A DNA stretch of 59,832 nt, filler included, from 4 parts of 4 records of this genome joined end to end with filler, not necessarily neighbours in it, one strand, 5' to 3'. Shown: positions 1 to 59,832, numbered from the whole stretch's first letter. Made by a program: numbers and translations. Notes: a model not told the origin generated them from the letters alone.

Positions 1-3
1 GAT

Positions 4-1392
4 ATGGCTGACGTCATAGATATTAATAAGCTGATGGCTGAAATTAGCTGGCCATCGCTTAAGATGCAGCGCAAGCAAAAAGCCACTGAAATCGAAAAAC
101 GTGAATTCGACAACAACCAGGCTACATCTTTTGTACAGCGTGTGCGAACGATCTTTGCACGGGAACAATCGGACACCGATAAGAGGTATGCGTCTTTTCG
201 CACTCTGATGCTGGAAATTCGGAGCGAAATAGATTTCGAAACTCGGGTGATCAAAATCAAAGAAGCGCTCGAAGACATGAAGCAAGAGGTTAGGCGCCAA
301 TTGCCCAAGTTGCGAGAAGCGAAAACAAAATATCAGGAAGAAAAAGCCGATTTTGATAATTACCGTGCGCTGAACGGCCTTACCCGACCAGCCATTGAAA
401 AACCGGACCACAAATACTTTTATGATCTCATTGGCATTCTCGCCATTGAAGCCCTTGGCAACATATCGATGATTGCGCCGGTGTCACCCAATCTCGTGGT
501 GGCGATTATTCTGTCGATGTTGATTGGCTTTGCAAACTTGAGCGTGATGTTTCTTGTCGGCTATTTTGGCACCAAAGGATTTTACACTCGCTTCCTTTGG
601 CGCAAGGTCTGCGCCTTTTTAGCGGTAATCTTTGCAATCACCGTCATGCCATTCTTTCACTGGATTGTGAGCATGTATCGCTCACAAGCCGCTCTGGCGT
701 CGAAAAGTCTGGAGAATGGCGACATCATGGCACTGCCCTCTGAAGGGGCGCTCTTCGAGGCTGTTGTCACCTATTTTTCGAAGCATGGAATTGGTTTTCT
801 GGACCTCACGGCCGTCCTGATGTTCGTCATCGGGATAATCATGGGAATATATGCTTGGTACAAAGGCCATAACTACGGAGACCCTATCACTGAATATGCA
901 GCACGGGAAAAGAAACTGCAGGAGCGGCACGATAACTTTTTAGTTCCAAGCGAGACTCTCCGAGAGTCAATCGTCGACTTGAGGAACGAAGTGCTCGACG
1001 AAATTAGTGACTACCTCAGAATGCTGCAGCCCCGTCTCCAAAACATCGATATGCACGTGGCTAAAATTGATGGTTTCGAGAAAGAAATAGTCCGGTTCTG
1101 CGACAGTTGCCGATCAGCGACGGATGTTTTCCTCAAGCGGTATAAATCGGATGTACTGGAAGGGGATATTCCCCCGTGGTTTTCTGCCATCGAGGAGCAA
1201 GCGGTTAGTACGATAGAACTGCCCGATCACTTTACTATCAATCTCAAAGAAGCCAGAGATTTGGCGGAGCAAGCCCACAAACTTGCCGAGACCGAAAGGC
1301 CAAGAGCCGAAGCCTATCAGAACGAAGCATTCAACAAGGTCGATCAGCTTCAAGAAAAAGTCGATAAGCTGCTTGAGGGAGTAGACGCATGA
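4..1392 (+). CDS. Membrane protein, about 4 TM helices flanked by N- and C-terminal coiled coils; first gene of a Zorya-like operon
   Basis: 462-aa ORF; hydrophobic segments at about aa 139-187, 200-222, 266-286; charged helical termini; stop overlaps next start (ATGA). At the window edge, so upstream context is unseen. Confidence 0.75.
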   Translation: MADVIDINKLMAEISWPSLKMQRKQKATEIEKREFDNNQATSFVQRVRTIFAREQSDTDKRYASFRTLMLEIRSEIDFETRVIKIKEALEDMKQEVRRQLPKLREAKTKYQEEKADFDNYRALNGLTRPAIEKPDHKYFYDLIGILAIEALGNISMIAPVSPNLVVAIILSMLIGFANLSVMFLVGYFGTKGFYTRFLWRKVCAFLAVIFAITVMPFFHWIVSMYRSQAALASKSLENGDIMALPSEGALFEAVVTYFSKHGIGFLDLTAVLMFVIGIIMGIYAWYKGHNYGDPITEYAAREKKLQERHDNFLVPSETLRESIVDLRNEVLDEISDYLRMLQPRLQNIDMHVAKIDGFEKEIVRFCDSCRSATDVFLKRYKSDVLEGDIPPWFSAIEEQAVSTIELPDHFTINLKEARDLAEQAHKLAETERPRAEAYQNEAFNKVDQLQEKVDKLLEGVDA

Positions 1393-2270
1393 GGCGCCCC
1401 CGAAATCACCGTTCACGGCCCCAACGGGCCCGACGGGGTCAGTCATTTTTTTCGTTTGAGTTATTGAGACGGAGCGCCGGACTTTTGTTGATGGCCGGCC
1501 TCTTCGGTACGGTTGCCTATCTGGTGATCAATGACGACAAATGTGATTATGCCAGCACAAATTTCTGTTCAAAGGAATGCCCTCCGAAGAACATTGTCGC
1601 GATCGGGGTTGATGCGAGCGGGGGGTTTGACGCCCGCCAGCAAGCTGCTCTCATGAGCAGCATACGCAGGGCAATTTCGACTGTGCCCGGATCCGAATAT
1701 TCCTCAACAGGCACAGGCCTGAGCAAAGGCGATCGTATAGATATTTACAACCTTCAGGCGGCAGCTGATGAGGCTATCGCGCCGCTATTATCAATCTGCT
1801 TTCCTGGGCAGGAGCCGACATCAGCCAATGATAATGCTCAGTTGGTTCGGAGCTATCACAATCGATTTTGGCAAGAAGTTACTCAGGTTATTTCCGGTGG
1901 GCTAAAAGCAGAAGCGGTAAATCAGTCACCCATTGCAGAAAGTATTGCTTCCATCGGCGATGTGGCCTTCCGGTCGGCTGACGCCATGTCATCTAAATAT
2001 ATGATCATCGTCTCCGACTTGCTCCAGAACAGCCCTGCATTCTCTGTCTATCGCGAAAGCCCTGATTTCAGCGCACTCAAAAAAAGACCCGAGTATGTAA
2101 AGCTTCGGACCGACCTTGGAGGAGCCAAAGTCTGCATGATCCGAATAAGTCGGTCTGATGCGCTAGAGCGCGCACGCCAAACTCCGAGACTATTGAATTT
2201 CTGGGCCGAATATGTCGCTGACAATCTCGGCGAATACGTTGTGGAATGCGAGACGCAGTTCAGGCTTTAA
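1389..2270 (+). CDS. Membrane-anchored VWA-like domain protein
   Basis: Arg-rich N-terminus, one TM, Cys cluster (CDYASTNFCSKEC), then IVAIGVDASGG (MIDAS-like DxS), SPIAESI and MIIVSDLLQNS, typical of VWA folds. Confidence 0.6.
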   Translation: MRRPRNHRSRPQRARRGQSFFSFELLRRSAGLLLMAGLFGTVAYLVINDDKCDYASTNFCSKECPPKNIVAIGVDASGGFDARQQAALMSSIRRAISTVPGSEYSSTGTGLSKGDRIDIYNLQAAADEAIAPLLSICFPGQEPTSANDNAQLVRSYHNRFWQEVTQVISGGLKAEAVNQSPIAESIASIGDVAFRSADAMSSKYMIIVSDLLQNSPAFSVYRESPDFSALKKRPEYVKLRTDLGGAKVCMIRISRSDALERARQTPRLLNFWAEYVADNLGEYVVECETQFRL

Positions 2271-2302
2271 GCGAGTACTAACTGGGATATTGGGGGCCCG
2301 TC

Positions 2303-3787
2303 ATGAGGAAAAAATCAAAACCTGCGAGCGAAGACACCGAGCAGGATCTCGCCACAGACGCAGGTGATGCCGACACACCTGAAGTGGCGGAAAGTCAACA
2401 AGTGGACGACACGCCACTTGATCAAAAAGATGTATCATCCCCTCAGGAAGAAGACATTAGTGCAGTTGACCCTGAGGCACAGAAGGAAGGCGAAGGCGAA
2501 AGCGATGTCGATACGGCGTCCTTGGGGAAGCCGACTAATCCGTCGAACTGGCTTGGGGGGCGTTTTTTCAACGGCCCCCATGACGATAATGTGTCCAGTG
2601 TTACGCGAGATGTACCCCGGTACAAAGTGTCGGACCAAAAGGAAAAACAAGCATTCATTGCCGTATTGGTGGTCGGCGTGGCCTTCGTCTTTTTTACCAA
2701 ACTTTTCGGCTTGCTACCCACATGGATCATTACCGGCACTTCAATGGTACTCGTCGGCGGATACGCATATCTCGCCTATATGATGCGAAACGAGGGAATT
2801 CGGGTCGACCGCGCCGGTGACAACGCCTACTACCTTGGCTTGGTGTATACACTTACCAGCATGTCTGTTGTACTGATCCGCGGAGATTTCGGCGCTGGTG
2901 CGGCTGAACAGATTTTGTCGGGGTTTGGTGTCGCGCTCGGATCCACAATCGCCGGTATCATATCGCGAATAATCCTGATCCAGTTCCGTGAGGGGGTAGA
3001 AGACCTGGAGCGAAGTGCAATGGTTGTCCTCAAAAACACCGTGCAAGACCTTGAGCACGCACTCATCAGTTCCGTTGAGCGGGCAACTGCGTTTTCTCGT
3101 GTGTTGGAAGATCACTCCTTGGCCGTGAAGGACACGTTCGCGGCGAGCTTCAAGGAGATCGAGACAACATCTCATGAGAACGTGAAAGAAATGAGCACTG
3201 CCCATATTGAATCACAAAGGGCGCTTGCGGAAGAAACCAAAGAAATCCTCAAAAGCGCTCGGGACTCTATGGCAGAAGCGGTGACACATATGGCTGAAAC
3301 CAGTCAGATAATTCGTGATGGTGCGAAGAGTGAACGGGAAGAATTTGGCCGCTTTTTGCAAGCGATCAGTACATTCTCCACCCAATTGGAAAAAGTTCAG
3401 GTCCCAACAGACATCATCACCGAGTTCATCCGCAGCCTTGAGGAACAACGCGACCATACCCGTCGCATCATCAGCGACACCGATTTGCTATATACAAATC
3501 TCAATGACAAAAGTGTCAACCTGAACAGGCGTCTTGAGGATATCACAGCAGATATTCAGGAACTCGCGAAGTCTATCAAGGACGAACACTCTTCAGTTTC
3601 AGATGTGACACATAGCTTGGCAGCGTTGGCCGATGAGGTAAAACGCTCCGGTACGCAGATCTCTGCCACCAGTACATCGCTCAACGCAGGCGTCGACGAA
3701 TTCAAAAAGAACAGCAGTGCCTATGTGAACACACTTGCTGAAACAGCAAATTTTCTCGCTGATGAAATTGGCCGAGGCAAACGGTGA
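2303..3787 (+). CDS. MotA/TolQ/ExbB (ZorA-like) channel protein with long C-terminal helical tail
   Basis: Acidic disordered N-terminus, 4 TMs with YYLGLVYTL and FGVALGSTIAG (MotA-family GxxxT and ALxT/ST motifs), then about 265 aa of coiled-coil-like tail. Confidence 0.7.
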   Translation: MRKKSKPASEDTEQDLATDAGDADTPEVAESQQVDDTPLDQKDVSSPQEEDISAVDPEAQKEGEGESDVDTASLGKPTNPSNWLGGRFFNGPHDDNVSSVTRDVPRYKVSDQKEKQAFIAVLVVGVAFVFFTKLFGLLPTWIITGTSMVLVGGYAYLAYMMRNEGIRVDRAGDNAYYLGLVYTLTSMSVVLIRGDFGAGAAEQILSGFGVALGSTIAGIISRIILIQFREGVEDLERSAMVVLKNTVQDLEHALISSVERATAFSRVLEDHSLAVKDTFAASFKEIETTSHENVKEMSTAHIESQRALAEETKEILKSARDSMAEAVTHMAETSQIIRDGAKSEREEFGRFLQAISTFSTQLEKVQVPTDIITEFIRSLEEQRDHTRRIISDTDLLYTNLNDKSVNLNRRLEDITADIQELAKSIKDEHSSVSDVTHSLAALADEVKRSGTQISATSTSLNAGVDEFKKNSSAYVNTLAETANFLADEIGRGKR

Positions 3788-4863
3788 TGCGGCAATCGGA
3801 TACAGAGTATCGCCGTGGAACACTTCTCGGCCTCACTCTAGCGGAAACACTGCTCATTCTGCTTTTCCTGTTTCTTCTCCTTTTTACAGATGTCATCGAC
3901 CAAAAGGACAAGGAGCAGGATAACCTGACGGCTGAGATCAAGCGTTGGCGAGAGGGGATCGAGAGTATTTTCGAAGTCCAACAGCCAGAGAAGTTGCCGG
4001 GAAAAATCGATCCGCAAGACCTGGATCGCCCTCTCGATGAGTTGCAGCTTATTGCCAACGAATATGCCACGGCCCGTGAAGAAATTGATCAACTGAGAAG
4101 TACACTTTCAAAAATTTCCGACGACCCATCAAAGATGGATGAAGTGGTTGAGCGTATCAAAGAAGTCGCCAAAGCAGAGGCCGAACTAAAAAAAATAGAA
4201 GAAAAGTTACCCAATAAGGATGTTTTGGTCGCCCAGGCCGAACAGCTTAAACCGCAGGAAAACCCAGGCGCGGTTATCGAACAGGTCATGGGTGAGCGAC
4301 TGGCCTTGCAGCAACAAGGCGGGAACATTGATGACGCCATTACATGTGCCGGCAAGCTCAAATCGTGCGACATGGAAAAGGAAGGTCTCATCCAAAAGTT
4401 TGCGGCAACCCTCGCGAATTTGGAGCCGGCGTCATGTTTAAAGTCGAATATGTCGTTAGATGGGATTCTGTCCGAAGGGAGCATTCTCTACAGCTTCGAC
4501 ATTTACCTTTCGCCTGAAGGTATCATGGTCATCCAGGGCGATGGTGTCCCCCCTCGGCCAGAGTATGGCTGGTATACGGATTGGTATGCGACGTTGGGCA
4601 CGCTACCACTAGAGAGACCCCTTTCCGCCGAAGAGTTTCGCCGCGCGTTCAAGCCCTTCTACGACAGAGCTGCCATCACAAACAATGCCGAACAAGGGCG
4701 GGATGGCAGGCCGTTTGGTAACAGCACGCTGGACTGTCGATTTTATGTTCGGCTCTTTCGCACGCCTGACCTGACCGATGTAAATTCAGCCGAAACCTTG
4801 CGCCACAGTGTTGAAAATATCTTCTATAAAAGCGAGCGGGGATCAAAAGCCTATGATGGTTGA
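3784..4863 (+). CDS. MotB/ZorB-like single-TM partner with coiled coil and non-OmpA C-terminal domain
   Basis: GTGA overlap with the upstream stop; TM GLTLAETLLILLFLFLLLF has Glu at the position of the MotB Asp; no OmpA motif (GHTD...NxxLSxxRA) visible. Confidence 0.65.
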   Translation: MMRQSDTEYRRGTLLGLTLAETLLILLFLFLLLFTDVIDQKDKEQDNLTAEIKRWREGIESIFEVQQPEKLPGKIDPQDLDRPLDELQLIANEYATAREEIDQLRSTLSKISDDPSKMDEVVERIKEVAKAEAELKKIEEKLPNKDVLVAQAEQLKPQENPGAVIEQVMGERLALQQQGGNIDDAITCAGKLKSCDMEKEGLIQKFAATLANLEPASCLKSNMSLDGILSEGSILYSFDIYLSPEGIMVIQGDGVPPRPEYGWYTDWYATLGTLPLERPLSAEEFRRAFKPFYDRAAITNNAEQGRDGRPFGNSTLDCRFYVRLFRTPDLTDVNSAETLRHSVENIFYKSERGSKAYDG

Positions 4864-5065
4864 TAGCGCCCTGAAACTAGCCTTGAGCAAGTTGCTCAGT
4901 AGTGCGTTGAAGCGCGTCGGCACCGAGTATGATTTCGAAGGCGTGGATTCTTTCCACCCCCGTGAAATTAACGACCTGAGGCCGATGTTTTCGTCACTGA
5001 AGGACCGGCAAGCAATTTATTTGCGAGCGCGCTACCATATCCAGAAATTCATCCGCAAATTCTAA
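4853..5065 (+). CDS. Possible small (70 aa) fifth gene of the operon
   Basis: ATG overlaps the end of the preceding gene; fills the gap before the convergent nuclease gene; no recognisable motif. Confidence 0.35.
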   Translation: MMVDSALKLALSKLLSSALKRVGTEYDFEGVDSFHPREINDLRPMFSSLKDRQAIYLRARYHIQKFIRKF

Positions 5066-5109
5066 ACCCGAATGCGCTTGGAAGGGCGGCATGGCAACGG
5101 GAAACCCTG

Positions 5110-6144
5110 TCAAACTCCCTCCAATCTCAACGCAATTATTTCCTTGGCTTTCAGGCGAATTTCGCGACTGAAATCGTACCAGTACCGCCCCTCTGGCACA
5201 TATTCAAAGTCGTGCAGCTTGGGATCCGTGAGCGCGTCGGTCACAATGCATATTCGGTATATGCCATCTGCAAAATGACCTTTTTCAAATGCCCTCATCT
5301 TCTTTGTCTCATTCGGACTAAACTCTGCCTGCACATCAGGCACTGATCGTCCTTTAACCTCAATGCATAGCGTGGTGTCTGCCCGCTGGGCCTTCAGGTC
5401 ATACCCCAAATTTTGGTCTTCAAAAGACTCGACGCTATAGCCCAAGCCAACGAAATGCCGTTTGACGTGCTTGATTGCACTCTTTTCCACACGCTTATTA
5501 TTTTCCACATCGACACGGCGCTTCGCCTTTTTTGTCAGCGGTCGAGGCACACGTCCGGCGACAATATCGTTGATCGCCGCCTGGATATGCGCACATTGGT
5601 CTGTCGCTTTATTGAGATAAAAAACCGGCGCCTGACCGGGCCATCCACTCCCTCTGCCTTGGGCTGTCGGGATGATGGTTGTGCGTTTACTGAGCGGGAG
5701 CAGATGACAGTCTCGCGCTTTCGCTTTCACTCTGAAGGTGAACTGTTCGCCTTTATAGGTCCGCATTTTCTTCGCGTTTTCATCATCATGTTCTTGCGGG
5801 TAACGGTAGAGAGTGGCGTTGTCATACCACCCCACGATCGCTTTTCCTTTGCCTTGGCGGGCAGGTGCCGTCCAGACTACTCTCACACCCTCGATGGCTT
5901 GATCTTTGGGCGCCGCCCCCAGGTTTTGAAGATTGAGCTGTTTCGGCTGACCGGATGACAAGGCATATTGGACATGGCCGTAACAGTATCCATCGATGTT
6001 CAGAAAATTGAACATTTCATGGCTCCAGTCCAATTCGGCGGGCCATTTAAAACCGCCAGCATAAAAGGAAGGCGGGGCCTCATATCCCTGATATTCTTTC
6101 ATCCATACGCCGTGCAACAGGACGGTTGGCGGTGTTTCTGGCAT
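5110..6144 (-). CDS. DUF3883 (NO VEIN C-terminal) PD-(D/E)xK nuclease with N-terminal putative DNA-recognition domain
   Basis: C-terminal VEKSAI...GYSVE...NLGYDL...IEVKGRS...FSPNE matches DUF3883; N-terminal WMKEYQG/HEMFNF/IVGWYDNATLYR domain; GGGAG SD before ATG 6144. Confidence 0.8.
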   Translation of the reverse strand: MPETPPTVLLHGVWMKEYQGYEAPPSFYAGGFKWPAELDWSHEMFNFLNIDGYCYGHVQYALSSGQPKQLNLQNLGAAPKDQAIEGVRVVWTAPARQGKGKAIVGWYDNATLYRYPQEHDDENAKKMRTYKGEQFTFRVKAKARDCHLLPLSKRTTIIPTAQGRGSGWPGQAPVFYLNKATDQCAHIQAAINDIVAGRVPRPLTKKAKRRVDVENNKRVEKSAIKHVKRHFVGLGYSVESFEDQNLGYDLKAQRADTTLCIEVKGRSVPDVQAEFSPNETKKMRAFEKGHFADGIYRICIVTDALTDPKLHDFEYVPEGRYWYDFSREIRLKAKEIIALRLEGV

Positions 6145-6369
6145 TGCGTGCTCCCATTTGGCATCAGACGTCGGCTGAACCTGAATGCATGGCCGCAACT
6201 TAGCCAAATATTTTCACACCTGTCACGAGCAAAAGCGCTCCCCAGCAAGCCCTCACAACCAGAGACAGTGAAGCACGCATTCGGCCCACACTCAAATATG
6301 GTTAACGCTGGACGCATGAAGTTTGCATCCGCATTTCTCTCGTCGGCCTTCATTTTCCGTTCAATATAT

Positions 6370-6402
6370 TTATCATCGATAACTTTCGGTTATCGATGAT
6401 AA
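6370..6402. other. loxP-like/res recombination site
   Basis: TTATCATCGATAA-CTTTCGG-TTATCGATGATAA: perfect 13-bp arms (14 with the inner C/G) around an asymmetric spacer, 7 bp upstream of the recombinase start. Confidence 0.8.
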
Positions 6403-6409
6403 TTGTGCT

Positions 6410-7558
6410 ATGCTCGCCACCATGTCCGACCCCGAAAAAGCCGATGAAACGGCCGATCGGCCACCGTTGTCACCTCCCCTCGAGGCGGACCAAGGCCTCA
6501 CGCCTGACGCACCTGCCACCAATCTGTTTACAACCGCCGACGCGGACGCTGCCCTTCTTATGGGGTGGCTTCCGGTCCAGGAAGCGCTACAACACGACCT
6601 GGATGAAGTGTATGCCCGGGTACGCGAACTCTCCTCGATGGCGCGTTCGGAGAATACCAAACGGGCCTACCGGGCCGGCTGGCGCCAGTATGAGGACTGG
6701 TGCCGCGGCATTGGGGTCAAACCGCTCTCCGGCGACCCTGGCATCGTCGCACTCTATCTGGCCATGCTCTCGAAAAAGGTGCTGCCCTCGACCCTCAAGG
6801 CCCGGCTCGCGGTGATCTCGGTCGCGCACCGCCTCGCCGGCATCAAGCTCGACACCCGCCACGAAGCGATCCGGCTGGTGTGGCAAGGAGCGGCGCGCGA
6901 GAAAGGCCTCGCGCCGCGCCGCCAAGCTCGCGCGCTGCACTATCGGGCGCTGCCCGCGCTTATGGATGTGTTTGATGATTGCCCGCTCGATATTCGCAAC
7001 AAAGCCATGGTGCTCCTCGGCTTCGCTGGCGCGCTCAGGCGCACCGAGATCTCCCAAATGGCGCTGGAGCATGTCACCCTCGCCAGAGACGGTCTCACGC
7101 TCTTCCTACCCCGCTCCAAGGCGGACCGTTTTGGTCTTGGCGAGAAGATCTTCATCTCTCCCCATCCTGACGCGCGCTTGTGCCCAATCAAAGCCCTCAC
7201 AGCCTGGCTCAAGATCCGGCCCGAAAGCGGCAGCCGGCTCTTCCTGTGTGCGAACAGGAACGGCAGTTTCCGGGACAAAGGGATCAGCGAGCAAACCGTC
7301 GCGCGTATCGTCAAGGATGCGGTCGAAGCCCTCGGCTTCGACCGCACCGTCTATAGCGGACATAGCCTGCGCGCCGGGCTGGCCACCTCCGCCGCTGACG
7401 CCGGCTGCGACCTCAAGGCCATCATGACCCAAACCCGGCTGCGCACCGCCAAACAGGCCATGACCTATATCAGGGATGCGGAGCGGCGAAGGCAGAGCGT
7501 GACGCGGACGCTGTTTCAGCCGATCGAGGTGGACAGTCAGGAGCCCTCACCCCCTTGA
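6410..7558 (+). CDS. Cre/TnpS-like tyrosine recombinase
   Basis: N-terminal core-binding domain (SENTKRAY...W), GALRRTE (Arg), PRSKAD (Lys), HSLRAG (HxxR), C-terminal YIR nucleophile; usual His/Trp position reads QTRLRT. Confidence 0.92.
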   Translation: MLATMSDPEKADETADRPPLSPPLEADQGLTPDAPATNLFTTADADAALLMGWLPVQEALQHDLDEVYARVRELSSMARSENTKRAYRAGWRQYEDWCRGIGVKPLSGDPGIVALYLAMLSKKVLPSTLKARLAVISVAHRLAGIKLDTRHEAIRLVWQGAAREKGLAPRRQARALHYRALPALMDVFDDCPLDIRNKAMVLLGFAGALRRTEISQMALEHVTLARDGLTLFLPRSKADRFGLGEKIFISPHPDARLCPIKALTAWLKIRPESGSRLFLCANRNGSFRDKGISEQTVARIVKDAVEALGFDRTVYSGHSLRAGLATSAADAGCDLKAIMTQTRLRTAKQAMTYIRDAERRRQSVTRTLFQPIEVDSQEPSPP

Positions 7559-7564
7559 GGGAGC

Positions 7565-8776
7565 TCATAGTTCCCTTTGCGCCCGTTGCCTCGCTTCATA
7601 GGCGCGCACGTCTGACACGGGCACCCGGTGCGTAATCCGCTTGCCGTGCCACAAAGGTTGATCTCTCAAATGGCCGCTAGCCACCAACCGGTCGAACTCC
7701 CGTTTCCCGATCGACAGGCGCGCGCAAGCATCCCTTTTTGTCAGAAAATTAGCCTGTAGCGGATCGAAGCCTCGTGCGCCGCCGCACCCGGTGACGCCCA
7801 ACCTGATTTCTTCCTGAATAATAAAATTATGTGTTTCGTTGAGACAGCTATCTACTGTGACGACCTGCTTGACCCCGTACAAAGTCGGATAGAGCCGCCC
7901 CAGAGAGTTCCAAAGGCCGCTTTCACTGACGGCTTCGTCCAATAAGCGGGCTTCGTGGCATTGGCGGAGATAGTTGTGGAAACTCGTTGGCCAGTGCTCG
8001 ATGGCTGGCACCACCAATTTCGCGAATTCCGGCCGGTCGAAATCGTTCACCTCGTTTTTCCGCTCAGGATGATAGCGATAAAGAAGCTCCAAGGTCGTGA
8101 GCAGTTCGCCGAGCGACATCACATCTGCTATTCTATGACAGTCGTTAATTCCGAGACCTAGTCCCCACTTCCCCGCCTTATGGGCAACCAGACGGGACAA
8201 TTTGAGAGCTGGTTCCGTGGCCGGGCGCGATTTCGCCTCATACAGAGCAGCACCGCATTCACCACAGCTCAATGGATCGGGGCGGAAGCAGGTAAGCCGG
8301 GCACCACAAGAAGGACAGCGGTCGCACAACATCGTGTTGTGACGAGGACATGCGGTGAATACGCGCAGCTCCCAGCAACGGTAGAAAAACCCGTCTTCCG
8401 CCAGGCATTCTGCGCAGAAGCGACGTGCCTGGACATCCACATTTTTTGCCCGAGCCACTTCACCGCCCGGCACAAACACGAAGTTTGCCGGCTTCCGCTC
8501 CGGCTTAAATGTCATTCTGGTAAAGCGACCGGCGAAGTAGCCAGCGTCGGCGTCCATCTTCTCGGCCAAGAGCCGGAGGGTTGCCAGATATTCCTTCCGC
8601 GGCTCGATATGACACCCGTAGGTCTCGGCGATGGCTTTGATCGACGGATAATAGTTGGCCGCAGTCAACCGCATCAGATAGCCAACAAAACTTTCGCGGG
8701 CGTGCGGTACCACAAAGATAGGGAAAGCGAGTGGCCTATCACGAAGCGGCCGGGACGGGATTTTACGCTCAATCAC
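7565..8776 (-). CDS. tniQ: TniQ/TnsD-family target selector with zinc fingers and C-terminal excisionase-like HTH
   Basis: PHARESFVGYLMRL TniQ signature; CAECL...W...CPRH...CPSCG...CGECG; C-terminal FLTKRDACARLSIGKREFDRLVASG HTH; probable GTG start at 8776 overlaps tnsC stop. Confidence 0.9.
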   Translation of the reverse strand: MIERKIPSRPLRDRPLAFPIFVVPHARESFVGYLMRLTAANYYPSIKAIAETYGCHIEPRKEYLATLRLLAEKMDADAGYFAGRFTRMTFKPERKPANFVFVPGGEVARAKNVDVQARRFCAECLAEDGFFYRCWELRVFTACPRHNTMLCDRCPSCGARLTCFRPDPLSCGECGAALYEAKSRPATEPALKLSRLVAHKAGKWGLGLGINDCHRIADVMSLGELLTTLELLYRYHPERKNEVNDFDRPEFAKLVVPAIEHWPTSFHNYLRQCHEARLLDEAVSESGLWNSLGRLYPTLYGVKQVVTVDSCLNETHNFIIQEEIRLGVTGCGGARGFDPLQANFLTKRDACARLSIGKREFDRLVASGHLRDQPLWHGKRITHRVPVSDVRAYEARQRAQREL

Positions 8777-9668
8777 ACCATTGATCCGAGAAAGGGTTTC
8801 CGACGCCTTCCAGATCTTTTTCTTGGCTGCACAACTGGTTAAAAGCGCACCAGAGATCTTTGGCCACAATCTCCTCCCGACGCTGTGACAAGGCCTCTAG
8901 CCCAGCCGCGATCAGAAGCCGCGAAACAAACCCTACCCGCCCCAGGGTTGCCCGGTGAACTTGTGCTGCCATGGCTTTTGTCGCCAACATAGAGGCGTTA
9001 GCGAAAGGCATCGCATCGCTTAGAAAGAGCAATAAACATTGAAAGGCCTCAATCTCGTCCTGGGATGTAAAGCCAAATGGCTGAACGGTAACAATCCGTT
9101 GGGTCCGGCGATGCAACTGCTCGCTGGACGAAATGACTTGTGTCATCTTAGGAAGGCCGAACACGAAGATCGAAAGGTGGATTTTATCAATAAGGGCTTT
9201 GAACCAGTCGACACATTTTTCAAGAACTTTCTCTGTTTCGCGATCGATAAAGTGATTCAACTCGTCAAACACCACGGCAGAGACTTTCAGGTCCTTTATA
9301 AGACCGACAGCGCGAGTGGTGAGCTCTGAAGTCCGGCCTTTTTCAGCCCGAGGATCGCCAAGTGCCTCCAAGACGGCTGTGGCTAAATTTTTGACCGTGC
9401 TATTCGGAGGAACGTAGACAACCAAGATGGTGCCACCACCAAGGACACTTCCTCCGTTCCGGCGGACAAAAAACTCCATCAAGCTTGTTTTACCCAGACC
9501 CGTCGGTCCCTGAACAAGCATCATCTTGCCCGATTTCGCTCTTTTCATGCTGCAGTGAAAGAGCCGGAGTTCACGGGCTAACCGATCGATTTGGTCGTAC
9601 ACTTGGTATTGGTGATCGAGCGCTCCCAGAATTGTCACACGCTTTTCAACTTCATCCTCGGTCAACAT
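8769..9668 (-). CDS. tnsC: TnsC/TniB AAA+ transposition ATPase
   Basis: Walker A GPTGLGKT, Walker B VVFDELNH, QLHRR arginine-finger region; lies between tnsB and tniQ. Confidence 0.9.
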   Translation of the reverse strand: MLTEDEVEKRVTILGALDHQYQVYDQIDRLARELRLFHCSMKRAKSGKMMLVQGPTGLGKTSLMEFFVRRNGGSVLGGGTILVVYVPPNSTVKNLATAVLEALGDPRAEKGRTSELTTRAVGLIKDLKVSAVVFDELNHFIDRETEKVLEKCVDWFKALIDKIHLSIFVFGLPKMTQVISSSEQLHRRTQRIVTVQPFGFTSQDEIEAFQCLLLFLSDAMPFANASMLATKAMAAQVHRATLGRVGFVSRLLIAAGLEALSQRREEIVAKDLWCAFNQLCSQEKDLEGVGNPFSDQWCD

Positions 9669-11596
9669 TTGGACGTACCTCGCTCTTTATCCTGCAAACT
9701 TTTGCGAAGGGTCGCAATCTCTTGGTGCGTTGAGGCATCCGGATTAAGGGTGTTTTTAGGCGCCTTTGCCTTGGGTCGCCGCGGTGTCTTCAGAGCTGCA
9801 ACTGCGTGAGCTCGATCATTGCCGCGCACCACTTTCCGGCCGTATGCGGTAAGATGCTTCCTGATTTTTCGTGCTTGCACCGCCGCGTCTGAGCCCGCGA
9901 TAAGTGCCTTCTCGCGCTCCACTTCCTCAGCCCTTATGGCCTCATGGAGCCACAGGTCGCGCCCTCGGTATTCCGTCTTGTCGGTCGGCACCTTGATAAA
10001 CCGCTGCTCATTCGGAACTTTGACGTAAATAGCCCCGATATCTACAGGGTCTACTCTGAGATCGATTATGAAAGGCTTAGCCCCGAGCTTCTGCCAAAGT
10101 CTCTTTAACTCGTCACTCTGGTAAAATGTCCCGTGAATTTCGATACCACGCTTCTGCAGTGTGCGCGTCTCATGAATGGAACAGCTCATGCGCACCGATT
10201 CAGGGCTGGCTGGCAGGTCCACGGGGAACTGCTTCACGCCTTCGACCCACTTATTCATCGGAATGTCGCAGAGTGTCCTATGAAAACGGTGAACATACAC
10301 ATCGACTATCCACTTATGCAGACTCTCGTAGAGCTCTTGATAAGGTATACAAGCTCTCTGAGCTGCAAGCGTTACTTCAGTTGTATTCTCGACATCGGGA
10401 ATGAAGCCAGGCAAACCTTTCAGAAAACTGACCTTAAGCGTTCCAAAGAAGGACTCTATCGTGCCTTTCCAGTTGGGTGAACCGGGCGGGCAAATGACCG
10501 TATCAATACCCATTTCGACACACATCCGCTCGTGCGCTTCCCCGACAAACGGTGCCCCACGATCGGCCACCAATTTGTGTGCCAGACCATGAACCGGGTA
10601 TGCCTTCTCCACCGAAGGCAGGCTCGAAAGGAGGTCACTATACCCGAGAATACCACGCCGGATCCCAGCGCCAACACTTGCAAAATCCGCTCGAAACCCA
10701 AGGGAAATGGCCCACGGCACGCGCGAAAACAAATCGATCGCGACATATAGCCAGGGACGAATGACACCCCCACCAGGCAAGGGGATGTAAATGGGCAGCA
10801 TCTGATGGTCTTCATAGAGATATTGAAGCGGCGCAGTGGCCTCATAGCCTTTACCTGTCGCCCGAAACTGAAGGTCAGCATGGCGGCGTCCATGGTGGGC
10901 GACCGCAACAGTGTAGCAATCAAGGCTCCCGAAGACACGATAGCACGTCGCTTTACTGACCGTCTTTGCTCTTCCCGTGTACCCGGCAGCGGCGCGGATA
11001 TTTTCAATTCCGGGAATAATTTCTTCTTCGATTATGACGCGCTTCGAAGGTGGATTGACTTTCAAAAATTCTCGCTTGATGACCTGTTCGCAGAACGTCA
11101 TTTCTTCATCCGTGAAGGCATGCCTTTTGCGGCCGCGGCCACGGAATTTAGGCACCAGAACGTCGTTGTTTTTACCATGCCTGAGCCATTCCCGATACCA
11201 GCTCGCCACTGTACTTCGCTTTGGCGGACGTTTATCCGCAATGATTACCGCGACATCACGGATCACAGCCTCTATAATCGAACGGACGGATTGGTCGGGG
11301 CGACACGCACGGTGCAGCGACGTAACGTACCAAAGTCGCCTGCTGTAGACCTCCTTGGCTTTTCCGGTTAGGTCTACCCTGTAGCCGAGCTTTTCCTTTT
11401 GTTCTTCAGGCTGAAACAAAGTCAATTCACCTGAGAGAATTTTCGCTTCCAGATCCTCCCTGCTCATTGTGCGATGGCGACCGTTCGCCACAATCTTGAG
11501 CACCACCCCATGCCGAGTTTCTAACTCGTCGATTTTCAGGTCAGTATCACCATCAAACAAAATAAGACCGACGTGCAATTTGATCCGTTCACTCAC
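9662..11596 (-). CDS. tnsB: TnsB Mu-type DDE transposase
   Basis: D (YLYEDH), D (LVADRG), E (KGTIESFF); Mu-transposase C-terminal region (LRVDPVDIGAIYV); GGAGG SD before GTG at 11596. Confidence 0.92.
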   Translation of the reverse strand: MSERIKLHVGLILFDGDTDLKIDELETRHGVVLKIVANGRHRTMSREDLEAKILSGELTLFQPEEQKEKLGYRVDLTGKAKEVYSRRLWYVTSLHRACRPDQSVRSIIEAVIRDVAVIIADKRPPKRSTVASWYREWLRHGKNNDVLVPKFRGRGRKRHAFTDEEMTFCEQVIKREFLKVNPPSKRVIIEEEIIPGIENIRAAAGYTGRAKTVSKATCYRVFGSLDCYTVAVAHHGRRHADLQFRATGKGYEATAPLQYLYEDHQMLPIYIPLPGGGVIRPWLYVAIDLFSRVPWAISLGFRADFASVGAGIRRGILGYSDLLSSLPSVEKAYPVHGLAHKLVADRGAPFVGEAHERMCVEMGIDTVICPPGSPNWKGTIESFFGTLKVSFLKGLPGFIPDVENTTEVTLAAQRACIPYQELYESLHKWIVDVYVHRFHRTLCDIPMNKWVEGVKQFPVDLPASPESVRMSCSIHETRTLQKRGIEIHGTFYQSDELKRLWQKLGAKPFIIDLRVDPVDIGAIYVKVPNEQRFIKVPTDKTEYRGRDLWLHEAIRAEEVEREKALIAGSDAAVQARKIRKHLTAYGRKVVRGNDRAHAVAALKTPRRPKAKAPKNTLNPDASTHQEIATLRKSLQDKERGTSKC

Positions 11597-11597
11597 T

Positions 11598-12188
11598 TCA
11601 TCCTCCCATCTTCGGGTTTCGGGATAATAGGCAGTCGGGTCCAAGGCCTGCTGACAGGTCGGCTTGCAGCTGGCAGGAGATAATTAGCTGATCCACGTGA
11701 CCTTCTGTGCCCAGGTAGCTCACCAACTGAGCCAGTGTGGCTGGCCATTCACCCGGGTAGGCGTCGAGCCTTTCCAATAGTTGACGAGACGGTACTTGCC
11801 GTCGGCTTCGTCGCAGGCGTGTGACCGTTGCCCTGACGGAAGCATCGAGCAAGAAATCACGATCAAAAAGCCGAAGCTGCAGGCCTGCACGCTGCATGGC
11901 CCGGCAGGTTTCTGATAGAGCTTTCGGAAGGGCGCCCGCCGGGCGCAAATCGGCAAAATAGGTGCCTGAAAAGGTGTACACCAACGCCGGAAACTTTTGT
12001 CGGGCCATGCCGTTGATATCCGGGGACATCACTTGCGCACGAATATGGCGCACATGGGGGTCTACATCCAGATACTCAAACAGGGCCTGCTGTGCCACAC
12101 CACGCCACTTGAGAATACCGTCCGATTTCCTGCTGGCAATATAGCCTTCGAGAAAAAGGCGGGTCTGCGGAGTAACATCGATACCCAT
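11598..12188 (-). CDS. tnsA: TnsA-like protein with degenerate endonuclease motifs
   Basis: GYIASRKS...LDVDPHVRHIRAQ matches the TnsA N-terminal pattern; first in the tns operon; ESxLE/PD/EVK positions read RGVAQ/PA/DLR; GAGGAG SD before ATG 12188. Confidence 0.75.
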   Translation of the reverse strand: MGIDVTPQTRLFLEGYIASRKSDGILKWRGVAQQALFEYLDVDPHVRHIRAQVMSPDINGMARQKFPALVYTFSGTYFADLRPAGALPKALSETCRAMQRAGLQLRLFDRDFLLDASVRATVTRLRRSRRQVPSRQLLERLDAYPGEWPATLAQLVSYLGTEGHVDQLIISCQLQADLSAGLGPDCLLSRNPKMGG

Positions 12189-12385
12189 CAATCCCTCCTC
12201 TCAATACCGCACGCAGACAACAAAGTGGGGCGATGACGAGCTAACTCTTGGATTTGTATGCCAGATGCGAGGGCACAGCTGTTGATCCAGCACCCTCCAA
12301 TGGCTTGGCGCCCATAGAAGATCCCCGAATGCACCAACGTCGCCACCAGGTTACGCGTGTTGCAAAAAATGAAACACCAGGACAT
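12188..12385 (-). CDS. Small (65 aa) leader ORF coupled to tnsA
   Basis: AGGAGG 5 nt before ATG; stop overlaps tnsA start (TGATG). Confidence 0.45.
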   Translation of the reverse strand: MSWCFIFCNTRNLVATLVHSGIFYGRQAIGGCWINSCALASGIQIQELARHRPTLLSACGIERRD

Positions 12386-12721
12386 ATCGGCCTCCTGTTG
12401 ACACCTCCTCTAGGGTGCGCGAGGTCGAATGCAAGTCAATAAATATTCGCTAAGGCTATGAATTGCAGGGAGTTTTCATGACAAAAACACGGCATTAGAA
12501 AATGTTTTCCGAAATAAAGGAGGCGACTCGCCAACATTTTAGAAAATCTAATCTACAAATTTATTGCCATACATAAGTATAATAAAACCACTATTTTATA
12601 GAGTGATTATTTTTATTATATATATAACTAACAATTACTTTAAAAGCATAAAGATTGTCCCCCGAAACATGCCCGCAAAGCTTCTGGAGAGGTTGCGTGA
12701 AAAGAATGAGATGTTGGAAAA

Positions 12722-13072
12722 TCAGCTTTGAGCTTCAAAAATGGCATTAATCGCGCTGCGCGTGGCCTTCAGCGTCTTGAGATCCATCGCGACAATATCC
12801 GCAACGAGACGCGCTTCAAGATTCACGTGTTCTTTCGTTTTTTTGGTCTGGTCGGTGGTACTGCGGCCAAACACGAGTTCATCCAGACCACACTCAAGTG
12901 CCTGAGCCAAATCAATCAGCGTGGCAAGATTTGGCGCATTCACACCGCGCTCAACTTGAGATATCGTAAACACCGAGCGGGCTGACAGGCCAGCAAGGTC
13001 TTCCTGCGTCAGGCCTCTGGCCTTCCGGTAGGCGCCGATGCGCGCGCCAATGATATTTGCTAGTTTATCCAT
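12722..13072 (-). CDS. XRE-family HTH regulator
   Basis: IGARIGAYRKARGLTQEDLA...TISQVERGVNAPNLATL; likely start MDKLANII. Confidence 0.9.
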   Translation of the reverse strand: MDKLANIIGARIGAYRKARGLTQEDLAGLSARSVFTISQVERGVNAPNLATLIDLAQALECGLDELVFGRSTTDQTKKTKEHVNLEARLVADIVAMDLKTLKATRSAINAIFEAQS

Positions 13073-13190
13073 CCTAGTAAAATGCAACGGGTTTGGATGG
13101 CACTGAATATACATACCTACTATTTGACGCCATAAATCAGCGACTATATACTGGTTGCACATTCAGGTTTCTATTCGAGGAAACGGAACC

Positions 13191-13448
13191 ATGGCCGAAC
13201 AAACAGATAAGCTTGCAGCAGCGCATGAACTCGAACTGTCGATTGTGAATGCTGTCTTTGACTATGTGAACGACGATGACAGCAAGGCGGGATTTGGCAT
13301 CAGCGCAGCATTCAGGGCCTGCGTGTCGCTGGCCAAAAACTCCTCCATGTCACCTCAGACGCGGATGGCGCTTGCACAGCATGTTTTCCTTGACATGACC
13401 GGCGACCTCACACCGTCAACAATCCGCGGTGCGAACGACCGGCAATAA
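13191..13448 (+). CDS. Hypothetical 85-aa protein divergent from XRE
   Basis: GAGG SD before ATG 13191; helical composition. Confidence 0.6.
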   Translation: MAEQTDKLAAAHELELSIVNAVFDYVNDDDSKAGFGISAAFRACVSLAKNSSMSPQTRMALAQHVFLDMTGDLTPSTIRGANDRQ

Positions 13449-13575
13449 CAGAACGCCCAAGCCTATGGCGAGAGCGCCATTGTTACTGACAGTTCTTGAC
13501 CAGAACCGCAGGAAGTTTCGATCTGATGCGCACCGAAGGATAAAAGGCCATAAGGCCCGCAACCCGGCACGCAAA

Positions 13576-13779
13576 TTACGTTCCCCGTTCATCTTCGGGA
13601 AGCCTTTTCCGGCGCAATCGCTGATTGCTCAGGTCTATAAGCATGCCAGCCTTGACATAGCCCTCACCGTGAACCTCCCAGCCGTCTGCAATAAGCTCAT
13701 CGATTTGTTCCTGAACTTTCTCGTTCTCAAAATGCCGCCACCTGATCACTCGATATTCATATTCATCATCTGCCTGCAT
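13576..13779 (-). CDS. Small DUF4177/DUF1737-like protein
   Basis: YEYRV...IDELIADGWEV pattern; GAGGGGG SD; directly downstream of the tRNA-like gene on the same strand. Confidence 0.6.
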   Translation of the reverse strand: MQADDEYEYRVIRWRHFENEKVQEQIDELIADGWEVHGEGYVKAGMLIDLSNQRLRRKRLPEDERGT

Positions 13780-13856
13780 CACATCCCCCTCTCTCAGAGG
13801 CCATACACGCACCTACGCCAACGGCCAGTATCTGCAATCAACGGATATCAAAATGA

Positions 13857-13949
13857 TGATAGGGGTGGTCGGCATCGAACCGACGACCTGCCGCTTATCT
13901 GGCGCTACGGGATATAAGACTGCTGCTCTACCAACTGAGCTACACCCCC
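13857..13949 (-). tRNA. Atypical tRNA-Ile(UAU)-like gene with 17-nt insertion after the anticodon
   Basis: Minus strand: GGGGGTG TA GCTC AGTTGGTA GAGC A GCAGT CTTATA [TCCCGTAGCGCCAGATA] A GCGGC AGGTC GTCGG TTCGATG CCGAC CACCCCT A TCA; intact acceptor, D and T arms. Confidence 0.8.
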
Positions 13950-14477
13950 ACAAAAATTCACACGCGGCTTACCGGAGCATCATTTGAGCGGCGTCTTGTC
14001 CACGAAAATAGTGCCCCTCAAATTTGGGGGAATCGCAACTTTGATCTCCTAATCTTCGTTGTTTAAAGCAACATGAGATGGACCGAGCGAACTTAACTTG
14101 CCAAGCTCTACAATCGGTATGGATCTCGTAAAAAGTCATCACAGCGGCCAGATGGCGGTAATATCCACAACTGGAAAATGTCATTCAATTATGCCTCAGC
14201 ATTAGTGTACGAACCGGGAAACCGCAAACCTCTGCCTAACATTGGGCGACCAAGTCATCACATGCACCCTCAGGGAAATATACTCAAATATAACCGTGTA
14301 TAAGCCGTTTGCGATATACATGATTATACTTCGATAGAAACGAAAGAAATTGTTGGACCATAACGCGGTGTCCACAATCACCTACCCGTCGCATTCACCT
14401 AGGCTATTTGTGCGCCGTTGCTGGTTAACGACAGGCCGATCATCCTCAAAACCTGCTATTGATTCTTTTGGTTTCAG

Positions 14478-14502
14478 CCGCTCTCGACCCAAAGCGGACA
14501 TT
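14478..14502 (+). repeat. Hairpin boundary repeat, copy 1
   Basis: CCGCTCTCGACCCAAAGCGGACATT; 16/18 identical to 21816-21833. Confidence 0.6.
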
Positions 14503-14510
14503 CCGCAACC

Positions 14511-15440
14511 TTACCTGCACTCATGCACCTCGACAGTGAGGTGGCAAATGCCGATTTCGCGTTCAATACGGGATTTGTAGTGATCGGGGTGTTGCGGTGC
14601 GTGTGCCACCACAGACACAATAGCGGCGAGCTGGTTTGAGTTGAGCCGCCACACGTGCAGGTCGGCTACCTTGTCATCCCCACTGTCTTCGATCACGGTG
14701 ATGATCTTCTCGCGCGCGGCATCGTCATCGTGCCGGTCCAGAAGGATCGCGGCGGTATCCTTGCCAAGCCCGATTGCCCATTTGGTGATAATCACGGCAC
14801 CGACGATGCCCATCACAGGATCGAGCCACACCCAGCCGAACGATTTGCCGGCCAGCAGGGCAACGATGGCAAGGACAGACGTGAGCGCGTCCGCCATCAC
14901 ATGCAGATAGGCTGCGCGCAGGTTATGGTCGTGATGATGGTGGTGGCTGTGACCATGGCCCTCGTGGTTGTGCTCGCCATGATGATGATGGCCACCAAGC
15001 ATGAAGGCACTGGCGATATTTACCACGAGCCCCAGCACCGCAACACCAATGGCTTGGTTGAACTGGATCGACTGTGGCGTGATCAACCGTTCCACCGATT
15101 CAACCGCCATCAAAAGTGCGACAACCCCGAGCACAATAGCGCTTGAATAGCCTCCCAGCACGCTCACCTTGCCGGTGCCGAAGCTGAACGCATCGTTGTC
15201 TGCATGCTTGCGCGCGTATGCATAGGCAAACAGCGTGATGCCGAGCGCTGCGGCGTGGGTGCCCGTATGCCACCCGTCGGCCAATAGCGCCATGGAGCCA
15301 AAGGTAACGCCCGCCGCAATTTCAGCCACCATCATGATGACGGTCAGCCACACCACCCAGCGTGTGCGCTTCTCGGCATGGTCACTCGCACCATGGAAGT
15401 CATGATCATGTGTCCACTTGCTCATATTATCCGCGTGCAT
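14511..15440 (-). CDS. dmeF: CDF family Co/Ni efflux transporter DmeF
   Basis: SMALLADGWH, FSFGTGKV, His-rich loop, NLRAAYLHVMADALTS, DLHVW. Confidence 0.88.
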   Translation of the reverse strand: MHADNMSKWTHDHDFHGASDHAEKRTRWVVWLTVIMMVAEIAAGVTFGSMALLADGWHTGTHAAALGITLFAYAYARKHADNDAFSFGTGKVSVLGGYSSAIVLGVVALLMAVESVERLITPQSIQFNQAIGVAVLGLVVNIASAFMLGGHHHHGEHNHEGHGHSHHHHHDHNLRAAYLHVMADALTSVLAIVALLAGKSFGWVWLDPVMGIVGAVIITKWAIGLGKDTAAILLDRHDDDAAREKIITVIEDSGDDKVADLHVWRLNSNQLAAIVSVVAHAPQHPDHYKSRIEREIGICHLTVEVHECR

Positions 15441-15468
15441 TTCATGTTCCTTACTTTGGAGAAATCTC

Positions 15469-15494
15469 TGAGGTGGCCCCGAAGGGCCACCTCA
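15469..15494 (-). terminator. GC-rich hairpin with C(UUCG)G loop between czcA and dmeF
   Basis: TGAGGTGGCCC-TTCG-GGGCCACCTCA, 11-bp stem; no strong U-tract, so possibly a stabiliser or partial terminator. Confidence 0.6.
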
Positions 15495-15510
15495 TGACAG
15501 GTTTGGGGTG

Positions 15511-18687
<3,177 letters not shown>

Positions 18688-19950
18688 CTAATGGTCGTGG
18701 GACGCGCCATCTTTTTCGATGTCCGCCTTGATGATGAAACTGTTGTTGGTGACATAGCGCTGGCCGGGCTTTATGCCGCCAAGAACCTCGACCCACTCAG
18801 GCGTGCGTTCACCCAGTTCAAGCATGCGCACCTCATATGTTTCACCGACCTGTGCAAACACGACGGTGAAGTCACGGAAACGCTGCAACGCCTCGGGGCG
18901 TACCGCGAGAGGCACTTCACGCTTGGCCACTATGGCCTTGCCTTTCACCGTCATGCCCGGAATCCATTCCTTGGTGGGGTTGGCAAGTGGGGCATGCATA
19001 ATCAGGGTCTGGGTCGCGCTTTCAGCGGTCGGGAGGTAGAACTCCAGCTCTGCCTTTGCTGTGTGACGGCCATCAACGGATGAGACGGCAACCATCTGGC
19101 CGGGCCGCACGATGTCGGTATCACCAGGATAGACGTGGAAATCCACTCTGAGGCGCGTCAGGTCACCAATCACGAACAGTGGGCTGTCGCTGACGACATC
19201 ACCTTTCTGTGCGGTGCGGCTGACGATCACACCGTCCATTGGCGCTGTGATATTGTAGGGGCGCAGGCTTTCGTTGCTCTCGATCCGTGCAAGCACCTCA
19301 CCTTCTTTCACCGTTTGGCCTTCGGTCTTGCGTACCTCAAGGATTTTACCCGGAAAACGGGCGCGCAGGGTTGATTGGGCATCTGGGGCGAACTCCACCC
19401 GCCCAAGAAGGTCGAGTGTACTTTCAATGGTTTGTGGCCCCACGGCTTCAACTTCGATCCCCATCTGGTTTGCCATGGCGACGCTGATGGTCGTGCGCCC
19501 CTCATAGCTGTCATATGACCAGGTATGGGTCTTGCCCTTGTAGGTCGCTTTCACAGCCACATCAAACGAGTGCGGTTCCGTCACCACACCGTCACCGGAG
19601 AGGTAGCCTCCTTCGGCCTCAAACCGGAAATAGTTCTCCTCCCCGTCAAGCCTTGAAAGCGTGATACTGGCGTCGACGGCTGAAGGCGCAATGGCCTTGC
19701 CGTTTTCATAAGCAAAAAGCCGGAACTGTGGCGGTGTACCTTGCTCGAAAATCGTGACCTCGATCGCGAAGGCACCATCCTCCAGCAGGCGCCCGCCGTT
19801 TGGCCCCTTGGCCACTTCGTCATGGGCTGCCTCTTCGTGGCCATGCCCCTCACCGTCGCGGGCGTGATTGTCGGCCTGTTGCCCGCATGCAGCCAGCATC
19901 AGGGCCGCTGCGGAAAGTATCGTGAGTTTCTTGAATAGTGACTGTGTCAT
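18688..19950 (-). CDS. czcB: CzcB-type periplasmic adaptor (MFP), lipoprotein
   Basis: LAAC lipobox, His-rich N-terminus, KGPNGGRLL, lipoyl-like motifs, C-terminal ASHDH. Confidence 0.9.
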   Translation of the reverse strand: MTQSLFKKLTILSAAALMLAACGQQADNHARDGEGHGHEEAAHDEVAKGPNGGRLLEDGAFAIEVTIFEQGTPPQFRLFAYENGKAIAPSAVDASITLSRLDGEENYFRFEAEGGYLSGDGVVTEPHSFDVAVKATYKGKTHTWSYDSYEGRTTISVAMANQMGIEVEAVGPQTIESTLDLLGRVEFAPDAQSTLRARFPGKILEVRKTEGQTVKEGEVLARIESNESLRPYNITAPMDGVIVSRTAQKGDVVSDSPLFVIGDLTRLRVDFHVYPGDTDIVRPGQMVAVSSVDGRHTAKAELEFYLPTAESATQTLIMHAPLANPTKEWIPGMTVKGKAIVAKREVPLAVRPEALQRFRDFTVVFAQVGETYEVRMLELGERTPEWVEVLGGIKPGQRYVTNNSFIIKADIEKDGASHDH

Positions 19951-19951
19951 G

Positions 19952-21262
19952 TCAGTTTCCTTCAGGGCCGACCTGTACCTCTGCGCCGCTCATGGTAGTG
20001 GCGGGCATGGTCGCGTCTGTCGAATGGATTGCTGTCAGGCGGTTGATGTCAGCCTGCGCGAGATGAAATTGGGTAAGGGCGGCGATACGCTGGGTTTCGA
20101 TGTCAGCGAGCAGTGACTGCGCCGCAAAGACATCGAGGTAGGAGGCCGCCCCTTTATCCATACGCTCCAGCACGAGCGCCTTGGCATCCTCGGCCGCCTG
20201 CAGGCTTCCGCTGAGCTGGCGGGCGGCGGTGAAGGCTGCGCGCTGCCGGGCATGCGCCAGTCCCAGTTGCCGGATCAGGGTACGCTCCCGGTCGGCACGC
20301 TCATACATATTGCGGCTGACTGCCGCGCGCGCACGCCTGATGTTGCCCTGATTGGTATCATATAGCGCCAGTGGGATGGACACCCCGGCAACCGCGGCAA
20401 CGTCCGACGTATCCTGATGATAGCGCACACCTACCCGCACTGTCGGGTCCTGCACCGATTTCGCTTTCTCAAGCGACAGGGAGGCCTCAAGCGCCGCTTC
20501 CCGCAAGTCCCAGATCGCGAGATCGGGGCTACCAGCGACCGAGGCTTCGGTCATTGGCACCAGTGCGGCCGGAAGTTTGAAGCCTTGTCCGGCATCGACA
20601 CTGACGGCAGTCGCGTCCGCACCCCATAGGCCCGCGAGGGAGACTTTGGCGGCCATCAGCTCCTGCTCCGCGTTTGCCACAAGGTTGGAGGCATTCAGGT
20701 AGCGGATATGGGCATTTTGCACGGCAAGTTCGGAATCCTTGCCGGCTTCCATACGCGCGCGGATCGCGCCTTCAATATCCTTGAGGATAGCCGCCTGGGT
20801 CGTAAGCTGGTCCAGCCGCGTCCGGGCAGCAACCACGTCCACATAAGCCTTTTCCGCCGTATGGATCAGATCCAGTCGCTGGATATGCCATTCACCTTCA
20901 CCGATACGGGCTTCCTCCCGCGCAAGCTTTGTCCGTAGGCTGCGCTTGTTGCCGCGCTCGAACTGCTGCGCGTAAGTGACCGTCAGCTCCGTGCGGTCAA
21001 GCCCGGTGAACGGGCCAGTACCGGTAAAGTTTTCGAGCTCAGCACCTACCGTCGGGTTTGGGCGTATATCCGCCTGCAGGATGGCCGCTTCATACTCGGC
21101 AACACGTGCGCGCGCCGCCTCAAGGGTGGGGGAAGCCTCAAGCACTCGCCTGATGACCTCATCCCGGGTTAACGTGAGTTCCGCCTCTGCGGGCCCGGAC
21201 CATAATACCGCGCCGGCATAGACGCCGAGGGCAGCATGAGCCGCCACTTTAAAGATAGTCAT
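19952..21262 (-). CDS. czcC: CzcC/TolC-family outer membrane efflux protein
   Basis: RPNP, SIPLALYDTNQGNI, G-x-SYLDV repeats; first gene of the CBA operon. Confidence 0.88.
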   Translation of the reverse strand: MTIFKVAAHAALGVYAGAVLWSGPAEAELTLTRDEVIRRVLEASPTLEAARARVAEYEAAILQADIRPNPTVGAELENFTGTGPFTGLDRTELTVTYAQQFERGNKRSLRTKLAREEARIGEGEWHIQRLDLIHTAEKAYVDVVAARTRLDQLTTQAAILKDIEGAIRARMEAGKDSELAVQNAHIRYLNASNLVANAEQELMAAKVSLAGLWGADATAVSVDAGQGFKLPAALVPMTEASVAGSPDLAIWDLREAALEASLSLEKAKSVQDPTVRVGVRYHQDTSDVAAVAGVSIPLALYDTNQGNIRRARAAVSRNMYERADRERTLIRQLGLAHARQRAAFTAARQLSGSLQAAEDAKALVLERMDKGAASYLDVFAAQSLLADIETQRIAALTQFHLAQADINRLTAIHSTDATMPATTMSGAEVQVGPEGN

Positions 21263-21338
21263 GATGTCTACTCTCATCAAAAAACAACAGAGAGCGCGCA
21301 GCGACTGCCGCACGCGAGAATGTCAAGATTTGAAGAGA

Positions 21339-21698
21339 TCAGACCAAGGGAGGGGGTATGGGCGGGCGCTGCGCGAATGCAAGCGCATCATCCTTTGCAT
21401 GGAAACCGAAGCTTGGGGAGAAATGGTTTGGCATTGCAATAGCCGCATCGACCGTTTCAATGAAAACCCCGAGAAGTGTGTGGAAGCCAACATGCGCAGC
21501 CTGCGCTTCAAGGGTGTCATGCTCCGTGACTTCGTCTGGCTCATGATCATGGATCATTTCGCTGGCATGCGCCTGCACGTGTGGCCGCTCAAGATGAGCG
21601 TGTTCAGCGTCGAAAACGGCAAGGTCCATGAAGCGCAGGAACATTAGCGCACCCATGGTCATCAGAACCATCATGTTTTTGATCGGTTGTATCGTCAT
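21339..21698 (-). CDS. Small His-rich periplasmic protein (CzcI-like position)
   Basis: Hydrophobic N-terminus, multiple His, C-terminal RPPIPPP; upstream of czcC. Confidence 0.65.
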   Translation of the reverse strand: MTIQPIKNMMVLMTMGALMFLRFMDLAVFDAEHAHLERPHVQAHASEMIHDHEPDEVTEHDTLEAQAAHVGFHTLLGVFIETVDAAIAMPNHFSPSFGFHAKDDALAFAQRPPIPPPLV

Positions 21699-21806
21699 CT
21701 TCTACCTGAGTTCGAGCTTGTGCCCTGATAGTAGGCCGCATGGGTCCACTAATCAAGTCGGCTTCTCGTGGTGTCGTATTATATTTTTGTGGCTTGGTGG
21801 TGCTTT

Positions 21807-21833
21807 GGCCAAAACCGACCCAAAGCGGCCACT
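21807..21833 (+). repeat. Hairpin boundary repeat, copy 2
   Basis: GGCCAAAACCGACCCAAAGCGGCCACT; shares CGACCCAAAGCGG with copy 1; sits at an abrupt GC drop. Confidence 0.6.
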
Positions 21834-21947
21834 TACCAAAAGTTTGAACAAGCTAGGTAGTGGAATTATATTCTTAGAGGAAATGCATGACTAAAATAAA
21901 AATGAAACTAATCTCTATTGGGGCTCTACTATTATAATCGAGGAAAA

Positions 21948-22781
21948 ATGGAAATTAACTCAATAGAAAAGGAAACTATAGGCCTGTGCATTTGCGTTGA
22001 ATCTCTCAACAATATGGTGAACCATGCTTTGCTTGACGTGAGGAAAAGTTCAAGAACGATAGGTGAGGCCGAGGTCTATTTTAAGGACTTTATCCATCGT
22101 TCACTATTTGTAATTCGTTTCTTGGATTTTGCAAAGGAAGCTGGAGATAGTAAATTAACAGGCGTGTCAGGATCGTGCATAAACGTACTTAGCGAGACTT
22201 GTCAAAGCAAGAGTTTCAATAAAGAGGTAACTGATCTTCAAAAGGCACTAAATGAGTTAGTCAACTGGCTTGAGTTTAAGGCTCCGCTAAAATTATGTCT
22301 TCCAACGCTCGATATAGAAGCAAAGATCGAAGTTTCAAGAATGGACTTCTTGAAAATTTCAGGCAATCATTCGAAGCACAATATATCCAGATTAACTGGT
22401 GTATCGAAAGAGATACACAAAATCCTCACAGAGCACGATTATGTTGTACCACTTGAGCTGATACCTCTCGCACTAGAAGACTTCCAAGAACATCTTGATG
22501 AGAACTATTTCATATACTACGGCACTTGGATGGCGCAATTATTAAATGATGTTCGGTGGGGGATTCAAGCGTATCTAACGCCGATCTATATTTCATGTCA
22601 TAAAAGAGCAAATGATGGATTTTCATATAAATATGAGTATCCAGAAGGCTTAGAAAACGAACTATCTAAACAATGGTTTTGGCGTTTGATGAATCACGTC
22701 AGAGCTTCTCCATATTTGGAGAAATTCACAGCTCCTGATTCATTCACAAGCCAAAGTTCATTAGAATGGGATATGGAATAA
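21948..22781 (+). CDS. AT-rich hypothetical protein with possible HEPN-like motif
   Basis: 277 aa, GAGG SD; KISGNHSKH resembles the RxxGNxxxH HEPN variant; much more AT-rich than neighbours. Confidence 0.6.
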   Translation: MEINSIEKETIGLCICVESLNNMVNHALLDVRKSSRTIGEAEVYFKDFIHRSLFVIRFLDFAKEAGDSKLTGVSGSCINVLSETCQSKSFNKEVTDLQKALNELVNWLEFKAPLKLCLPTLDIEAKIEVSRMDFLKISGNHSKHNISRLTGVSKEIHKILTEHDYVVPLELIPLALEDFQEHLDENYFIYYGTWMAQLLNDVRWGIQAYLTPIYISCHKRANDGFSYKYEYPEGLENELSKQWFWRLMNHVRASPYLEKFTAPDSFTSQSSLEWDME

Positions 22782-22821
22782 AAAACGTTCCAACAGGTTC
22801 TTATTAAGGAAACAAGTTTAC

Positions 22822-22845
22822 GTCCGCTACTGGCCGAAAGCTGAC
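22822..22845 (+). repeat. Hairpin boundary repeat, copy 3
   Basis: GTCCGCT-ACTGGCCGAA-AGCTGAC; same architecture and orientation as copies 1 and 2. Confidence 0.5.
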
Positions 22846-22931
22846 TCTGAAGCCATCGTTCTGAAGAAACTGCTATTCGACGAATCTATCTTCTCTTGAC
22901 CAATTTCACTTATTTGTGGGTTTTACCCGGT

Positions 22932-23126
22932 CTAGCCAACTTTGGAGGCATCACTCCGCCCACCTCCTTGTGCGATCTTTTGGAAATAACGATCTTGGCG
23001 TTCAACGTCGATATAGGGATTGGGGAGACCTGTGGCTATAGCCTCCCTTTTGGCTTGAGCGAACGCTTGCTCGCCAATCTCGGCTAGTTCTTCGAATGAT
23101 AAGTCAAAAGTCGACTTCTTCGTCAT
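22932..23126 (-). CDS. Small hypothetical (64 aa), antitoxin-like
   Basis: Short helical ORF (AFAQAKREAIATGLP) resembling small partners of zeta-type ATPases; no intact partner follows. Confidence 0.45.
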   Translation of the reverse strand: MTKKSTFDLSFEELAEIGEQAFAQAKREAIATGLPNPYIDVERQDRYFQKIAQGGGRSDASKVG

Positions 23127-23271
23127 CGCTCGCTTCTACCTATCGTCGACTTGGGGGCATCGTGCCTCACCCATTCAAGCTGTCTTTTATGCCATAGAAT
23201 TTGTGTGGCATAGAGATTGGTGTCTGAGCTACTCAAGGGCTACGAGAATAGCCCTAAAATGAAGAGGGCTG

Positions 23272-23371
23272 NNNNNNNNNNNNNNNNNNNNNNNNNNNNN
23301 NNNNNNNNNNNNNNNTTAATTAATTAANNNNNNNNNNNNNNNNNNNNNNNNNNNNNNNNNNNNNNNNNNNN
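23272..23371. other. Artificial contig spacer
   Basis: 44 N + TTAATTAATTAA (stops in all six frames) + 44 N; composition changes across it. Confidence 0.98.
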
Positions 23372-25522
23372 AACAAGTACAAAAAACAAGGATTCTTGAA
23401 TGCCAAGGTAAGTATTGCCACAACGGCCGATACCACGGGTACCAATGTGCAGAACATGGTCATCAATGTAAATAAAGGTGATAAGGTAAAAATTAAGGAC
23501 ATCAACTTTGTTGGTAACGAAAAACTGTCGGACAAAAGGCTCCGCAAATCCCTGAAGAAAACCAAAAAGAAAAAGTTTTACCGTTTTTGGAAGAAATCCA
23601 AATACATTGAGGCAGAATACCAAGAAGACCTCGATAACTTGATCGATACTTATGCAGAAAGAGGGTATAGGGATGCCCGAGTGCTATCGGATACCTTTGT
23701 GAAACTGGACGAGAAGAACATTGAGCTTACCATCAAAGTAGAGGAAGGTGACAAATATTATTTTGGTGAAATCGACTTTGTAGGTAACTCCGTTTATACG
23801 GATAGAATGTTGAGTCAAGTGCTCGGAATCAAAAAAGGCGATACCTATAATGGAGTAATGTTGAAAAAGCGTATCGCTGACGATTCCGATCCAGATGCAG
23901 CTGATTTAACAAACCTATATCAAAATAACGGATATTTGTTTTCGAGTATCAACCCGGTTGAGGTTTCAGCTGTAAATGATACCATCGATTTTGAAATACG
24001 AATCATAGAAGGAAAAGAAACCTTCTTGGATCACGTAACAGTTTCTGGTAACGACAAGACCAATGACCATGTAATTTACAGGGAAATCAGAACAAGGCCA
24101 GGTCAAAAATACAGCAAGTCCAATATTGTTAGAACAATCCGGGAATTAGGCCAGCTAGGATTTTTTGATGCAGAACAAATCGTTCCTGATATCCAAAACC
24201 CAGACCCCAATGCGGGTACAGTGGATGTGAACTATAGCTTGGTGGAATCTGGTTCCAGCCAGATTGAGCTCCAAGGTGGTTTTGGTGGTGGAGGTTTCAT
24301 CGGTACGTTGGGACTTTCCTTTAGTAACTTCTCTTTAAAGAACATTTTCAACAAGGAAGCATACAAACCCGTACCCATGGGGGACGGACAAACCTTTGCC
24401 CTGCGTTTGCAGGCCAGTAGGACCTTCCGTGTCTATAGCTTGAACTTCTCCGAGCCGTGGTTGGGCGGTAAAAAACCGGTAAGGTTTAACATGTCGCTGT
24501 CCAGAACACAACAGTTTGCTACTGGATATGATCAAAATGGTAGATTGGATGTGCAGAAAGATCGTGGGTTCTCCATTACGGGAGTATCTGCCGGTTTGGC
24601 GAAAAGGGTACAATGGCCGGATGATTTCTTTACGATTTCCCATTCCGTGGGTTATCAATATTATAAGTTCGATGATTATGATTTGGGACTATTTAACTTT
24701 GGTAACGGTAGCTCAAACTCATTGACATACACTTTTGGTATTTCCAGAAGTTCCCAAGGTCCCAGTAGAATTTTCCCCATGACGGGTTCCAACTTTGAGC
24801 TTACGGCAAAATTTACACCGCCATATTCGCTCTTTGGCAGCAAAGATTTTAAATCGTTAAAAAACCGTAGAAAGGAATTGACGGATATCTCTCTGGAAAG
24901 ACCGTTGACCACCTTGGAGGCCAATGAAATAAGGGAGATAGAAAAGGAGCGCTTTAGGTGGTTGGAGTTCTATAAGGTGAAGTTTAAAGGAGATTGGTAC
25001 ACCAATATTGTGGATAAACTGGTATTGCGTACCAATGCAGAATTTGGATTCTTGGGGTCCTATAATAATGATATAGGGGATGTGCCTTTTGAGCGTTTTT
25101 ATGTCGGGGGCGACGGTCTAGGAAACTTTAGTTTGGACGGTCGGGATGTAGTGCAATTAAGAGGTTACGAGAATAGCTCGTTGGCTTTTTCCGTATATAA
25201 CCCGGTTAGACAGTCCGCGCAGCAAGAAGGTGGGGTCATCTACAATAAGTACTCCATGGAGCTTCGATATCCTTTGACCTTAAAACCATCGGCATCCATT
25301 TACGTACAAACATTTTTGGAAGCAGGTAACGCGTTCAATAATTTTCAGGACCTCAACCCATTTGAACTAAAAAGGTCGGCAGGTGCAGGTTTAAGGATTT
25401 TTATGCCGGCGTTCGGTCTTTTGGGGATTGATTTTGGATATGGTTTTGATGCAGATAACGTTAGACCAAATGCTGGACCTAGTGGTTGGCAGACACACTT
25501 TATCATTGGACAACAATTTTAA
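23372..25522 (+). CDS. bamA: BamA outer membrane assembly factor (5'-truncated)
   Basis: POTRA repeats, LRGY loop-6 motif, Bacteroidota C-terminus GWQTHFIIGQQF. Confidence 0.95.
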   Translation, partial: NKYKKQGFLNAKVSIATTADTTGTNVQNMVINVNKGDKVKIKDINFVGNEKLSDKRLRKSLKKTKKKKFYRFWKKSKYIEAEYQEDLDNLIDTYAERGYRDARVLSDTFVKLDEKNIELTIKVEEGDKYYFGEIDFVGNSVYTDRMLSQVLGIKKGDTYNGVMLKKRIADDSDPDAADLTNLYQNNGYLFSSINPVEVSAVNDTIDFEIRIIEGKETFLDHVTVSGNDKTNDHVIYREIRTRPGQKYSKSNIVRTIRELGQLGFFDAEQIVPDIQNPDPNAGTVDVNYSLVESGSSQIELQGGFGGGGFIGTLGLSFSNFSLKNIFNKEAYKPVPMGDGQTFALRLQASRTFRVYSLNFSEPWLGGKKPVRFNMSLSRTQQFATGYDQNGRLDVQKDRGFSITGVSAGLAKRVQWPDDFFTISHSVGYQYYKFDDYDLGLFNFGNGSSNSLTYTFGISRSSQGPSRIFPMTGSNFELTAKFTPPYSLFGSKDFKSLKNRRKELTDISLERPLTTLEANEIREIEKERFRWLEFYKVKFKGDWYTNIVDKLVLRTNAEFGFLGSYNNDIGDVPFERFYVGGDGLGNFSLDGRDVVQLRGYENSSLAFSVYNPVRQSAQQEGGVIYNKYSMELRYPLTLKPSASIYVQTFLEAGNAFNNFQDLNPFELKRSAGAGLRIFMPAFGLLGIDFGYGFDADNVRPNAGPSGWQTHFIIGQQF

Positions 25523-25745
25523 TGACTTTAATCCGTTTCAGTTAAAAAGATCTGCCGGAGTGGGGCTACATATTTTTGGGCCGGTATCTATACTCTCTGG
25601 AATCAATTCTGATGAAAAGCTAAATGTAATGGCAAAATCAGGATTCAATATGGGGCAAGTAATCGGTAAACGGACTTCATCATCGGGCAGCAGTTTTAAT
25701 TTATGGAAAACGCCTCTTTATTATTTTTCAAATAGTTCATTTTGA
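25511..25745 (+). pseudogene. Degenerate tandem copies of the bamA 3' end
   Basis: FNDFNPFQLKRSAGVGLHIF versus native FQDLNPFELKRSAGAGLRIF; ends FIIGQQF* (TAA 25697-25699) after a frameshift; a third WKT..FII relic follows. Confidence 0.8.
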
Positions 25746-25759
25746 ACAAATTAGTAATT

Positions 25760-25776
25760 TTGGCACGATATTTTCT
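25760..25776 (+). promoter_or_regulatory. Putative sigma-54 promoter of ompH
   Basis: TTGGCACGATATTTTCT: perfect -24 TGGCACG, variant -12 (TTTC for TTGC), 21 bp before the start. Confidence 0.55.
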
Positions 25777-25797
25777 ATGTAAAATGCGGAATCAAAG

Positions 25798-26619
25798 ATG
25801 AATACCAAAGTTCTTTTAACATTAGTCGTTTTGCTGACATCCTTTTACGGGTTTTCCCAACGGGGCGTTCGTATAGGTTATGTGGATATGGAGTATATCC
25901 TTGAAAATGTGGAAGAGTACCGGGATGCCACCAAGCAATTGAACGATAAAGCCCAAAAGTGGAAGCAGGAAATCGAACTGAAGCAAAGCGTTGTCGAACA
26001 AATGAAAAAAGATTTGATGGCGGAAAAAGTACTCTTGACCGACGAACTGATCTTGGAGCGGGAAGAAGAGATACAGCTATTAGAAAAGGAAATGTTGGAT
26101 TACCAACAAGACCGTTTTGGACCTCAAGGGGATTTGGTGCTACAGAAACAATTGTTGATACAGCCGATACAGGACCAAGTTTTCAATGAAGTACAAAAAA
26201 TCGGAGCCAATAAAAGATACGATTTTATTTTTGATAAATCCGCAGATGTTGTAATGTTGTACTCCGAAAAAAGACACGACATAAGTGACTTGGTTTTAAG
26301 GGAGATAGGACGCACAAGAAAAATAAGTGCCTCCAACAAAAAACAAGAGGAACAAAGCCGTTTGGAACAGTTCCAGGAAGAGGAGGACGAAATAAGCGAT
26401 GCGCTCAGGGAAAGACAAGAGCAGGCCGAAGAAGCCCTTGAAGAGAGGGAGAAAGCAGCAGAGGAACGCAGAGCCGAAAAATTAAAAGAAAGAGAAGAAC
26501 GCAAGAAAGCGTACGAAGAACGAAGGAGAAAATTATTGGAAGAGCGCGAAGCCCAGCGAAAAGCCAAATTGGAAGAGCGAAAAAAAGCGCAAGAACAACA
26601 AAAGGATTCAATAGGATAG
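25798..26619 (+). CDS. ompH: OmpH/Skp chaperone with long charged C-terminal extension
   Basis: Signal peptide, RIGYVDMEYIL, YDFIFDK, DISDLVL; downstream of bamA. Confidence 0.9.
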   Translation: MNTKVLLTLVVLLTSFYGFSQRGVRIGYVDMEYILENVEEYRDATKQLNDKAQKWKQEIELKQSVVEQMKKDLMAEKVLLTDELILEREEEIQLLEKEMLDYQQDRFGPQGDLVLQKQLLIQPIQDQVFNEVQKIGANKRYDFIFDKSADVVMLYSEKRHDISDLVLREIGRTRKISASNKKQEEQSRLEQFQEEEDEISDALRERQEQAEEALEEREKAAEERRAEKLKEREERKKAYEERRRKLLEEREAQRKAKLEERKKAQEQQKDSIG

Positions 26620-26668
26620 AGTATATTGAAACACTAAATTTAAAGTCAAAAAAGTAACGTTGAGAATC

Positions 26669-27178
26669 ATGAAAAATGTAAAAAGAATCGCTGTAGCCCT
26701 AGTATTGTTTGTTGCGGCTACTGGTTTTGTAAATGCTCAGAGCAAGATTGCACACATCAATGTACAGCAATTATTGTCTGATATGCCGGAGATGAAGGCT
26801 GCACAAGCTGAATTGAAGAAATTACAAGAAACTTACAGAGCGGATATCCAAAGCTCTATGACCGAGCTTCAAAACAAGTATACACAATACGAAAACGAAG
26901 CAACTTCCAAAACAAGGGAAGAAAACGAGCAAAGAGCTGTTGAACTACAAGGTTTCCAGCAAAATATCCAAGAAGCGGAGCAAGCAGCTATGCAAGAAAT
27001 GCAAAAGAAACAACAAGAATTGTTTGCACCTATTTCTGAAAAGGCAAAAGCAGCAATCGAGAAAGTGGCAGCGGCAAAAGGTTACGATTACGTAATCGAT
27101 GCCAGCCCAGGATTGAGCTTGATCGTATCCAAAGGTCCAGACCTTTTGGCCGAAGTAAAAAAGGAACTAGGTTTCTAA
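26669..27178 (+). CDS. ompH: OmpH/Skp chaperone
   Basis: KIAHINVQQLLSDMPE, GYDYVID, DLLAEVKKELG. Confidence 0.92.
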   Translation: MKNVKRIAVALVLFVAATGFVNAQSKIAHINVQQLLSDMPEMKAAQAELKKLQETYRADIQSSMTELQNKYTQYENEATSKTREENEQRAVELQGFQQNIQEAEQAAMQEMQKKQQELFAPISEKAKAAIEKVAAAKGYDYVIDASPGLSLIVSKGPDLLAEVKKELGF

Positions 27179-27203
27179 ACCTTACCTTCAAATAAAATAG
27201 TAG

Positions 27204-27229
27204 ACCGCTTTTTTTAAAGCGGTTTTTTT
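27204..27229 (+). terminator. Rho-independent terminator
   Basis: ACCGCTTT/AAAGCGGT stem followed by a T-run. Confidence 0.8.
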
Positions 27230-27262
27230 ATGCCATAAAAATTTAAGCCACTATTTTTAAGC

Positions 27263-28042
27263 ATGCCAAAACCAATAGGAATTTTTGACTCAGGAGTGGG
27301 GGGCACCTCCATTTGGAAAGAGGTGGCCAAAATGCTCCCTAATGAAAACACCATTTATTTGGCGGATAGTACCAATGCCCCTTATGGAGAAAAGTCAAAA
27401 GAAGAGATTTTAAGGCTCAGTATTAAAAATACGGAGTATTTGCTCAGTTCGGGCTGTAAAATTATTGTAGTGGCCTGTAACACCGCCACAACAAACGCCA
27501 TAGATCATCTCCGTTCACGTTACAACGTGCCGTTTATAGGAATAGAGCCGGCAATTAAACCGGCGGCCCTCCAGACCAAAACCAAAAAAGTTGGGGTATT
27601 GGCCACCAAGGGAACGCTCTCCAGTAGTTTGTTCCACAATACGTCCAAACTCTTTGCCGAGGGGATTACTGTCTTGGAGCAAGAGGGGAAGGGTTTGGTA
27701 GAGCTGATAGAAGCAGGGGAGATTGATTCCCCGGAGATGAGAAGCCTATTGGCGACTTTCCTGAATCCCATGCTCAAAGAGAATATAGATTGTTTGGTGC
27801 TCGGATGCACCCATTATCCCTATCTTATTCCAGTTTTGAAGGAAATATTGCCGAGCAATGTCAATATTATAGATTCTGGCGAAGCCGTGGCCCGTCAGAC
27901 CAAGACCGTTTTGGAACAGAATAACTTGCTAACCAAGGTCAATGATAATCCTGAACATCTTTTTTACACCAATGCAGATGTGAAAGTTTTGAAAGATTTG
28001 GTCAATGACCCGACTGCTCAGGTATCCTCTAAGGATTTTTAA
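27263..28042 (+). CDS. murI: Glutamate racemase
   Basis: IGIFDSGVGG, VACNTAT, LGCTHYP. Confidence 0.97.
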   Translation: MPKPIGIFDSGVGGTSIWKEVAKMLPNENTIYLADSTNAPYGEKSKEEILRLSIKNTEYLLSSGCKIIVVACNTATTNAIDHLRSRYNVPFIGIEPAIKPAALQTKTKKVGVLATKGTLSSSLFHNTSKLFAEGITVLEQEGKGLVELIEAGEIDSPEMRSLLATFLNPMLKENIDCLVLGCTHYPYLIPVLKEILPSNVNIIDSGEAVARQTKTVLEQNNLLTKVNDNPEHLFYTNADVKVLKDLVNDPTAQVSSKDF

Positions 28043-28045
28043 ACC

Positions 28046-28537
28046 CTATTTTCTTTTGTAAGTGAGGTAGGTAAAAGCATATTCGTGCCTATCATCTTTT
28101 GGATGGTGTTCCTCTTTTACTAGCTCCCATTGCTCTTCATCAATCTCTGGAAAAAAGGCATCCGCCTCAAAAGTACCGTGCACCCTTGTCAATTCGATAT
28201 GGGTGGCACGGTCCATGGACTGTTTGTAAATTTCACCTCCCCCAATGATAAAGGCAGTTTCGTTGTCCTCTACCAGCGCAATCGCATCCGCCAATGAGTG
28301 CACAATAGTGCAGGGAAATTTCGGGACGTAATTCTCGTCCCTTGTAATGGCAATGTGGGTGCGGTTGGGCAAGGGTTTTGGAAAACTCTCCAAAGTTTTT
28401 CTTCCCATTATGATTTTGTGGCCTGAGGTAAGACTTTTAAACCGTTTAAAATCATCCGGTAAATGCCATACCAAATCGTTGTCCTTGCCAAGGGCATTGT
28501 TTTCGGCCGCGGCCGCAATAATGATCAATTTTCTCAT
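28046..28537 (-). CDS. folA: Dihydrofolate reductase
   Basis: LVWHLPDDFKRFK, IMGRKT, PLPNR, IIGGGEIY. Confidence 0.97.
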   Translation of the reverse strand: MRKLIIIAAAAENNALGKDNDLVWHLPDDFKRFKSLTSGHKIIMGRKTLESFPKPLPNRTHIAITRDENYVPKFPCTIVHSLADAIALVEDNETAFIIGGGEIYKQSMDRATHIELTRVHGTFEADAFFPEIDEEQWELVKEEHHPKDDRHEYAFTYLTYKRK

Positions 28538-28926
28538 TGATCTTTTTTTTTATTGATTTTGGAAAGGGGAAAGTCGGTTTCTATTTCCTTTTGGATCTCG
28601 CCAATACGTTTTTTTTGAAGGTTTACCAATCGCTCGCGTTGCTGGCGCTCCCAATCTTGCCCCATAAATTTATGCGTAACAAAAACATTGAAAACATGCA
28701 GGACCAAGAAAAGGGCCCAAGCCAGTACGATCCAAATGGACCAATCGTAAGTCTCTCCGTACTTGAGTACTTTGTTGGCAAGAATCAAAAAAATACTTCC
28801 GACCAAGAAAATTACGAAGTGGGAGAACAGTCGCTTCTTTTGTTTGATGCGCTTATGGGCATTCTCCAAAAGTTCGTGCTGCTCCAAATCTATTTCTGAC
28901 TTGTTCTTTTTACCGAATGACAACAT
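28534..28926 (-). CDS. 2TM domain protein
   Basis: AHKRIKQKKRLFSH, two TMs, WERQ; overlaps folA start (ATGA). Confidence 0.8.
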   Translation of the reverse strand: MLSFGKKNKSEIDLEQHELLENAHKRIKQKKRLFSHFVIFLVGSIFLILANKVLKYGETYDWSIWIVLAWALFLVLHVFNVFVTHKFMGQDWERQQRERLVNLQKKRIGEIQKEIETDFPLSKINKKKDQ

Positions 28927-28980
28927 GGAATGGCTATCTTTATCAACAAAGATAATTGAATTGTATCCAAAAATCCCGAT

Positions 28981-30075
28981 ATGCAAACCCTAAGAAAAAA
29001 ATTCCCCGTGCTTAACCATTATGTTTATGCCAATACCGCTTCTGCAGGACTGTTAAGCGAAGATTTGATGGAATGGAGACAAGGGCACGACTTAGATTAC
29101 CTAATTGGTGGTAGCCAAATGAAGAACAAGGGCTTTGCCCATATGCCCGAAATAAAGAAGACGGTTGGGAAGTTTTTTAACTGCAAGCCCGATAATGTGG
29201 CCTTGGTACCCAATTTCAGTTTGGGGTTTAACTTGTTGTTGGAAGGATTGCCCAAGGATAAAAAAGTGCTGTTGGTCAACAAGGATTACCCAAGTGTCAA
29301 CTGGCCGTTCGAGACCAGAGGGTTTGAACTTGACCATGTGGATGCCGATGAGCATATGGAGGAGAACATCCATGCCAAGGTAAAAAAGGGAGATGTTGAT
29401 ATACTAGCACTCAGTTTGGTGCAATGGGTAGATGGGGTCCGCATTGATTTTGATTTTCTGAAAGATTTGAAAAAGGAATTTCCCGACCTGATGATTCTTG
29501 CCGATGGCACACAATATTGTGGTACCGAGCCGTTCGATTTTGAAGCATCCGGTATCGATATTTTGGGAGCCAGTGCCTACAAATGGATGTTGGCAGGATA
29601 CGGAAACGGCTTTTTCTTGGTAAAAGACGCCGTGATGGAGCAGTTTGAGCTTAGGGGTATCGGTAATGGTTCCGTAAACAACGATGCTTCCAAACGGGAC
29701 AGCATTACTTTTTGCAAGTTCTTGGAGCCTGGCCATTTGGATTCCCTCAATTTTGGGAGCTTGGAGTTTGCCGTGAAATTTTTGGACGAAATAGGTCCAG
29801 AGAATGTGCAGGCGCAATTGCAAAAGTTGTCAAAAAAAGCTATGAAAGCATTTTCGGAGCTTGATCTGCTAGAGCCTGCCGTTATCAAAAGAAAGCGGCA
29901 CAGCACCATATTCAACATTAAGGGCGACGAGAATCTCTTCAATAAACTCACCGAAGAAAACATAGTGGCCTCGCCACGTGGGGGAGGCATCCGTTTGAGC
30001 TTTCATTTTTATAATACCGAGGAGGAAATAGATGTTATCTCAACACTTCTAAAACGCTGGGCATCAAAATCATAA
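28981..30075 (+). CDS. Class V PLP-dependent aminotransferase
   Basis: YANTASAG, DGTQ, SAYKWM (PLP Lys), IRLSFHFYN. Confidence 0.92.
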   Translation: MQTLRKKFPVLNHYVYANTASAGLLSEDLMEWRQGHDLDYLIGGSQMKNKGFAHMPEIKKTVGKFFNCKPDNVALVPNFSLGFNLLLEGLPKDKKVLLVNKDYPSVNWPFETRGFELDHVDADEHMEENIHAKVKKGDVDILALSLVQWVDGVRIDFDFLKDLKKEFPDLMILADGTQYCGTEPFDFEASGIDILGASAYKWMLAGYGNGFFLVKDAVMEQFELRGIGNGSVNNDASKRDSITFCKFLEPGHLDSLNFGSLEFAVKFLDEIGPENVQAQLQKLSKKAMKAFSELDLLEPAVIKRKRHSTIFNIKGDENLFNKLTEENIVASPRGGGIRLSFHFYNTEEEIDVISTLLKRWASKS

Positions 30076-30216
30076 TTGGTAAAAAACGTCGATTTAATTT
30101 GCTAAAAGTAAGATTGCGGTTAGGTGGATTTTATCAAATTGATAAATCGGTTCTAACTAATTGTAAATAAACGGTTTTATGTATTGTTTTGTACTGAAAT
30201 TAAAATTTTCGGTACC

Positions 30217-30513
30217 ATGGCAATTAAAAAACAATACCTGAAGAGCAAGCCTGTTTGCAAAGTAACTTTTACGGTTCCTGCAGATGAGGCAGAGACCGTT
30301 GCAGTAGTTGGCGATTTCAATAAATGGAATCCCAAAAAGAGCGGCTTAAAGAAATTAAAGAACGGAACCTTTAAGGGAACGTTTGAACTACCTGTGGAGA
30401 ACAGCTACGAGTTTAGATATTTGATAGACGGCAATTATACCAACGATGGTGAGGCCGATCGTTACCAATGGAACGATTACGCAGGCACCGAAAATGCCGT
30501 TTTGGAAGTATAA
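30217..30513 (+). CDS. Isoamylase early set (CBM48-like) domain protein
   Basis: CKVTF, VVGDFNKW, YEFRYLIDG. Confidence 0.9.
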   Translation: MAIKKQYLKSKPVCKVTFTVPADEAETVAVVGDFNKWNPKKSGLKKLKNGTFKGTFELPVENSYEFRYLIDGNYTNDGEADRYQWNDYAGTENAVLEV

Positions 30514-30516
30514 AAT

Positions 30517-30640
30517 GTGGGACACGCCATCAGTTGGCCCCAAAACTGATGGTGGGTTTTCCATAACTTGGCCGTAAAACTTTGTGAATTGGATTCGTCA
30601 GTCCGAGTGATTTTGGGTGGTTGAGCGAAGTCGAAACCAA
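30517..30640. repeat. Intergenic palindromic (REP-like) elements
   Basis: CCATCAGTT/AACTGATGG hairpin and GGTTGAGCGAAGTCGAAACC motif between convergent genes. Confidence 0.5.
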
Positions 30641-30740
30641 AGAAAATTGTATCGGGAACTGGAGTCGAATCCAACAAAACCGATTCTCGAAAACTTCTAT
30701 TCCCCGTAGGTGGCGAGTACAGCTTGACCTTCCAAAAAAA

Positions 30741-31166
30741 TCACTTTGTCCAGTAATCCACAACCGTTACATCGGCAATATGCGGGCCTACAATGTCGCC
30801 AAAGGCCAGGTGATCGGGATGGGTAAGGTAAGTGTCTCGGTCGGCTTCGCTATCAAAGGTCAAAAAGTAACAGTGCGTAAGTCCTTTGTTCAAGTTCTCC
30901 GGGCTGTTGTTGGTGCCCCATTCGTAGCCTTTAATTTCCGAAATTTTGGAGGGCAATGCGTTAAAGGCATCTTCCACTTGTTTAACCTCCTCCTCGGAGG
31001 AAGTGTCTTTAAATTTGAACAATACCACGTGGCGTAATTTCGGACCTTTCACTTCTTCTGTTGCTTTTACAGTTTCTTCTTCCTCTTTTTCGGTGGTTTC
31101 TTTTTTGGGTTCTTCGCCACAACTGGCAAATAACAGTGCGGCAAATAGGGTGATGATGGGTTTCAT
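30741..31166 (-). CDS. Dabb family (stress-responsive A/B barrel) lipoprotein
   Basis: FASC lipobox; LRHVVLFKFK, YLTHPDH, VVDY. Confidence 0.9.
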   Translation of the reverse strand: MKPIITLFAALLFASCGEEPKKETTEKEEEETVKATEEVKGPKLRHVVLFKFKDTSSEEEVKQVEDAFNALPSKISEIKGYEWGTNNSPENLNKGLTHCYFLTFDSEADRDTYLTHPDHLAFGDIVGPHIADVTVVDYWTK

Positions 31167-31170
31167 GTGG

Positions 31171-31479
31171 TTATAGGTTTAAATCAGTTTTTAAGGTGTT
31201 TGGATGTTGTCTGGTATCAAATACTGTCACAATTTCGATTTCATCGGTTTCTGGCAAGATGCGATAGAAGCATGTTGACTGTTTTGTGACAACGCATTTA
31301 TAGATTCCCATCATTTCAGTGGATTGTGGGCAGCTATTAGGTTGAGAGGCGATTTGCGACATCTTTTTATCGAACTTTTCGAAGAACTGGTCTCTTGCTT
31401 TTACTCCACAGTTTTCTAACAGATAATCGTTTAGTTGTAGTAGTTTTGATTCAGCAAGCTTGGATAAAAATACCTTCAT
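31171..31479 (-). CDS. RelE/ParE family toxin
   Basis: KVFLSKLAE...DYL, FYRI, IEIVTVFDTRQHP. Confidence 0.85.
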   Translation of the reverse strand: MKVFLSKLAESKLLQLNDYLLENCGVKARDQFFEKFDKKMSQIASQPNSCPQSTEMMGIYKCVVTKQSTCFYRILPETDEIEIVTVFDTRQHPNTLKTDLNL

Positions 31480-31697
31480 CAAGAAATTTTCTTAACAAAC
31501 GAATCATAAGAAACTCTTTTCCCTTGATCAAGTTCCGCCAACCCCTTTTTTATCTCTTGTTGCTGTTCAGGGGATAGTTCGTTCCAAAAATCCCCTTGTT
31601 CTTTTCGGAGAATGTTTGCCATTTTCTCGATGATGCTGGCATTGTCCACCTTTAAAATGGCCTGTATTAATTCTAATTTGGATGCTTTTAAATCCAT
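31479..31697 (-). CDS. Putative cognate antitoxin
   Basis: KLELIQAI...DFWNELSPEQQQEIKKGLAELDQGK; overlaps toxin start; TAnnTTTG promoter at 31715-31722. Confidence 0.8.
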   Translation of the reverse strand: MDLKASKLELIQAILKVDNASIIEKMANILRKEQGDFWNELSPEQQQEIKKGLAELDQGKRVSYDSFVKKIS

Positions 31698-31831
31698 GAC
31701 ATTATCGTTTAACTCAAAGATACGATTTTCAATGGATTATGTGGGTGCGGTGTTGCCAGTTCCGTTTGTGACACCTTTGTTGTACTTGGTGCTATACCTT
31801 AAGTTCGCTCTGGTGGGTTTGATATTTTAAA

Positions 31832-32050
31832 TCAAAACTTGAACAATTCGACAAAATCAATTTCAAGTGCATTTGCAATAGTGTAAAGCGTATAGGTGTT
31901 TGCTGAAACTTTGTGGTTTTCGATGAGTTCGATATGTTGTTTGTCGCGACCGCATAATCTTCCCAACTCAGCTTGAGAAATGTTTTTGTCCTTTCTGAGC
32001 TGTTTGATTCGATTCCCGATTTTTATTGATAATTCCTGCTTTGTCAACAT
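31832..32050 (-). CDS. XRE/controller-like HTH regulator
   Basis: IGNRIKQLRKDKNISQAELG...IELIE...IANALEI. Confidence 0.9.
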   Translation of the reverse strand: MLTKQELSIKIGNRIKQLRKDKNISQAELGRLCGRDKQHIELIENHKVSANTYTLYTIANALEIDFVELFKF

Positions 32051-32098
32051 TGAATGCGTCCTAACAAAACAAAATTGACCAGATAAAACAGAAGAAAC

Positions 32099-32116
32099 GT
32101 CATAATATATTATGAC
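32099..32116. promoter_or_regulatory. Perfect 18-bp palindrome, candidate XRE operator
   Basis: GTCATAATATATTATGAC between divergent genes. Confidence 0.65.
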
Positions 32117-32161
32117 AAGTTAAAATTATCAACTACTTTAGGGTCATATTTTCTTGTGACA

Positions 32162-32365
32162 ATGAAGAATTTTGATAAAAATACTACTGTTATATTTTTT
32201 TCTGAATTGTTTGAAGATGCATACGTCTCTCCTGCGGAACTGGCCGAGGTTTTGGACATGGGCATTGAAATGCTTTTTTATGTGGAGGAGGGTGCCTTTT
32301 CCAAAGAGGATATGCGAAATGTGGTAACCGCTTTAAGAAAGATAACTTTGGAGCTAAGAAAATGA
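32162..32365 (+). CDS. Small hypothetical protein
   Basis: 67-aa helical ORF divergent from XRE. Confidence 0.55.
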   Translation: MKNFDKNTTVIFFSELFEDAYVSPAELAEVLDMGIEMLFYVEEGAFSKEDMRNVVTALRKITLELRK

Positions 32366-32367
32366 TG

Positions 32368-32439
32368 GCTGGTGCGAGCGTCACGCTCGTTCCATTATTG
32401 TAAAGTTTAGTATTCACGAGCCAAGAGTATCGCGCTAGC
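32368..32439. repeat. REP-doublet (REPIN)-like element
   Basis: GCTGGTGCGAGCGTCACGCTCG...CACGAGC...CGCGCTAGC; two inverted GC-rich hairpins in AT-rich DNA, the second degenerate. Confidence 0.55.
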
Positions 32440-32466
32440 TGGGGATAATGAGTTTCGTAAGAATTT

Positions 32467-33003
32467 ATGATTTTACTAATACAATTATCTAAATTTACAA
32501 ATATGGAGCATATAAAAGCAGAGCATCATACCAAAGAGTCATTAAGCTTTATTTTTAGTGAAGCAGACAAACATCTTACCGATGTAATTGATGCGGTAAG
32601 GTCAAATTCAAATCGTTCATTTTTCCTATTTGGTTTTTACATGTCGATAGCTTCCTTTTCATACTTGGAAATTGTGGACTCAAAATATGTTTATTTGATT
32701 CTTTTAACCGGATGCGTACTTTCAGCATTATTCTTGCTGAAGAATATATCGCCAACGGTAATTGAAATTAAAGGTTCCAGTCCTTCCGATGTTTTGGTGT
32801 CTTATTTTGACTACTTCAAAGATCAAGAATTAGAAAAAGAATTACTTGTGGTCCAAATAGAAAGTTATCAGAAATCAATAGAACTTAATAAGGTTTTAGT
32901 CTCAAAAATGTCAACTAGATATATTTGGTCTTTTAGAATATTGTTAACCTTTATTCTTGTTTTTCTTTTTGTCTACTCCTTTTTGTTCTTTAAGTGCTAC
33001 TAA
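32467..33003 (+). CDS. AT-rich hypothetical membrane protein (about 3 TM)
   Basis: Two N-terminal TMs and one C-terminal TM; low GC relative to contig. Confidence 0.65.
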   Translation: MILLIQLSKFTNMEHIKAEHHTKESLSFIFSEADKHLTDVIDAVRSNSNRSFFLFGFYMSIASFSYLEIVDSKYVYLILLTGCVLSALFLLKNISPTVIEIKGSSPSDVLVSYFDYFKDQELEKELLVVQIESYQKSIELNKVLVSKMSTRYIWSFRILLTFILVFLFVYSFLFFKCY

Positions 33004-33066
33004 ACTAGAAGTAGTTTTTGGGCGAGCGGTAACTTTGGGTTTTACAGGTTTCTTCTTTGCCATCAT
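32944..33066 (-). CDS. Putative 40-aa Lys/Pro-rich peptide
   Basis: MMAKKKPVKPKVTARPKTTSSLVALKEQKGVDKKKNKNKG*, A-rich leader, downstream of thyA. Confidence 0.4.
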   Translation of the reverse strand: MMAKKKPVKPKVTARPKTTSSLVALKEQKGVDKKKNKNKG

Positions 33067-33108
33067 TGTTTTGTTGATAAGTAATTCAAAGTCGTTAAAA
33101 TATAAATT

Positions 33109-33933
33109 TTACACCGCGACCACGCCCTTAATATGCGGATGTGGGTCATAATTCAAGAGCTCAAAATCATCAAAGCTAAAGTCAAAAATATCCTTTACTT
33201 CGGGGTTTAGTTTCATGGTGGGCAAGGGGCGCGGGTCACGGCTCAATTGCAGTTCCACCTGCTCCATGTGGTTGTTATAAATATGGGCATCACCAAAGGT
33301 GTGTATAAAATCGCCAGGTTGGTAGCCACAAACTTGTGCCATCATCATAGTAAACAGGGCGTAAGACGCAATGTTAAAAGGTACCCCTAAAAAAATGTCC
33401 GCACTACGTTGGTACAATTGGCAAGAGAGTTTACCATCCGCCACATAAAACTGGAAAAAAGCATGGCAGGGTGGGAGGGCGGCCTTACCGTTGGCCACAT
33501 TTTCCGAAAAAGACACCGAAGTGTCCGGCATTACACTGGGATTCCAAGCGGAAACCAGCATCCTGCGGCTATTGGGATTGTTTTTCAAAGTCTCTACCAC
33601 TTCCTTGATCTGGTCGATTTCCTCGCTGTTCCAATTGCGCCACTGGTGCCCGTAGACAGGACCTAGGTCGCCGTTTTCATCGGCCCACTCGTTCCAGATA
33701 CGCACGCCGTTCTCTTGCAGATAGGCTACATTGGTGTCCCCTTTTAAAAACCACAACAACTCGTGGACAATGGATTTGAGGTGCAATTTTTTAGTGGTCA
33801 CCATGGGAAAGCCCTCGGAGAGGTCGAACCGCATCTGATAGCCAAAAACGCTCAAGGTTCCTGTTCCTGTACGGTCCCCTTTTTGGTTTCCGTGCTCCAA
33901 TACGTGTTTTAGAAGGTCGTGGTACTGTTTCAT
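33109..33933 (-). CDS. thyA: Thymidylate synthase
   Basis: [35 protein letters not shown]. Confidence 0.98.
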
Positions 33934-33953
33934 ACTGCCTGTTCCGTTACTAA

Positions 33954-34016
33954 TGTTATTTCGAACGAATCAAATGAGGAGAAATCCAAGAATATCTCGA
34001 CTGCGCTCGATATGAC
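33954..34016. repeat. REP-like doublet
   Basis: TGTTATTTCGA...GAGAAATC...ATCTCGACTGCGCTCGATATGAC inverted architecture. Confidence 0.55.
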
Positions 34017-34106
34017 GAAAAATCAATCCATCGAAATTACTTCAATAATCAAATTTTTGAAATAGAAAATGGAAAGACTTATAAAAACTTTATTAACGTT
34101 GAAGTG

Positions 34107-35567
34107 TTACCCTAAAATCATCCCAGCAATGGTAGCCGACAGCAGTGATGCCAATGACCCGCCCAAAACGGCCTTCATTCCAAAAGAGGAAAGTACTTTA
34201 CGTTGACCGGGCGCCAATGACCCTATACCACCAATCTGAATACCGATGGAAGCGAAGTTGGCAAAACCACAGAGCATGTACGTGGCCATAATCACGGATT
34301 TATTGTAAGTAAAATGCACACCGCTTGCTACATTCTTAAGGTCAGCCAATTGAATATACCCTACAAATTCGCTTGCGGCCAATTTAATGCCGAGCAGCTG
34401 TCCCATGAGCATAATGTCTTCATTGGCAACACCTATCAACCACATAAGCGGGGCGAATATGGTTCCTAGAATGGCTTCCAAGGAAAATTCGGTGTACGGG
34501 GAGTTGGCGGCTATCCAATTATTGAAAGTGGTAAGATCTCCGACCCAGCCCAAGATTCCGTTGATCATGGCAATAAAGGCCACAAAAACCAACAACATGG
34601 CCCCAACGTTCAAAGCGAGTTTAAGACCTTCGGTGGTTCCATTGGCAATGGCATCCAGAATATTGGCACCGATTTTTTCGGAAGACACCTCTACATCTGT
34701 GTTGACCTTCTCGGTCTGTGGATACAATATTTTTGAAATAACAATGGCACCCGGTGCGGCCATTACGGATGCTGCCAAAAGGTGCTTGGCAAATACCAAA
34801 CGAAGTTCGGGGTCGTCACCGCCCAAAAATCCTATATAGGCCGCAAGAACAGCTCCCGCAACCGTGGCCATGCCGCCGATCATCACCAGAAGGATTTCGG
34901 ATTTGTTCATTTTTTCCAAATAGGCCTTGATGAGCAAAGGTGCCTCGGTCTGTCCCAAAAATATGTTGCCCGCTACGGAAAGGCTTTCCGCTCCCGAGAT
35001 GCCCAAACTTTTAGACAGTAACCATGCCATCCATTTTACCACCACCTGAATCACTCCCAAATAATATAAGACCGAAGTCAAAGCCGAGAAAAATATAATG
35101 GTGGGCAATACTTGGAAGGCAAATATGTACCCAAAAGTGTCCATGTCCACCACCAACCCTTCGAACAGGAACTGGCTTCCGGCACGGGTAAAGTCCAAGA
35201 TGCTGACAAAAATGCTTCCGACCTGTTCAAAAATATATTGTACAAAGGGGACTTTGAGTACGCCAATGGCTATCAACACTTGCAGGGAAAGTCCTATTCC
35301 GACGGTTTTCCAGTTGATAGCTTTTCTATTGGAACTGAACAAAAATGATATCAATATAAGTACGGCCATTCCCAGTGCTCCACGAAGCAATGTGGTGATG
35401 GTAAAACCTTGATTGGGAATAATTTCAGCGGTTTGCTGTACGGCAATGTTCTCCGTAATGGTGGAGCCAATGGCTACATTAAGGGAATCTGCGGGCAATG
35501 AATTTTGGCCGAAAGCGACCGAACAAAGGAGTAAAAGTATCAGTAAACTTTGGGTCTTTTTCGCCAT
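34107..35567 (-). CDS. nupC: NupC/CNT nucleoside transporter
   Basis: FAFQVLPTIIFFSAL, NIFLGQTEAPL, LCGFANFASIGIQIGG. Confidence 0.93.
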   Translation of the reverse strand: MAKKTQSLLILLLLCSVAFGQNSLPADSLNVAIGSTITENIAVQQTAEIIPNQGFTITTLLRGALGMAVLILISFLFSSNRKAINWKTVGIGLSLQVLIAIGVLKVPFVQYIFEQVGSIFVSILDFTRAGSQFLFEGLVVDMDTFGYIFAFQVLPTIIFFSALTSVLYYLGVIQVVVKWMAWLLSKSLGISGAESLSVAGNIFLGQTEAPLLIKAYLEKMNKSEILLVMIGGMATVAGAVLAAYIGFLGGDDPELRLVFAKHLLAASVMAAPGAIVISKILYPQTEKVNTDVEVSSEKIGANILDAIANGTTEGLKLALNVGAMLLVFVAFIAMINGILGWVGDLTTFNNWIAANSPYTEFSLEAILGTIFAPLMWLIGVANEDIMLMGQLLGIKLAASEFVGYIQLADLKNVASGVHFTYNKSVIMATYMLCGFANFASIGIQIGGIGSLAPGQRKVLSSFGMKAVLGGSLASLLSATIAGMILG

Positions 35568-35580
35568 GTATGTTGGTCGT

Positions 35581-36175
35581 TTATTTGCGCTTGGAAATTT
35601 CATCCCTCAATTTTACGGCCTTTTCGTAGTCTTCGCTGGCCACTGCATTGTCCAATTCTTTATGAAGTTCTTGTAGGGACATTTCTCTGTATCCGTGGGT
35701 ATCGGAACCCGATTCCAGCTCCACGGCCTCTCCTTCTTGAAGGATTTCATCGACCATAATGCTGTCGTCCTCGTCCTCTTCTTTCTCTTTGGAAGAAAAT
35801 TTTAGGAAAATACCGGCTTTGTCCAAAATGGTCTTGTACGTAAAAATGGGGGCGTTAAACCGCAGTGCAAGTGCAATCGCATCACTGGTGCGGGCATCGA
35901 TGATTTCCTCATCGTTATCGCGCTCACAGATAATGCTGGAATAGAAAACGCCGTCCACCAGTTTATGGATGATCACCTGCTTGACCACGATTTTGAACCT
36001 GTCCGCAAAATTCTTGAACAGGTCGTGGGTCAAAGGTCTGGGCGGTTTTATCTCTTTTTCCAAAGCAATGGCAATGGACTGTGCTTCAAATGCGCCTATA
36101 ACAATGGGAAGTTTACGGTCTCCCTCCTCTTCATTTAAAATAAGGGCGTACGCGCCATTTTGTGTTTGGCTGTAT
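35581..36175 (-). CDS. Bifunctional nuclease (DUF151) with UVR domain (5'-truncated)
   Basis: LPIVIGAFEA, RPLTHDL, IDARTSDAIALA, EDYEKAVKLRDEI. Confidence 0.92.
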
Positions 36176-36275
36176 NNNNNNNNNNNNNNNNNNNNNNNNN
36201 NNNNNNNNNNNNNNNNNNNTTAATTAATTAANNNNNNNNNNNNNNNNNNNNNNNNNNNNNNNNNNNNNNNNNNNN
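36176..36275. other. Artificial contig spacer
   Basis: Same 100-bp N/TTAATTAATTAA linker. Confidence 0.98.
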
Positions 36276-36538
36276 TTCTAGAGCAATGCCTGACCAGAAA
36301 CGTCTTTGTCTGACACGTTGCATGGGCACGGAAGCAGCAGATCCTTCCGACCAGTCATCCCGCTCGAGAAAATGCCGGGACCAAACATCTAATCGGCCAA
36401 AGGAAGACCAAAACCTGAACTGGGCTAACTTATAGACGCCGTCTCAAAAGGGAGCAGGTCAGACAAAAGCACGCGCTATGCTATGTTGACGATGACCAAG
36501 ACGGCGTCGCAAAGCGTTGCTGAAATCGGGCACGGGCC

Positions 36539-37543
36539 CTAGGCGGCCATCTGGAACTCGCTGTGTTCCGTCAGGCCGTTGAGCAATCGCAGCCAGCGAT
36601 CTGAGAATGCCTGCTCTGCCGCTTTCGCCTGCTTTCTCCGGGATCCGGCGTCTCGCCGAAAGTCGTTGATTTCAAACTGATCCAGAAAACGCGCCCAGCC
36701 ATCCGGCGTGTTGTCGCCAACACCGGCCGCACCGTTTGCGATATGCCCGGCAAGGCCGTCTGCGCCTGATGCAATCACCGGCCGGCCGGCTGCCATCGCT
36801 TCGAGTGCGACCAGACCGTAAGGCTCATAGCGCGAGGGCATGGCGATAATATCGCAGGCTGCCATGGCCTTGGCCGGGCTTTCGGCATAACCCTTGAACA
36901 CGATACGGGTATCGTTGCCGGCGAGCTTTCTGAGCTGCTTTTCGTCCGCGCCCTGTCCGTAGAAATGCAGTTCGATATCGTGCCGGTTCGACCGGCGCAG
37001 ACCTTCGATGAGGATGTCGAAACCTTTCTGGGTATCGAACCGGCCGATGGCGCCGATCACGGTCCTGGTTTCGCCTGAACGATCCGGCAGGGCAAAGTAA
37101 TCGTCGAGCGCAACACAAGGTTCTATGACCGCAAGGCGATTTTCACCGACGAATTTGCGGCCAAGCCACTGGCCCTGCTGGGCGCTGACGGCGACGACCT
37201 TGTCGAACAGCGCATAAGCAGCCGACAGCAGGGTCTCGAAGCGGTCGCGGTTTTCCACCCGTGCGGTGACGAAACGCTCCGAATAGCTGTGCTCGACATG
37301 CGTGAGCGGCGTTTCGGCATAGCGTGCCCGCAGCGCCGTCATCATCGGCATGTTTTTCCAGCAGACGGAGAGATGCGAGACGATGTGGCTGGCATCTGCA
37401 AGGCGCGGCGGCGAAAGCTGGCCGCGCTTGACACGTACGAGTTCGTGCTTTTCTGCGTCCTGCCCGAGCGCCAGGGTGAGGTGGTCGAGCATGCGGTTGA
37501 CGCCGCCGAAACCGGCATCATCGACGAGGTGATAGATAGTCAT
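36539..37543 (-). CDS. GT4 family glycosyltransferase
   Basis: FGGV, IGRFDTQKGFD, PSRYEPYGLVALEAMAAG. Confidence 0.92.
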   Translation of the reverse strand: MTIYHLVDDAGFGGVNRMLDHLTLALGQDAEKHELVRVKRGQLSPPRLADASHIVSHLSVCWKNMPMMTALRARYAETPLTHVEHSYSERFVTARVENRDRFETLLSAAYALFDKVVAVSAQQGQWLGRKFVGENRLAVIEPCVALDDYFALPDRSGETRTVIGAIGRFDTQKGFDILIEGLRRSNRHDIELHFYGQGADEKQLRKLAGNDTRIVFKGYAESPAKAMAACDIIAMPSRYEPYGLVALEAMAAGRPVIASGADGLAGHIANGAAGVGDNTPDGWARFLDQFEINDFRRDAGSRRKQAKAAEQAFSDRWLRLLNGLTEHSEFQMAA

Positions 37544-37565
37544 GGTTGGTTTTCCTCTTGATAAC

Positions 37566-37703
37566 TCAGCTGTTGGGCTGGCTGCGTTCCCAGATCTGCT
37601 TCTCTATGCGCCAAATATTCCTGTATCGGCGTATGCTGGATATGATGACGGCTCCTGTAAAAAGGGTTGCCGCGAGTACAATCGCCGTAGAGATCATCGT
37701 CAT
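37566..37703 (-). CDS. Small single-TM protein (45 aa), absent from the ORF track
   Basis: AGGAG SD; MTMISTAIVLAATLFTGAVIISSIRRYRNIWRIEKQIWERSQPNS*. Confidence 0.6.
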   Translation of the reverse strand: MTMISTAIVLAATLFTGAVIISSIRRYRNIWRIEKQIWERSQPNS

Positions 37704-37788
37704 CACTCCTGTGTTTGCGTTGTGTTTGTTTGCACCCTAGGAATAGCAGGCAACGGGTAAGAAAAATTCGGGCAAAGGCATCGCGTAT

Positions 37789-37804
37789 GTAGTCAGAAGT
37801 ATAG
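37789..37804. promoter_or_regulatory. CTATCC-N4-GGATAG-like box
   Basis: Minus strand CTATACTTCTGACTAC, upstream of the small protein and GT4 genes. Confidence 0.5.
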
Positions 37805-37912
37805 GTCCTGTGGCCGTTGGGTATCGTCCTGGAAAATCTTCCGGGCACCAACCGATTGCCCCGTTTCGCTCATTCCCGCCCTGTCAGCGCTATTCCTGGA
37901 CCGACACCACGA

Positions 37913-38908
37913 TCAGGCAGCTTTGCTGCCGAGAAAGCGGGTTTCGAGGTGGCCGTAGATGCCGTCGCCGGCAAGGGCGATGAGGGCCGCAGCCACGAGG
38001 GTGACTGTTGACTTCACCGGCTCTTCGATGAACGGGCGGCGCGAGATCTTGAGCGAACGCAGCGCATAACCGAATGCCGCACGGCCCTGGCGCAGCGAAA
38101 CACAGCGGCGTGCCAGATAGCGAAGCTGATAGGCGGCAGCACGGTCGCCGTGGCGCTCAACCAGACTCGGCGCGATCCCGGCAATCTTGTCGCGCATGGC
38201 AAGCCAGGTCTGGAACTGCTTTTCGACATTGGCCGAAAGCCCGCCGATATGAATGCGGTAGAGCGTCAGGCGACCGGGGATCCCTTCGATCTTCCAGTCC
38301 TGCGTGACGATGAAACGCAGCCAGCCCTCGATATCGTCCGACTGACGGAAGTTTTCATCGAACCACCAGTCGCGCTCGGTCTCGCCGGCGGGACGGTAGG
38401 CAAAGCCTTCGAGCGCTTCGGCCCGCATCACGGCGGCAGAGCCGTTGCCGATGGGGTTGCGGCAGAAGACATCGGCAGCAGTGATGTTCTTCAGCTTCGG
38501 CGACTGGTTGATGCCGACAGTCTTGCCGTCGCGATCGATCAGGCTTGAACCCGCAAAGCTGATGCCGACATCCGGGTTTTCCTGAAGATGGCGTATGTGA
38601 AGCTCGAGCTTTTCGGGAAGCCACATATCGTCGGCGTCGCAAAAGCCGATATAGGCACCCTTTGCAGCCGCGATGCCGGTGTTGTGCGCCCCGGCGAGGC
38701 CGCGATTGGCTTGCGATATCAGGCGGACCCGCGGATCGGCGTAGCGCTCGACAATCGCGACCGTGCTGTCGCTCGAGCCATCATCGACGACGATGATCTC
38801 GAAATCGGCAAAGGTCTGGTCGAGCAGGGAGTCGAGTGTTTCGCGAATGGTGGTCGCGGCATTGTAGGCCGGAACGACGATGCTGGCTGCGGGAGACAGG
38901 TTGTTCAT
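37913..38908 (-). CDS. GT2 family glycosyltransferase
   Basis: SIVVPAYN, VDDGSSD, FCDADD. Confidence 0.93.
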   Translation of the reverse strand: MNNLSPAASIVVPAYNAATTIRETLDSLLDQTFADFEIIVVDDGSSDSTVAIVERYADPRVRLISQANRGLAGAHNTGIAAAKGAYIGFCDADDMWLPEKLELHIRHLQENPDVGISFAGSSLIDRDGKTVGINQSPKLKNITAADVFCRNPIGNGSAAVMRAEALEGFAYRPAGETERDWWFDENFRQSDDIEGWLRFIVTQDWKIEGIPGRLTLYRIHIGGLSANVEKQFQTWLAMRDKIAGIAPSLVERHGDRAAAYQLRYLARRCVSLRQGRAAFGYALRSLKISRRPFIEEPVKSTVTLVAAALIALAGDGIYGHLETRFLGSKAA

Positions 38909-38930
38909 GTTGATATCCTCCGGATGTTGG

Positions 38931-39869
38931 TTAGTGGCTTGCTGCAATGCGCTTGAAAGCGCTCGGAAACAGAGCTTCGATGGTGGCTGCGCCGAGTGTG
39001 AGAACGCCACGGCTCGGCTGTTTGAAAAAGGCTCGCGGACTGATCCGCAACGCCTTCAGAGAAAGCTTGAGTGCCGTGCCGCGCGCGCTTTCCAGCCGCA
39101 ACGCGCGGCGGGCGAGGTAGCGCAGATGGGTTGCCTCGGCTGCGTTGATTTCGTCCTGCGACAGCGCAACATCGAGCGTCCGTGCGGTTGAAAGCGCGGT
39201 TTCCCAGGAAAAACGCATGGCCGACAGATTGGACGACAGGCCGTTCCGGCTTGTGCGGTAGAAGGTCAGAACCGTGTCTATGCCTTCGATCCGCGCACCG
39301 GCGGCGGCCAGACGCACCAGCCATTCGACGTCTTCGCCATGCACGACATCTGTGTCGAAGCCGCCGGAGGCGACGAATGCTTCCCGTGTCACGACAATGT
39401 TCGACATCGTGCAGGTTGCGTTTTCGGCAATCAGGTTCGCGACCGTCAGTGGCGCTTTTGCCACCGTGGAATGGGTTTCGACATCCCTGACGCTGGTGCT
39501 GAAGAAGGCAACCTTGCCATAGGCGAGATCCGGAGCATCCGCTTGGGCGAACCGCGCAGCGAAGGTGTTGAGGCGGTTGGCCGGCCAGATGTCATCGGCA
39601 TCGAGAAACGCAATCAACGCACCTGCTGCATGGTTGAAGACGGCACGATTGCGGGCAATGCTGGGGCCTTCATTGGCCTGCCGGACAATGGTGATGCGGC
39701 CGCTACGCTGGGCAAAGCTGTTTACGATCGCAAGCGTCTCGTCCGTTGAGCCGTCATCGACGATAATGATTTCGAAGTCGAAAAAGGTCTGATCGAGAAC
39801 CGAGGTCAGCGTTTCGGCAATGGTTCCGGCGGCGTTGTAGCAAGGGATGACAACCGAGAATTTGGGCAT
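38931..39869 (-). CDS. GT2 family glycosyltransferase
   Basis: SVVIPCYN, VDDGSTD, FLDADD, GED. Confidence 0.93.
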   Translation of the reverse strand: MPKFSVVIPCYNAAGTIAETLTSVLDQTFFDFEIIIVDDGSTDETLAIVNSFAQRSGRITIVRQANEGPSIARNRAVFNHAAGALIAFLDADDIWPANRLNTFAARFAQADAPDLAYGKVAFFSTSVRDVETHSTVAKAPLTVANLIAENATCTMSNIVVTREAFVASGGFDTDVVHGEDVEWLVRLAAAGARIEGIDTVLTFYRTSRNGLSSNLSAMRFSWETALSTARTLDVALSQDEINAAEATHLRYLARRALRLESARGTALKLSLKALRISPRAFFKQPSRGVLTLGAATIEALFPSAFKRIAASH

Positions 39870-39871
39870 GT

Positions 39872-41149
39872 TCAGGCTCCCTGAAACGAGGTTTTGCAAT
39901 GTGTTGCGGTGCGGGCACCGAACGCTTTCCAAAGGACCGGTATCGAGACGGCGGTCTGTGCGATTGTCGCGGCGGCAAGCGTTGCCCAGGCAAGGGCGGT
40001 CAGGCCGTAGGGCGCTGCGACAAGAGCAGCCGCGGTAATGATCGCGCCGGCAATCAGCGACAGAACCAGTTCACGATCGGCGCGGCCGCCGGAGCGCAGC
40101 CACTGTGCCGTCACCGACCACAGCATGTTCGGGATCGCGGTCAGGCACAGGATGGCGACAAGCGGTGCGACGGATGCCCATTTTGCGCCGAAGACCAGCG
40201 ATACATAGGCCGGGGCGGCAAAGGTCTGCGCCAGTGCAACCGTGGTGATTGCCATCATCGCCAGTGTGAGCCCGCGCTTGAGCGCCAGAACCCGGTCGCC
40301 GCTCATCGAAAGATAGGGAAACAGCACCGTCGAAAGCGCCGTTGCCAGCGAGGTCGAGATGCCGACCCCTGCATTGAAGGCGAAGAAATAGACGCCAAGC
40401 GCTTCGGTCCCGAGAACGGCGGCGACGATCAGCTTGTCGGCTTGCGCCCTGAGCGCCTTCACGAATTCGATACCGAGTACGGATGCGCCGAAACGGGTGA
40501 ATGCTGAAAGCGGAGCCGGCGCGATACCGGGCGCCGGCCGCCAATGAACAAGGCGGCGCATGCCGATAAGCCAGACCGGCGCCGAAATCAGCTTCGGCAG
40601 AACCACCGACAACGGGGTTGGAAACAGTGCAACAAGGACGCAGGTCAAAAGATTGGCGCTGACATTCTGTGCGCCAGAGACCGCTGCCGTGCGCGCCAGC
40701 ATGCCCTTGCGCATGGCTAGGGCGCACTGAACGAGGCCGCCGGGCATGAACATATATTCCAGGCCGAGCAGTGCCATCAGGGCGAAGGCCATGATGCTGC
40801 CACCGGCAAGCCAGACACCGGCACCGACGGCGACCTGGAGAACGGTAAGACCGGTGCACCAGATCCAGAAGATGCGATGGGCGCGCTTGCACACAGCATC
40901 AAGCTCGTCATCCCTAGCGATGATGATGCGCTGGCCGACACCGTTTTCGGCAAGGGATTTCAAAATGTCCGAGCCGGCCATGGCCGCCGCCGCTATGCCG
41001 ATTTCCACGGGGGAGAGGAACCGGGCCATCGCGACGACGACCGCCAGTCGGGAGACCTTGGCTGCGGCCTCCGACGCGAGATAGGCCGAAGCGCCGCGCA
41101 GAAGCGGCGAAGAAGCAGCGTCAGTAACTTTTTGTCTGAGCATGGTCAT
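39872..41149 (-). CDS. Wzx-type oligosaccharide flippase
   Basis: Multi-TM; ARFLSPVEIG, DKLIVAAVLGTEALGVY. Confidence 0.88.
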   Translation of the reverse strand: MTMLRQKVTDAASSPLLRGASAYLASEAAAKVSRLAVVVAMARFLSPVEIGIAAAAMAGSDILKSLAENGVGQRIIIARDDELDAVCKRAHRIFWIWCTGLTVLQVAVGAGVWLAGGSIMAFALMALLGLEYMFMPGGLVQCALAMRKGMLARTAAVSGAQNVSANLLTCVLVALFPTPLSVVLPKLISAPVWLIGMRRLVHWRPAPGIAPAPLSAFTRFGASVLGIEFVKALRAQADKLIVAAVLGTEALGVYFFAFNAGVGISTSLATALSTVLFPYLSMSGDRVLALKRGLTLAMMAITTVALAQTFAAPAYVSLVFGAKWASVAPLVAILCLTAIPNMLWSVTAQWLRSGGRADRELVLSLIAGAIITAAALVAAPYGLTALAWATLAAATIAQTAVSIPVLWKAFGARTATHCKTSFQGA

Positions 41150-41272
41150 CTTGTGATCCGGCCTTGTTTCAAGCAGTGGACGTCGTGTTTCGTTGTGTTA
41201 GGTTTATACCGGAGAGGAGGCTGGTCTTTGGGGTTTCCGAAGGTCATCGGGACGCCCATTGGGCTCTGTGGA

Positions 41273-41288
41273 CTATCCTTTGGTATAG
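41273..41288. promoter_or_regulatory. CTATCC-N4-GGATAG-like box
   Basis: CTATCCTTTGGTATAG between divergent flippase and export genes. Confidence 0.65.
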
Positions 41289-41370
41289 GCGACAGACCAC
41301 GAAACCATATGTTTATTGGGCGTGTCAGCGGCTGCGCGATAAGGCCGCGTTGCAGTATGGGTCATTGCGT

Positions 41371-42585
41371 TTGAAAAACGGTCTGAAAACGGCTTGGAGC
41401 CGCGTTGCGGTTGTCTCGCTTCTTGCCTTCGCGCAAGGGTGCGCGTCACTCGAGCCGATCGAAAACAGTGAAAACGTCAAGCAGGGCGAAAGCTATCAGG
41501 CGCAGTACCGGGCGACGTCCGACGACGAGGCCGAGCGCCTGCGCAAATCTTCCGTGTTGATGAATGCCCAGCGCTGCGCGCCCGACCAGAAGCTCGGACC
41601 TGCGGGTAGTCCCATGGTGCCGCCCGATATCGACATTCTTTCACCTGGCGATCTGATCGATGTCTCGATCACCGACGATGAAATTATCTCGGGAAAATAT
41701 GAGGTATCGCAGGACGGCATGCTGCGGCTGATGCATGTTCCGCCGGTCGGCGCCAAGGGTCGCTCGGTCGATTCCATCGAGGAATCTGTGCGCCGGATCC
41801 TGATCGATGAGGGCCTCTACAACAGTGTTCCGTTGGTTTCGATCCGGGTGATGGACTTTGCGCCGGCGCGCGTCTTCGTGGCGGGTGCCGTTTTCGAGCC
41901 GGGATCGGTGACGGTCGGGTCTGTCGCGAGCACTTCGCTTGATCGGTTGCGGCAGGAGACCGTTGGTGGCCGGACCAGCGAGCGCCGTCTGGCGCGGGCC
42001 CTGCAATCTGCCGGCGGCGTGCGCCCGGACGCGGATCTTTCGCGTGTCAGCGTATGGCGCGGCGGGCACAAGAAAGTCTACGATATGCGGCCCGTGATTA
42101 CAGGGCACGCCTATCCCGATCCGCTGCTTCTCGAGGGCGATCAGATCGAGATACCCAGCCGTCATTGTTTCCAGGAAGAGCTGGTTGCGCCAACGGCGGT
42201 TTCACCGCCTGGCGTCAAGGTGTTTATGTCCAACCTTGCAGTGCCGGCGTCTTCCAACGCCCAGGCTGCGATTTCCAAGGATACGGTTGAACTGCGCTAC
42301 GGAACGCGTTTTCTGCAGGCGGTTTTCAGCCTGAACTGTGTCGGCGGCGCGCGGCTGACGAACTCCAACCGCTCGGCCGTTCTGTTTACCCGCAATCCCA
42401 TCACCGGTCAGTCGATCGTGATCGAGCGCAATCTTGAGGAGCTGCTGCGGCGCGGCGACCGTGACGATTTCGACCCCTATCTGATGCCGGGGGATGCGCT
42501 GGCCTGCTACGATTCTTCGGTGATCAACATCACGGATCTTGCCACCAAGCTGGGCATTATCGGGGCGCTTGGGGTGATCATCTGA
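41371..42585 (+). CDS. Wza-like polysaccharide export lipoprotein
   Basis: AQGC lipobox after TTG start; LSPGDLIDV, SLBB-type VAGAVFEPG and AGG motifs. Confidence 0.88.
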   Translation: MKNGLKTAWSRVAVVSLLAFAQGCASLEPIENSENVKQGESYQAQYRATSDDEAERLRKSSVLMNAQRCAPDQKLGPAGSPMVPPDIDILSPGDLIDVSITDDEIISGKYEVSQDGMLRLMHVPPVGAKGRSVDSIEESVRRILIDEGLYNSVPLVSIRVMDFAPARVFVAGAVFEPGSVTVGSVASTSLDRLRQETVGGRTSERRLARALQSAGGVRPDADLSRVSVWRGGHKKVYDMRPVITGHAYPDPLLLEGDQIEIPSRHCFQEELVAPTAVSPPGVKVFMSNLAVPASSNAQAAISKDTVELRYGTRFLQAVFSLNCVGGARLTNSNRSAVLFTRNPITGQSIVIERNLEELLRRGDRDDFDPYLMPGDALACYDSSVINITDLATKLGIIGALGVII

Positions 42586-42592
42586 CCGTCGG

Positions 42593-45190
42593 TCAGCCTG
42601 TCAGTTCCGAAAGCGCCTTCAGCGTTTTTTCCGCCGTTTCATGTGCGGTGCTGCAAAGCGGCGAAAGCTGTTCTCGGGCGCCATGTTTGGCGGCGGATTC
42701 GACATCCAGCAGTGTGGCGCGCAGAGCGACTGCGCCGAACACGGCAGCGGAGCCGGCTATTTTGTGGGCGCAGGCGGCCAATTCGTCGAGGTCGATTTCT
42801 TGACCGTCATCAGCGCAGAACCGCGCCTTCGATTCGGCAAGCTCGGTCTTGAAGCGTTCGATCTGGCGTTCGAAAAGTGCCGGCGGCAGCGCCTCGGTGA
42901 GGTCCGCAAGCGTTTCGTGGTCAATCAGTTCGGTTTCGTCATCCCGTTCATCCGCCGGGGACAATGGTCCATCGATCAGTGATCGACGATGCGCGAGCCC
43001 GGCGACGACCTCGCGCACCTTTGCGCTTCTGAGCGGCTTGACGATACAGTCATCCATGCCGGCCTCGTGAAGTTGTCGGCGCTCTTCCGGCAGTGCGTGG
43101 GCCGTCAGGCCGATAATGGGAGCCGTACGCGACAGCCCGTCGCCTTCCCGGATCGCGCGCGTGGCCCCGATCCCGTCCAGGCGCGGCATGCTGACATCCA
43201 TGAAAATCACGTCGAACCGCTCGCTTTCAGCCTTTTCAACGCCTGCAATGCCGTCATGCGCCTCGACGATCCGGCACCCGTGTTTCCTGAGCATTTCGCG
43301 CGCCACGAAACGGTTGGTCTCATTGTCTTCGACAAGCAGGACGGAAAGTCCGGTTGCATCGATGACGGGAGCCGCGACCGCCGGTTTTTCGATCTCCACC
43401 GGTCGCTGTTCAAAGACTTCAAGCGGCGGCAGGCGAAGATAGAAGCGGCTGCCTTGTCCCGGCGCGCTCTCGACGCCGATTTCGCCGCCCATCAAATCGA
43501 CCAGTCGACGCGAAATGCCAAGCCCGAGACCCGAGCCGGGCGCGGTGCGCTTGTAGGAAGGGTCCAGCATCACGAAATCGTCAAAGATGCGCCTGGCATC
43601 GTCCTGGCCGATCCCGATTCCGGTGTCGCTGACGGAAAACTCGATCCAGCCATCTTCGCCAATGGGTACGGCGCTGATCCGGATCGTTCCGTTTTCGGTG
43701 AACTTCACGGCATTGCCAAGGAGGTTGATAAGAACCTGACGCAGGCTGTGGCGATCCTGATCGAAGACCGTAACGCCTGACGCGGCCTCTGTCTCGATGG
43801 TGTTTCCACGCGATATTGCCAGCGGGTCGTTCATCTTCTTCAATTCGGTCAGAAGCGACAGCACCTCGAAACGGACCGGGTTCACCTTGGTGACGCCGGC
43901 TTCAATACGGGTGATGTTGAGAACATCGTCAATATGGCTCTGAAGGATTTCACCGGAGGAAATAGCGGTCTCGACATAGTCGCGTTGCTTGCGGGTAAGC
44001 CGTGTCTCGTTCAGCATGTCGAGCAGACCCATGACGCCGTTGAGCGGTGTTCGCATCTCATGGCTCATGACGGCAAGAAAATCGGATTTCGCCTTGGCGG
44101 TCGCCACGGCATCATCGCGCGCTTGCGTCAGGTTTTGCTGTGCACGTTTGCGTTCGGAGATGTCGCGCATATAGGTCACGATGATCCGCCCTTCGCCGCG
44201 TCGGGTGAGTCCTACGGAAACCTCCGCCGGAAAGACCTCGCCGCTGGCGCGCATCGCATTGATCTCCATCCGGCTGGAAAGATTGCTCTCACCCTCGTGA
44301 GACTGTTCGAGAAACGCGACACGCCTTTCGCGGTGAAGCTTCAGGTCTTCCCTGGGAATTATGAGCTTTTCCGCGGTGACGCCGAGTGCGTGTTCGCGCT
44401 TGTAACCGAACAATTGTTCCGCTGCCGGATTGAAATCGAGGATGCGACCCGTTTCATCGGAAACAATGATCGCCTCGAGCGAGGCGTTGATCGCACTTTT
44501 GTAAAGCAGGTTCTGGGTCTGGATATCCTCGGTTCTGAGCCGTGCGATCCGAAACTGCCAGACCGCGAGAAACAGAGCGAGAAACATCGCCGCGATGACG
44601 CCGGCGGCCACTAGGCCGGTGCGCAGCAAAAGGCTCGAAAACGCCTGCCGGTCCTGATCGGATCGCTGTGCAAGAAGGCGCACACCCGTCAGTGAGATTT
44701 CCCGGACTTCGCCCCGCATCGCGACAAATGTCTTGTCGAGAACCGGAAGCGCCTCGGCCAGCGCGTCATCCGGACCATCGATGATCGGGATCATCCGGTT
44801 GAGCGTGTCGGTGATCCGGATCAGGCTCTGTCGCGCCTCCGCCTCATGCGTGACGTCGCTGAAGACCGCGCCATGGCGGAGCGTATCGATCCGGCTGTAG
44901 AAAATATCGAAACGCTGGCGCACCGCGTCGAGCGCGTCCGGCGTTTCGTTGTGGATCGCGTCATCCACGGTGCTCTCAAGCACCAGAAGCTCGACCTGAA
45001 CCTGGGCCATCGACCACTGGACATTGTCGGACGAGGCGGATCTGAGCCGCGACAGCTCCTGGACCAGCTGAGCGGCAAGCAGGCTGAGCACCAGCACAAC
45101 AATCAATAAAAGGGTTCCCGCCGCGGCATAGACACCTTTCCAGTCACGCTGCGTGCGGGCGCCAATCCCTATGCCCGCCTGTTCCTGCAT
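42593..45190 (-). CDS. Hybrid sensor kinase (periplasmic sensor-PAS-HisKA-HATPase-REC-Hpt)
   Basis: MSHEMRTPLNG, NLLGNAVKFT, DTGIG, GSGLGL, FMDVSMP, AHKIAGSA. Confidence 0.95.
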   Translation of the reverse strand: MQEQAGIGIGARTQRDWKGVYAAAGTLLLIVVLVLSLLAAQLVQELSRLRSASSDNVQWSMAQVQVELLVLESTVDDAIHNETPDALDAVRQRFDIFYSRIDTLRHGAVFSDVTHEAEARQSLIRITDTLNRMIPIIDGPDDALAEALPVLDKTFVAMRGEVREISLTGVRLLAQRSDQDRQAFSSLLLRTGLVAAGVIAAMFLALFLAVWQFRIARLRTEDIQTQNLLYKSAINASLEAIIVSDETGRILDFNPAAEQLFGYKREHALGVTAEKLIIPREDLKLHRERRVAFLEQSHEGESNLSSRMEINAMRASGEVFPAEVSVGLTRRGEGRIIVTYMRDISERKRAQQNLTQARDDAVATAKAKSDFLAVMSHEMRTPLNGVMGLLDMLNETRLTRKQRDYVETAISSGEILQSHIDDVLNITRIEAGVTKVNPVRFEVLSLLTELKKMNDPLAISRGNTIETEAASGVTVFDQDRHSLRQVLINLLGNAVKFTENGTIRISAVPIGEDGWIEFSVSDTGIGIGQDDARRIFDDFVMLDPSYKRTAPGSGLGLGISRRLVDLMGGEIGVESAPGQGSRFYLRLPPLEVFEQRPVEIEKPAVAAPVIDATGLSVLLVEDNETNRFVAREMLRKHGCRIVEAHDGIAGVEKAESERFDVIFMDVSMPRLDGIGATRAIREGDGLSRTAPIIGLTAHALPEERRQLHEAGMDDCIVKPLRSAKVREVVAGLAHRRSLIDGPLSPADERDDETELIDHETLADLTEALPPALFERQIERFKTELAESKARFCADDGQEIDLDELAACAHKIAGSAAVFGAVALRATLLDVESAAKHGAREQLSPLCSTAHETAEKTLKALSELTG

Positions 45191-45194
45191 TAGA

Positions 45195-45707
45195 TCAGTC
45201 TTCCACCTTGATCGACTTCAACTGCCATATGCTACGCGAATATGTGACCTCTGTCTTGTAGGTCGGTTCGTCGTCGAACGGGTAGATCACCCAGATTGGC
45301 CCCTTGTCCCTGACAGAAAGCGTTTTGCCGTCGACCCGCGTCGCCAGGATCGGACCTTGCGCAACGGCCTCGGAAGACGGAACCTCGATCGCATAATCAT
45401 TGAGCGCTGTCATCACCAGCTGCGTGCCTTCAGCGTCGACAGCATCGAGCAGGGTAGAGAGTGCGACGCCTGAATACTCCGACACACCGTCGGTCCAGAT
45501 CGTTGCGGTCTTGAAACTGGTCTGCGGCAAAGCGTCCAGCATGTCGAGATCGAATGCGGCCGTGCCTTCGGCGGAGTTGGTTACGTCGATATTGCCCGAG
45601 AGTGTCAGGATAACACGGCCCGTCGGTGCCGGCAGGTCTTCGGCTGATGCCGTCGCAATCATAAGAAACGGCGTCAGTGCCACCAAGAGAAAAAGTCGTC
45701 GGATCAT
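45195..45707 (-). CDS. PruR-like periplasmic SUOX-fold (pterin-binding) protein lacking Cys
   Basis: Signal peptide; T-x-W, YSGVALSTLL, ALNDY, RDKGPIWVIYP, SIWQL; no cysteine. Confidence 0.75.
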   Translation of the reverse strand: MIRRLFLLVALTPFLMIATASAEDLPAPTGRVILTLSGNIDVTNSAEGTAAFDLDMLDALPQTSFKTATIWTDGVSEYSGVALSTLLDAVDAEGTQLVMTALNDYAIEVPSSEAVAQGPILATRVDGKTLSVRDKGPIWVIYPFDDEPTYKTEVTYSRSIWQLKSIKVED

Positions 45708-45794
45708 GGTCAGGAGCCTTCCCGGTTTGAGCAATTATTGGTCCGATTTTACGCCCAAACACACCGGCCTGATGAGCAAACAAGGGTGGTTATG

Positions 45795-45810
45795 CTATAC
45801 GAAAGGATAG
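45795..45810. promoter_or_regulatory. CTATCC-N4-GGATAG-like box
   Basis: CTATACGAAAGGATAG upstream of the PruR-like/kinase operon. Confidence 0.65.
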
Positions 45811-45867
45811 AAATGGCGGGCGCGCTTGCGCTTTCGCCCGCCATCGGGCCTGGATCTGGCGCGGTTT

Positions 45868-47238
45868 TCAATAGGCGCCACGACCGGAGAAAACGGCGCG
45901 TGAGGTGAGCGCAATGATGGTCAGGTCCAGCACGATGCTGCGCGAGCGGATATAGGCGTTATCCATCTGCAGCATGCGGTCGAAACCGATTTCTGCCCGG
46001 CCGGAGACCTGCCACAGGCCGGTAATGCCGGGCTTGGCTTCAAGCCGCGACAGCGCTTCCGGCGCATAGGCGGCAACCTCCTGGGGAAGCGCCGGTCGCG
46101 GACCGACAATCGACATATTGCCGATCAGCACATTGAAAATCTGCGGCAGTTCATCGATCGAGAGCTTGCGCATGATCCGGCCAACCGGTGTCACGCGCGG
46201 GTCGGTGCGCGATTTGAAGCAGATCCCTTCGCGGTCGCTGGTGGCAAGCAGGGCCGCGCGGCGGGCTTCGGCATCGCGATACATCGAGCGGAATTTGTAC
46301 ATGGTAAAAGTCTTGCCGTTTTCGCCGACACGGGTTTGGCGGAAGAACACAGGGCCTCGCGATGTGGCCGCGACGGCAAGTGCCGTGCCGGCCATCAATG
46401 GCGATAGCATCAAAAGTGCCGATGAGGCGACGGCGATGTCAAGCAGACGCTTGCCGGGCACCCGGGCTTCGGCCGTCGCCCCGGCACGGACAGCACGGGC
46501 TTCACGATAGGCGTTGAAGACAAACCGGAAATTGCCGGCAAGATAGCGCTTGGCCATCCGCTTCGGTTCCATCATCAGCCGCCAGACCCATTCACAGCCG
46601 GCCTTGCGGAAGATCACCGGCGCTCGGGTGACCCGGCCCGACCAGAAATCGAACTGGGCACCGACACCCATGACGAGACTGGCATTGAGCTTGTGACGAT
46701 TGCGGGCAATCCAGACATCCTGCATCGGCACGCCAAGCGCGATCAGTACGATATCGGCGCCGGAACTGTTGATCGCGTCGATGATCCCGGCTTCGTCATC
46801 TCTGGTGAAGTAGCCATTGCGGGTGCCGGCAATTTTCAGACCGGGGGCGTGATCGCCGGCGCGCTCGGCAGCCGCATCAGCCACGCCTTCCTGGCTTCCG
46901 AAGAAATAGATAGAGTGTCCGCGCCGCGCCGCTTCCTGGCAGAGCGGAAGGAAAAGGTCGGTGCCGTTGAGATTGGCTTCAAAACTCTTGTTCTGCAGCT
47001 TGGCCGCCAGCTTCATGCCGGAACCATCGGGCAGCAGATAGTCCGCCTTGCTGACGGCCCAGCGATAGGACGCGTCATCCTTGTGGGTGTTCATGCAGTG
47101 GGCATTCAGAAATGCGGCGGTGCGCTGTTCCTTCGGCGCATCGAGCAGGCCGTTGACGGCTTCTTTCTGCGTTGCGCTGACAATCGGGAGTCCGAAAAGA
47201 GAAATAGTTTTGAAAGCGGCCATGCGACCCTCCATCAT
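45868..47238 (-). CDS. WecB/TagA/CpsF glycosyltransferase fused to a polyprenol-phosphate sugar transferase
   Basis: N-terminal PDGSG, NGTD, LGVPMQD, GVGAQFD; C-terminal KRLLD, YKFRSM, DPRVT, DELPQ, SIVGPRP. Confidence 0.9.
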   Translation of the reverse strand: MMEGRMAAFKTISLFGLPIVSATQKEAVNGLLDAPKEQRTAAFLNAHCMNTHKDDASYRWAVSKADYLLPDGSGMKLAAKLQNKSFEANLNGTDLFLPLCQEAARRGHSIYFFGSQEGVADAAAERAGDHAPGLKIAGTRNGYFTRDDEAGIIDAINSSGADIVLIALGVPMQDVWIARNRHKLNASLVMGVGAQFDFWSGRVTRAPVIFRKAGCEWVWRLMMEPKRMAKRYLAGNFRFVFNAYREARAVRAGATAEARVPGKRLLDIAVASSALLMLSPLMAGTALAVAATSRGPVFFRQTRVGENGKTFTMYKFRSMYRDAEARRAALLATSDREGICFKSRTDPRVTPVGRIMRKLSIDELPQIFNVLIGNMSIVGPRPALPQEVAAYAPEALSRLEAKPGITGLWQVSGRAEIGFDRMLQMDNAYIRSRSIVLDLTIIALTSRAVFSGRGAY

Positions 47239-47369
47239 GCGTGTTGCTGTTGGAGAGAAGATGCCGGAACGGCGGGACCTCCGCGTTGTCGAGGAAGGCG
47301 AGGAGGTACTCCTGAAAGCATAGGTGATTGCGCGCGCGCAACGTTGCCTGCCGCTTTCGGATGGCGCCC

Positions 47370-47416
47370 CTATCCAAAGGGCGCATTCAGGCTGATCGGT
47401 CTATCCGTTAGGCTAG
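47370..47416. promoter_or_regulatory. Two CTATCC-N4-GGATAG-like boxes
   Basis: CTATCCAAAGGGCGCA (47370-47385) and CTATCCGTTAGGCTAG (47401-47416) between divergent genes. Confidence 0.6.
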
Positions 47417-47499
47417 AACCTCGTTCGGGAACGGTGACAGATCATTCCTTTTTAAGTTATGGATGAATTTGCGGCGGAGATCATGGGAAGGAGAAGCTC

Positions 47500-48114
47500 A
47501 TGAAGATACTGATAGCGGACGATCACGAATTGGTACGCGACACCATACGCGCCTTCCTGGCGAATGAGCCGGGATTGCGTATTTCCGTGGCCGCCGACTT
47601 TCACGGCGCGGCGGAGCTGATGACCAAGGAGGGGCCGTTCGATCTCGTTCTGCTCGACTATTCAATGCCCGGCATGGATGGGCTTGGCGGTCTGGCGAAA
47701 GCCCGTGACCTGAATTTCGGCAGTCCGGTTGCAATCCTGTCGGGCACAGCCTCGCGCGACGTGGCCGAAGAAGCCCTGGCCTCCGGTGCCGCCGGTTTCC
47801 TGCCAAAGAGCCTTCCGGCGAAATCGCTGATCCATGCCGTGCGGTTCATGGCGGCAGGAGAGCAATATGCCCCGGTCCAGTTCATGACCGAGAAGGAAGA
47901 GACGACGACGCATCCGCTGGAGGACAAGCTCACCAAACGCGAGATGGAGGTGCTGCGGGGCCTTGTCGAGGGCCATTCCAACAAGGAGATCGCGCGTACG
48001 CTCGACCTCCAGGAGGTTACCGTCAAGCTTCACGTCAAGACCCTTTGCCGCAAGCTCGATGCGCGCAACCGCACCATGGCGGCGATGATTGCCAAGAATG
48101 CCGGTTTGTTCTGA
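47500..48114 (+). CDS. NarL/LuxR family response regulator
   Basis: ILIADDH, LLDYSMPG, LTKRE...SNKEIARTL...TVKLHV. Confidence 0.95.
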   Translation: MKILIADDHELVRDTIRAFLANEPGLRISVAADFHGAAELMTKEGPFDLVLLDYSMPGMDGLGGLAKARDLNFGSPVAILSGTASRDVAEEALASGAAGFLPKSLPAKSLIHAVRFMAAGEQYAPVQFMTEKEETTTHPLEDKLTKREMEVLRGLVEGHSNKEIARTLDLQEVTVKLHVKTLCRKLDARNRTMAAMIAKNAGLF

Positions 48115-48117
48115 ATC

Positions 48118-48133
48118 CTATCCGAAAGGGTAG
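48118..48133. promoter_or_regulatory. CTATCC-N4-GGATAG-like box
   Basis: CTATCCGAAAGGGTAG upstream of the chain-length gene. Confidence 0.65.
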
Positions 48134-48232
48134 CGACAAACGCGAAAGGGCGCAGTGTTAGTGCCATCGTGCCCACGCAGAACAGTCAGGTGTCTTTATT
48201 AAAAGCGTGAACTCTATCCAGGGGAACGTTTG

Positions 48233-49777
48233 ATGAAGACCAGCGACATTGAAAACAAGACGCAGCCGGCGGGCCGCAAGCCAATCCCGCTCAACCCGGT
48301 TTTCTGGGGTCTGAGCGCCGTGAAAGGCGTTGCCCGCGCATTCCTTTATGTTCCCCGCCTTCTGCGTCTCAGCCGCGGCGGGCGTGTCAATTTCTGGCGC
48401 ATCGCCAATGGCGGCAAGCCGGGCGATTCCGGCCGTCTGCCGCGCTACATTTTGTTGGGCGGCATGATGCTGGCGGCGATATGGGCGCCGGTCATCAGCT
48501 ATGTCCGCTATGCGCCGCTTTCGTTTTCCTCCGACATGGCGCTGATCCTGCCAGGAGCGGGCGCCTCGACCTCCATCAACCTCTCCGATATCGGACAAGC
48601 GTCCTCATCGGCAAATTCGGCCTATTCCAGCTCGACGCTGAGCCCGACGGTGACCTATCAGAGCCTGCTGTCATCACCGCAGGTGCTCGAGCGTGCCGCC
48701 GATGCGCTCGGCGATGAGCCGGCTGCGTTCGGGAAACCGCGCATCAAGCTGCTCGACCAGACCAGCTTCATTCAGGTCGCTCTCAAGGGGAGTACGCCGG
48801 AACAGGCGCGCGCGCGCAACACGGCGTTGCTGGATGCCTTTCTCTTCGAACTCGACAAGCTGCGTAATGATGAGATCATGCGCCGTGAAAGCTCGGTCGT
48901 GACCGCGATTGACACCTATCAGGCCAAGGTTGAGGACGCCCGCAAGGCGATTGCCGATCTGCAGCTTGAGAGCGGGCTGAAGTCCAACGAACAGTATGAT
49001 GCGATGATCGCCGATAACGAGGATCTTCAGCTCGAAGTCGCAGCCAGCCAGGCCAGGCTCGACGAGATCAACGAGCGGATCGAAACCCTCAGCCGGTCAC
49101 TTCAAACCACGCCGGAAATGGCAGCGCTCATGCTCAAACTTCGTTCTGATCCCGAGTATGCGACACTCGCCGACAATCTGGCTCGCGATAATGCCGATCT
49201 CGCCAAACTAGCGATCAATTTCGGGCCGAAGCACCCGAAAATCGTCCGTGCGAACAATCGTGTCAGTGGGTTGCGCAACCAGCTTGCGGACCGGGGCGTC
49301 AAGCTAGCCGGCCTCGATATGCTGGAACTCGCCGGTACATTCGATACGCTCGCCGATGGTGAGCGGGCGAGCCTGTTGTCCAGGCTGGTGACGTTCTCCG
49401 CCGAAGCACGTGGCCTTTCAGCAGAAATCGCATCGAAGGAGGCGTCGCTTGCGCGCAGCGAGGCGCGCGTACAAGGCCTTTCGGATTCTGCTGCACGGCT
49501 CGATGCCATGAAGCGTGAATACAAGGTGGCGGAGGCCGTTTTCGCTTCCGCTCTTGCCCGGATCAATACGGCGAAATCGGACATTTTCGCGTCTTACCCG
49601 ATGGTTCAGGTCGTCAGCAGCCCGTCGATCGAATACCATCCGTCCTCGCCGAATATCAAGATCGCGATCGCCGGCGGCATAGCGGGCAGCGCCTTTGCTC
49701 TGTTCAGCCTGCTTCTTGCATGGATCCGTCAGCCGATCCTCGGCCGCGCCGTTCGCCTCTTTACCGAAGGCAAGTGA
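48233..49777 (+). CDS. Polysaccharide co-polymerase / chain-length determinant (GumC/Wzc N-terminal-like)
   Basis: Two TMs flanking a long coiled coil; FGPKHPKI; PSSP before the C-terminal TM. Confidence 0.85.
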   Translation: MKTSDIENKTQPAGRKPIPLNPVFWGLSAVKGVARAFLYVPRLLRLSRGGRVNFWRIANGGKPGDSGRLPRYILLGGMMLAAIWAPVISYVRYAPLSFSSDMALILPGAGASTSINLSDIGQASSSANSAYSSSTLSPTVTYQSLLSSPQVLERAADALGDEPAAFGKPRIKLLDQTSFIQVALKGSTPEQARARNTALLDAFLFELDKLRNDEIMRRESSVVTAIDTYQAKVEDARKAIADLQLESGLKSNEQYDAMIADNEDLQLEVAASQARLDEINERIETLSRSLQTTPEMAALMLKLRSDPEYATLADNLARDNADLAKLAINFGPKHPKIVRANNRVSGLRNQLADRGVKLAGLDMLELAGTFDTLADGERASLLSRLVTFSAEARGLSAEIASKEASLARSEARVQGLSDSAARLDAMKREYKVAEAVFASALARINTAKSDIFASYPMVQVVSSPSIEYHPSSPNIKIAIAGGIAGSAFALFSLLLAWIRQPILGRAVRLFTEGK

Positions 49778-49778
49778 G

Positions 49779-51068
49779 ATGACCCGTTCGTTTCGGCCAG
49801 AAAACACTCCGGAGACCATCGTCTACAAAACGCTGGTCTTCACCTGGCTGTTCTATGCGTTCGGCGCGCTTTATGTCGTCGGGCCGGTGCTGGGGTGGGC
49901 GCTGTTTGCGCTGGCCGTGATCGCGCTCTATTTCGGTCCGGGGTTGCGGCCATCGCTCAGGCCTGCGGGGCCGATCCCCTTCATCGTCTGGCTCTGGATT
50001 GCCGGCATGCTGGTCATGCTGATCGCTCTTTGGGGCGGGCACCTGCAGTGGGGGCTTGGTCTCAAGCAGACGATCAAGTCCAGCATCGGCTGGGCCAAGG
50101 GCTGGGCGCTGCTGGCGCTGTTTCCGCTGGCAGGCGCGGTGCTGCGGATCCGTCGTGAAGCCCTTGTGCGCGGGCAGTGCGTGATCGGCCTGTGGACGTT
50201 GATCCTGCTGCCAATTATGTTTGCAGCCCCCTATATCGGCCTGCCGGAGCGGATATTCGTGTCGCCGCTGAAAGCCGTCGGTGGGCCGGGTCCGGAATAT
50301 TTCTCGGTCTATTTCTACACGCTCGATCCATCCACCTGGACACCGCGCTGGCAGTTTTATGCGCCGTGGTCGCCCTTTGCCGGCCTGCTCGGCATTGTCA
50401 TGGTCGCCTTCGCGCTGGAAGAAAAACAACCGTTCTGGAAGACCTGCGGGATTGTCGCCGGCCTTGCCATCATCGTGCTGACCAAATCGCGTATGAGCCT
50501 TGTCGGCGTGGTGGTCTGCACCGTCGGGCCCCGCATGCTGCCGCTGGTCGCCAAGGTCTATGCCTGGCGCATGGCAGCAGCATTGGCAACATTGATGGCG
50601 ATTTTCGGCGGCGCGGTGTTCACCATGATCCAGGGCGGCATCTACGCCTTCAAGAACGCCCGCGCCGACAGCACCCGGGTGCGCGAAGCCTTGCAGCGGA
50701 TCGCCTATGAGCGCTGGTCGGAGGCCTACTGGTTCGGACACGGAACCGTGCAGCCCGGCCCGCATCTGGTGGAATATATGCCAATCGGCTCCCATCACAC
50801 CTGGTACGGCCTTCTGTTCGTCAAGGGCCTGACGGGCTTTCTGGCCATGCTGGTGCCGCTGCTGGCCCAAACCTTCATCGTACTGGTCGACTGCGTGCGC
50901 CATCCGCGTGGTCGCCTGCCGCTGTCGATCGTGTTGGTGATGATCGTCCTGAGTTTCGGCGAAAACATCGAAATCGAGGCCTATCTCATGTGGCCGGCGC
51001 TGATGATGCTCGGCATCCACGCGCGCGAAATGCAACAGGCGCGGACCAAACCGCAGAGATTGGGTTAG
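49779..51068 (+). CDS. O-antigen ligase/Wzy-like polymerase
   Basis: Multi-TM; LTKSR, STRVR, WFGHG, GSHHTW. Confidence 0.82.
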   Translation: MTRSFRPENTPETIVYKTLVFTWLFYAFGALYVVGPVLGWALFALAVIALYFGPGLRPSLRPAGPIPFIVWLWIAGMLVMLIALWGGHLQWGLGLKQTIKSSIGWAKGWALLALFPLAGAVLRIRREALVRGQCVIGLWTLILLPIMFAAPYIGLPERIFVSPLKAVGGPGPEYFSVYFYTLDPSTWTPRWQFYAPWSPFAGLLGIVMVAFALEEKQPFWKTCGIVAGLAIIVLTKSRMSLVGVVVCTVGPRMLPLVAKVYAWRMAAALATLMAIFGGAVFTMIQGGIYAFKNARADSTRVREALQRIAYERWSEAYWFGHGTVQPGPHLVEYMPIGSHHTWYGLLFVKGLTGFLAMLVPLLAQTFIVLVDCVRHPRGRLPLSIVLVMIVLSFGENIEIEAYLMWPALMMLGIHAREMQQARTKPQRLG

Positions 51069-51430
51069 CAAATATGCCTGTAATACCGGCATTCTGCGCC
51101 ATGGAGCGTCCAGCTCCCCGGGGGGCTGGTTCAGTGGCGTCTCATCCTCTCCGTTCCCCGCGGAAGAGATTGACAAGTGGCTTGCGAAATTTCAACAGCG
51201 GGTGTTGGTTTCCATGCAGAACTGAGCCGGCTAGGCGCATAATTTCCATTGAAAATTGAGCCCTGTGAACCTCCCCCCAACGCGATTAGCGGCAGGGGTA
51301 ACGGCGTGATCTGTTCCGTCTCAACGCCCTTGATACAGATTTGGTTTAACGGATAAGGGAGGATTTTGGCCCATAGTGCTTCCCTCCATTTATACGAGAA
51401 AATTGGTCGAAATACCTACCAGTTTGCCGC

Positions 51431-51601
51431 GAGGAAATCCGTGAGGAATGCCGGAGGTTTCTGGAAGGTGAGTTGAAGTTGAACATGGAAAAGAACCATG
51501 TAACACATGTCAATGACGGCTTCGTCTCTCTGGGCCACCGGATCATTCGCAAGCGCGGGGCGCGCGGACGGATGTCCGTCGTCACGACGATACCCAGGGA
51601 A
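51431..51601 (+). pseudogene. Group II intron reverse transcriptase/maturase fragment
   Basis: EEIREECRRFLEGELKLNMEKNHVTHVNDGFVSLGHRIIRKRGARGRMSVVTTIPR, matching RT domains 6-7 (LNxxKT...GFxFLG); no upstream RT sequence; runs to the contig end. Confidence 0.8.
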
Positions 51602-51701
51602 NNNNNNNNNNNNNNNNNNNNNNNNNNNNNNNNNNNNNNNNNNNNTTAATTAATTAANNNNNNNNNNNNNNNNNNNNNNNNNNNNNNNNNNNNNNNNNNN
51701 N
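51602..51701. other. Artificial contig spacer
   Basis: Same 100-bp N/TTAATTAATTAA linker. Confidence 0.98.
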
Positions 51702-51702
51702 C

Positions 51703-52989
51703 GTTTTTGAAGTATTATCTACAGATGGTGACACACACCTTGGTGGTGATGATGTTGACCAAAAGATAATTAACTGGTTGGCAGATGAGTTCAAATCTGA
51801 AGAAGATATGAATCTTAAGAAAGATCCTATGGCGTTACAACGTCTTAAGGAAGCTGCAGAGAAAGCAAAAATTGAGTTGTCTTCTTCTAACCAAACAGAA
51901 ATCAATTTACCTTACATTACAGCTACTGCAAGTGGACCAAAACACTTGGTGCGTACATTAACACGTAGCAAATTTGAGCAATTAATTGATGATTTAGTAA
52001 AACGCACAATTACTCCTTGTGAAAAAGCACTTAAAGCTGCTGGATTAAGCAAGAGTGATATAGATGAGGTTATCCTTGTTGGTGGTTCTACACGTATTCC
52101 TGCAGTACAAGAAGCTGTAGAGAAATTCTTTGGTAAGAAGCCTAGTAAAGGTGTAAACCCAGATGAGGTTGTAGCTGTTGGTGCTGCAATACAAGGTGGT
52201 GTATTAACAGGAGACGTAAAAGACGTTCTTTTATTAGATGTTACACCATTATCTCTAGGTATTGAAACTATGGGTGGCGTTATGACTAAGTTGATTGAGG
52301 CAAACACGACTATTCCTACGAATAAGTCTCAGGTCTTCTCAACGGCGGCAGATAACCAGCCTAGTGTAGAAATTCACGTATTACAAGGTGAGCGTCCAAT
52401 GGCGGCAGATAACAAGACAATTGGTAGATTCCATTTGTCTGATATTCCACCAGCACAACGTGGTGTTCCTCAAATTGAAGTGACTTTCGATATTGATGCT
52501 AACGGTATCATTAAAGTAAGTGCAGAAGATAAAGCAACTGGTAAGAAGCAAGATATTAAGATTGAAGCGTCTTCTGGTTTAAGCGAAGAGGAAATCAAGA
52601 AAATGAAAGCTGAAGCTGAAGCTAATGCAGACGCAGATGCTAAGACTAAAGAAAAAGTTGATAAGATTAACGAGGCAGATGCTATGGTTTTCCAAACGGA
52701 AAAGCAACTTAAAGAATTTGGTGATAAATTATCTGATGATAAGAAAGCACCAATTGAAGAAGCATTAACTGAGTTAAAGGCTGCACACGCAACTGGCGAT
52801 GTAGACCAAATTCAACCAGCTTTAGATAAGATAAACGAAGCTTGGAAAGTAGCTAGTGAAGAAATGTACAAAGCACAAGCAGAAGCTCAACAAGGCGCTC
52901 CAACTGGAGATGCTGGTCAAGCTGAAGGTGATGCTAGTTCTTCTGAAGGTAGCGATGTAGAAGATGTAGATTTTGAAGAAGTAAAATAA
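51703..52989 (+). CDS. dnaK: Chaperone DnaK (5'-truncated)
   Basis: [37 protein letters not shown]. Confidence 0.98.
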
Positions 52990-53022
52990 GCTTCAATCCT
53001 TAACCGGGTTTCTATTATATAT

Positions 53023-53057
53023 AAATCCGCAACTCTTAAGAGTTGCGGATTTTTTTT
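53023..53057 (+). terminator. Rho-independent terminator
   Basis: AAATCCGCAACTCTTAAGAGTTGCGGATTT palindrome plus T-run. Confidence 0.9.
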
Positions 53058-53130
53058 GTTTTAACCATAAAGATTGAAACGATTAGAGTACCAGTTTACT
53101 TATATTTATACAACTAAATTAACGCGCATA

Positions 53131-53970
53131 ATGATTACAACTCACCGTTTTTTAATCTTGGTAACTAGCCTATTAACTATAATATCTTGCAAACAACAAC
53201 CGACTAGTGAAGATCAGGTTAAGGACTCTCCAACTCAAATTCAACTTAATACCACTAAAGGAAACATAGTTGTAAAGCTATACAACCAAACTCCAAAACA
53301 CCGTGATAATTTTATAAAACTAGCTAAAGACAGTACATTAAATGGCGTATTGTTTCATAGAGTAATTAAAGATTTTATGATACAGAGTGGTGATATTAAA
53401 AGTAAAGATGCAAAACCACAAGATACTTTAGGAGAAGGCGAGTTACCATATAGAGTGTCTGCTGAGTTTCATCCAGACTTATTCCATAAAAAAGGAGTAT
53501 TAGCTGCTGCGAGAGATGGAAATTTAGAGCGTGCATCAAGTAGTACACAATTTTATATTGTACAAGGAAAAATTCAGAACGATAGTTTATTGCAATTAAA
53601 TGAAGATAGAATTAACGGCTGGCTAAGAGAACATAAATTTAAAAATAGCTTTAAACATAAGGATTTGGTTAATGCTTTACAGCAGGCAGAAATTGTTGGA
53701 GATCAAACCTTGTATAAAAAACTTAACGATAGTATTATAAAGCTTGCAAAAGAGTTTGAAGATTTTGAAAGGTATACCATACCAAAAGAACATAGGAAAG
53801 TTTATAAAACTATTGGAGGTACGCCACACTTAGACCAGAATTACACAGTTTTTGGAGAAGTTGTAAGTGGTTTAAATATTGTTGATTCAATTGCAAATGC
53901 TGAAACAAACAATTTAGATAGACCATTAACAGATATTCGTATTAAGAGCGTTAAAATATTAGAGCAATAG
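53131..53970 (+). CDS. Cyclophilin-type PPIase lipoprotein with helical insertion
   Basis: IISC lipobox; FHRVIKDFMIQ, QFYIVQG, GGTPHLDQNYTVFGEV. Confidence 0.92.
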   Translation: MITTHRFLILVTSLLTIISCKQQPTSEDQVKDSPTQIQLNTTKGNIVVKLYNQTPKHRDNFIKLAKDSTLNGVLFHRVIKDFMIQSGDIKSKDAKPQDTLGEGELPYRVSAEFHPDLFHKKGVLAAARDGNLERASSSTQFYIVQGKIQNDSLLQLNEDRINGWLREHKFKNSFKHKDLVNALQQAEIVGDQTLYKKLNDSIIKLAKEFEDFERYTIPKEHRKVYKTIGGTPHLDQNYTVFGEVVSGLNIVDSIANAETNNLDRPLTDIRIKSVKILEQ

Positions 53971-53987
53971 TTAACCATAATTAAAAT

Positions 53988-54752
53988 ATGTGTTACGATA
54001 TAAAAACAAGTAAAAAAGCACAATTAGAGCGTGTAAGGCGCGCTCAAGATTTATTGGCATTAGAGGAAATAGAAGATAGGCTACTACCTTTAACAGATTT
54101 GCCTTTGCATCATGCATCTGGATTTAATCATCCAGAAGTACTTATTTATACAGATCGTTCTCCAAATTTTCCAGAAGTTGCAACTTGGGGCTTAGTGCCA
54201 CATTGGGTAAAAGATACCACTCAAAAAAAACAGTTATGGAATAAGACCTTAAACGCACGAGGTGAAACAATTTTCGAAAAACCATCTTTTCGAGATTCTG
54301 CTAAACATAAACGCTGCCTCTTGTATGTTGATGGCTTTTATGAGCACCATCACTACAATGGACAGGTGTATCCCTTTTATATTCATAAGAAAGATAACAC
54401 GGCAATGGCAATGGCAGGATTATGGAATACTTGGGAAGATCCAGAAACTGGCGGACATTTAAATACGTTTTCAATAGTTACTACTAAAGGAAATGCATTA
54501 CTTTCTAAAATACATAACAATCCAAAATTAGAAGGCCCAAGAATGCCTCTAATTTTGCCAGAAGATATAGCAGATCAATGGATAACAAATGTTGATGATC
54601 ATTTAGAAGAGCAAACAATCACATCTTTAATACAGCCCTATCCAGATGAAGAGTTTTCTGCACATACGGTGCAAAAGCTTAGAGGCAAAGCTTATCTAGG
54701 AAATACGCCAAGCACTAGCGAACCAGTTATATATAATGAATTAAATTTTTAA
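53988..54752 (+). CDS. SRAP (YedK/HMCES-like) abasic-site processing protein
   Basis: N-terminal MC, WGLVPHW, TLNARGET, RCL...GFYE, IH...RMP. Confidence 0.92.
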   Translation: MCYDIKTSKKAQLERVRRAQDLLALEEIEDRLLPLTDLPLHHASGFNHPEVLIYTDRSPNFPEVATWGLVPHWVKDTTQKKQLWNKTLNARGETIFEKPSFRDSAKHKRCLLYVDGFYEHHHYNGQVYPFYIHKKDNTAMAMAGLWNTWEDPETGGHLNTFSIVTTKGNALLSKIHNNPKLEGPRMPLILPEDIADQWITNVDDHLEEQTITSLIQPYPDEEFSAHTVQKLRGKAYLGNTPSTSEPVIYNELNF

Positions 54753-54771
54753 CAAGTAATACCAACCAGCT

Positions 54772-55224
54772 ATGACCAATGTTTTTACAGAAAAAGGCAC
54801 TTCAGAATTTATAAATAGAATACATAACCTTACACCAGAAACAAAACCGCAATGGGGAAAGATGAGTGTCGAAAAAATGTTGGCTCACTGCAATGTTACT
54901 TATGAGTTAATTTATGAGGATAAACATCCAAGGCCGAAAGGCTTAAAGAAACTTTTAATAAAACTATTAATTAAGAATTATGTAGTAGGAGATAAGCCAT
55001 TTAAAAAAAATGGAGGTACTGCACCAGCATTTTTAATTAGGGATGAGCGCAAATTTAAAACTGAAAAAGACAGGTTAATACAGCATCTGGAAAAAACACA
55101 ACAACTGGGTGAATCTCATTTTAATGGGAAAGAGTCTCATTCTTTTGGGCCATTAACTATAAAAGAATGGAATACCATGTTTAGCAAACATTTAGATCAT
55201 CACCTTACTCAATTTGGTGTGTAG
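54772..55224 (+). CDS. DUF1569 (DinB-like) protein
   Basis: WGKMSVEKMLAHC, HSFGPLT..EW, KHLDHHLTQFGV. Confidence 0.9.
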   Translation: MTNVFTEKGTSEFINRIHNLTPETKPQWGKMSVEKMLAHCNVTYELIYEDKHPRPKGLKKLLIKLLIKNYVVGDKPFKKNGGTAPAFLIRDERKFKTEKDRLIQHLEKTQQLGESHFNGKESHSFGPLTIKEWNTMFSKHLDHHLTQFGV

Positions 55225-55290
55225 GTAAAAAGTAAGAGGAGAACTAGTTATAGTTTTCATAATCTAAATGCCTAAACAAAGCCAAACCCT

Positions 55291-55298
55291 TAAATTTG
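55291..55298 (+). promoter_or_regulatory. Bacteroidota -7 promoter element
   Basis: TAAATTTG (TAnnTTTG) 14 bp before the start; similar elements at 56362-56369 (+) and 28947-28954 (-). Confidence 0.6.
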
Positions 55299-55312
55299 TA
55301 AAAACTTAAATT

Positions 55313-56332
55313 ATGAGATTACGTGCCAGTTCCCAAATTCTAGCACTTTTAATATTCAGCCTTTTATTGGGCATAAATTCACAAGCTCAAAAATCCAATG
55401 CTAATAGGTCTTTTAAAGACTATTATCCAATATCTGAACGCCCTTATTTAACAGGCGGATTTGGAAATAATGATTACGAACGTATATTATTAGAGGCAAA
55501 ACCCGTTGTATATTATAGCGTATATAACGATATCCGAGAAGCTTTAAATAGAGATACTATTGTAAGAGGAGATGCTATTTATTTAAGTATACAGCCTCAG
55601 TTTAGGATTTATGATGAAAACTCTAAACCTGTAAAGACACCATCTTATAAAGCGTTTTTAGGATTTCAATCTATAATTAAGACAAACAACAATAATTTCT
55701 TAACAGCTGCATTGGAGTCTGGTCACTTTTCAAATGGGCAGTCCGGATCTGCGTTTAGTGAGGAGTTAGAAGACAACACTCCAGAAAGTACAGCACTCTA
55801 TGAAGATATAACAGATGATACAGATTTGGCTGCTATTTTAAATAGATCATCAGGAAACTTCTCTACCAACTTAACACGTTTGTCTTTAAACTATAGGATT
55901 AACAAATTTAATGATGAGAATTTACCAGAAACCATACATTCATTAACCTTAACCTATCAATTATACCACAGGCGTTTCTTAGGAGCATTTCAATTTGGAG
56001 GTTATAATCCAGAAGATATTGACATTTATGGAAGGCATCAAATAGAAGCTAGTTATGAGTTTACTTCACATTTAAAAGGATTTAGATATACTTTAGGACA
56101 AGAAGTATTCTTGCATCCAGATGTACACCCAAGTGCAGAAGTGTTTAGAAGTGAAACCACAGCAATTGTATATCCTTGGGATAAAGACTTAGGGATATTT
56201 GCCAAATTTGCATTTGGTTATGATGACTATAATTACAGGTTTGTAGATAGCTTCCCAAGATTTTCAATAGGGTTAACATGGGATTGGTTTACACCGTTTG
56301 TAGTTAAGCCAAATAGAGTTACGAATCCATAA
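55313..56332 (+). CDS. Outer-membrane beta-barrel, divergent phospholipase A (OMPLA/PldA-like)
   Basis: Signal peptide; [16 protein letters not shown] (HxSNG catalytic motif), GYDDYN; amphipathic beta strands. Confidence 0.6.
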
Positions 56333-56391
56333 TATTATGGGGTTTTACATTTAGTAATTCGTATTTTTGCACTTCATTAAAAATAACAATT

Positions 56392-57324
56392 ATGAATAAT
56401 GGTTTATACGCTAAGCTTGAGACAAGTAAAGGCGATATTCTTATACAATTAGAGTTTCAGAAAACTCCAGGAACAGTTGCCAACTTTGTAGCACTTGCAG
56501 AAGGAAAACAAGAAAATAGCGCTAAAGATTTAGGGACACCTTATTATGACGGTCTTAAATTTCACCGTGTTATTGCAGACTTTATGATACAAGGTGGAGA
56601 TCCACAAGGAACTGGAGCTGGCGGTCCTGGTTACAATTTTGATGATGAGTTTCACCCAGAGCTAAAACACAATAAGCCAGGTACTTTAAGTATGGCTAAT
56701 GCAGGTCCTGGAACAAATGGAAGTCAGTTTTTTATAACACATGGCGAAACAGCTTGGTTAGATAATAAGCATACTGTATTTGGTTATGTTGTTGAAGGGC
56801 AAGATGTAGTTAACAAAATAAAGCAAGGTGACCTTATAAATCACGTTGAAATCATTAGAGAAGGTGAAGATGCTGAAGCTTTTGATGCTGTTGAAACCTT
56901 TAAGAATTTTAATGAAAGCAAAGCACAACGTATAGCAGATGCTAAAAAACGTGAAGAAGAAGCTTTAGCAAAAGCAACCGAAGGTTTTACAAAAACTAAC
57001 AGCGGTTTATATTATAATATCACTAAAAAAGGTGATGGTAAAGCTGCAGAAAAAGGAAAAACAGTTTCTGTACATTACAAAGGGATGTTAATGGATGGTA
57101 CAGTGTTCGATTCTTCATTTAAAAGAAATGAACCAATTGATTTTCCATTAGGTGTAGGCCAAGTAATTGCAGGTTGGGATGAAGGTATACAATTACTAAA
57201 CGTAGGCGATCAAGCTACTTTAATAATTCCTTCAGATCTTGCTTATGGTGAACGTGGCGCTGGTGGTGTAATTCCTGGTGGAGCAACTCTTAAGTTTGAT
57301 GTAGAGTTGGTAAATGTGAAGTAA
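56392..57324 (+). CDS. Cyclophilin-FKBP fusion PPIase
   Basis: [56 protein letters not shown]. Confidence 0.95.
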
Positions 57325-57353
57325 GAGTGATCTAAAAATCACTTTGAGATATT

Positions 57354-57395
57354 AAAAAGGGTAAAATTTGAGTATTCAAATTTTACCCTTTTTTT
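57354..57395. terminator. Bidirectional terminator
   Basis: AAAAAGGGTAAAATTTGA/TCAAATTTTACCCTTTTT between convergent genes. Confidence 0.88.
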
Positions 57396-57410
57396 GTTTA
57401 AAGCCTATAA

Positions 57411-57968
57411 TTAAGACTTCCATTTAATATTGCAACCAATACTTGGTTTTTGATCCTTTCGTTGCGGATTGTTGTTTAATATATTATCTAAAGATTCTCT
57501 AAGGTCTCTACCATTTACAGGAATTCCATTTCCTGGTCTAGAGTTATCTAATTGGCCTCTGTAAACTAGCTTTAGTTCTGCATCAAATACAAAAAAGTCT
57601 GGCGTACAAGCTGCTTTGTAAGCTTTGGCTACGTCTTGGGTAGCATCAAAAAGGTAAGGGAACGGATAGTTTTCTTCTCTAGCAGTTTTCCACATAAGAT
57701 CTGGATGATCTTGAGGATATTTTTCAATATCATTACTGTTTATAGCTACAAATCCAAAGCCCGTTACACGATAATCATTTGCCGTTCTTACAAGTTCATC
57801 ATTTACATGTTTTACAAAAGGGCAATGATTACATATAAACATAACTACAGTACCTTTTGTACCTTTAATATCTTCTAAAGAATAGCTGTTTTTTGTTACA
57901 GCATCTACCAAATTAAAAGTTGGTGCTTTGGTACCTAATGGTAACATGTTGGAAGGAGTTAAAGACAT
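57411..57968 (-). CDS. Thioredoxin/AhpC-TSA family protein
   Basis: FICNHCPFV, ACTPDFF, YRGQLD, SIGCNIKW. Confidence 0.93.
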   Translation of the reverse strand: MSLTPSNMLPLGTKAPTFNLVDAVTKNSYSLEDIKGTKGTVVMFICNHCPFVKHVNDELVRTANDYRVTGFGFVAINSNDIEKYPQDHPDLMWKTAREENYPFPYLFDATQDVAKAYKAACTPDFFVFDAELKLVYRGQLDNSRPGNGIPVNGRDLRESLDNILNNNPQRKDQKPSIGCNIKWKS

Positions 57969-58085
57969 ACGTGTAATAATTAGAGTTATTAAACTATAGG
58001 TCATTAAAATAAGACAATGGTTACATAAAATCTCCTTAAAGTATCCTTAAAATCTTGGTAAGCCTTAGTAAGCTTAGTATCTTTA

Positions 58086-58412
58086 ATGAAAACAAAACCA
58101 ATGAAAGAAGGATATACATCATTATCAATAGCAATAAAAGACTTGCAAGAAGAAGGTTACAACGTAGATTTTAATCTTGTTGAAGAAGGCGTAGAGGCTA
58201 AGTCTAAAAAGAAAACTTGGCCAGCAGGCAAATTAGATGTTGTAAAATTTTACAGATTTGAAGGTGCCACAAATCCATCAGACAATAGCATTTTGTATGT
58301 TATTGAAACAGAAGATGGAGAAAAGGGATTGTTAGTAGATAACTACGATGCCAGCGCTACTCAAGTTTCTAAAGAGATGTTGGAAAAGCTGAAAATTCAT
58401 CATAATGAATAA
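58086..58412 (+). CDS. Conserved hypothetical protein
   Basis: LQEEGYNVDF, YRFEGATNPSDNSILYVIE, KGLLVD. Confidence 0.8.
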   Translation: MKTKPMKEGYTSLSIAIKDLQEEGYNVDFNLVEEGVEAKSKKKTWPAGKLDVVKFYRFEGATNPSDNSILYVIETEDGEKGLLVDNYDASATQVSKEMLEKLKIHHNE

Positions 58413-58740
58413 TTTAACTTGGAGTGAGTTTGAGCGCGTAGATATGCGTGTAGGAACCATTCTTGAAGTTAAAGATTTTCCTGAAGCTAGAAATCCTGCT
58501 TATAAATTAAGCATAGATTTTGGTGAGATGTTTGGAGTTAAAAAAACTTCAGCCCAAATTACTACCCAATATTCTAAAGAAGATTTAATAGGAAGGCAAA
58601 TAATAGCTGTAGTAAATTTTCCTAAAAAGCAAATTGCAACATTTATGAGTGAGTGCTTAGTTTTAGGTGCAGTGAATGGAAAGGATGTCACATTATTACA
58701 TCCCAATTTAAAGGTCGAAAACGGCTTAAAGATAGGCTAG
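58405..58740 (+). CDS. csaA: CsaA-like tRNA-binding protein
   Basis: FERVDMRVGTI, PAYKL, SAQIT, VVNFPKKQIA, SECLVLG. Confidence 0.9.
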   Translation: MNNLTWSEFERVDMRVGTILEVKDFPEARNPAYKLSIDFGEMFGVKKTSAQITTQYSKEDLIGRQIIAVVNFPKKQIATFMSECLVLGAVNGKDVTLLHPNLKVENGLKIG

Positions 58741-58762
58741 CTCTTTATTAAATTATAGATAT

Positions 58763-58798
58763 AAAAAAAAGCTCTGTAGAAATATACAGAGCTTTTTT
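58763..58798. terminator. Bidirectional terminator
   Basis: AAAAAAGCTCTGTA/TACAGAGCTTTTTT. Confidence 0.88.
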
Positions 58799-58814
58799 GC
58801 ATTATAGTTATAGA

Positions 58815-59291
58815 TTAATCTTCCAAATCTTCTAAAGATTTTACTTTGTGTAAAGTAGCTTTAACTTCATCTACTTGTTTAGTGAGTGTATGCTGTATTT
58901 GAGGAGGAAACTGTTGGTTGGTTAATGCATCTTCATATTCACTAACACTTGCTTTTTCTCCTCTAATACATTCTTCTAAAACAGCTTCATCGTCATTACC
59001 AGTAACAGCAGTTTTAATATCTATCCAAGTTCTGTGTAAAGAACCTGTTACACTACCTTTTTCTTTAGGTGTTTCGTTTAAATCTCTAATTTCCTTATCT
59101 AGTTCTGTCGCAAAACGGTTTCTAAGAACAGCTTGTTGCTTAAGGAAATTTTTAAGTTGAGAGCTATCTGCATCTGTCATGGCTTTTTTATAACCAGCTT
59201 CTGCATCATAGTTCTTTTCCAGAAGTTGTTGTAAATGGTTTACAATATCTTCGTGGCTATTTTCTTTTGCTTCTTCAAGTGTGGTTTTCAT
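58815..59291 (-). CDS. PA2169 family four-helix-bundle (ferritin-like) protein
   Basis: LLEKNYDAEAGY, GSLHRTWIDIK, ECIRGE. Confidence 0.9.
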   Translation of the reverse strand: MKTTLEEAKENSHEDIVNHLQQLLEKNYDAEAGYKKAMTDADSSQLKNFLKQQAVLRNRFATELDKEIRDLNETPKEKGSVTGSLHRTWIDIKTAVTGNDDEAVLEECIRGEKASVSEYEDALTNQQFPPQIQHTLTKQVDEVKATLHKVKSLEDLED

Positions 59292-59429
59292 AGTATTATT
59301 TTTTTGTTTACCTAAAGATACTAAGGATTCAACAAAAAAATATAATTTAAAGACCAGCTTGTGAGAGGTTTAACACTTGTGTTAAACTAATTATAAAGTG
59401 ATTTTTTTCTGTGGTATTAATTGCAACGA

Positions 59430-59832
59430 TTAACCTTCTGCGGTCATTGAAAGCTCAAGCCAGCGTTCTTCTTTTTCTGTAATGGTATCATTAATCTCAC
59501 CAAGACGTTTCGATTTTTTTTCAATGTCTTCTGGAGATAAATCATTTAAGAATTCTTGTTGAAGTTTCGCCTTTTCCTTTTCTAACTTCTCAATATCTTT
59601 TTCTAATCGCTTAAACTCTTTTTGTTCACTATAGGATAATCCTCCTGAGCTTTGGTTTTCTTTCCAAGAAGATTTTTGATCAGTAGGCTTAGGTTCATTT
59701 TTCATTGGTTCTGGTGCTTTAGAGGCATCATAAGCACGGTAATCTGAGTAATTACCAGGAAAATCTGTTATGGTTCCTTCACCTTCAAACACCAATAGGT
59801 GATCTACTATTTTATCCATAAAGTAACGGTCG
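59430..59832 (-). CDS. ABC-F family ATPase, C-terminal part
   Basis: DRYFMDKIV, FPGNYSDY, LSYSEQKE coiled-coil tail, ERWLEL. Confidence 0.9.
   Translation of the reverse strand, partial: DRYFMDKIVDHLLVFEGEGTITDFPGNYSDYRAYDASKAPEPMKNEPKPTDQKSSWKENQSSGGLSYSEQKEFKRLEKDIEKLEKEKAKLQQEFLNDLSPEDIEKKSKRLGEINDTITEKEERWLELSMTAEG

Follow-up and report, generated by a model that had tools for sequence, protein, structure and literature searches.

A Tn7-lineage transposon module with a TnsA homologue lacking catalytic residues and a linked Cre-like recombinase and site

Transposition of Tn7 reportedly becomes replicative when TnsA carries the D114A substitution, a laboratory switch attributed to May and Craig in 1996. 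The Tn5053/Tn402 elements, said to have been described by Kholodii et al. in 1995, reportedly have the gene order tniA-tniB-tniQ together with the serine resolvase TniR and res, and elements of the Tn5053 family insert at res sites occupied by resolvase. Among Tn3-family transposons, cointegrates are resolved by tyrosine recombinases, as with TnpI/IRS of Tn4430 and TnpS-TnpT/rst of Tn4651.

A D106A mutant of the type I-D CAST TnsAB protein gave 149 cointegrates out of 150, according to excerpts of the report (PMC9881144). Tyrosine-recombinase-derived genes are also tied to Tn7-like elements. Excerpts of one report describe TnsF, a TniQ partner with a catalytically inactive recombinase domain, N-terminal zinc fingers, an operon shared with tniQ and TniQ-linked targeting, and Tsy, which moves through circles by tyrosine recombinases (PMC10293859); excerpts of another describe an XerC-like protein of Tn6022 that acts together with host XerD on a hybrid, dif-like site and mediates recombination between elements (PMC11014353).

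Here we describe a locus of a marine bacterium, at positions 6370–12188 of the window (the whole 59,832-nt stretch of DNA that was analysed), in which a palindrome and a Cre-like tyrosine recombinase gene (Rec) face a convergent tniQ-tnsC-tnsB-tnsA operon. Rec resembles TnsF and the Tn6022 module in being tied to a Tn7-like element, but differs in keeping its catalytic residues and in having its own palindromic site. Literature searches returned no published report of an element combining a dead TnsA with its own Cre-like recombinase and site. We propose, in a reading that could as easily prove wrong as right, that this TnsA–TnsB–TnsC–TniQ module of the Tn7 lineage is replicative and TniQ-targeted, and that its cointegrates are resolved by an acquired recombinase and site.

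Organization of the locus

The features of the locus are as follows.

6296–6369, plus strand: conserved stretch of about 75 nt 5′ of the site, from alignment to loci L015, L016 and L017
6370–6402, no strand assigned: candidate recombination site, perfect 33-bp palindrome
6410–7558, plus strand: Rec, Cre-like tyrosine recombinase, 382 aa (Phage_integrase), proposed cointegrate resolvase
7565–8869, minus strand: TniQ-family target selector (PF06527)
8769–9668, minus strand: TnsC/TniB AAA+ ATPase, 299 aa (TniB, AAA_22)
9662–11644, minus strand: TnsB DDE transposase, 660 aa (Mu-transpos_C, DDE alignment)
11598–12188, minus strand: TnsA, catalytically dead by homology, motifs and model, 196 aa (ORF 11598–12191; ATG at 12188)
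12615–12644, minus strand: TTTAAA-18-TATAAT resembling a promoter (consensus match only), within AT-rich spacer DNA 5′ of tnsA
6049–14352, no strand assigned: block recurring in another organism's run (X12) at about 94–96% identity

All five genes of the unit (Rec, tniQ, tnsC, tnsB and tnsA) are intact. The stop codons of Rec and tniQ are separated by six bases (7559–7564), as the initial annotation had it, and the tnsA-like gene overlaps the start of tnsB. A TnsA fragment lies 13 kb to the left of the element, and a second whole Tn7-like element is present in genome G001.

Alignment, motifs and Pfam matches agree with the earlier view that the TnsB DDE triad, the Walker A and B motifs of TnsC, and TniQ are intact. 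TnsB matches Mu-transpos_C (5.5e-7, 29.9 bits, above the cut-off) and rve (27.8 bits, below the cut-off), and keeps D279, D361 and E397, which are invariant across 9 aligned TnsB/TniA proteins. The motifs flanking these residues are atypical (DHQ for DHT, DRGAPF for DNGxEF and FIPD for TFSN) and depart from those common to all eight other aligned transposases, and TnsB itself may be impaired. TnsC matches TniB (8.9e-20) and AAA_22, with the Walker A motif GPTGLGKT and the Walker B motif VVFDE. TniQ matches PF06527 (4e-16) and has Cys/His clusters and a C-terminal HTH_17-like helix-turn-helix.

The window contains the short-TniB tniA-tniB-tniQ module of the Tn5053/Tn402 type, and it resembles these elements in its short TniB-type ATPase, its TniQ, its presumed replicative logic and a recombinase gene just beyond tniQ, which we take to be the place of tniR in Tn5053. 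A classical member of this type with a serine resolvase after tniQ occurs in the same bacterial order (L118). The window element differs in that its recombinase is a convergent, Cre-like tyrosine enzyme, the only recombinase in the element, where TniR and res are absent. A simple 13-7-13 site adjoins the 5′ end of this recombinase gene, and the element retains a gene with a TnsA fold.

A TnsA fold without the catalytic residues

The tnsA-like ORF matches no Pfam family, even at E ≤ 10. However, an exhaustive phmmer search matched it to proteins with the Pfam TnsA-like_N domain (P0009, E 2.4e-10), and a profile of its family matched the solved TnsA chains 30jv_A (1e-14) and 1f1z_A (1e-6). The predicted structure (pLDDT 88.8, pTM 0.82) contains both TnsA domains, the restriction-endonuclease-like N domain and the C-terminal winged helix. 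TnsA chains were the top four Foldseek matches of the model, including 1t0f_B (1.9e-7), 9bw1_M (6.2e-7) and 1f1z_A (1.1e-6), and a VIA comparison of model residues 10–191 with 1f1z_A, the Tn7 TnsA chain, gave a Z of 10.3 and an rmsd of 6.8 over 175 aligned residues. Sequence and model thus support a true TnsA homologue that has the TnsA fold and lacks the catalytic residues.

The loss of the TnsA motifs claimed at the outset was borne out: the ORF reads WRGVAQ, FPAL and DLR, whereas 13 live relatives have the expected (W)ESxxE, (T)PD and E-x-K. Alignment and modelling on Tn7 TnsA, the check proposed with that claim, matched the fold and placed replacements at the catalytic positions. Both the family alignments and the alignment of the profile to 1f1z show replacements of all four residues that we take to be the Tn7 active site (E63 by Q33, D114 by P67, Q130 by D80 and K132 by R82). 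Six full-length dead-TnsA proteins, at 42–100% identity, share invariant W28-R29-G30 and P67-A68; because these relatives keep the replacement residues invariant, the dead form appears to be maintained and not decaying.

As in Tn7 D114A and CAST D106A, TnsA is present and the position of D114 no longer holds an acidic residue; it is this loss that yields cointegrates in the Tn7 and CAST experiments. Unlike those mutations, the loss in the window is natural, extends to all four active-site positions and recurs throughout a small protein family; moreover, the window element has a TniB-type TnsC of 299 aa and its own recombinase and site.

A predicted TnsA–TnsB complex scored 0.59 (best of three controls, 0.01), with at least 45% of contacts agreeing between runs and a partner pLDDT of at least 78. 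Of 78 solved complexes, 51 also passed the mark, as did 2 of 108 mismatched pairs. Passing scores of 0.60 or less came from only 5 of the 78 solved complexes and from all 4 passing mismatches (of 180). Since TnsA–TnsB complexes have already been solved, the pass may come from likeness to them, and the prediction supports the proposed reading weakly.

A Cre-like recombinase and its site

Rec matches Phage_integrase (3.7e-13), and among solved structures its closest relatives are Cre chains (E 4e-11; residues 76–367 against Cre 38–342), which upholds its earlier description as Cre-like. The R, K, H-x-x-R and Y residues align with those of Cre (LRR, SK, GHSLR and TYIR), with Leu at the position of Cre W315, and R211, K237 and H318 are invariant in nine tns-linked Recs. 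Rec is under purifying selection, to judge from codon positions: 32 of 39 listed differences from a relative about 94% identical fall at position 3. Rec differs from target selectors of the TnsF type in its retained catalytic residues and in its gene convergent with tniQ.

The perfect 33-bp inverted repeat noted earlier at the 5′ end of Rec is present as TTATCATCGATAAC-TTTCG-GTTATCGATGATAA, 7 nt before the Rec ATG. By simple arithmetic, a perfect palindrome with 14-nt arms and a fixed 5-nt loop is expected by chance about 2e-4 times in 59.8 kb. The site is best read as 13-nt arms, TTATCATCGATAA and TTATCGATGATAA, matching at 13 of 13 positions around the asymmetric 7-nt spacer CTTTCGG. The sequence GATAA-N7-TTATC stands beside the Rec gene in all nine tns-linked loci and in seven of the 12 distant ones. 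Across this 13-7-13 family the inner CGATAA is conserved and the spacer is asymmetric, while the outer arms vary between loci and stay symmetric, with one site per element. These comparisons support a family-wide site at the 5′ end of Rec genes, with co-varying arms. Hexamers resembling the −35 and −10 elements of a Rec promoter lie inside the site (TCGATA-16-GATAAT).

The arrangement recalls Cre/loxP in that the gene adjoins a pair of inverted 13-nt arms with an asymmetric spacer between them, and Cre is the best solved relative over nearly its full length. It differs in its 7-nt spacer, against 8 nt in loxP, in about 75 extra N-terminal residues, in the Leu at the W315 position and in the embedding of the gene in a transposon module.

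Linkage of Rec to tni modules

In a set of 401 genomes from the order, Rec at 53% identity or above lies tail-to-tail with tniQ-tniB-tniA in 9 of 9 places, at spacings between a 131-nt overlap and a 23-nt gap, and Rec-tniQ-tniB-tniA is the sole gene set conserved across these loci. Rec physically belongs to tni modules in all nine close homologues. By contrast, tns genes are absent from all 12 distant Rec loci. TnsA was sought upstream in the eight other Rec elements with Pfam and the A5 profile and was absent from the seven with upstream DNA; as these eight TnsA-less elements were found through Rec, the count of their linkage carries that bias.

Conversely, Rec accompanies none of nine live-TnsA relatives with adequate flanks, as screened with the Rec HMM. 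A TniA survey independent of Rec covered 18 further places: seven TnsA-less elements with an adjoining recombinase (five tyrosine, two serine), two elements with canonical TnsA and no adjacent recombinase, five places without a recombinase and four too short for judgement.

The suggestion that dead-TnsA alleles would co-occur with this recombinase fared unevenly in the two independent lineages with genomic context: the window has Rec, but the second has none in the fetched flanks. In this second dead TnsA (L080; D to L, E to L and K to M), the 19.9-kb locus, reaching 4.5 kb beyond tniQ, gave no Rec-HMM match, and four ORFs scanned in the neighbourhood gave no recombinase Pfam domain.

The window Rec nests within the clade from TnsA-less elements (clade 100/99, subclade 94/95), while the window Tns proteins, at 22–32% identity to those of the other Rec elements, are closest to live-TnsA elements. 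Rec and its site were thus probably acquired from TnsA-less tniA-tniB-tniQ elements of a sister lineage.

Proposed mechanism

In the mechanism that we infer, the module probably switched from cut-and-paste to replicative transposition. TnsA would retain its two-domain fold as a structural subunit of the transposase, its 5′ end cutting having been lost. Given a TnsA unable to cut 5′ ends, TnsB alone would nick the 3′ ends and join them where TniQ and TnsC direct it, and a cointegrate would form. Rec would resolve it by recombining two directly repeated 13-7-13 sites, one in each transposon copy, and may repress its own gene because the site overlaps the putative Rec promoter. The Rec/site module would fill the place of the serine resolvase TniR (Tn5053) in TnsA-less sister elements. 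In pairing a tyrosine recombinase with an adjacent site, here proposed to resolve the cointegrates of a replicative transposon, the element resembles the Tn4430 and Tn4651 modules. Its transposase is, however, a DDE TnsB/TniA with an AAA+ regulator and TniQ as opposed to Tn3 TnpA, and no accessory protein gene was recognised in the window element.

Alternative explanations

The locus might instead be a relic or chimera, in which a TnsABC-TniQ element came to lie beside, or recombined with, a tniABQ-Rec element whose tni genes were replaced, leaving an immobile unit with a decaying TnsA and a leftover Rec. We consider this unlikely. Repeat, alignment and short-word searches of the window and 40 kb leftward, which short or degenerate ends would escape, turned up neither terminal inverted repeats nor arrays of TnsB-binding repeats, and no 5-bp target duplication; the nearest genome has one copy only. 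These results, like the atypical TnsB motifs, also weigh against the replicative reading. The atypical TnsB motifs, the different origins of Rec and the Tns proteins, the patchwork of Tn7-like pieces around the locus (the TnsA fragment and the G001 element mentioned above), and the solo sites and Rec pseudogene at other loci also fit such a history. Against it stand the maintained full-length dead-TnsA family with its invariant replacements, the five intact genes with the tight Rec/tniQ junction, and the selection on Rec. Furthermore, the block 6049–14352 recurs on record 9 of X12, a contig of 18986 nt at depth 46.6; its loose ends fall at 6049 and 14352, with unlike sequence beyond both, in a comparison where sequence more than 15% diverged also reads as unlike. 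This block, which also holds an XRE gene, two small ORFs and a tRNA gene, is the largest unit found in two contexts. A dead TnsA (P0004) and a Rec (P0018), each 89% identical to the window protein, probably share one contig as well, because the longest contig is 32474 for both and their sources are the same.

Quite unlikely, in our estimate, is another task for Rec and its site, such as cargo exchange between elements, integration and excision via a circle, or replicon dimer resolution, as in Tn6022 and Tsy. The behaviour of those two systems favours it, as do sites that stand apart from Rec: L015 and L017 are chromosomal solo sites, and L013 has a second site. L016 is a site with a Rec pseudogene. 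All of L015, L016 and L017 belong to the same genus and share with the window 76–79% identity over 102–116 nt, beginning near 6296–6299; the shared stretch 5′ of the site could be accessory sequence, a promoter region or an element edge. L017, the closest live-TnsA element, has its solo site directly after tniQ with no trace of Rec; therefore, the site can adjoin live-TnsA elements without a Rec gene, a point that also tells against the replicative reading. Distant Rec relatives are also common on plasmids (742 records), and the two inspected adjoin toxin-antitoxin or RepA/ParB genes, like multimer-resolution genes, which also accords with the resolvase reading. However, a general cargo function is disfavoured because the tail-to-tail linkage of Rec is specific to elements without working TnsA (9 of 9). 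Each element also carries a single site, which is what resolution calls for.

That tni elements home to the Rec locus, as Tn5053 does to res, or that Rec and TniQ select the target as TnsF does, is suggested by those precedents and by the L017 site adjoining its tniQ end, but is highly unlikely: the Rec-tniQ spacing is too tight for a transposon end, no Rec of this clade is unoccupied (0 of 9), nothing else is conserved upstream of Rec as a potential targeted host element, about 1.2 kb separate tniQ from the site at the opposite end of Rec, and Rec, unlike TnsF, is catalytically equipped and in an operon separate from tniQ.

If the replicative, Rec-resolved reading is correct, the locus would represent a natural inactivation of TnsA paired with its own resolution system in a transposon of the Tn7 lineage.

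Gene organization of the element

On the minus strand, positions 7565 to 12191 hold four genes that overlap or abut, as judged from open reading frame (ORF) calls and Pfam matches, and a tyrosine recombinase gene, hereafter Rec, is transcribed towards them.

Genes of the element in the window
11598–12188, minus strand: TnsA-like ORF of 196 amino acids; no Pfam family
9662–11644, minus strand: TnsB; Mu-transpos_C and a sub-threshold rve match
8769–9668, minus strand: TnsC of the short TniB type; GPTGLGKT and VVFDE present
7565–8869, minus strand: TniQ; Pfam match
6410–7558, plus strand: Rec, tyrosine recombinase

Six nucleotides separate the stop codons of Rec and tniQ, and a perfect palindrome, TTATCATCGATAAC-TTTCG-GTTATCGATGATAA, occupies 6370–6402, 7 nt upstream of the Rec ATG. 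TnsB retains D279, D361 and E397, and its motifs differ from those common to the other eight aligned transposases. The initial annotation had described the element correctly on every checkable point.

A TnsA fold lacking the active site

The TnsA-like ORF has no Pfam match even at E ≤ 10 and no relative of solved structure by plain sequence search, and an exhaustive phmmer search over 1.84 billion representatives returned only 10 matches. Among these, P0007 and P0008 resemble the window's protein, and P0009 (E = 2.4e-10), P0013 and P0014 carry the motifs WESxxE, YTPD and EVK and match Pfam Tn7_TnsA-like_N, P0013 below the cut-off and the other two above it. A 20-member TnsA family profile matched the solved chains 30jv_A (1e-14) and Tn7 TnsA 1f1z_A (1e-6). 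Counted along the profile–1f1z alignment, the columns of Tn7 E63, D114, Q130 and K132, which form the Tn7 active site, hold Q33, P67, D80 and R82 in the window's protein. A 20-row alignment gave a confident AlphaFold model (pLDDT 88.8, pTM 0.82), and TnsA chains take all four top places among its Foldseek matches in the PDB (1t0f_B, 1.9e-7; 9bw1_M, 6.2e-7; 1f1z_A, 1.1e-6; 1t0f_A, 1.1e-6). VIA-align superposed model residues 10–191 on 1f1z_A (Z 10.3, rmsd 6.8, 175 aligned), so that both TnsA domains are covered. Judged by the alignment and the predicted fold, the first ORF is a TnsA devoid of its active site (dead TnsA), as its motifs had led the initial annotation to propose.

Six proteins, P0003–P0008, make up the dead-TnsA kind (100, 89, 85, 81, 50 and 42% identity; 193–202 amino acids), with W28-R29-G30 and P67-A68 invariant. 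Unconstrained drift would not be expected to keep the frame open and the replacement residues in place over that distance, and the dead form therefore appears to be maintained. A profile search of the genome contigs for further such loci returned the window's own locus only; of two metagenome searches, one was empty and the other gave two contigs of 1.8 and 2.8 kb, both with live TnsA. Plasmids searched with the TnsA-like protein and with the 6.1-kb DNA gave no matches.

A complex prediction of dead TnsA with TnsB scored 0.59, against 0.01 for the best of three controls, with at least 45% contact agreement between runs and a partner pLDDT of at least 78. Among solved complexes, 51 of 78 reach the pass mark of this test, and among mismatched pairs 2 of 108 do; scores up to 0.60 that reached it came from only 5 of the 78 solved complexes and included all 4 passing mismatches (of 180). 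Because TnsA–TnsB assemblies have already been solved, a passing score may reflect likeness. The prediction hints that dead TnsA may bind TnsB.

Rec and its palindromic site

The best solved relatives of Rec are Cre chains (E = 4e-11; residues 76–367 against 38–342). Its catalytic Arg, Lys, His-x-x-Arg and Tyr align with those of Cre, and a Leu occupies the position of Cre W315. In a scan of the 5′ ends of Rec homologues, a 13-7-13 site with inner GATAA/TTATC adjoins all nine tns-linked Rec genes; among twelve distant Rec genes it lies beside seven, with half the core at one and none nearby at four. The core CGATAA is constant, and the outer seven bases vary by locus with their symmetry retained (TTATCAT/ATGATAA in the window, TAACCTC/GAGGTTA in the Rec locus L049). 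The asymmetric spacer gives the site a direction. By pattern match, the arms contain −35- and −10-like hexamers, so Rec could repress its own expression by binding the site. Among the 39 listed differences between Rec and a relative of about 94% identity in sequencing run X12, 32 fall at third codon positions.

Solo 13-7-13 sites without a Rec gene were also seen, at 13543 in L013 (a TnsA-less Rec element), about 6641–6691 in L015 and 7762–7874 in L017 (the closest live-TnsA element), and L016 has a site with a Rec pseudogene at about 7428–7546. This second site of L013 has the spacer of another Rec subgroup (L042/L044), and the two of these copies that fall on contig 28 of genome G003 share one orientation, with 26 kb between them. 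In L017, the solo site, together with the stretch of about 75 nt that also lies upstream of the window's site, directly follows tniQ, and no Rec remnant was detected there (alignment score 39, against a shuffled mean of 35); Rec may have been lost from L017, or the site may be otherwise related to such elements.

Rec belongs to tni modules

Rec matches at E ≤ 1e-40 occurred in 12 of 401 genomes of the order. At all nine places with at least 53% identity, one being the window's twin in the nearest genome G001, Rec lies tail-to-tail with tniQ-tniB-tniA. None of the twelve distant Rec loci, which came from searches of the order and the class, has tns genes. Across the nine loci, the Rec and tniQ genes either overlap at their 3′ ends, by up to 131 nt, or are separated by up to 23 nt, leaving no room for a transposon end between them. 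Rec, TniQ, TniB and TniA are the sole proteins conserved across these loci, which leaves no further conserved host element as a possible target of the tni genes. Rec is thus a component of tni modules.

The eight other Rec elements encode a TniA of 533–592 amino acids and no TnsA. Upstream ORFs of seven gave no Pfam TnsA domain and about 0 bits against the family profile, and hence no degenerate TnsA; the eighth, L014, has only 91 nt upstream and was excluded from this count. In L041, one of the eight, the match to Rec is limited to residues 15–321, so this gene may be cut short.

An XRE-type helix-turn-helix gene with a divergent small ORF (97 and 110 amino acids) sits just past the tnsA or tniA end in the window (12722–13448) and in the TnsA-less element L012 (12699–13433). 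The XRE proteins are 50% identical and the transposition genes only 23–25%; the pair may be a target region common to both elements, or a common regulator.

Origin of the module and elements with live TnsA

In a maximum-likelihood tree, the window's Rec falls inside a nine-member tni-linked clade (100/99), where it groups with four same-genus elements (94/95) and the other four tni-linked Recs branch outside. The window's Tns proteins are 22–25% identical to those of the TnsA-less elements L012–L014 and 24–32% identical to those of L017. Most simply, an element with TnsA would have acquired the Rec/site module from a TnsA-less element.

A profile search of the same 401 genomes matched at 13 places, distributed over 10 genomes. 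A further eleven TnsA-TnsB-TnsC-TniQ elements were examined with their flanks, and ten have live motifs. None of nine live-TnsA elements has a match to the Rec profile, which also detects distant integrases; L082, with live motifs, was dropped from the count because its 5.3-kb contig ends in tniQ. The remaining element, L080 (G679:C2, 9444–15437), carries an independent TnsA-family gene of 299 amino acids without a Pfam match, followed by TnsB, TnsC and a 633-residue TniQ. The E63 column is kept in its TnsA, and L, L and M stand in the columns of D114, Q130 and K132. The locus of 19.9 kb, which extends 4.5 kb beyond tniQ, has no Rec-profile match, and the four ORFs scanned there have no recombinase domain. 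The proposed association of dead TnsA with the recombinase holds for the window and, within this locus, not for the second dead TnsA.

In the same chromosome region of G001, just past the end of the stretch shared with the window, lies another complete TnsA-TnsB-TnsC-TniQ element, whose TnsA has live motifs (G001:C1, 930.6–935.9 kb; L074, 5052–10340). A 105-codon TnsA fragment with live motifs (L057, 6869–7183) lies 13 kb left of the window start, and Tn7-like elements seem to have piled up locally in this region.

A further survey selected places by a TniA profile (E ≤ 1e-30) and not by Rec; the profile matched 28 of the 401 genomes, and 18 places beyond the eight known elements were read.

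Places read in the TniA survey
TnsA-less, other tyrosine recombinase beside the module: 5 (L114–L116, L122, L128)
Copies of a classical element, serine resolvase after tniQ: 2 (L118, L130)
Canonical TnsA, no adjacent recombinase: 2 (L123, L125)
Nothing recognisable: 5
Too short to judge: 4

The survey fits a rule that modules without a working TnsA carry a resolvase, though the pattern is not clean. The tyrosine recombinases of the first row, from the same bacterial order, are different ones, with a Phage_integrase and a SAM-like N domain, and lie divergent from tniA or after tniQ; TnsA-less tni modules may have captured recombinases several times.

Ends, copies and genomic context

No terminal inverted or direct repeats rose above shuffles when 12189–12760 was compared with 5900–6420, with 40 kb leftward and with the whole window, or when 6000–6420 was compared with 12190–14450; the same search in L012–L014, L017, L074 and L075 was equally negative, and no TnsB-site arrays were found for the window's element. 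G001 holds one copy. In a search for an empty site, 40 relatives shared with window positions 1–20000 only czc genes and Rec pieces, and the left flank of genome G013 is absent from the window and from the 40 kb upstream of it.

Positions 5200–13700 are present at half or more of the sampled words in 11 sequencing runs; for run X15, uncovered parts of the stretch were not counted as evidence. An 18,986-nt contig of run X12 matches 6049–14352 at about 94–96% identity and is unlike the window past both ends, at a comparison threshold of 85% at which strongly diverged flanks would look equally unlike. A block containing the five genes therefore occurs in another organism, apparently with different neighbours. 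P0018 (Rec, 89% identity) and P0004 (dead TnsA, 89%) share the same longest-contig value, 32474, and the same two sources, and probably lie together on a single contig.

A joint from 5518 to 13925 in run X9, skipping 8406 nt, was discounted: it is a single contig with 22 letters on the shorter side, at a tRNA-like repeat. A 90-nt tRNA lies at 13860–13949 on the minus strand (Rfam, 52 bits; ARAGORN, tRNA-Ile, anticodon TAT, 93 nt), within the block common to the window and run X12. Its 5′ half (13917–13952) matches tRNA genes of many relatives at 85–94%, and its 3′ part is unusually long.

Beyond it, on the minus strand of 14511–21313, a czcD-like gene for cation efflux lies with the operon of an RND pump (outer-membrane factor, membrane fusion protein and AcrB-family pump). 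G013 carries this metal-efflux block at 90% identity among other neighbours, which makes the block look mobile too. On the other side, 4–6207 holds four co-directional ORFs without Pfam families and then a NOV_C-domain ORF; PADLOC matches there are weak (ZorA, 2.5e-5; LmuB, 4.8e-4; TmtA, 7.9e-7), and this may be a defence-type cluster beside the element. Positions 1–110 recur 4.3 kb upstream in G001 at 93%.

Positions 1–23271 are 100% identical to G001, where 23272–59832 finds only a few pieces at 66–92%. GC content drops from about 0.60 to about 0.40 near 21.5–23 kb, and the 135 nt before the break (23137–23271) recur at two other places in G001 at 89–92%; the window may run over a difference between strains, or over an assembly join made at a repeat.

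Discussion

In a full-text literature search we found no natural dead TnsA with a recombinase and no tniABQ module with a Cre-like resolvase; supplements of large Tn7 surveys may list such loci. The nearest cases in that search are TnsF (PMC10293859) and the XerC-like/dif-like module of Tn6022 (PMC11014353). The element falls outside canonical Tn7, its TnsA lacking the active site, and outside Tn5053, as it has a TnsA gene and no serine resolvase. Tn5053 carries its resolution module at a like position, whereas the window's module is of the Cre kind.

Tn7 with a mutated TnsA active site forms cointegrates. In a study of a type I-D element, a D106A mutant gave cointegrates in 149 of 150 (PMC9881144). 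By analogy with such a mutated Tn7, the window's element would be predicted to form cointegrates, and we put the chances that it transposes replicatively and resolves cointegrates by Rec at about even. Less likely alternatives are that the element is a relic that no longer moves, or that Rec and its site serve another recombination task or targeting. Against the replicative reading stand the fruitless search for terminal repeats and TnsB-site arrays, the single copy in G001 and the atypical TnsB motifs, together with the dead TnsA of L080 without Rec in its locus and the solo site of L017 without a Rec remnant. A fuller version of replicative transposition with Rec resolution, possible but one that we would not favour, is that the element is a living intermediate between Tn7 and Tn5053: active, TniQ-targeted and replicative, with a nuclease-dead TnsA required structurally and a Cre-like Rec, captured from an undescribed tyrosine-resolvase branch of Tn5053-like elements, resolving the cointegrates.

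CRISPR-guided transposons without TnsA leave cointegrates, for which a self-contained resolvase of small size and with a 33-bp site would be a candidate remedy. To our knowledge, the switch from cut-and-paste to replicative transposition has so far been seen only in engineered mutants and in lineages without a tnsA gene. A conserved dead TnsA coupled to an acquired resolvase would match in nature what the D114A experiment did in Tn7, and would make the structural role of TnsA testable separately from catalysis. To the Tn5053-like transposons, the TnsA-less sister clade (Rec-tniQ-tniB-tniA, eight examples) contributes a compact module for putative resolution by a tyrosine recombinase. The intermediate, if real, would show the order in which TnsA was lost: the resolvase was gained, the nuclease died and then the gene went.
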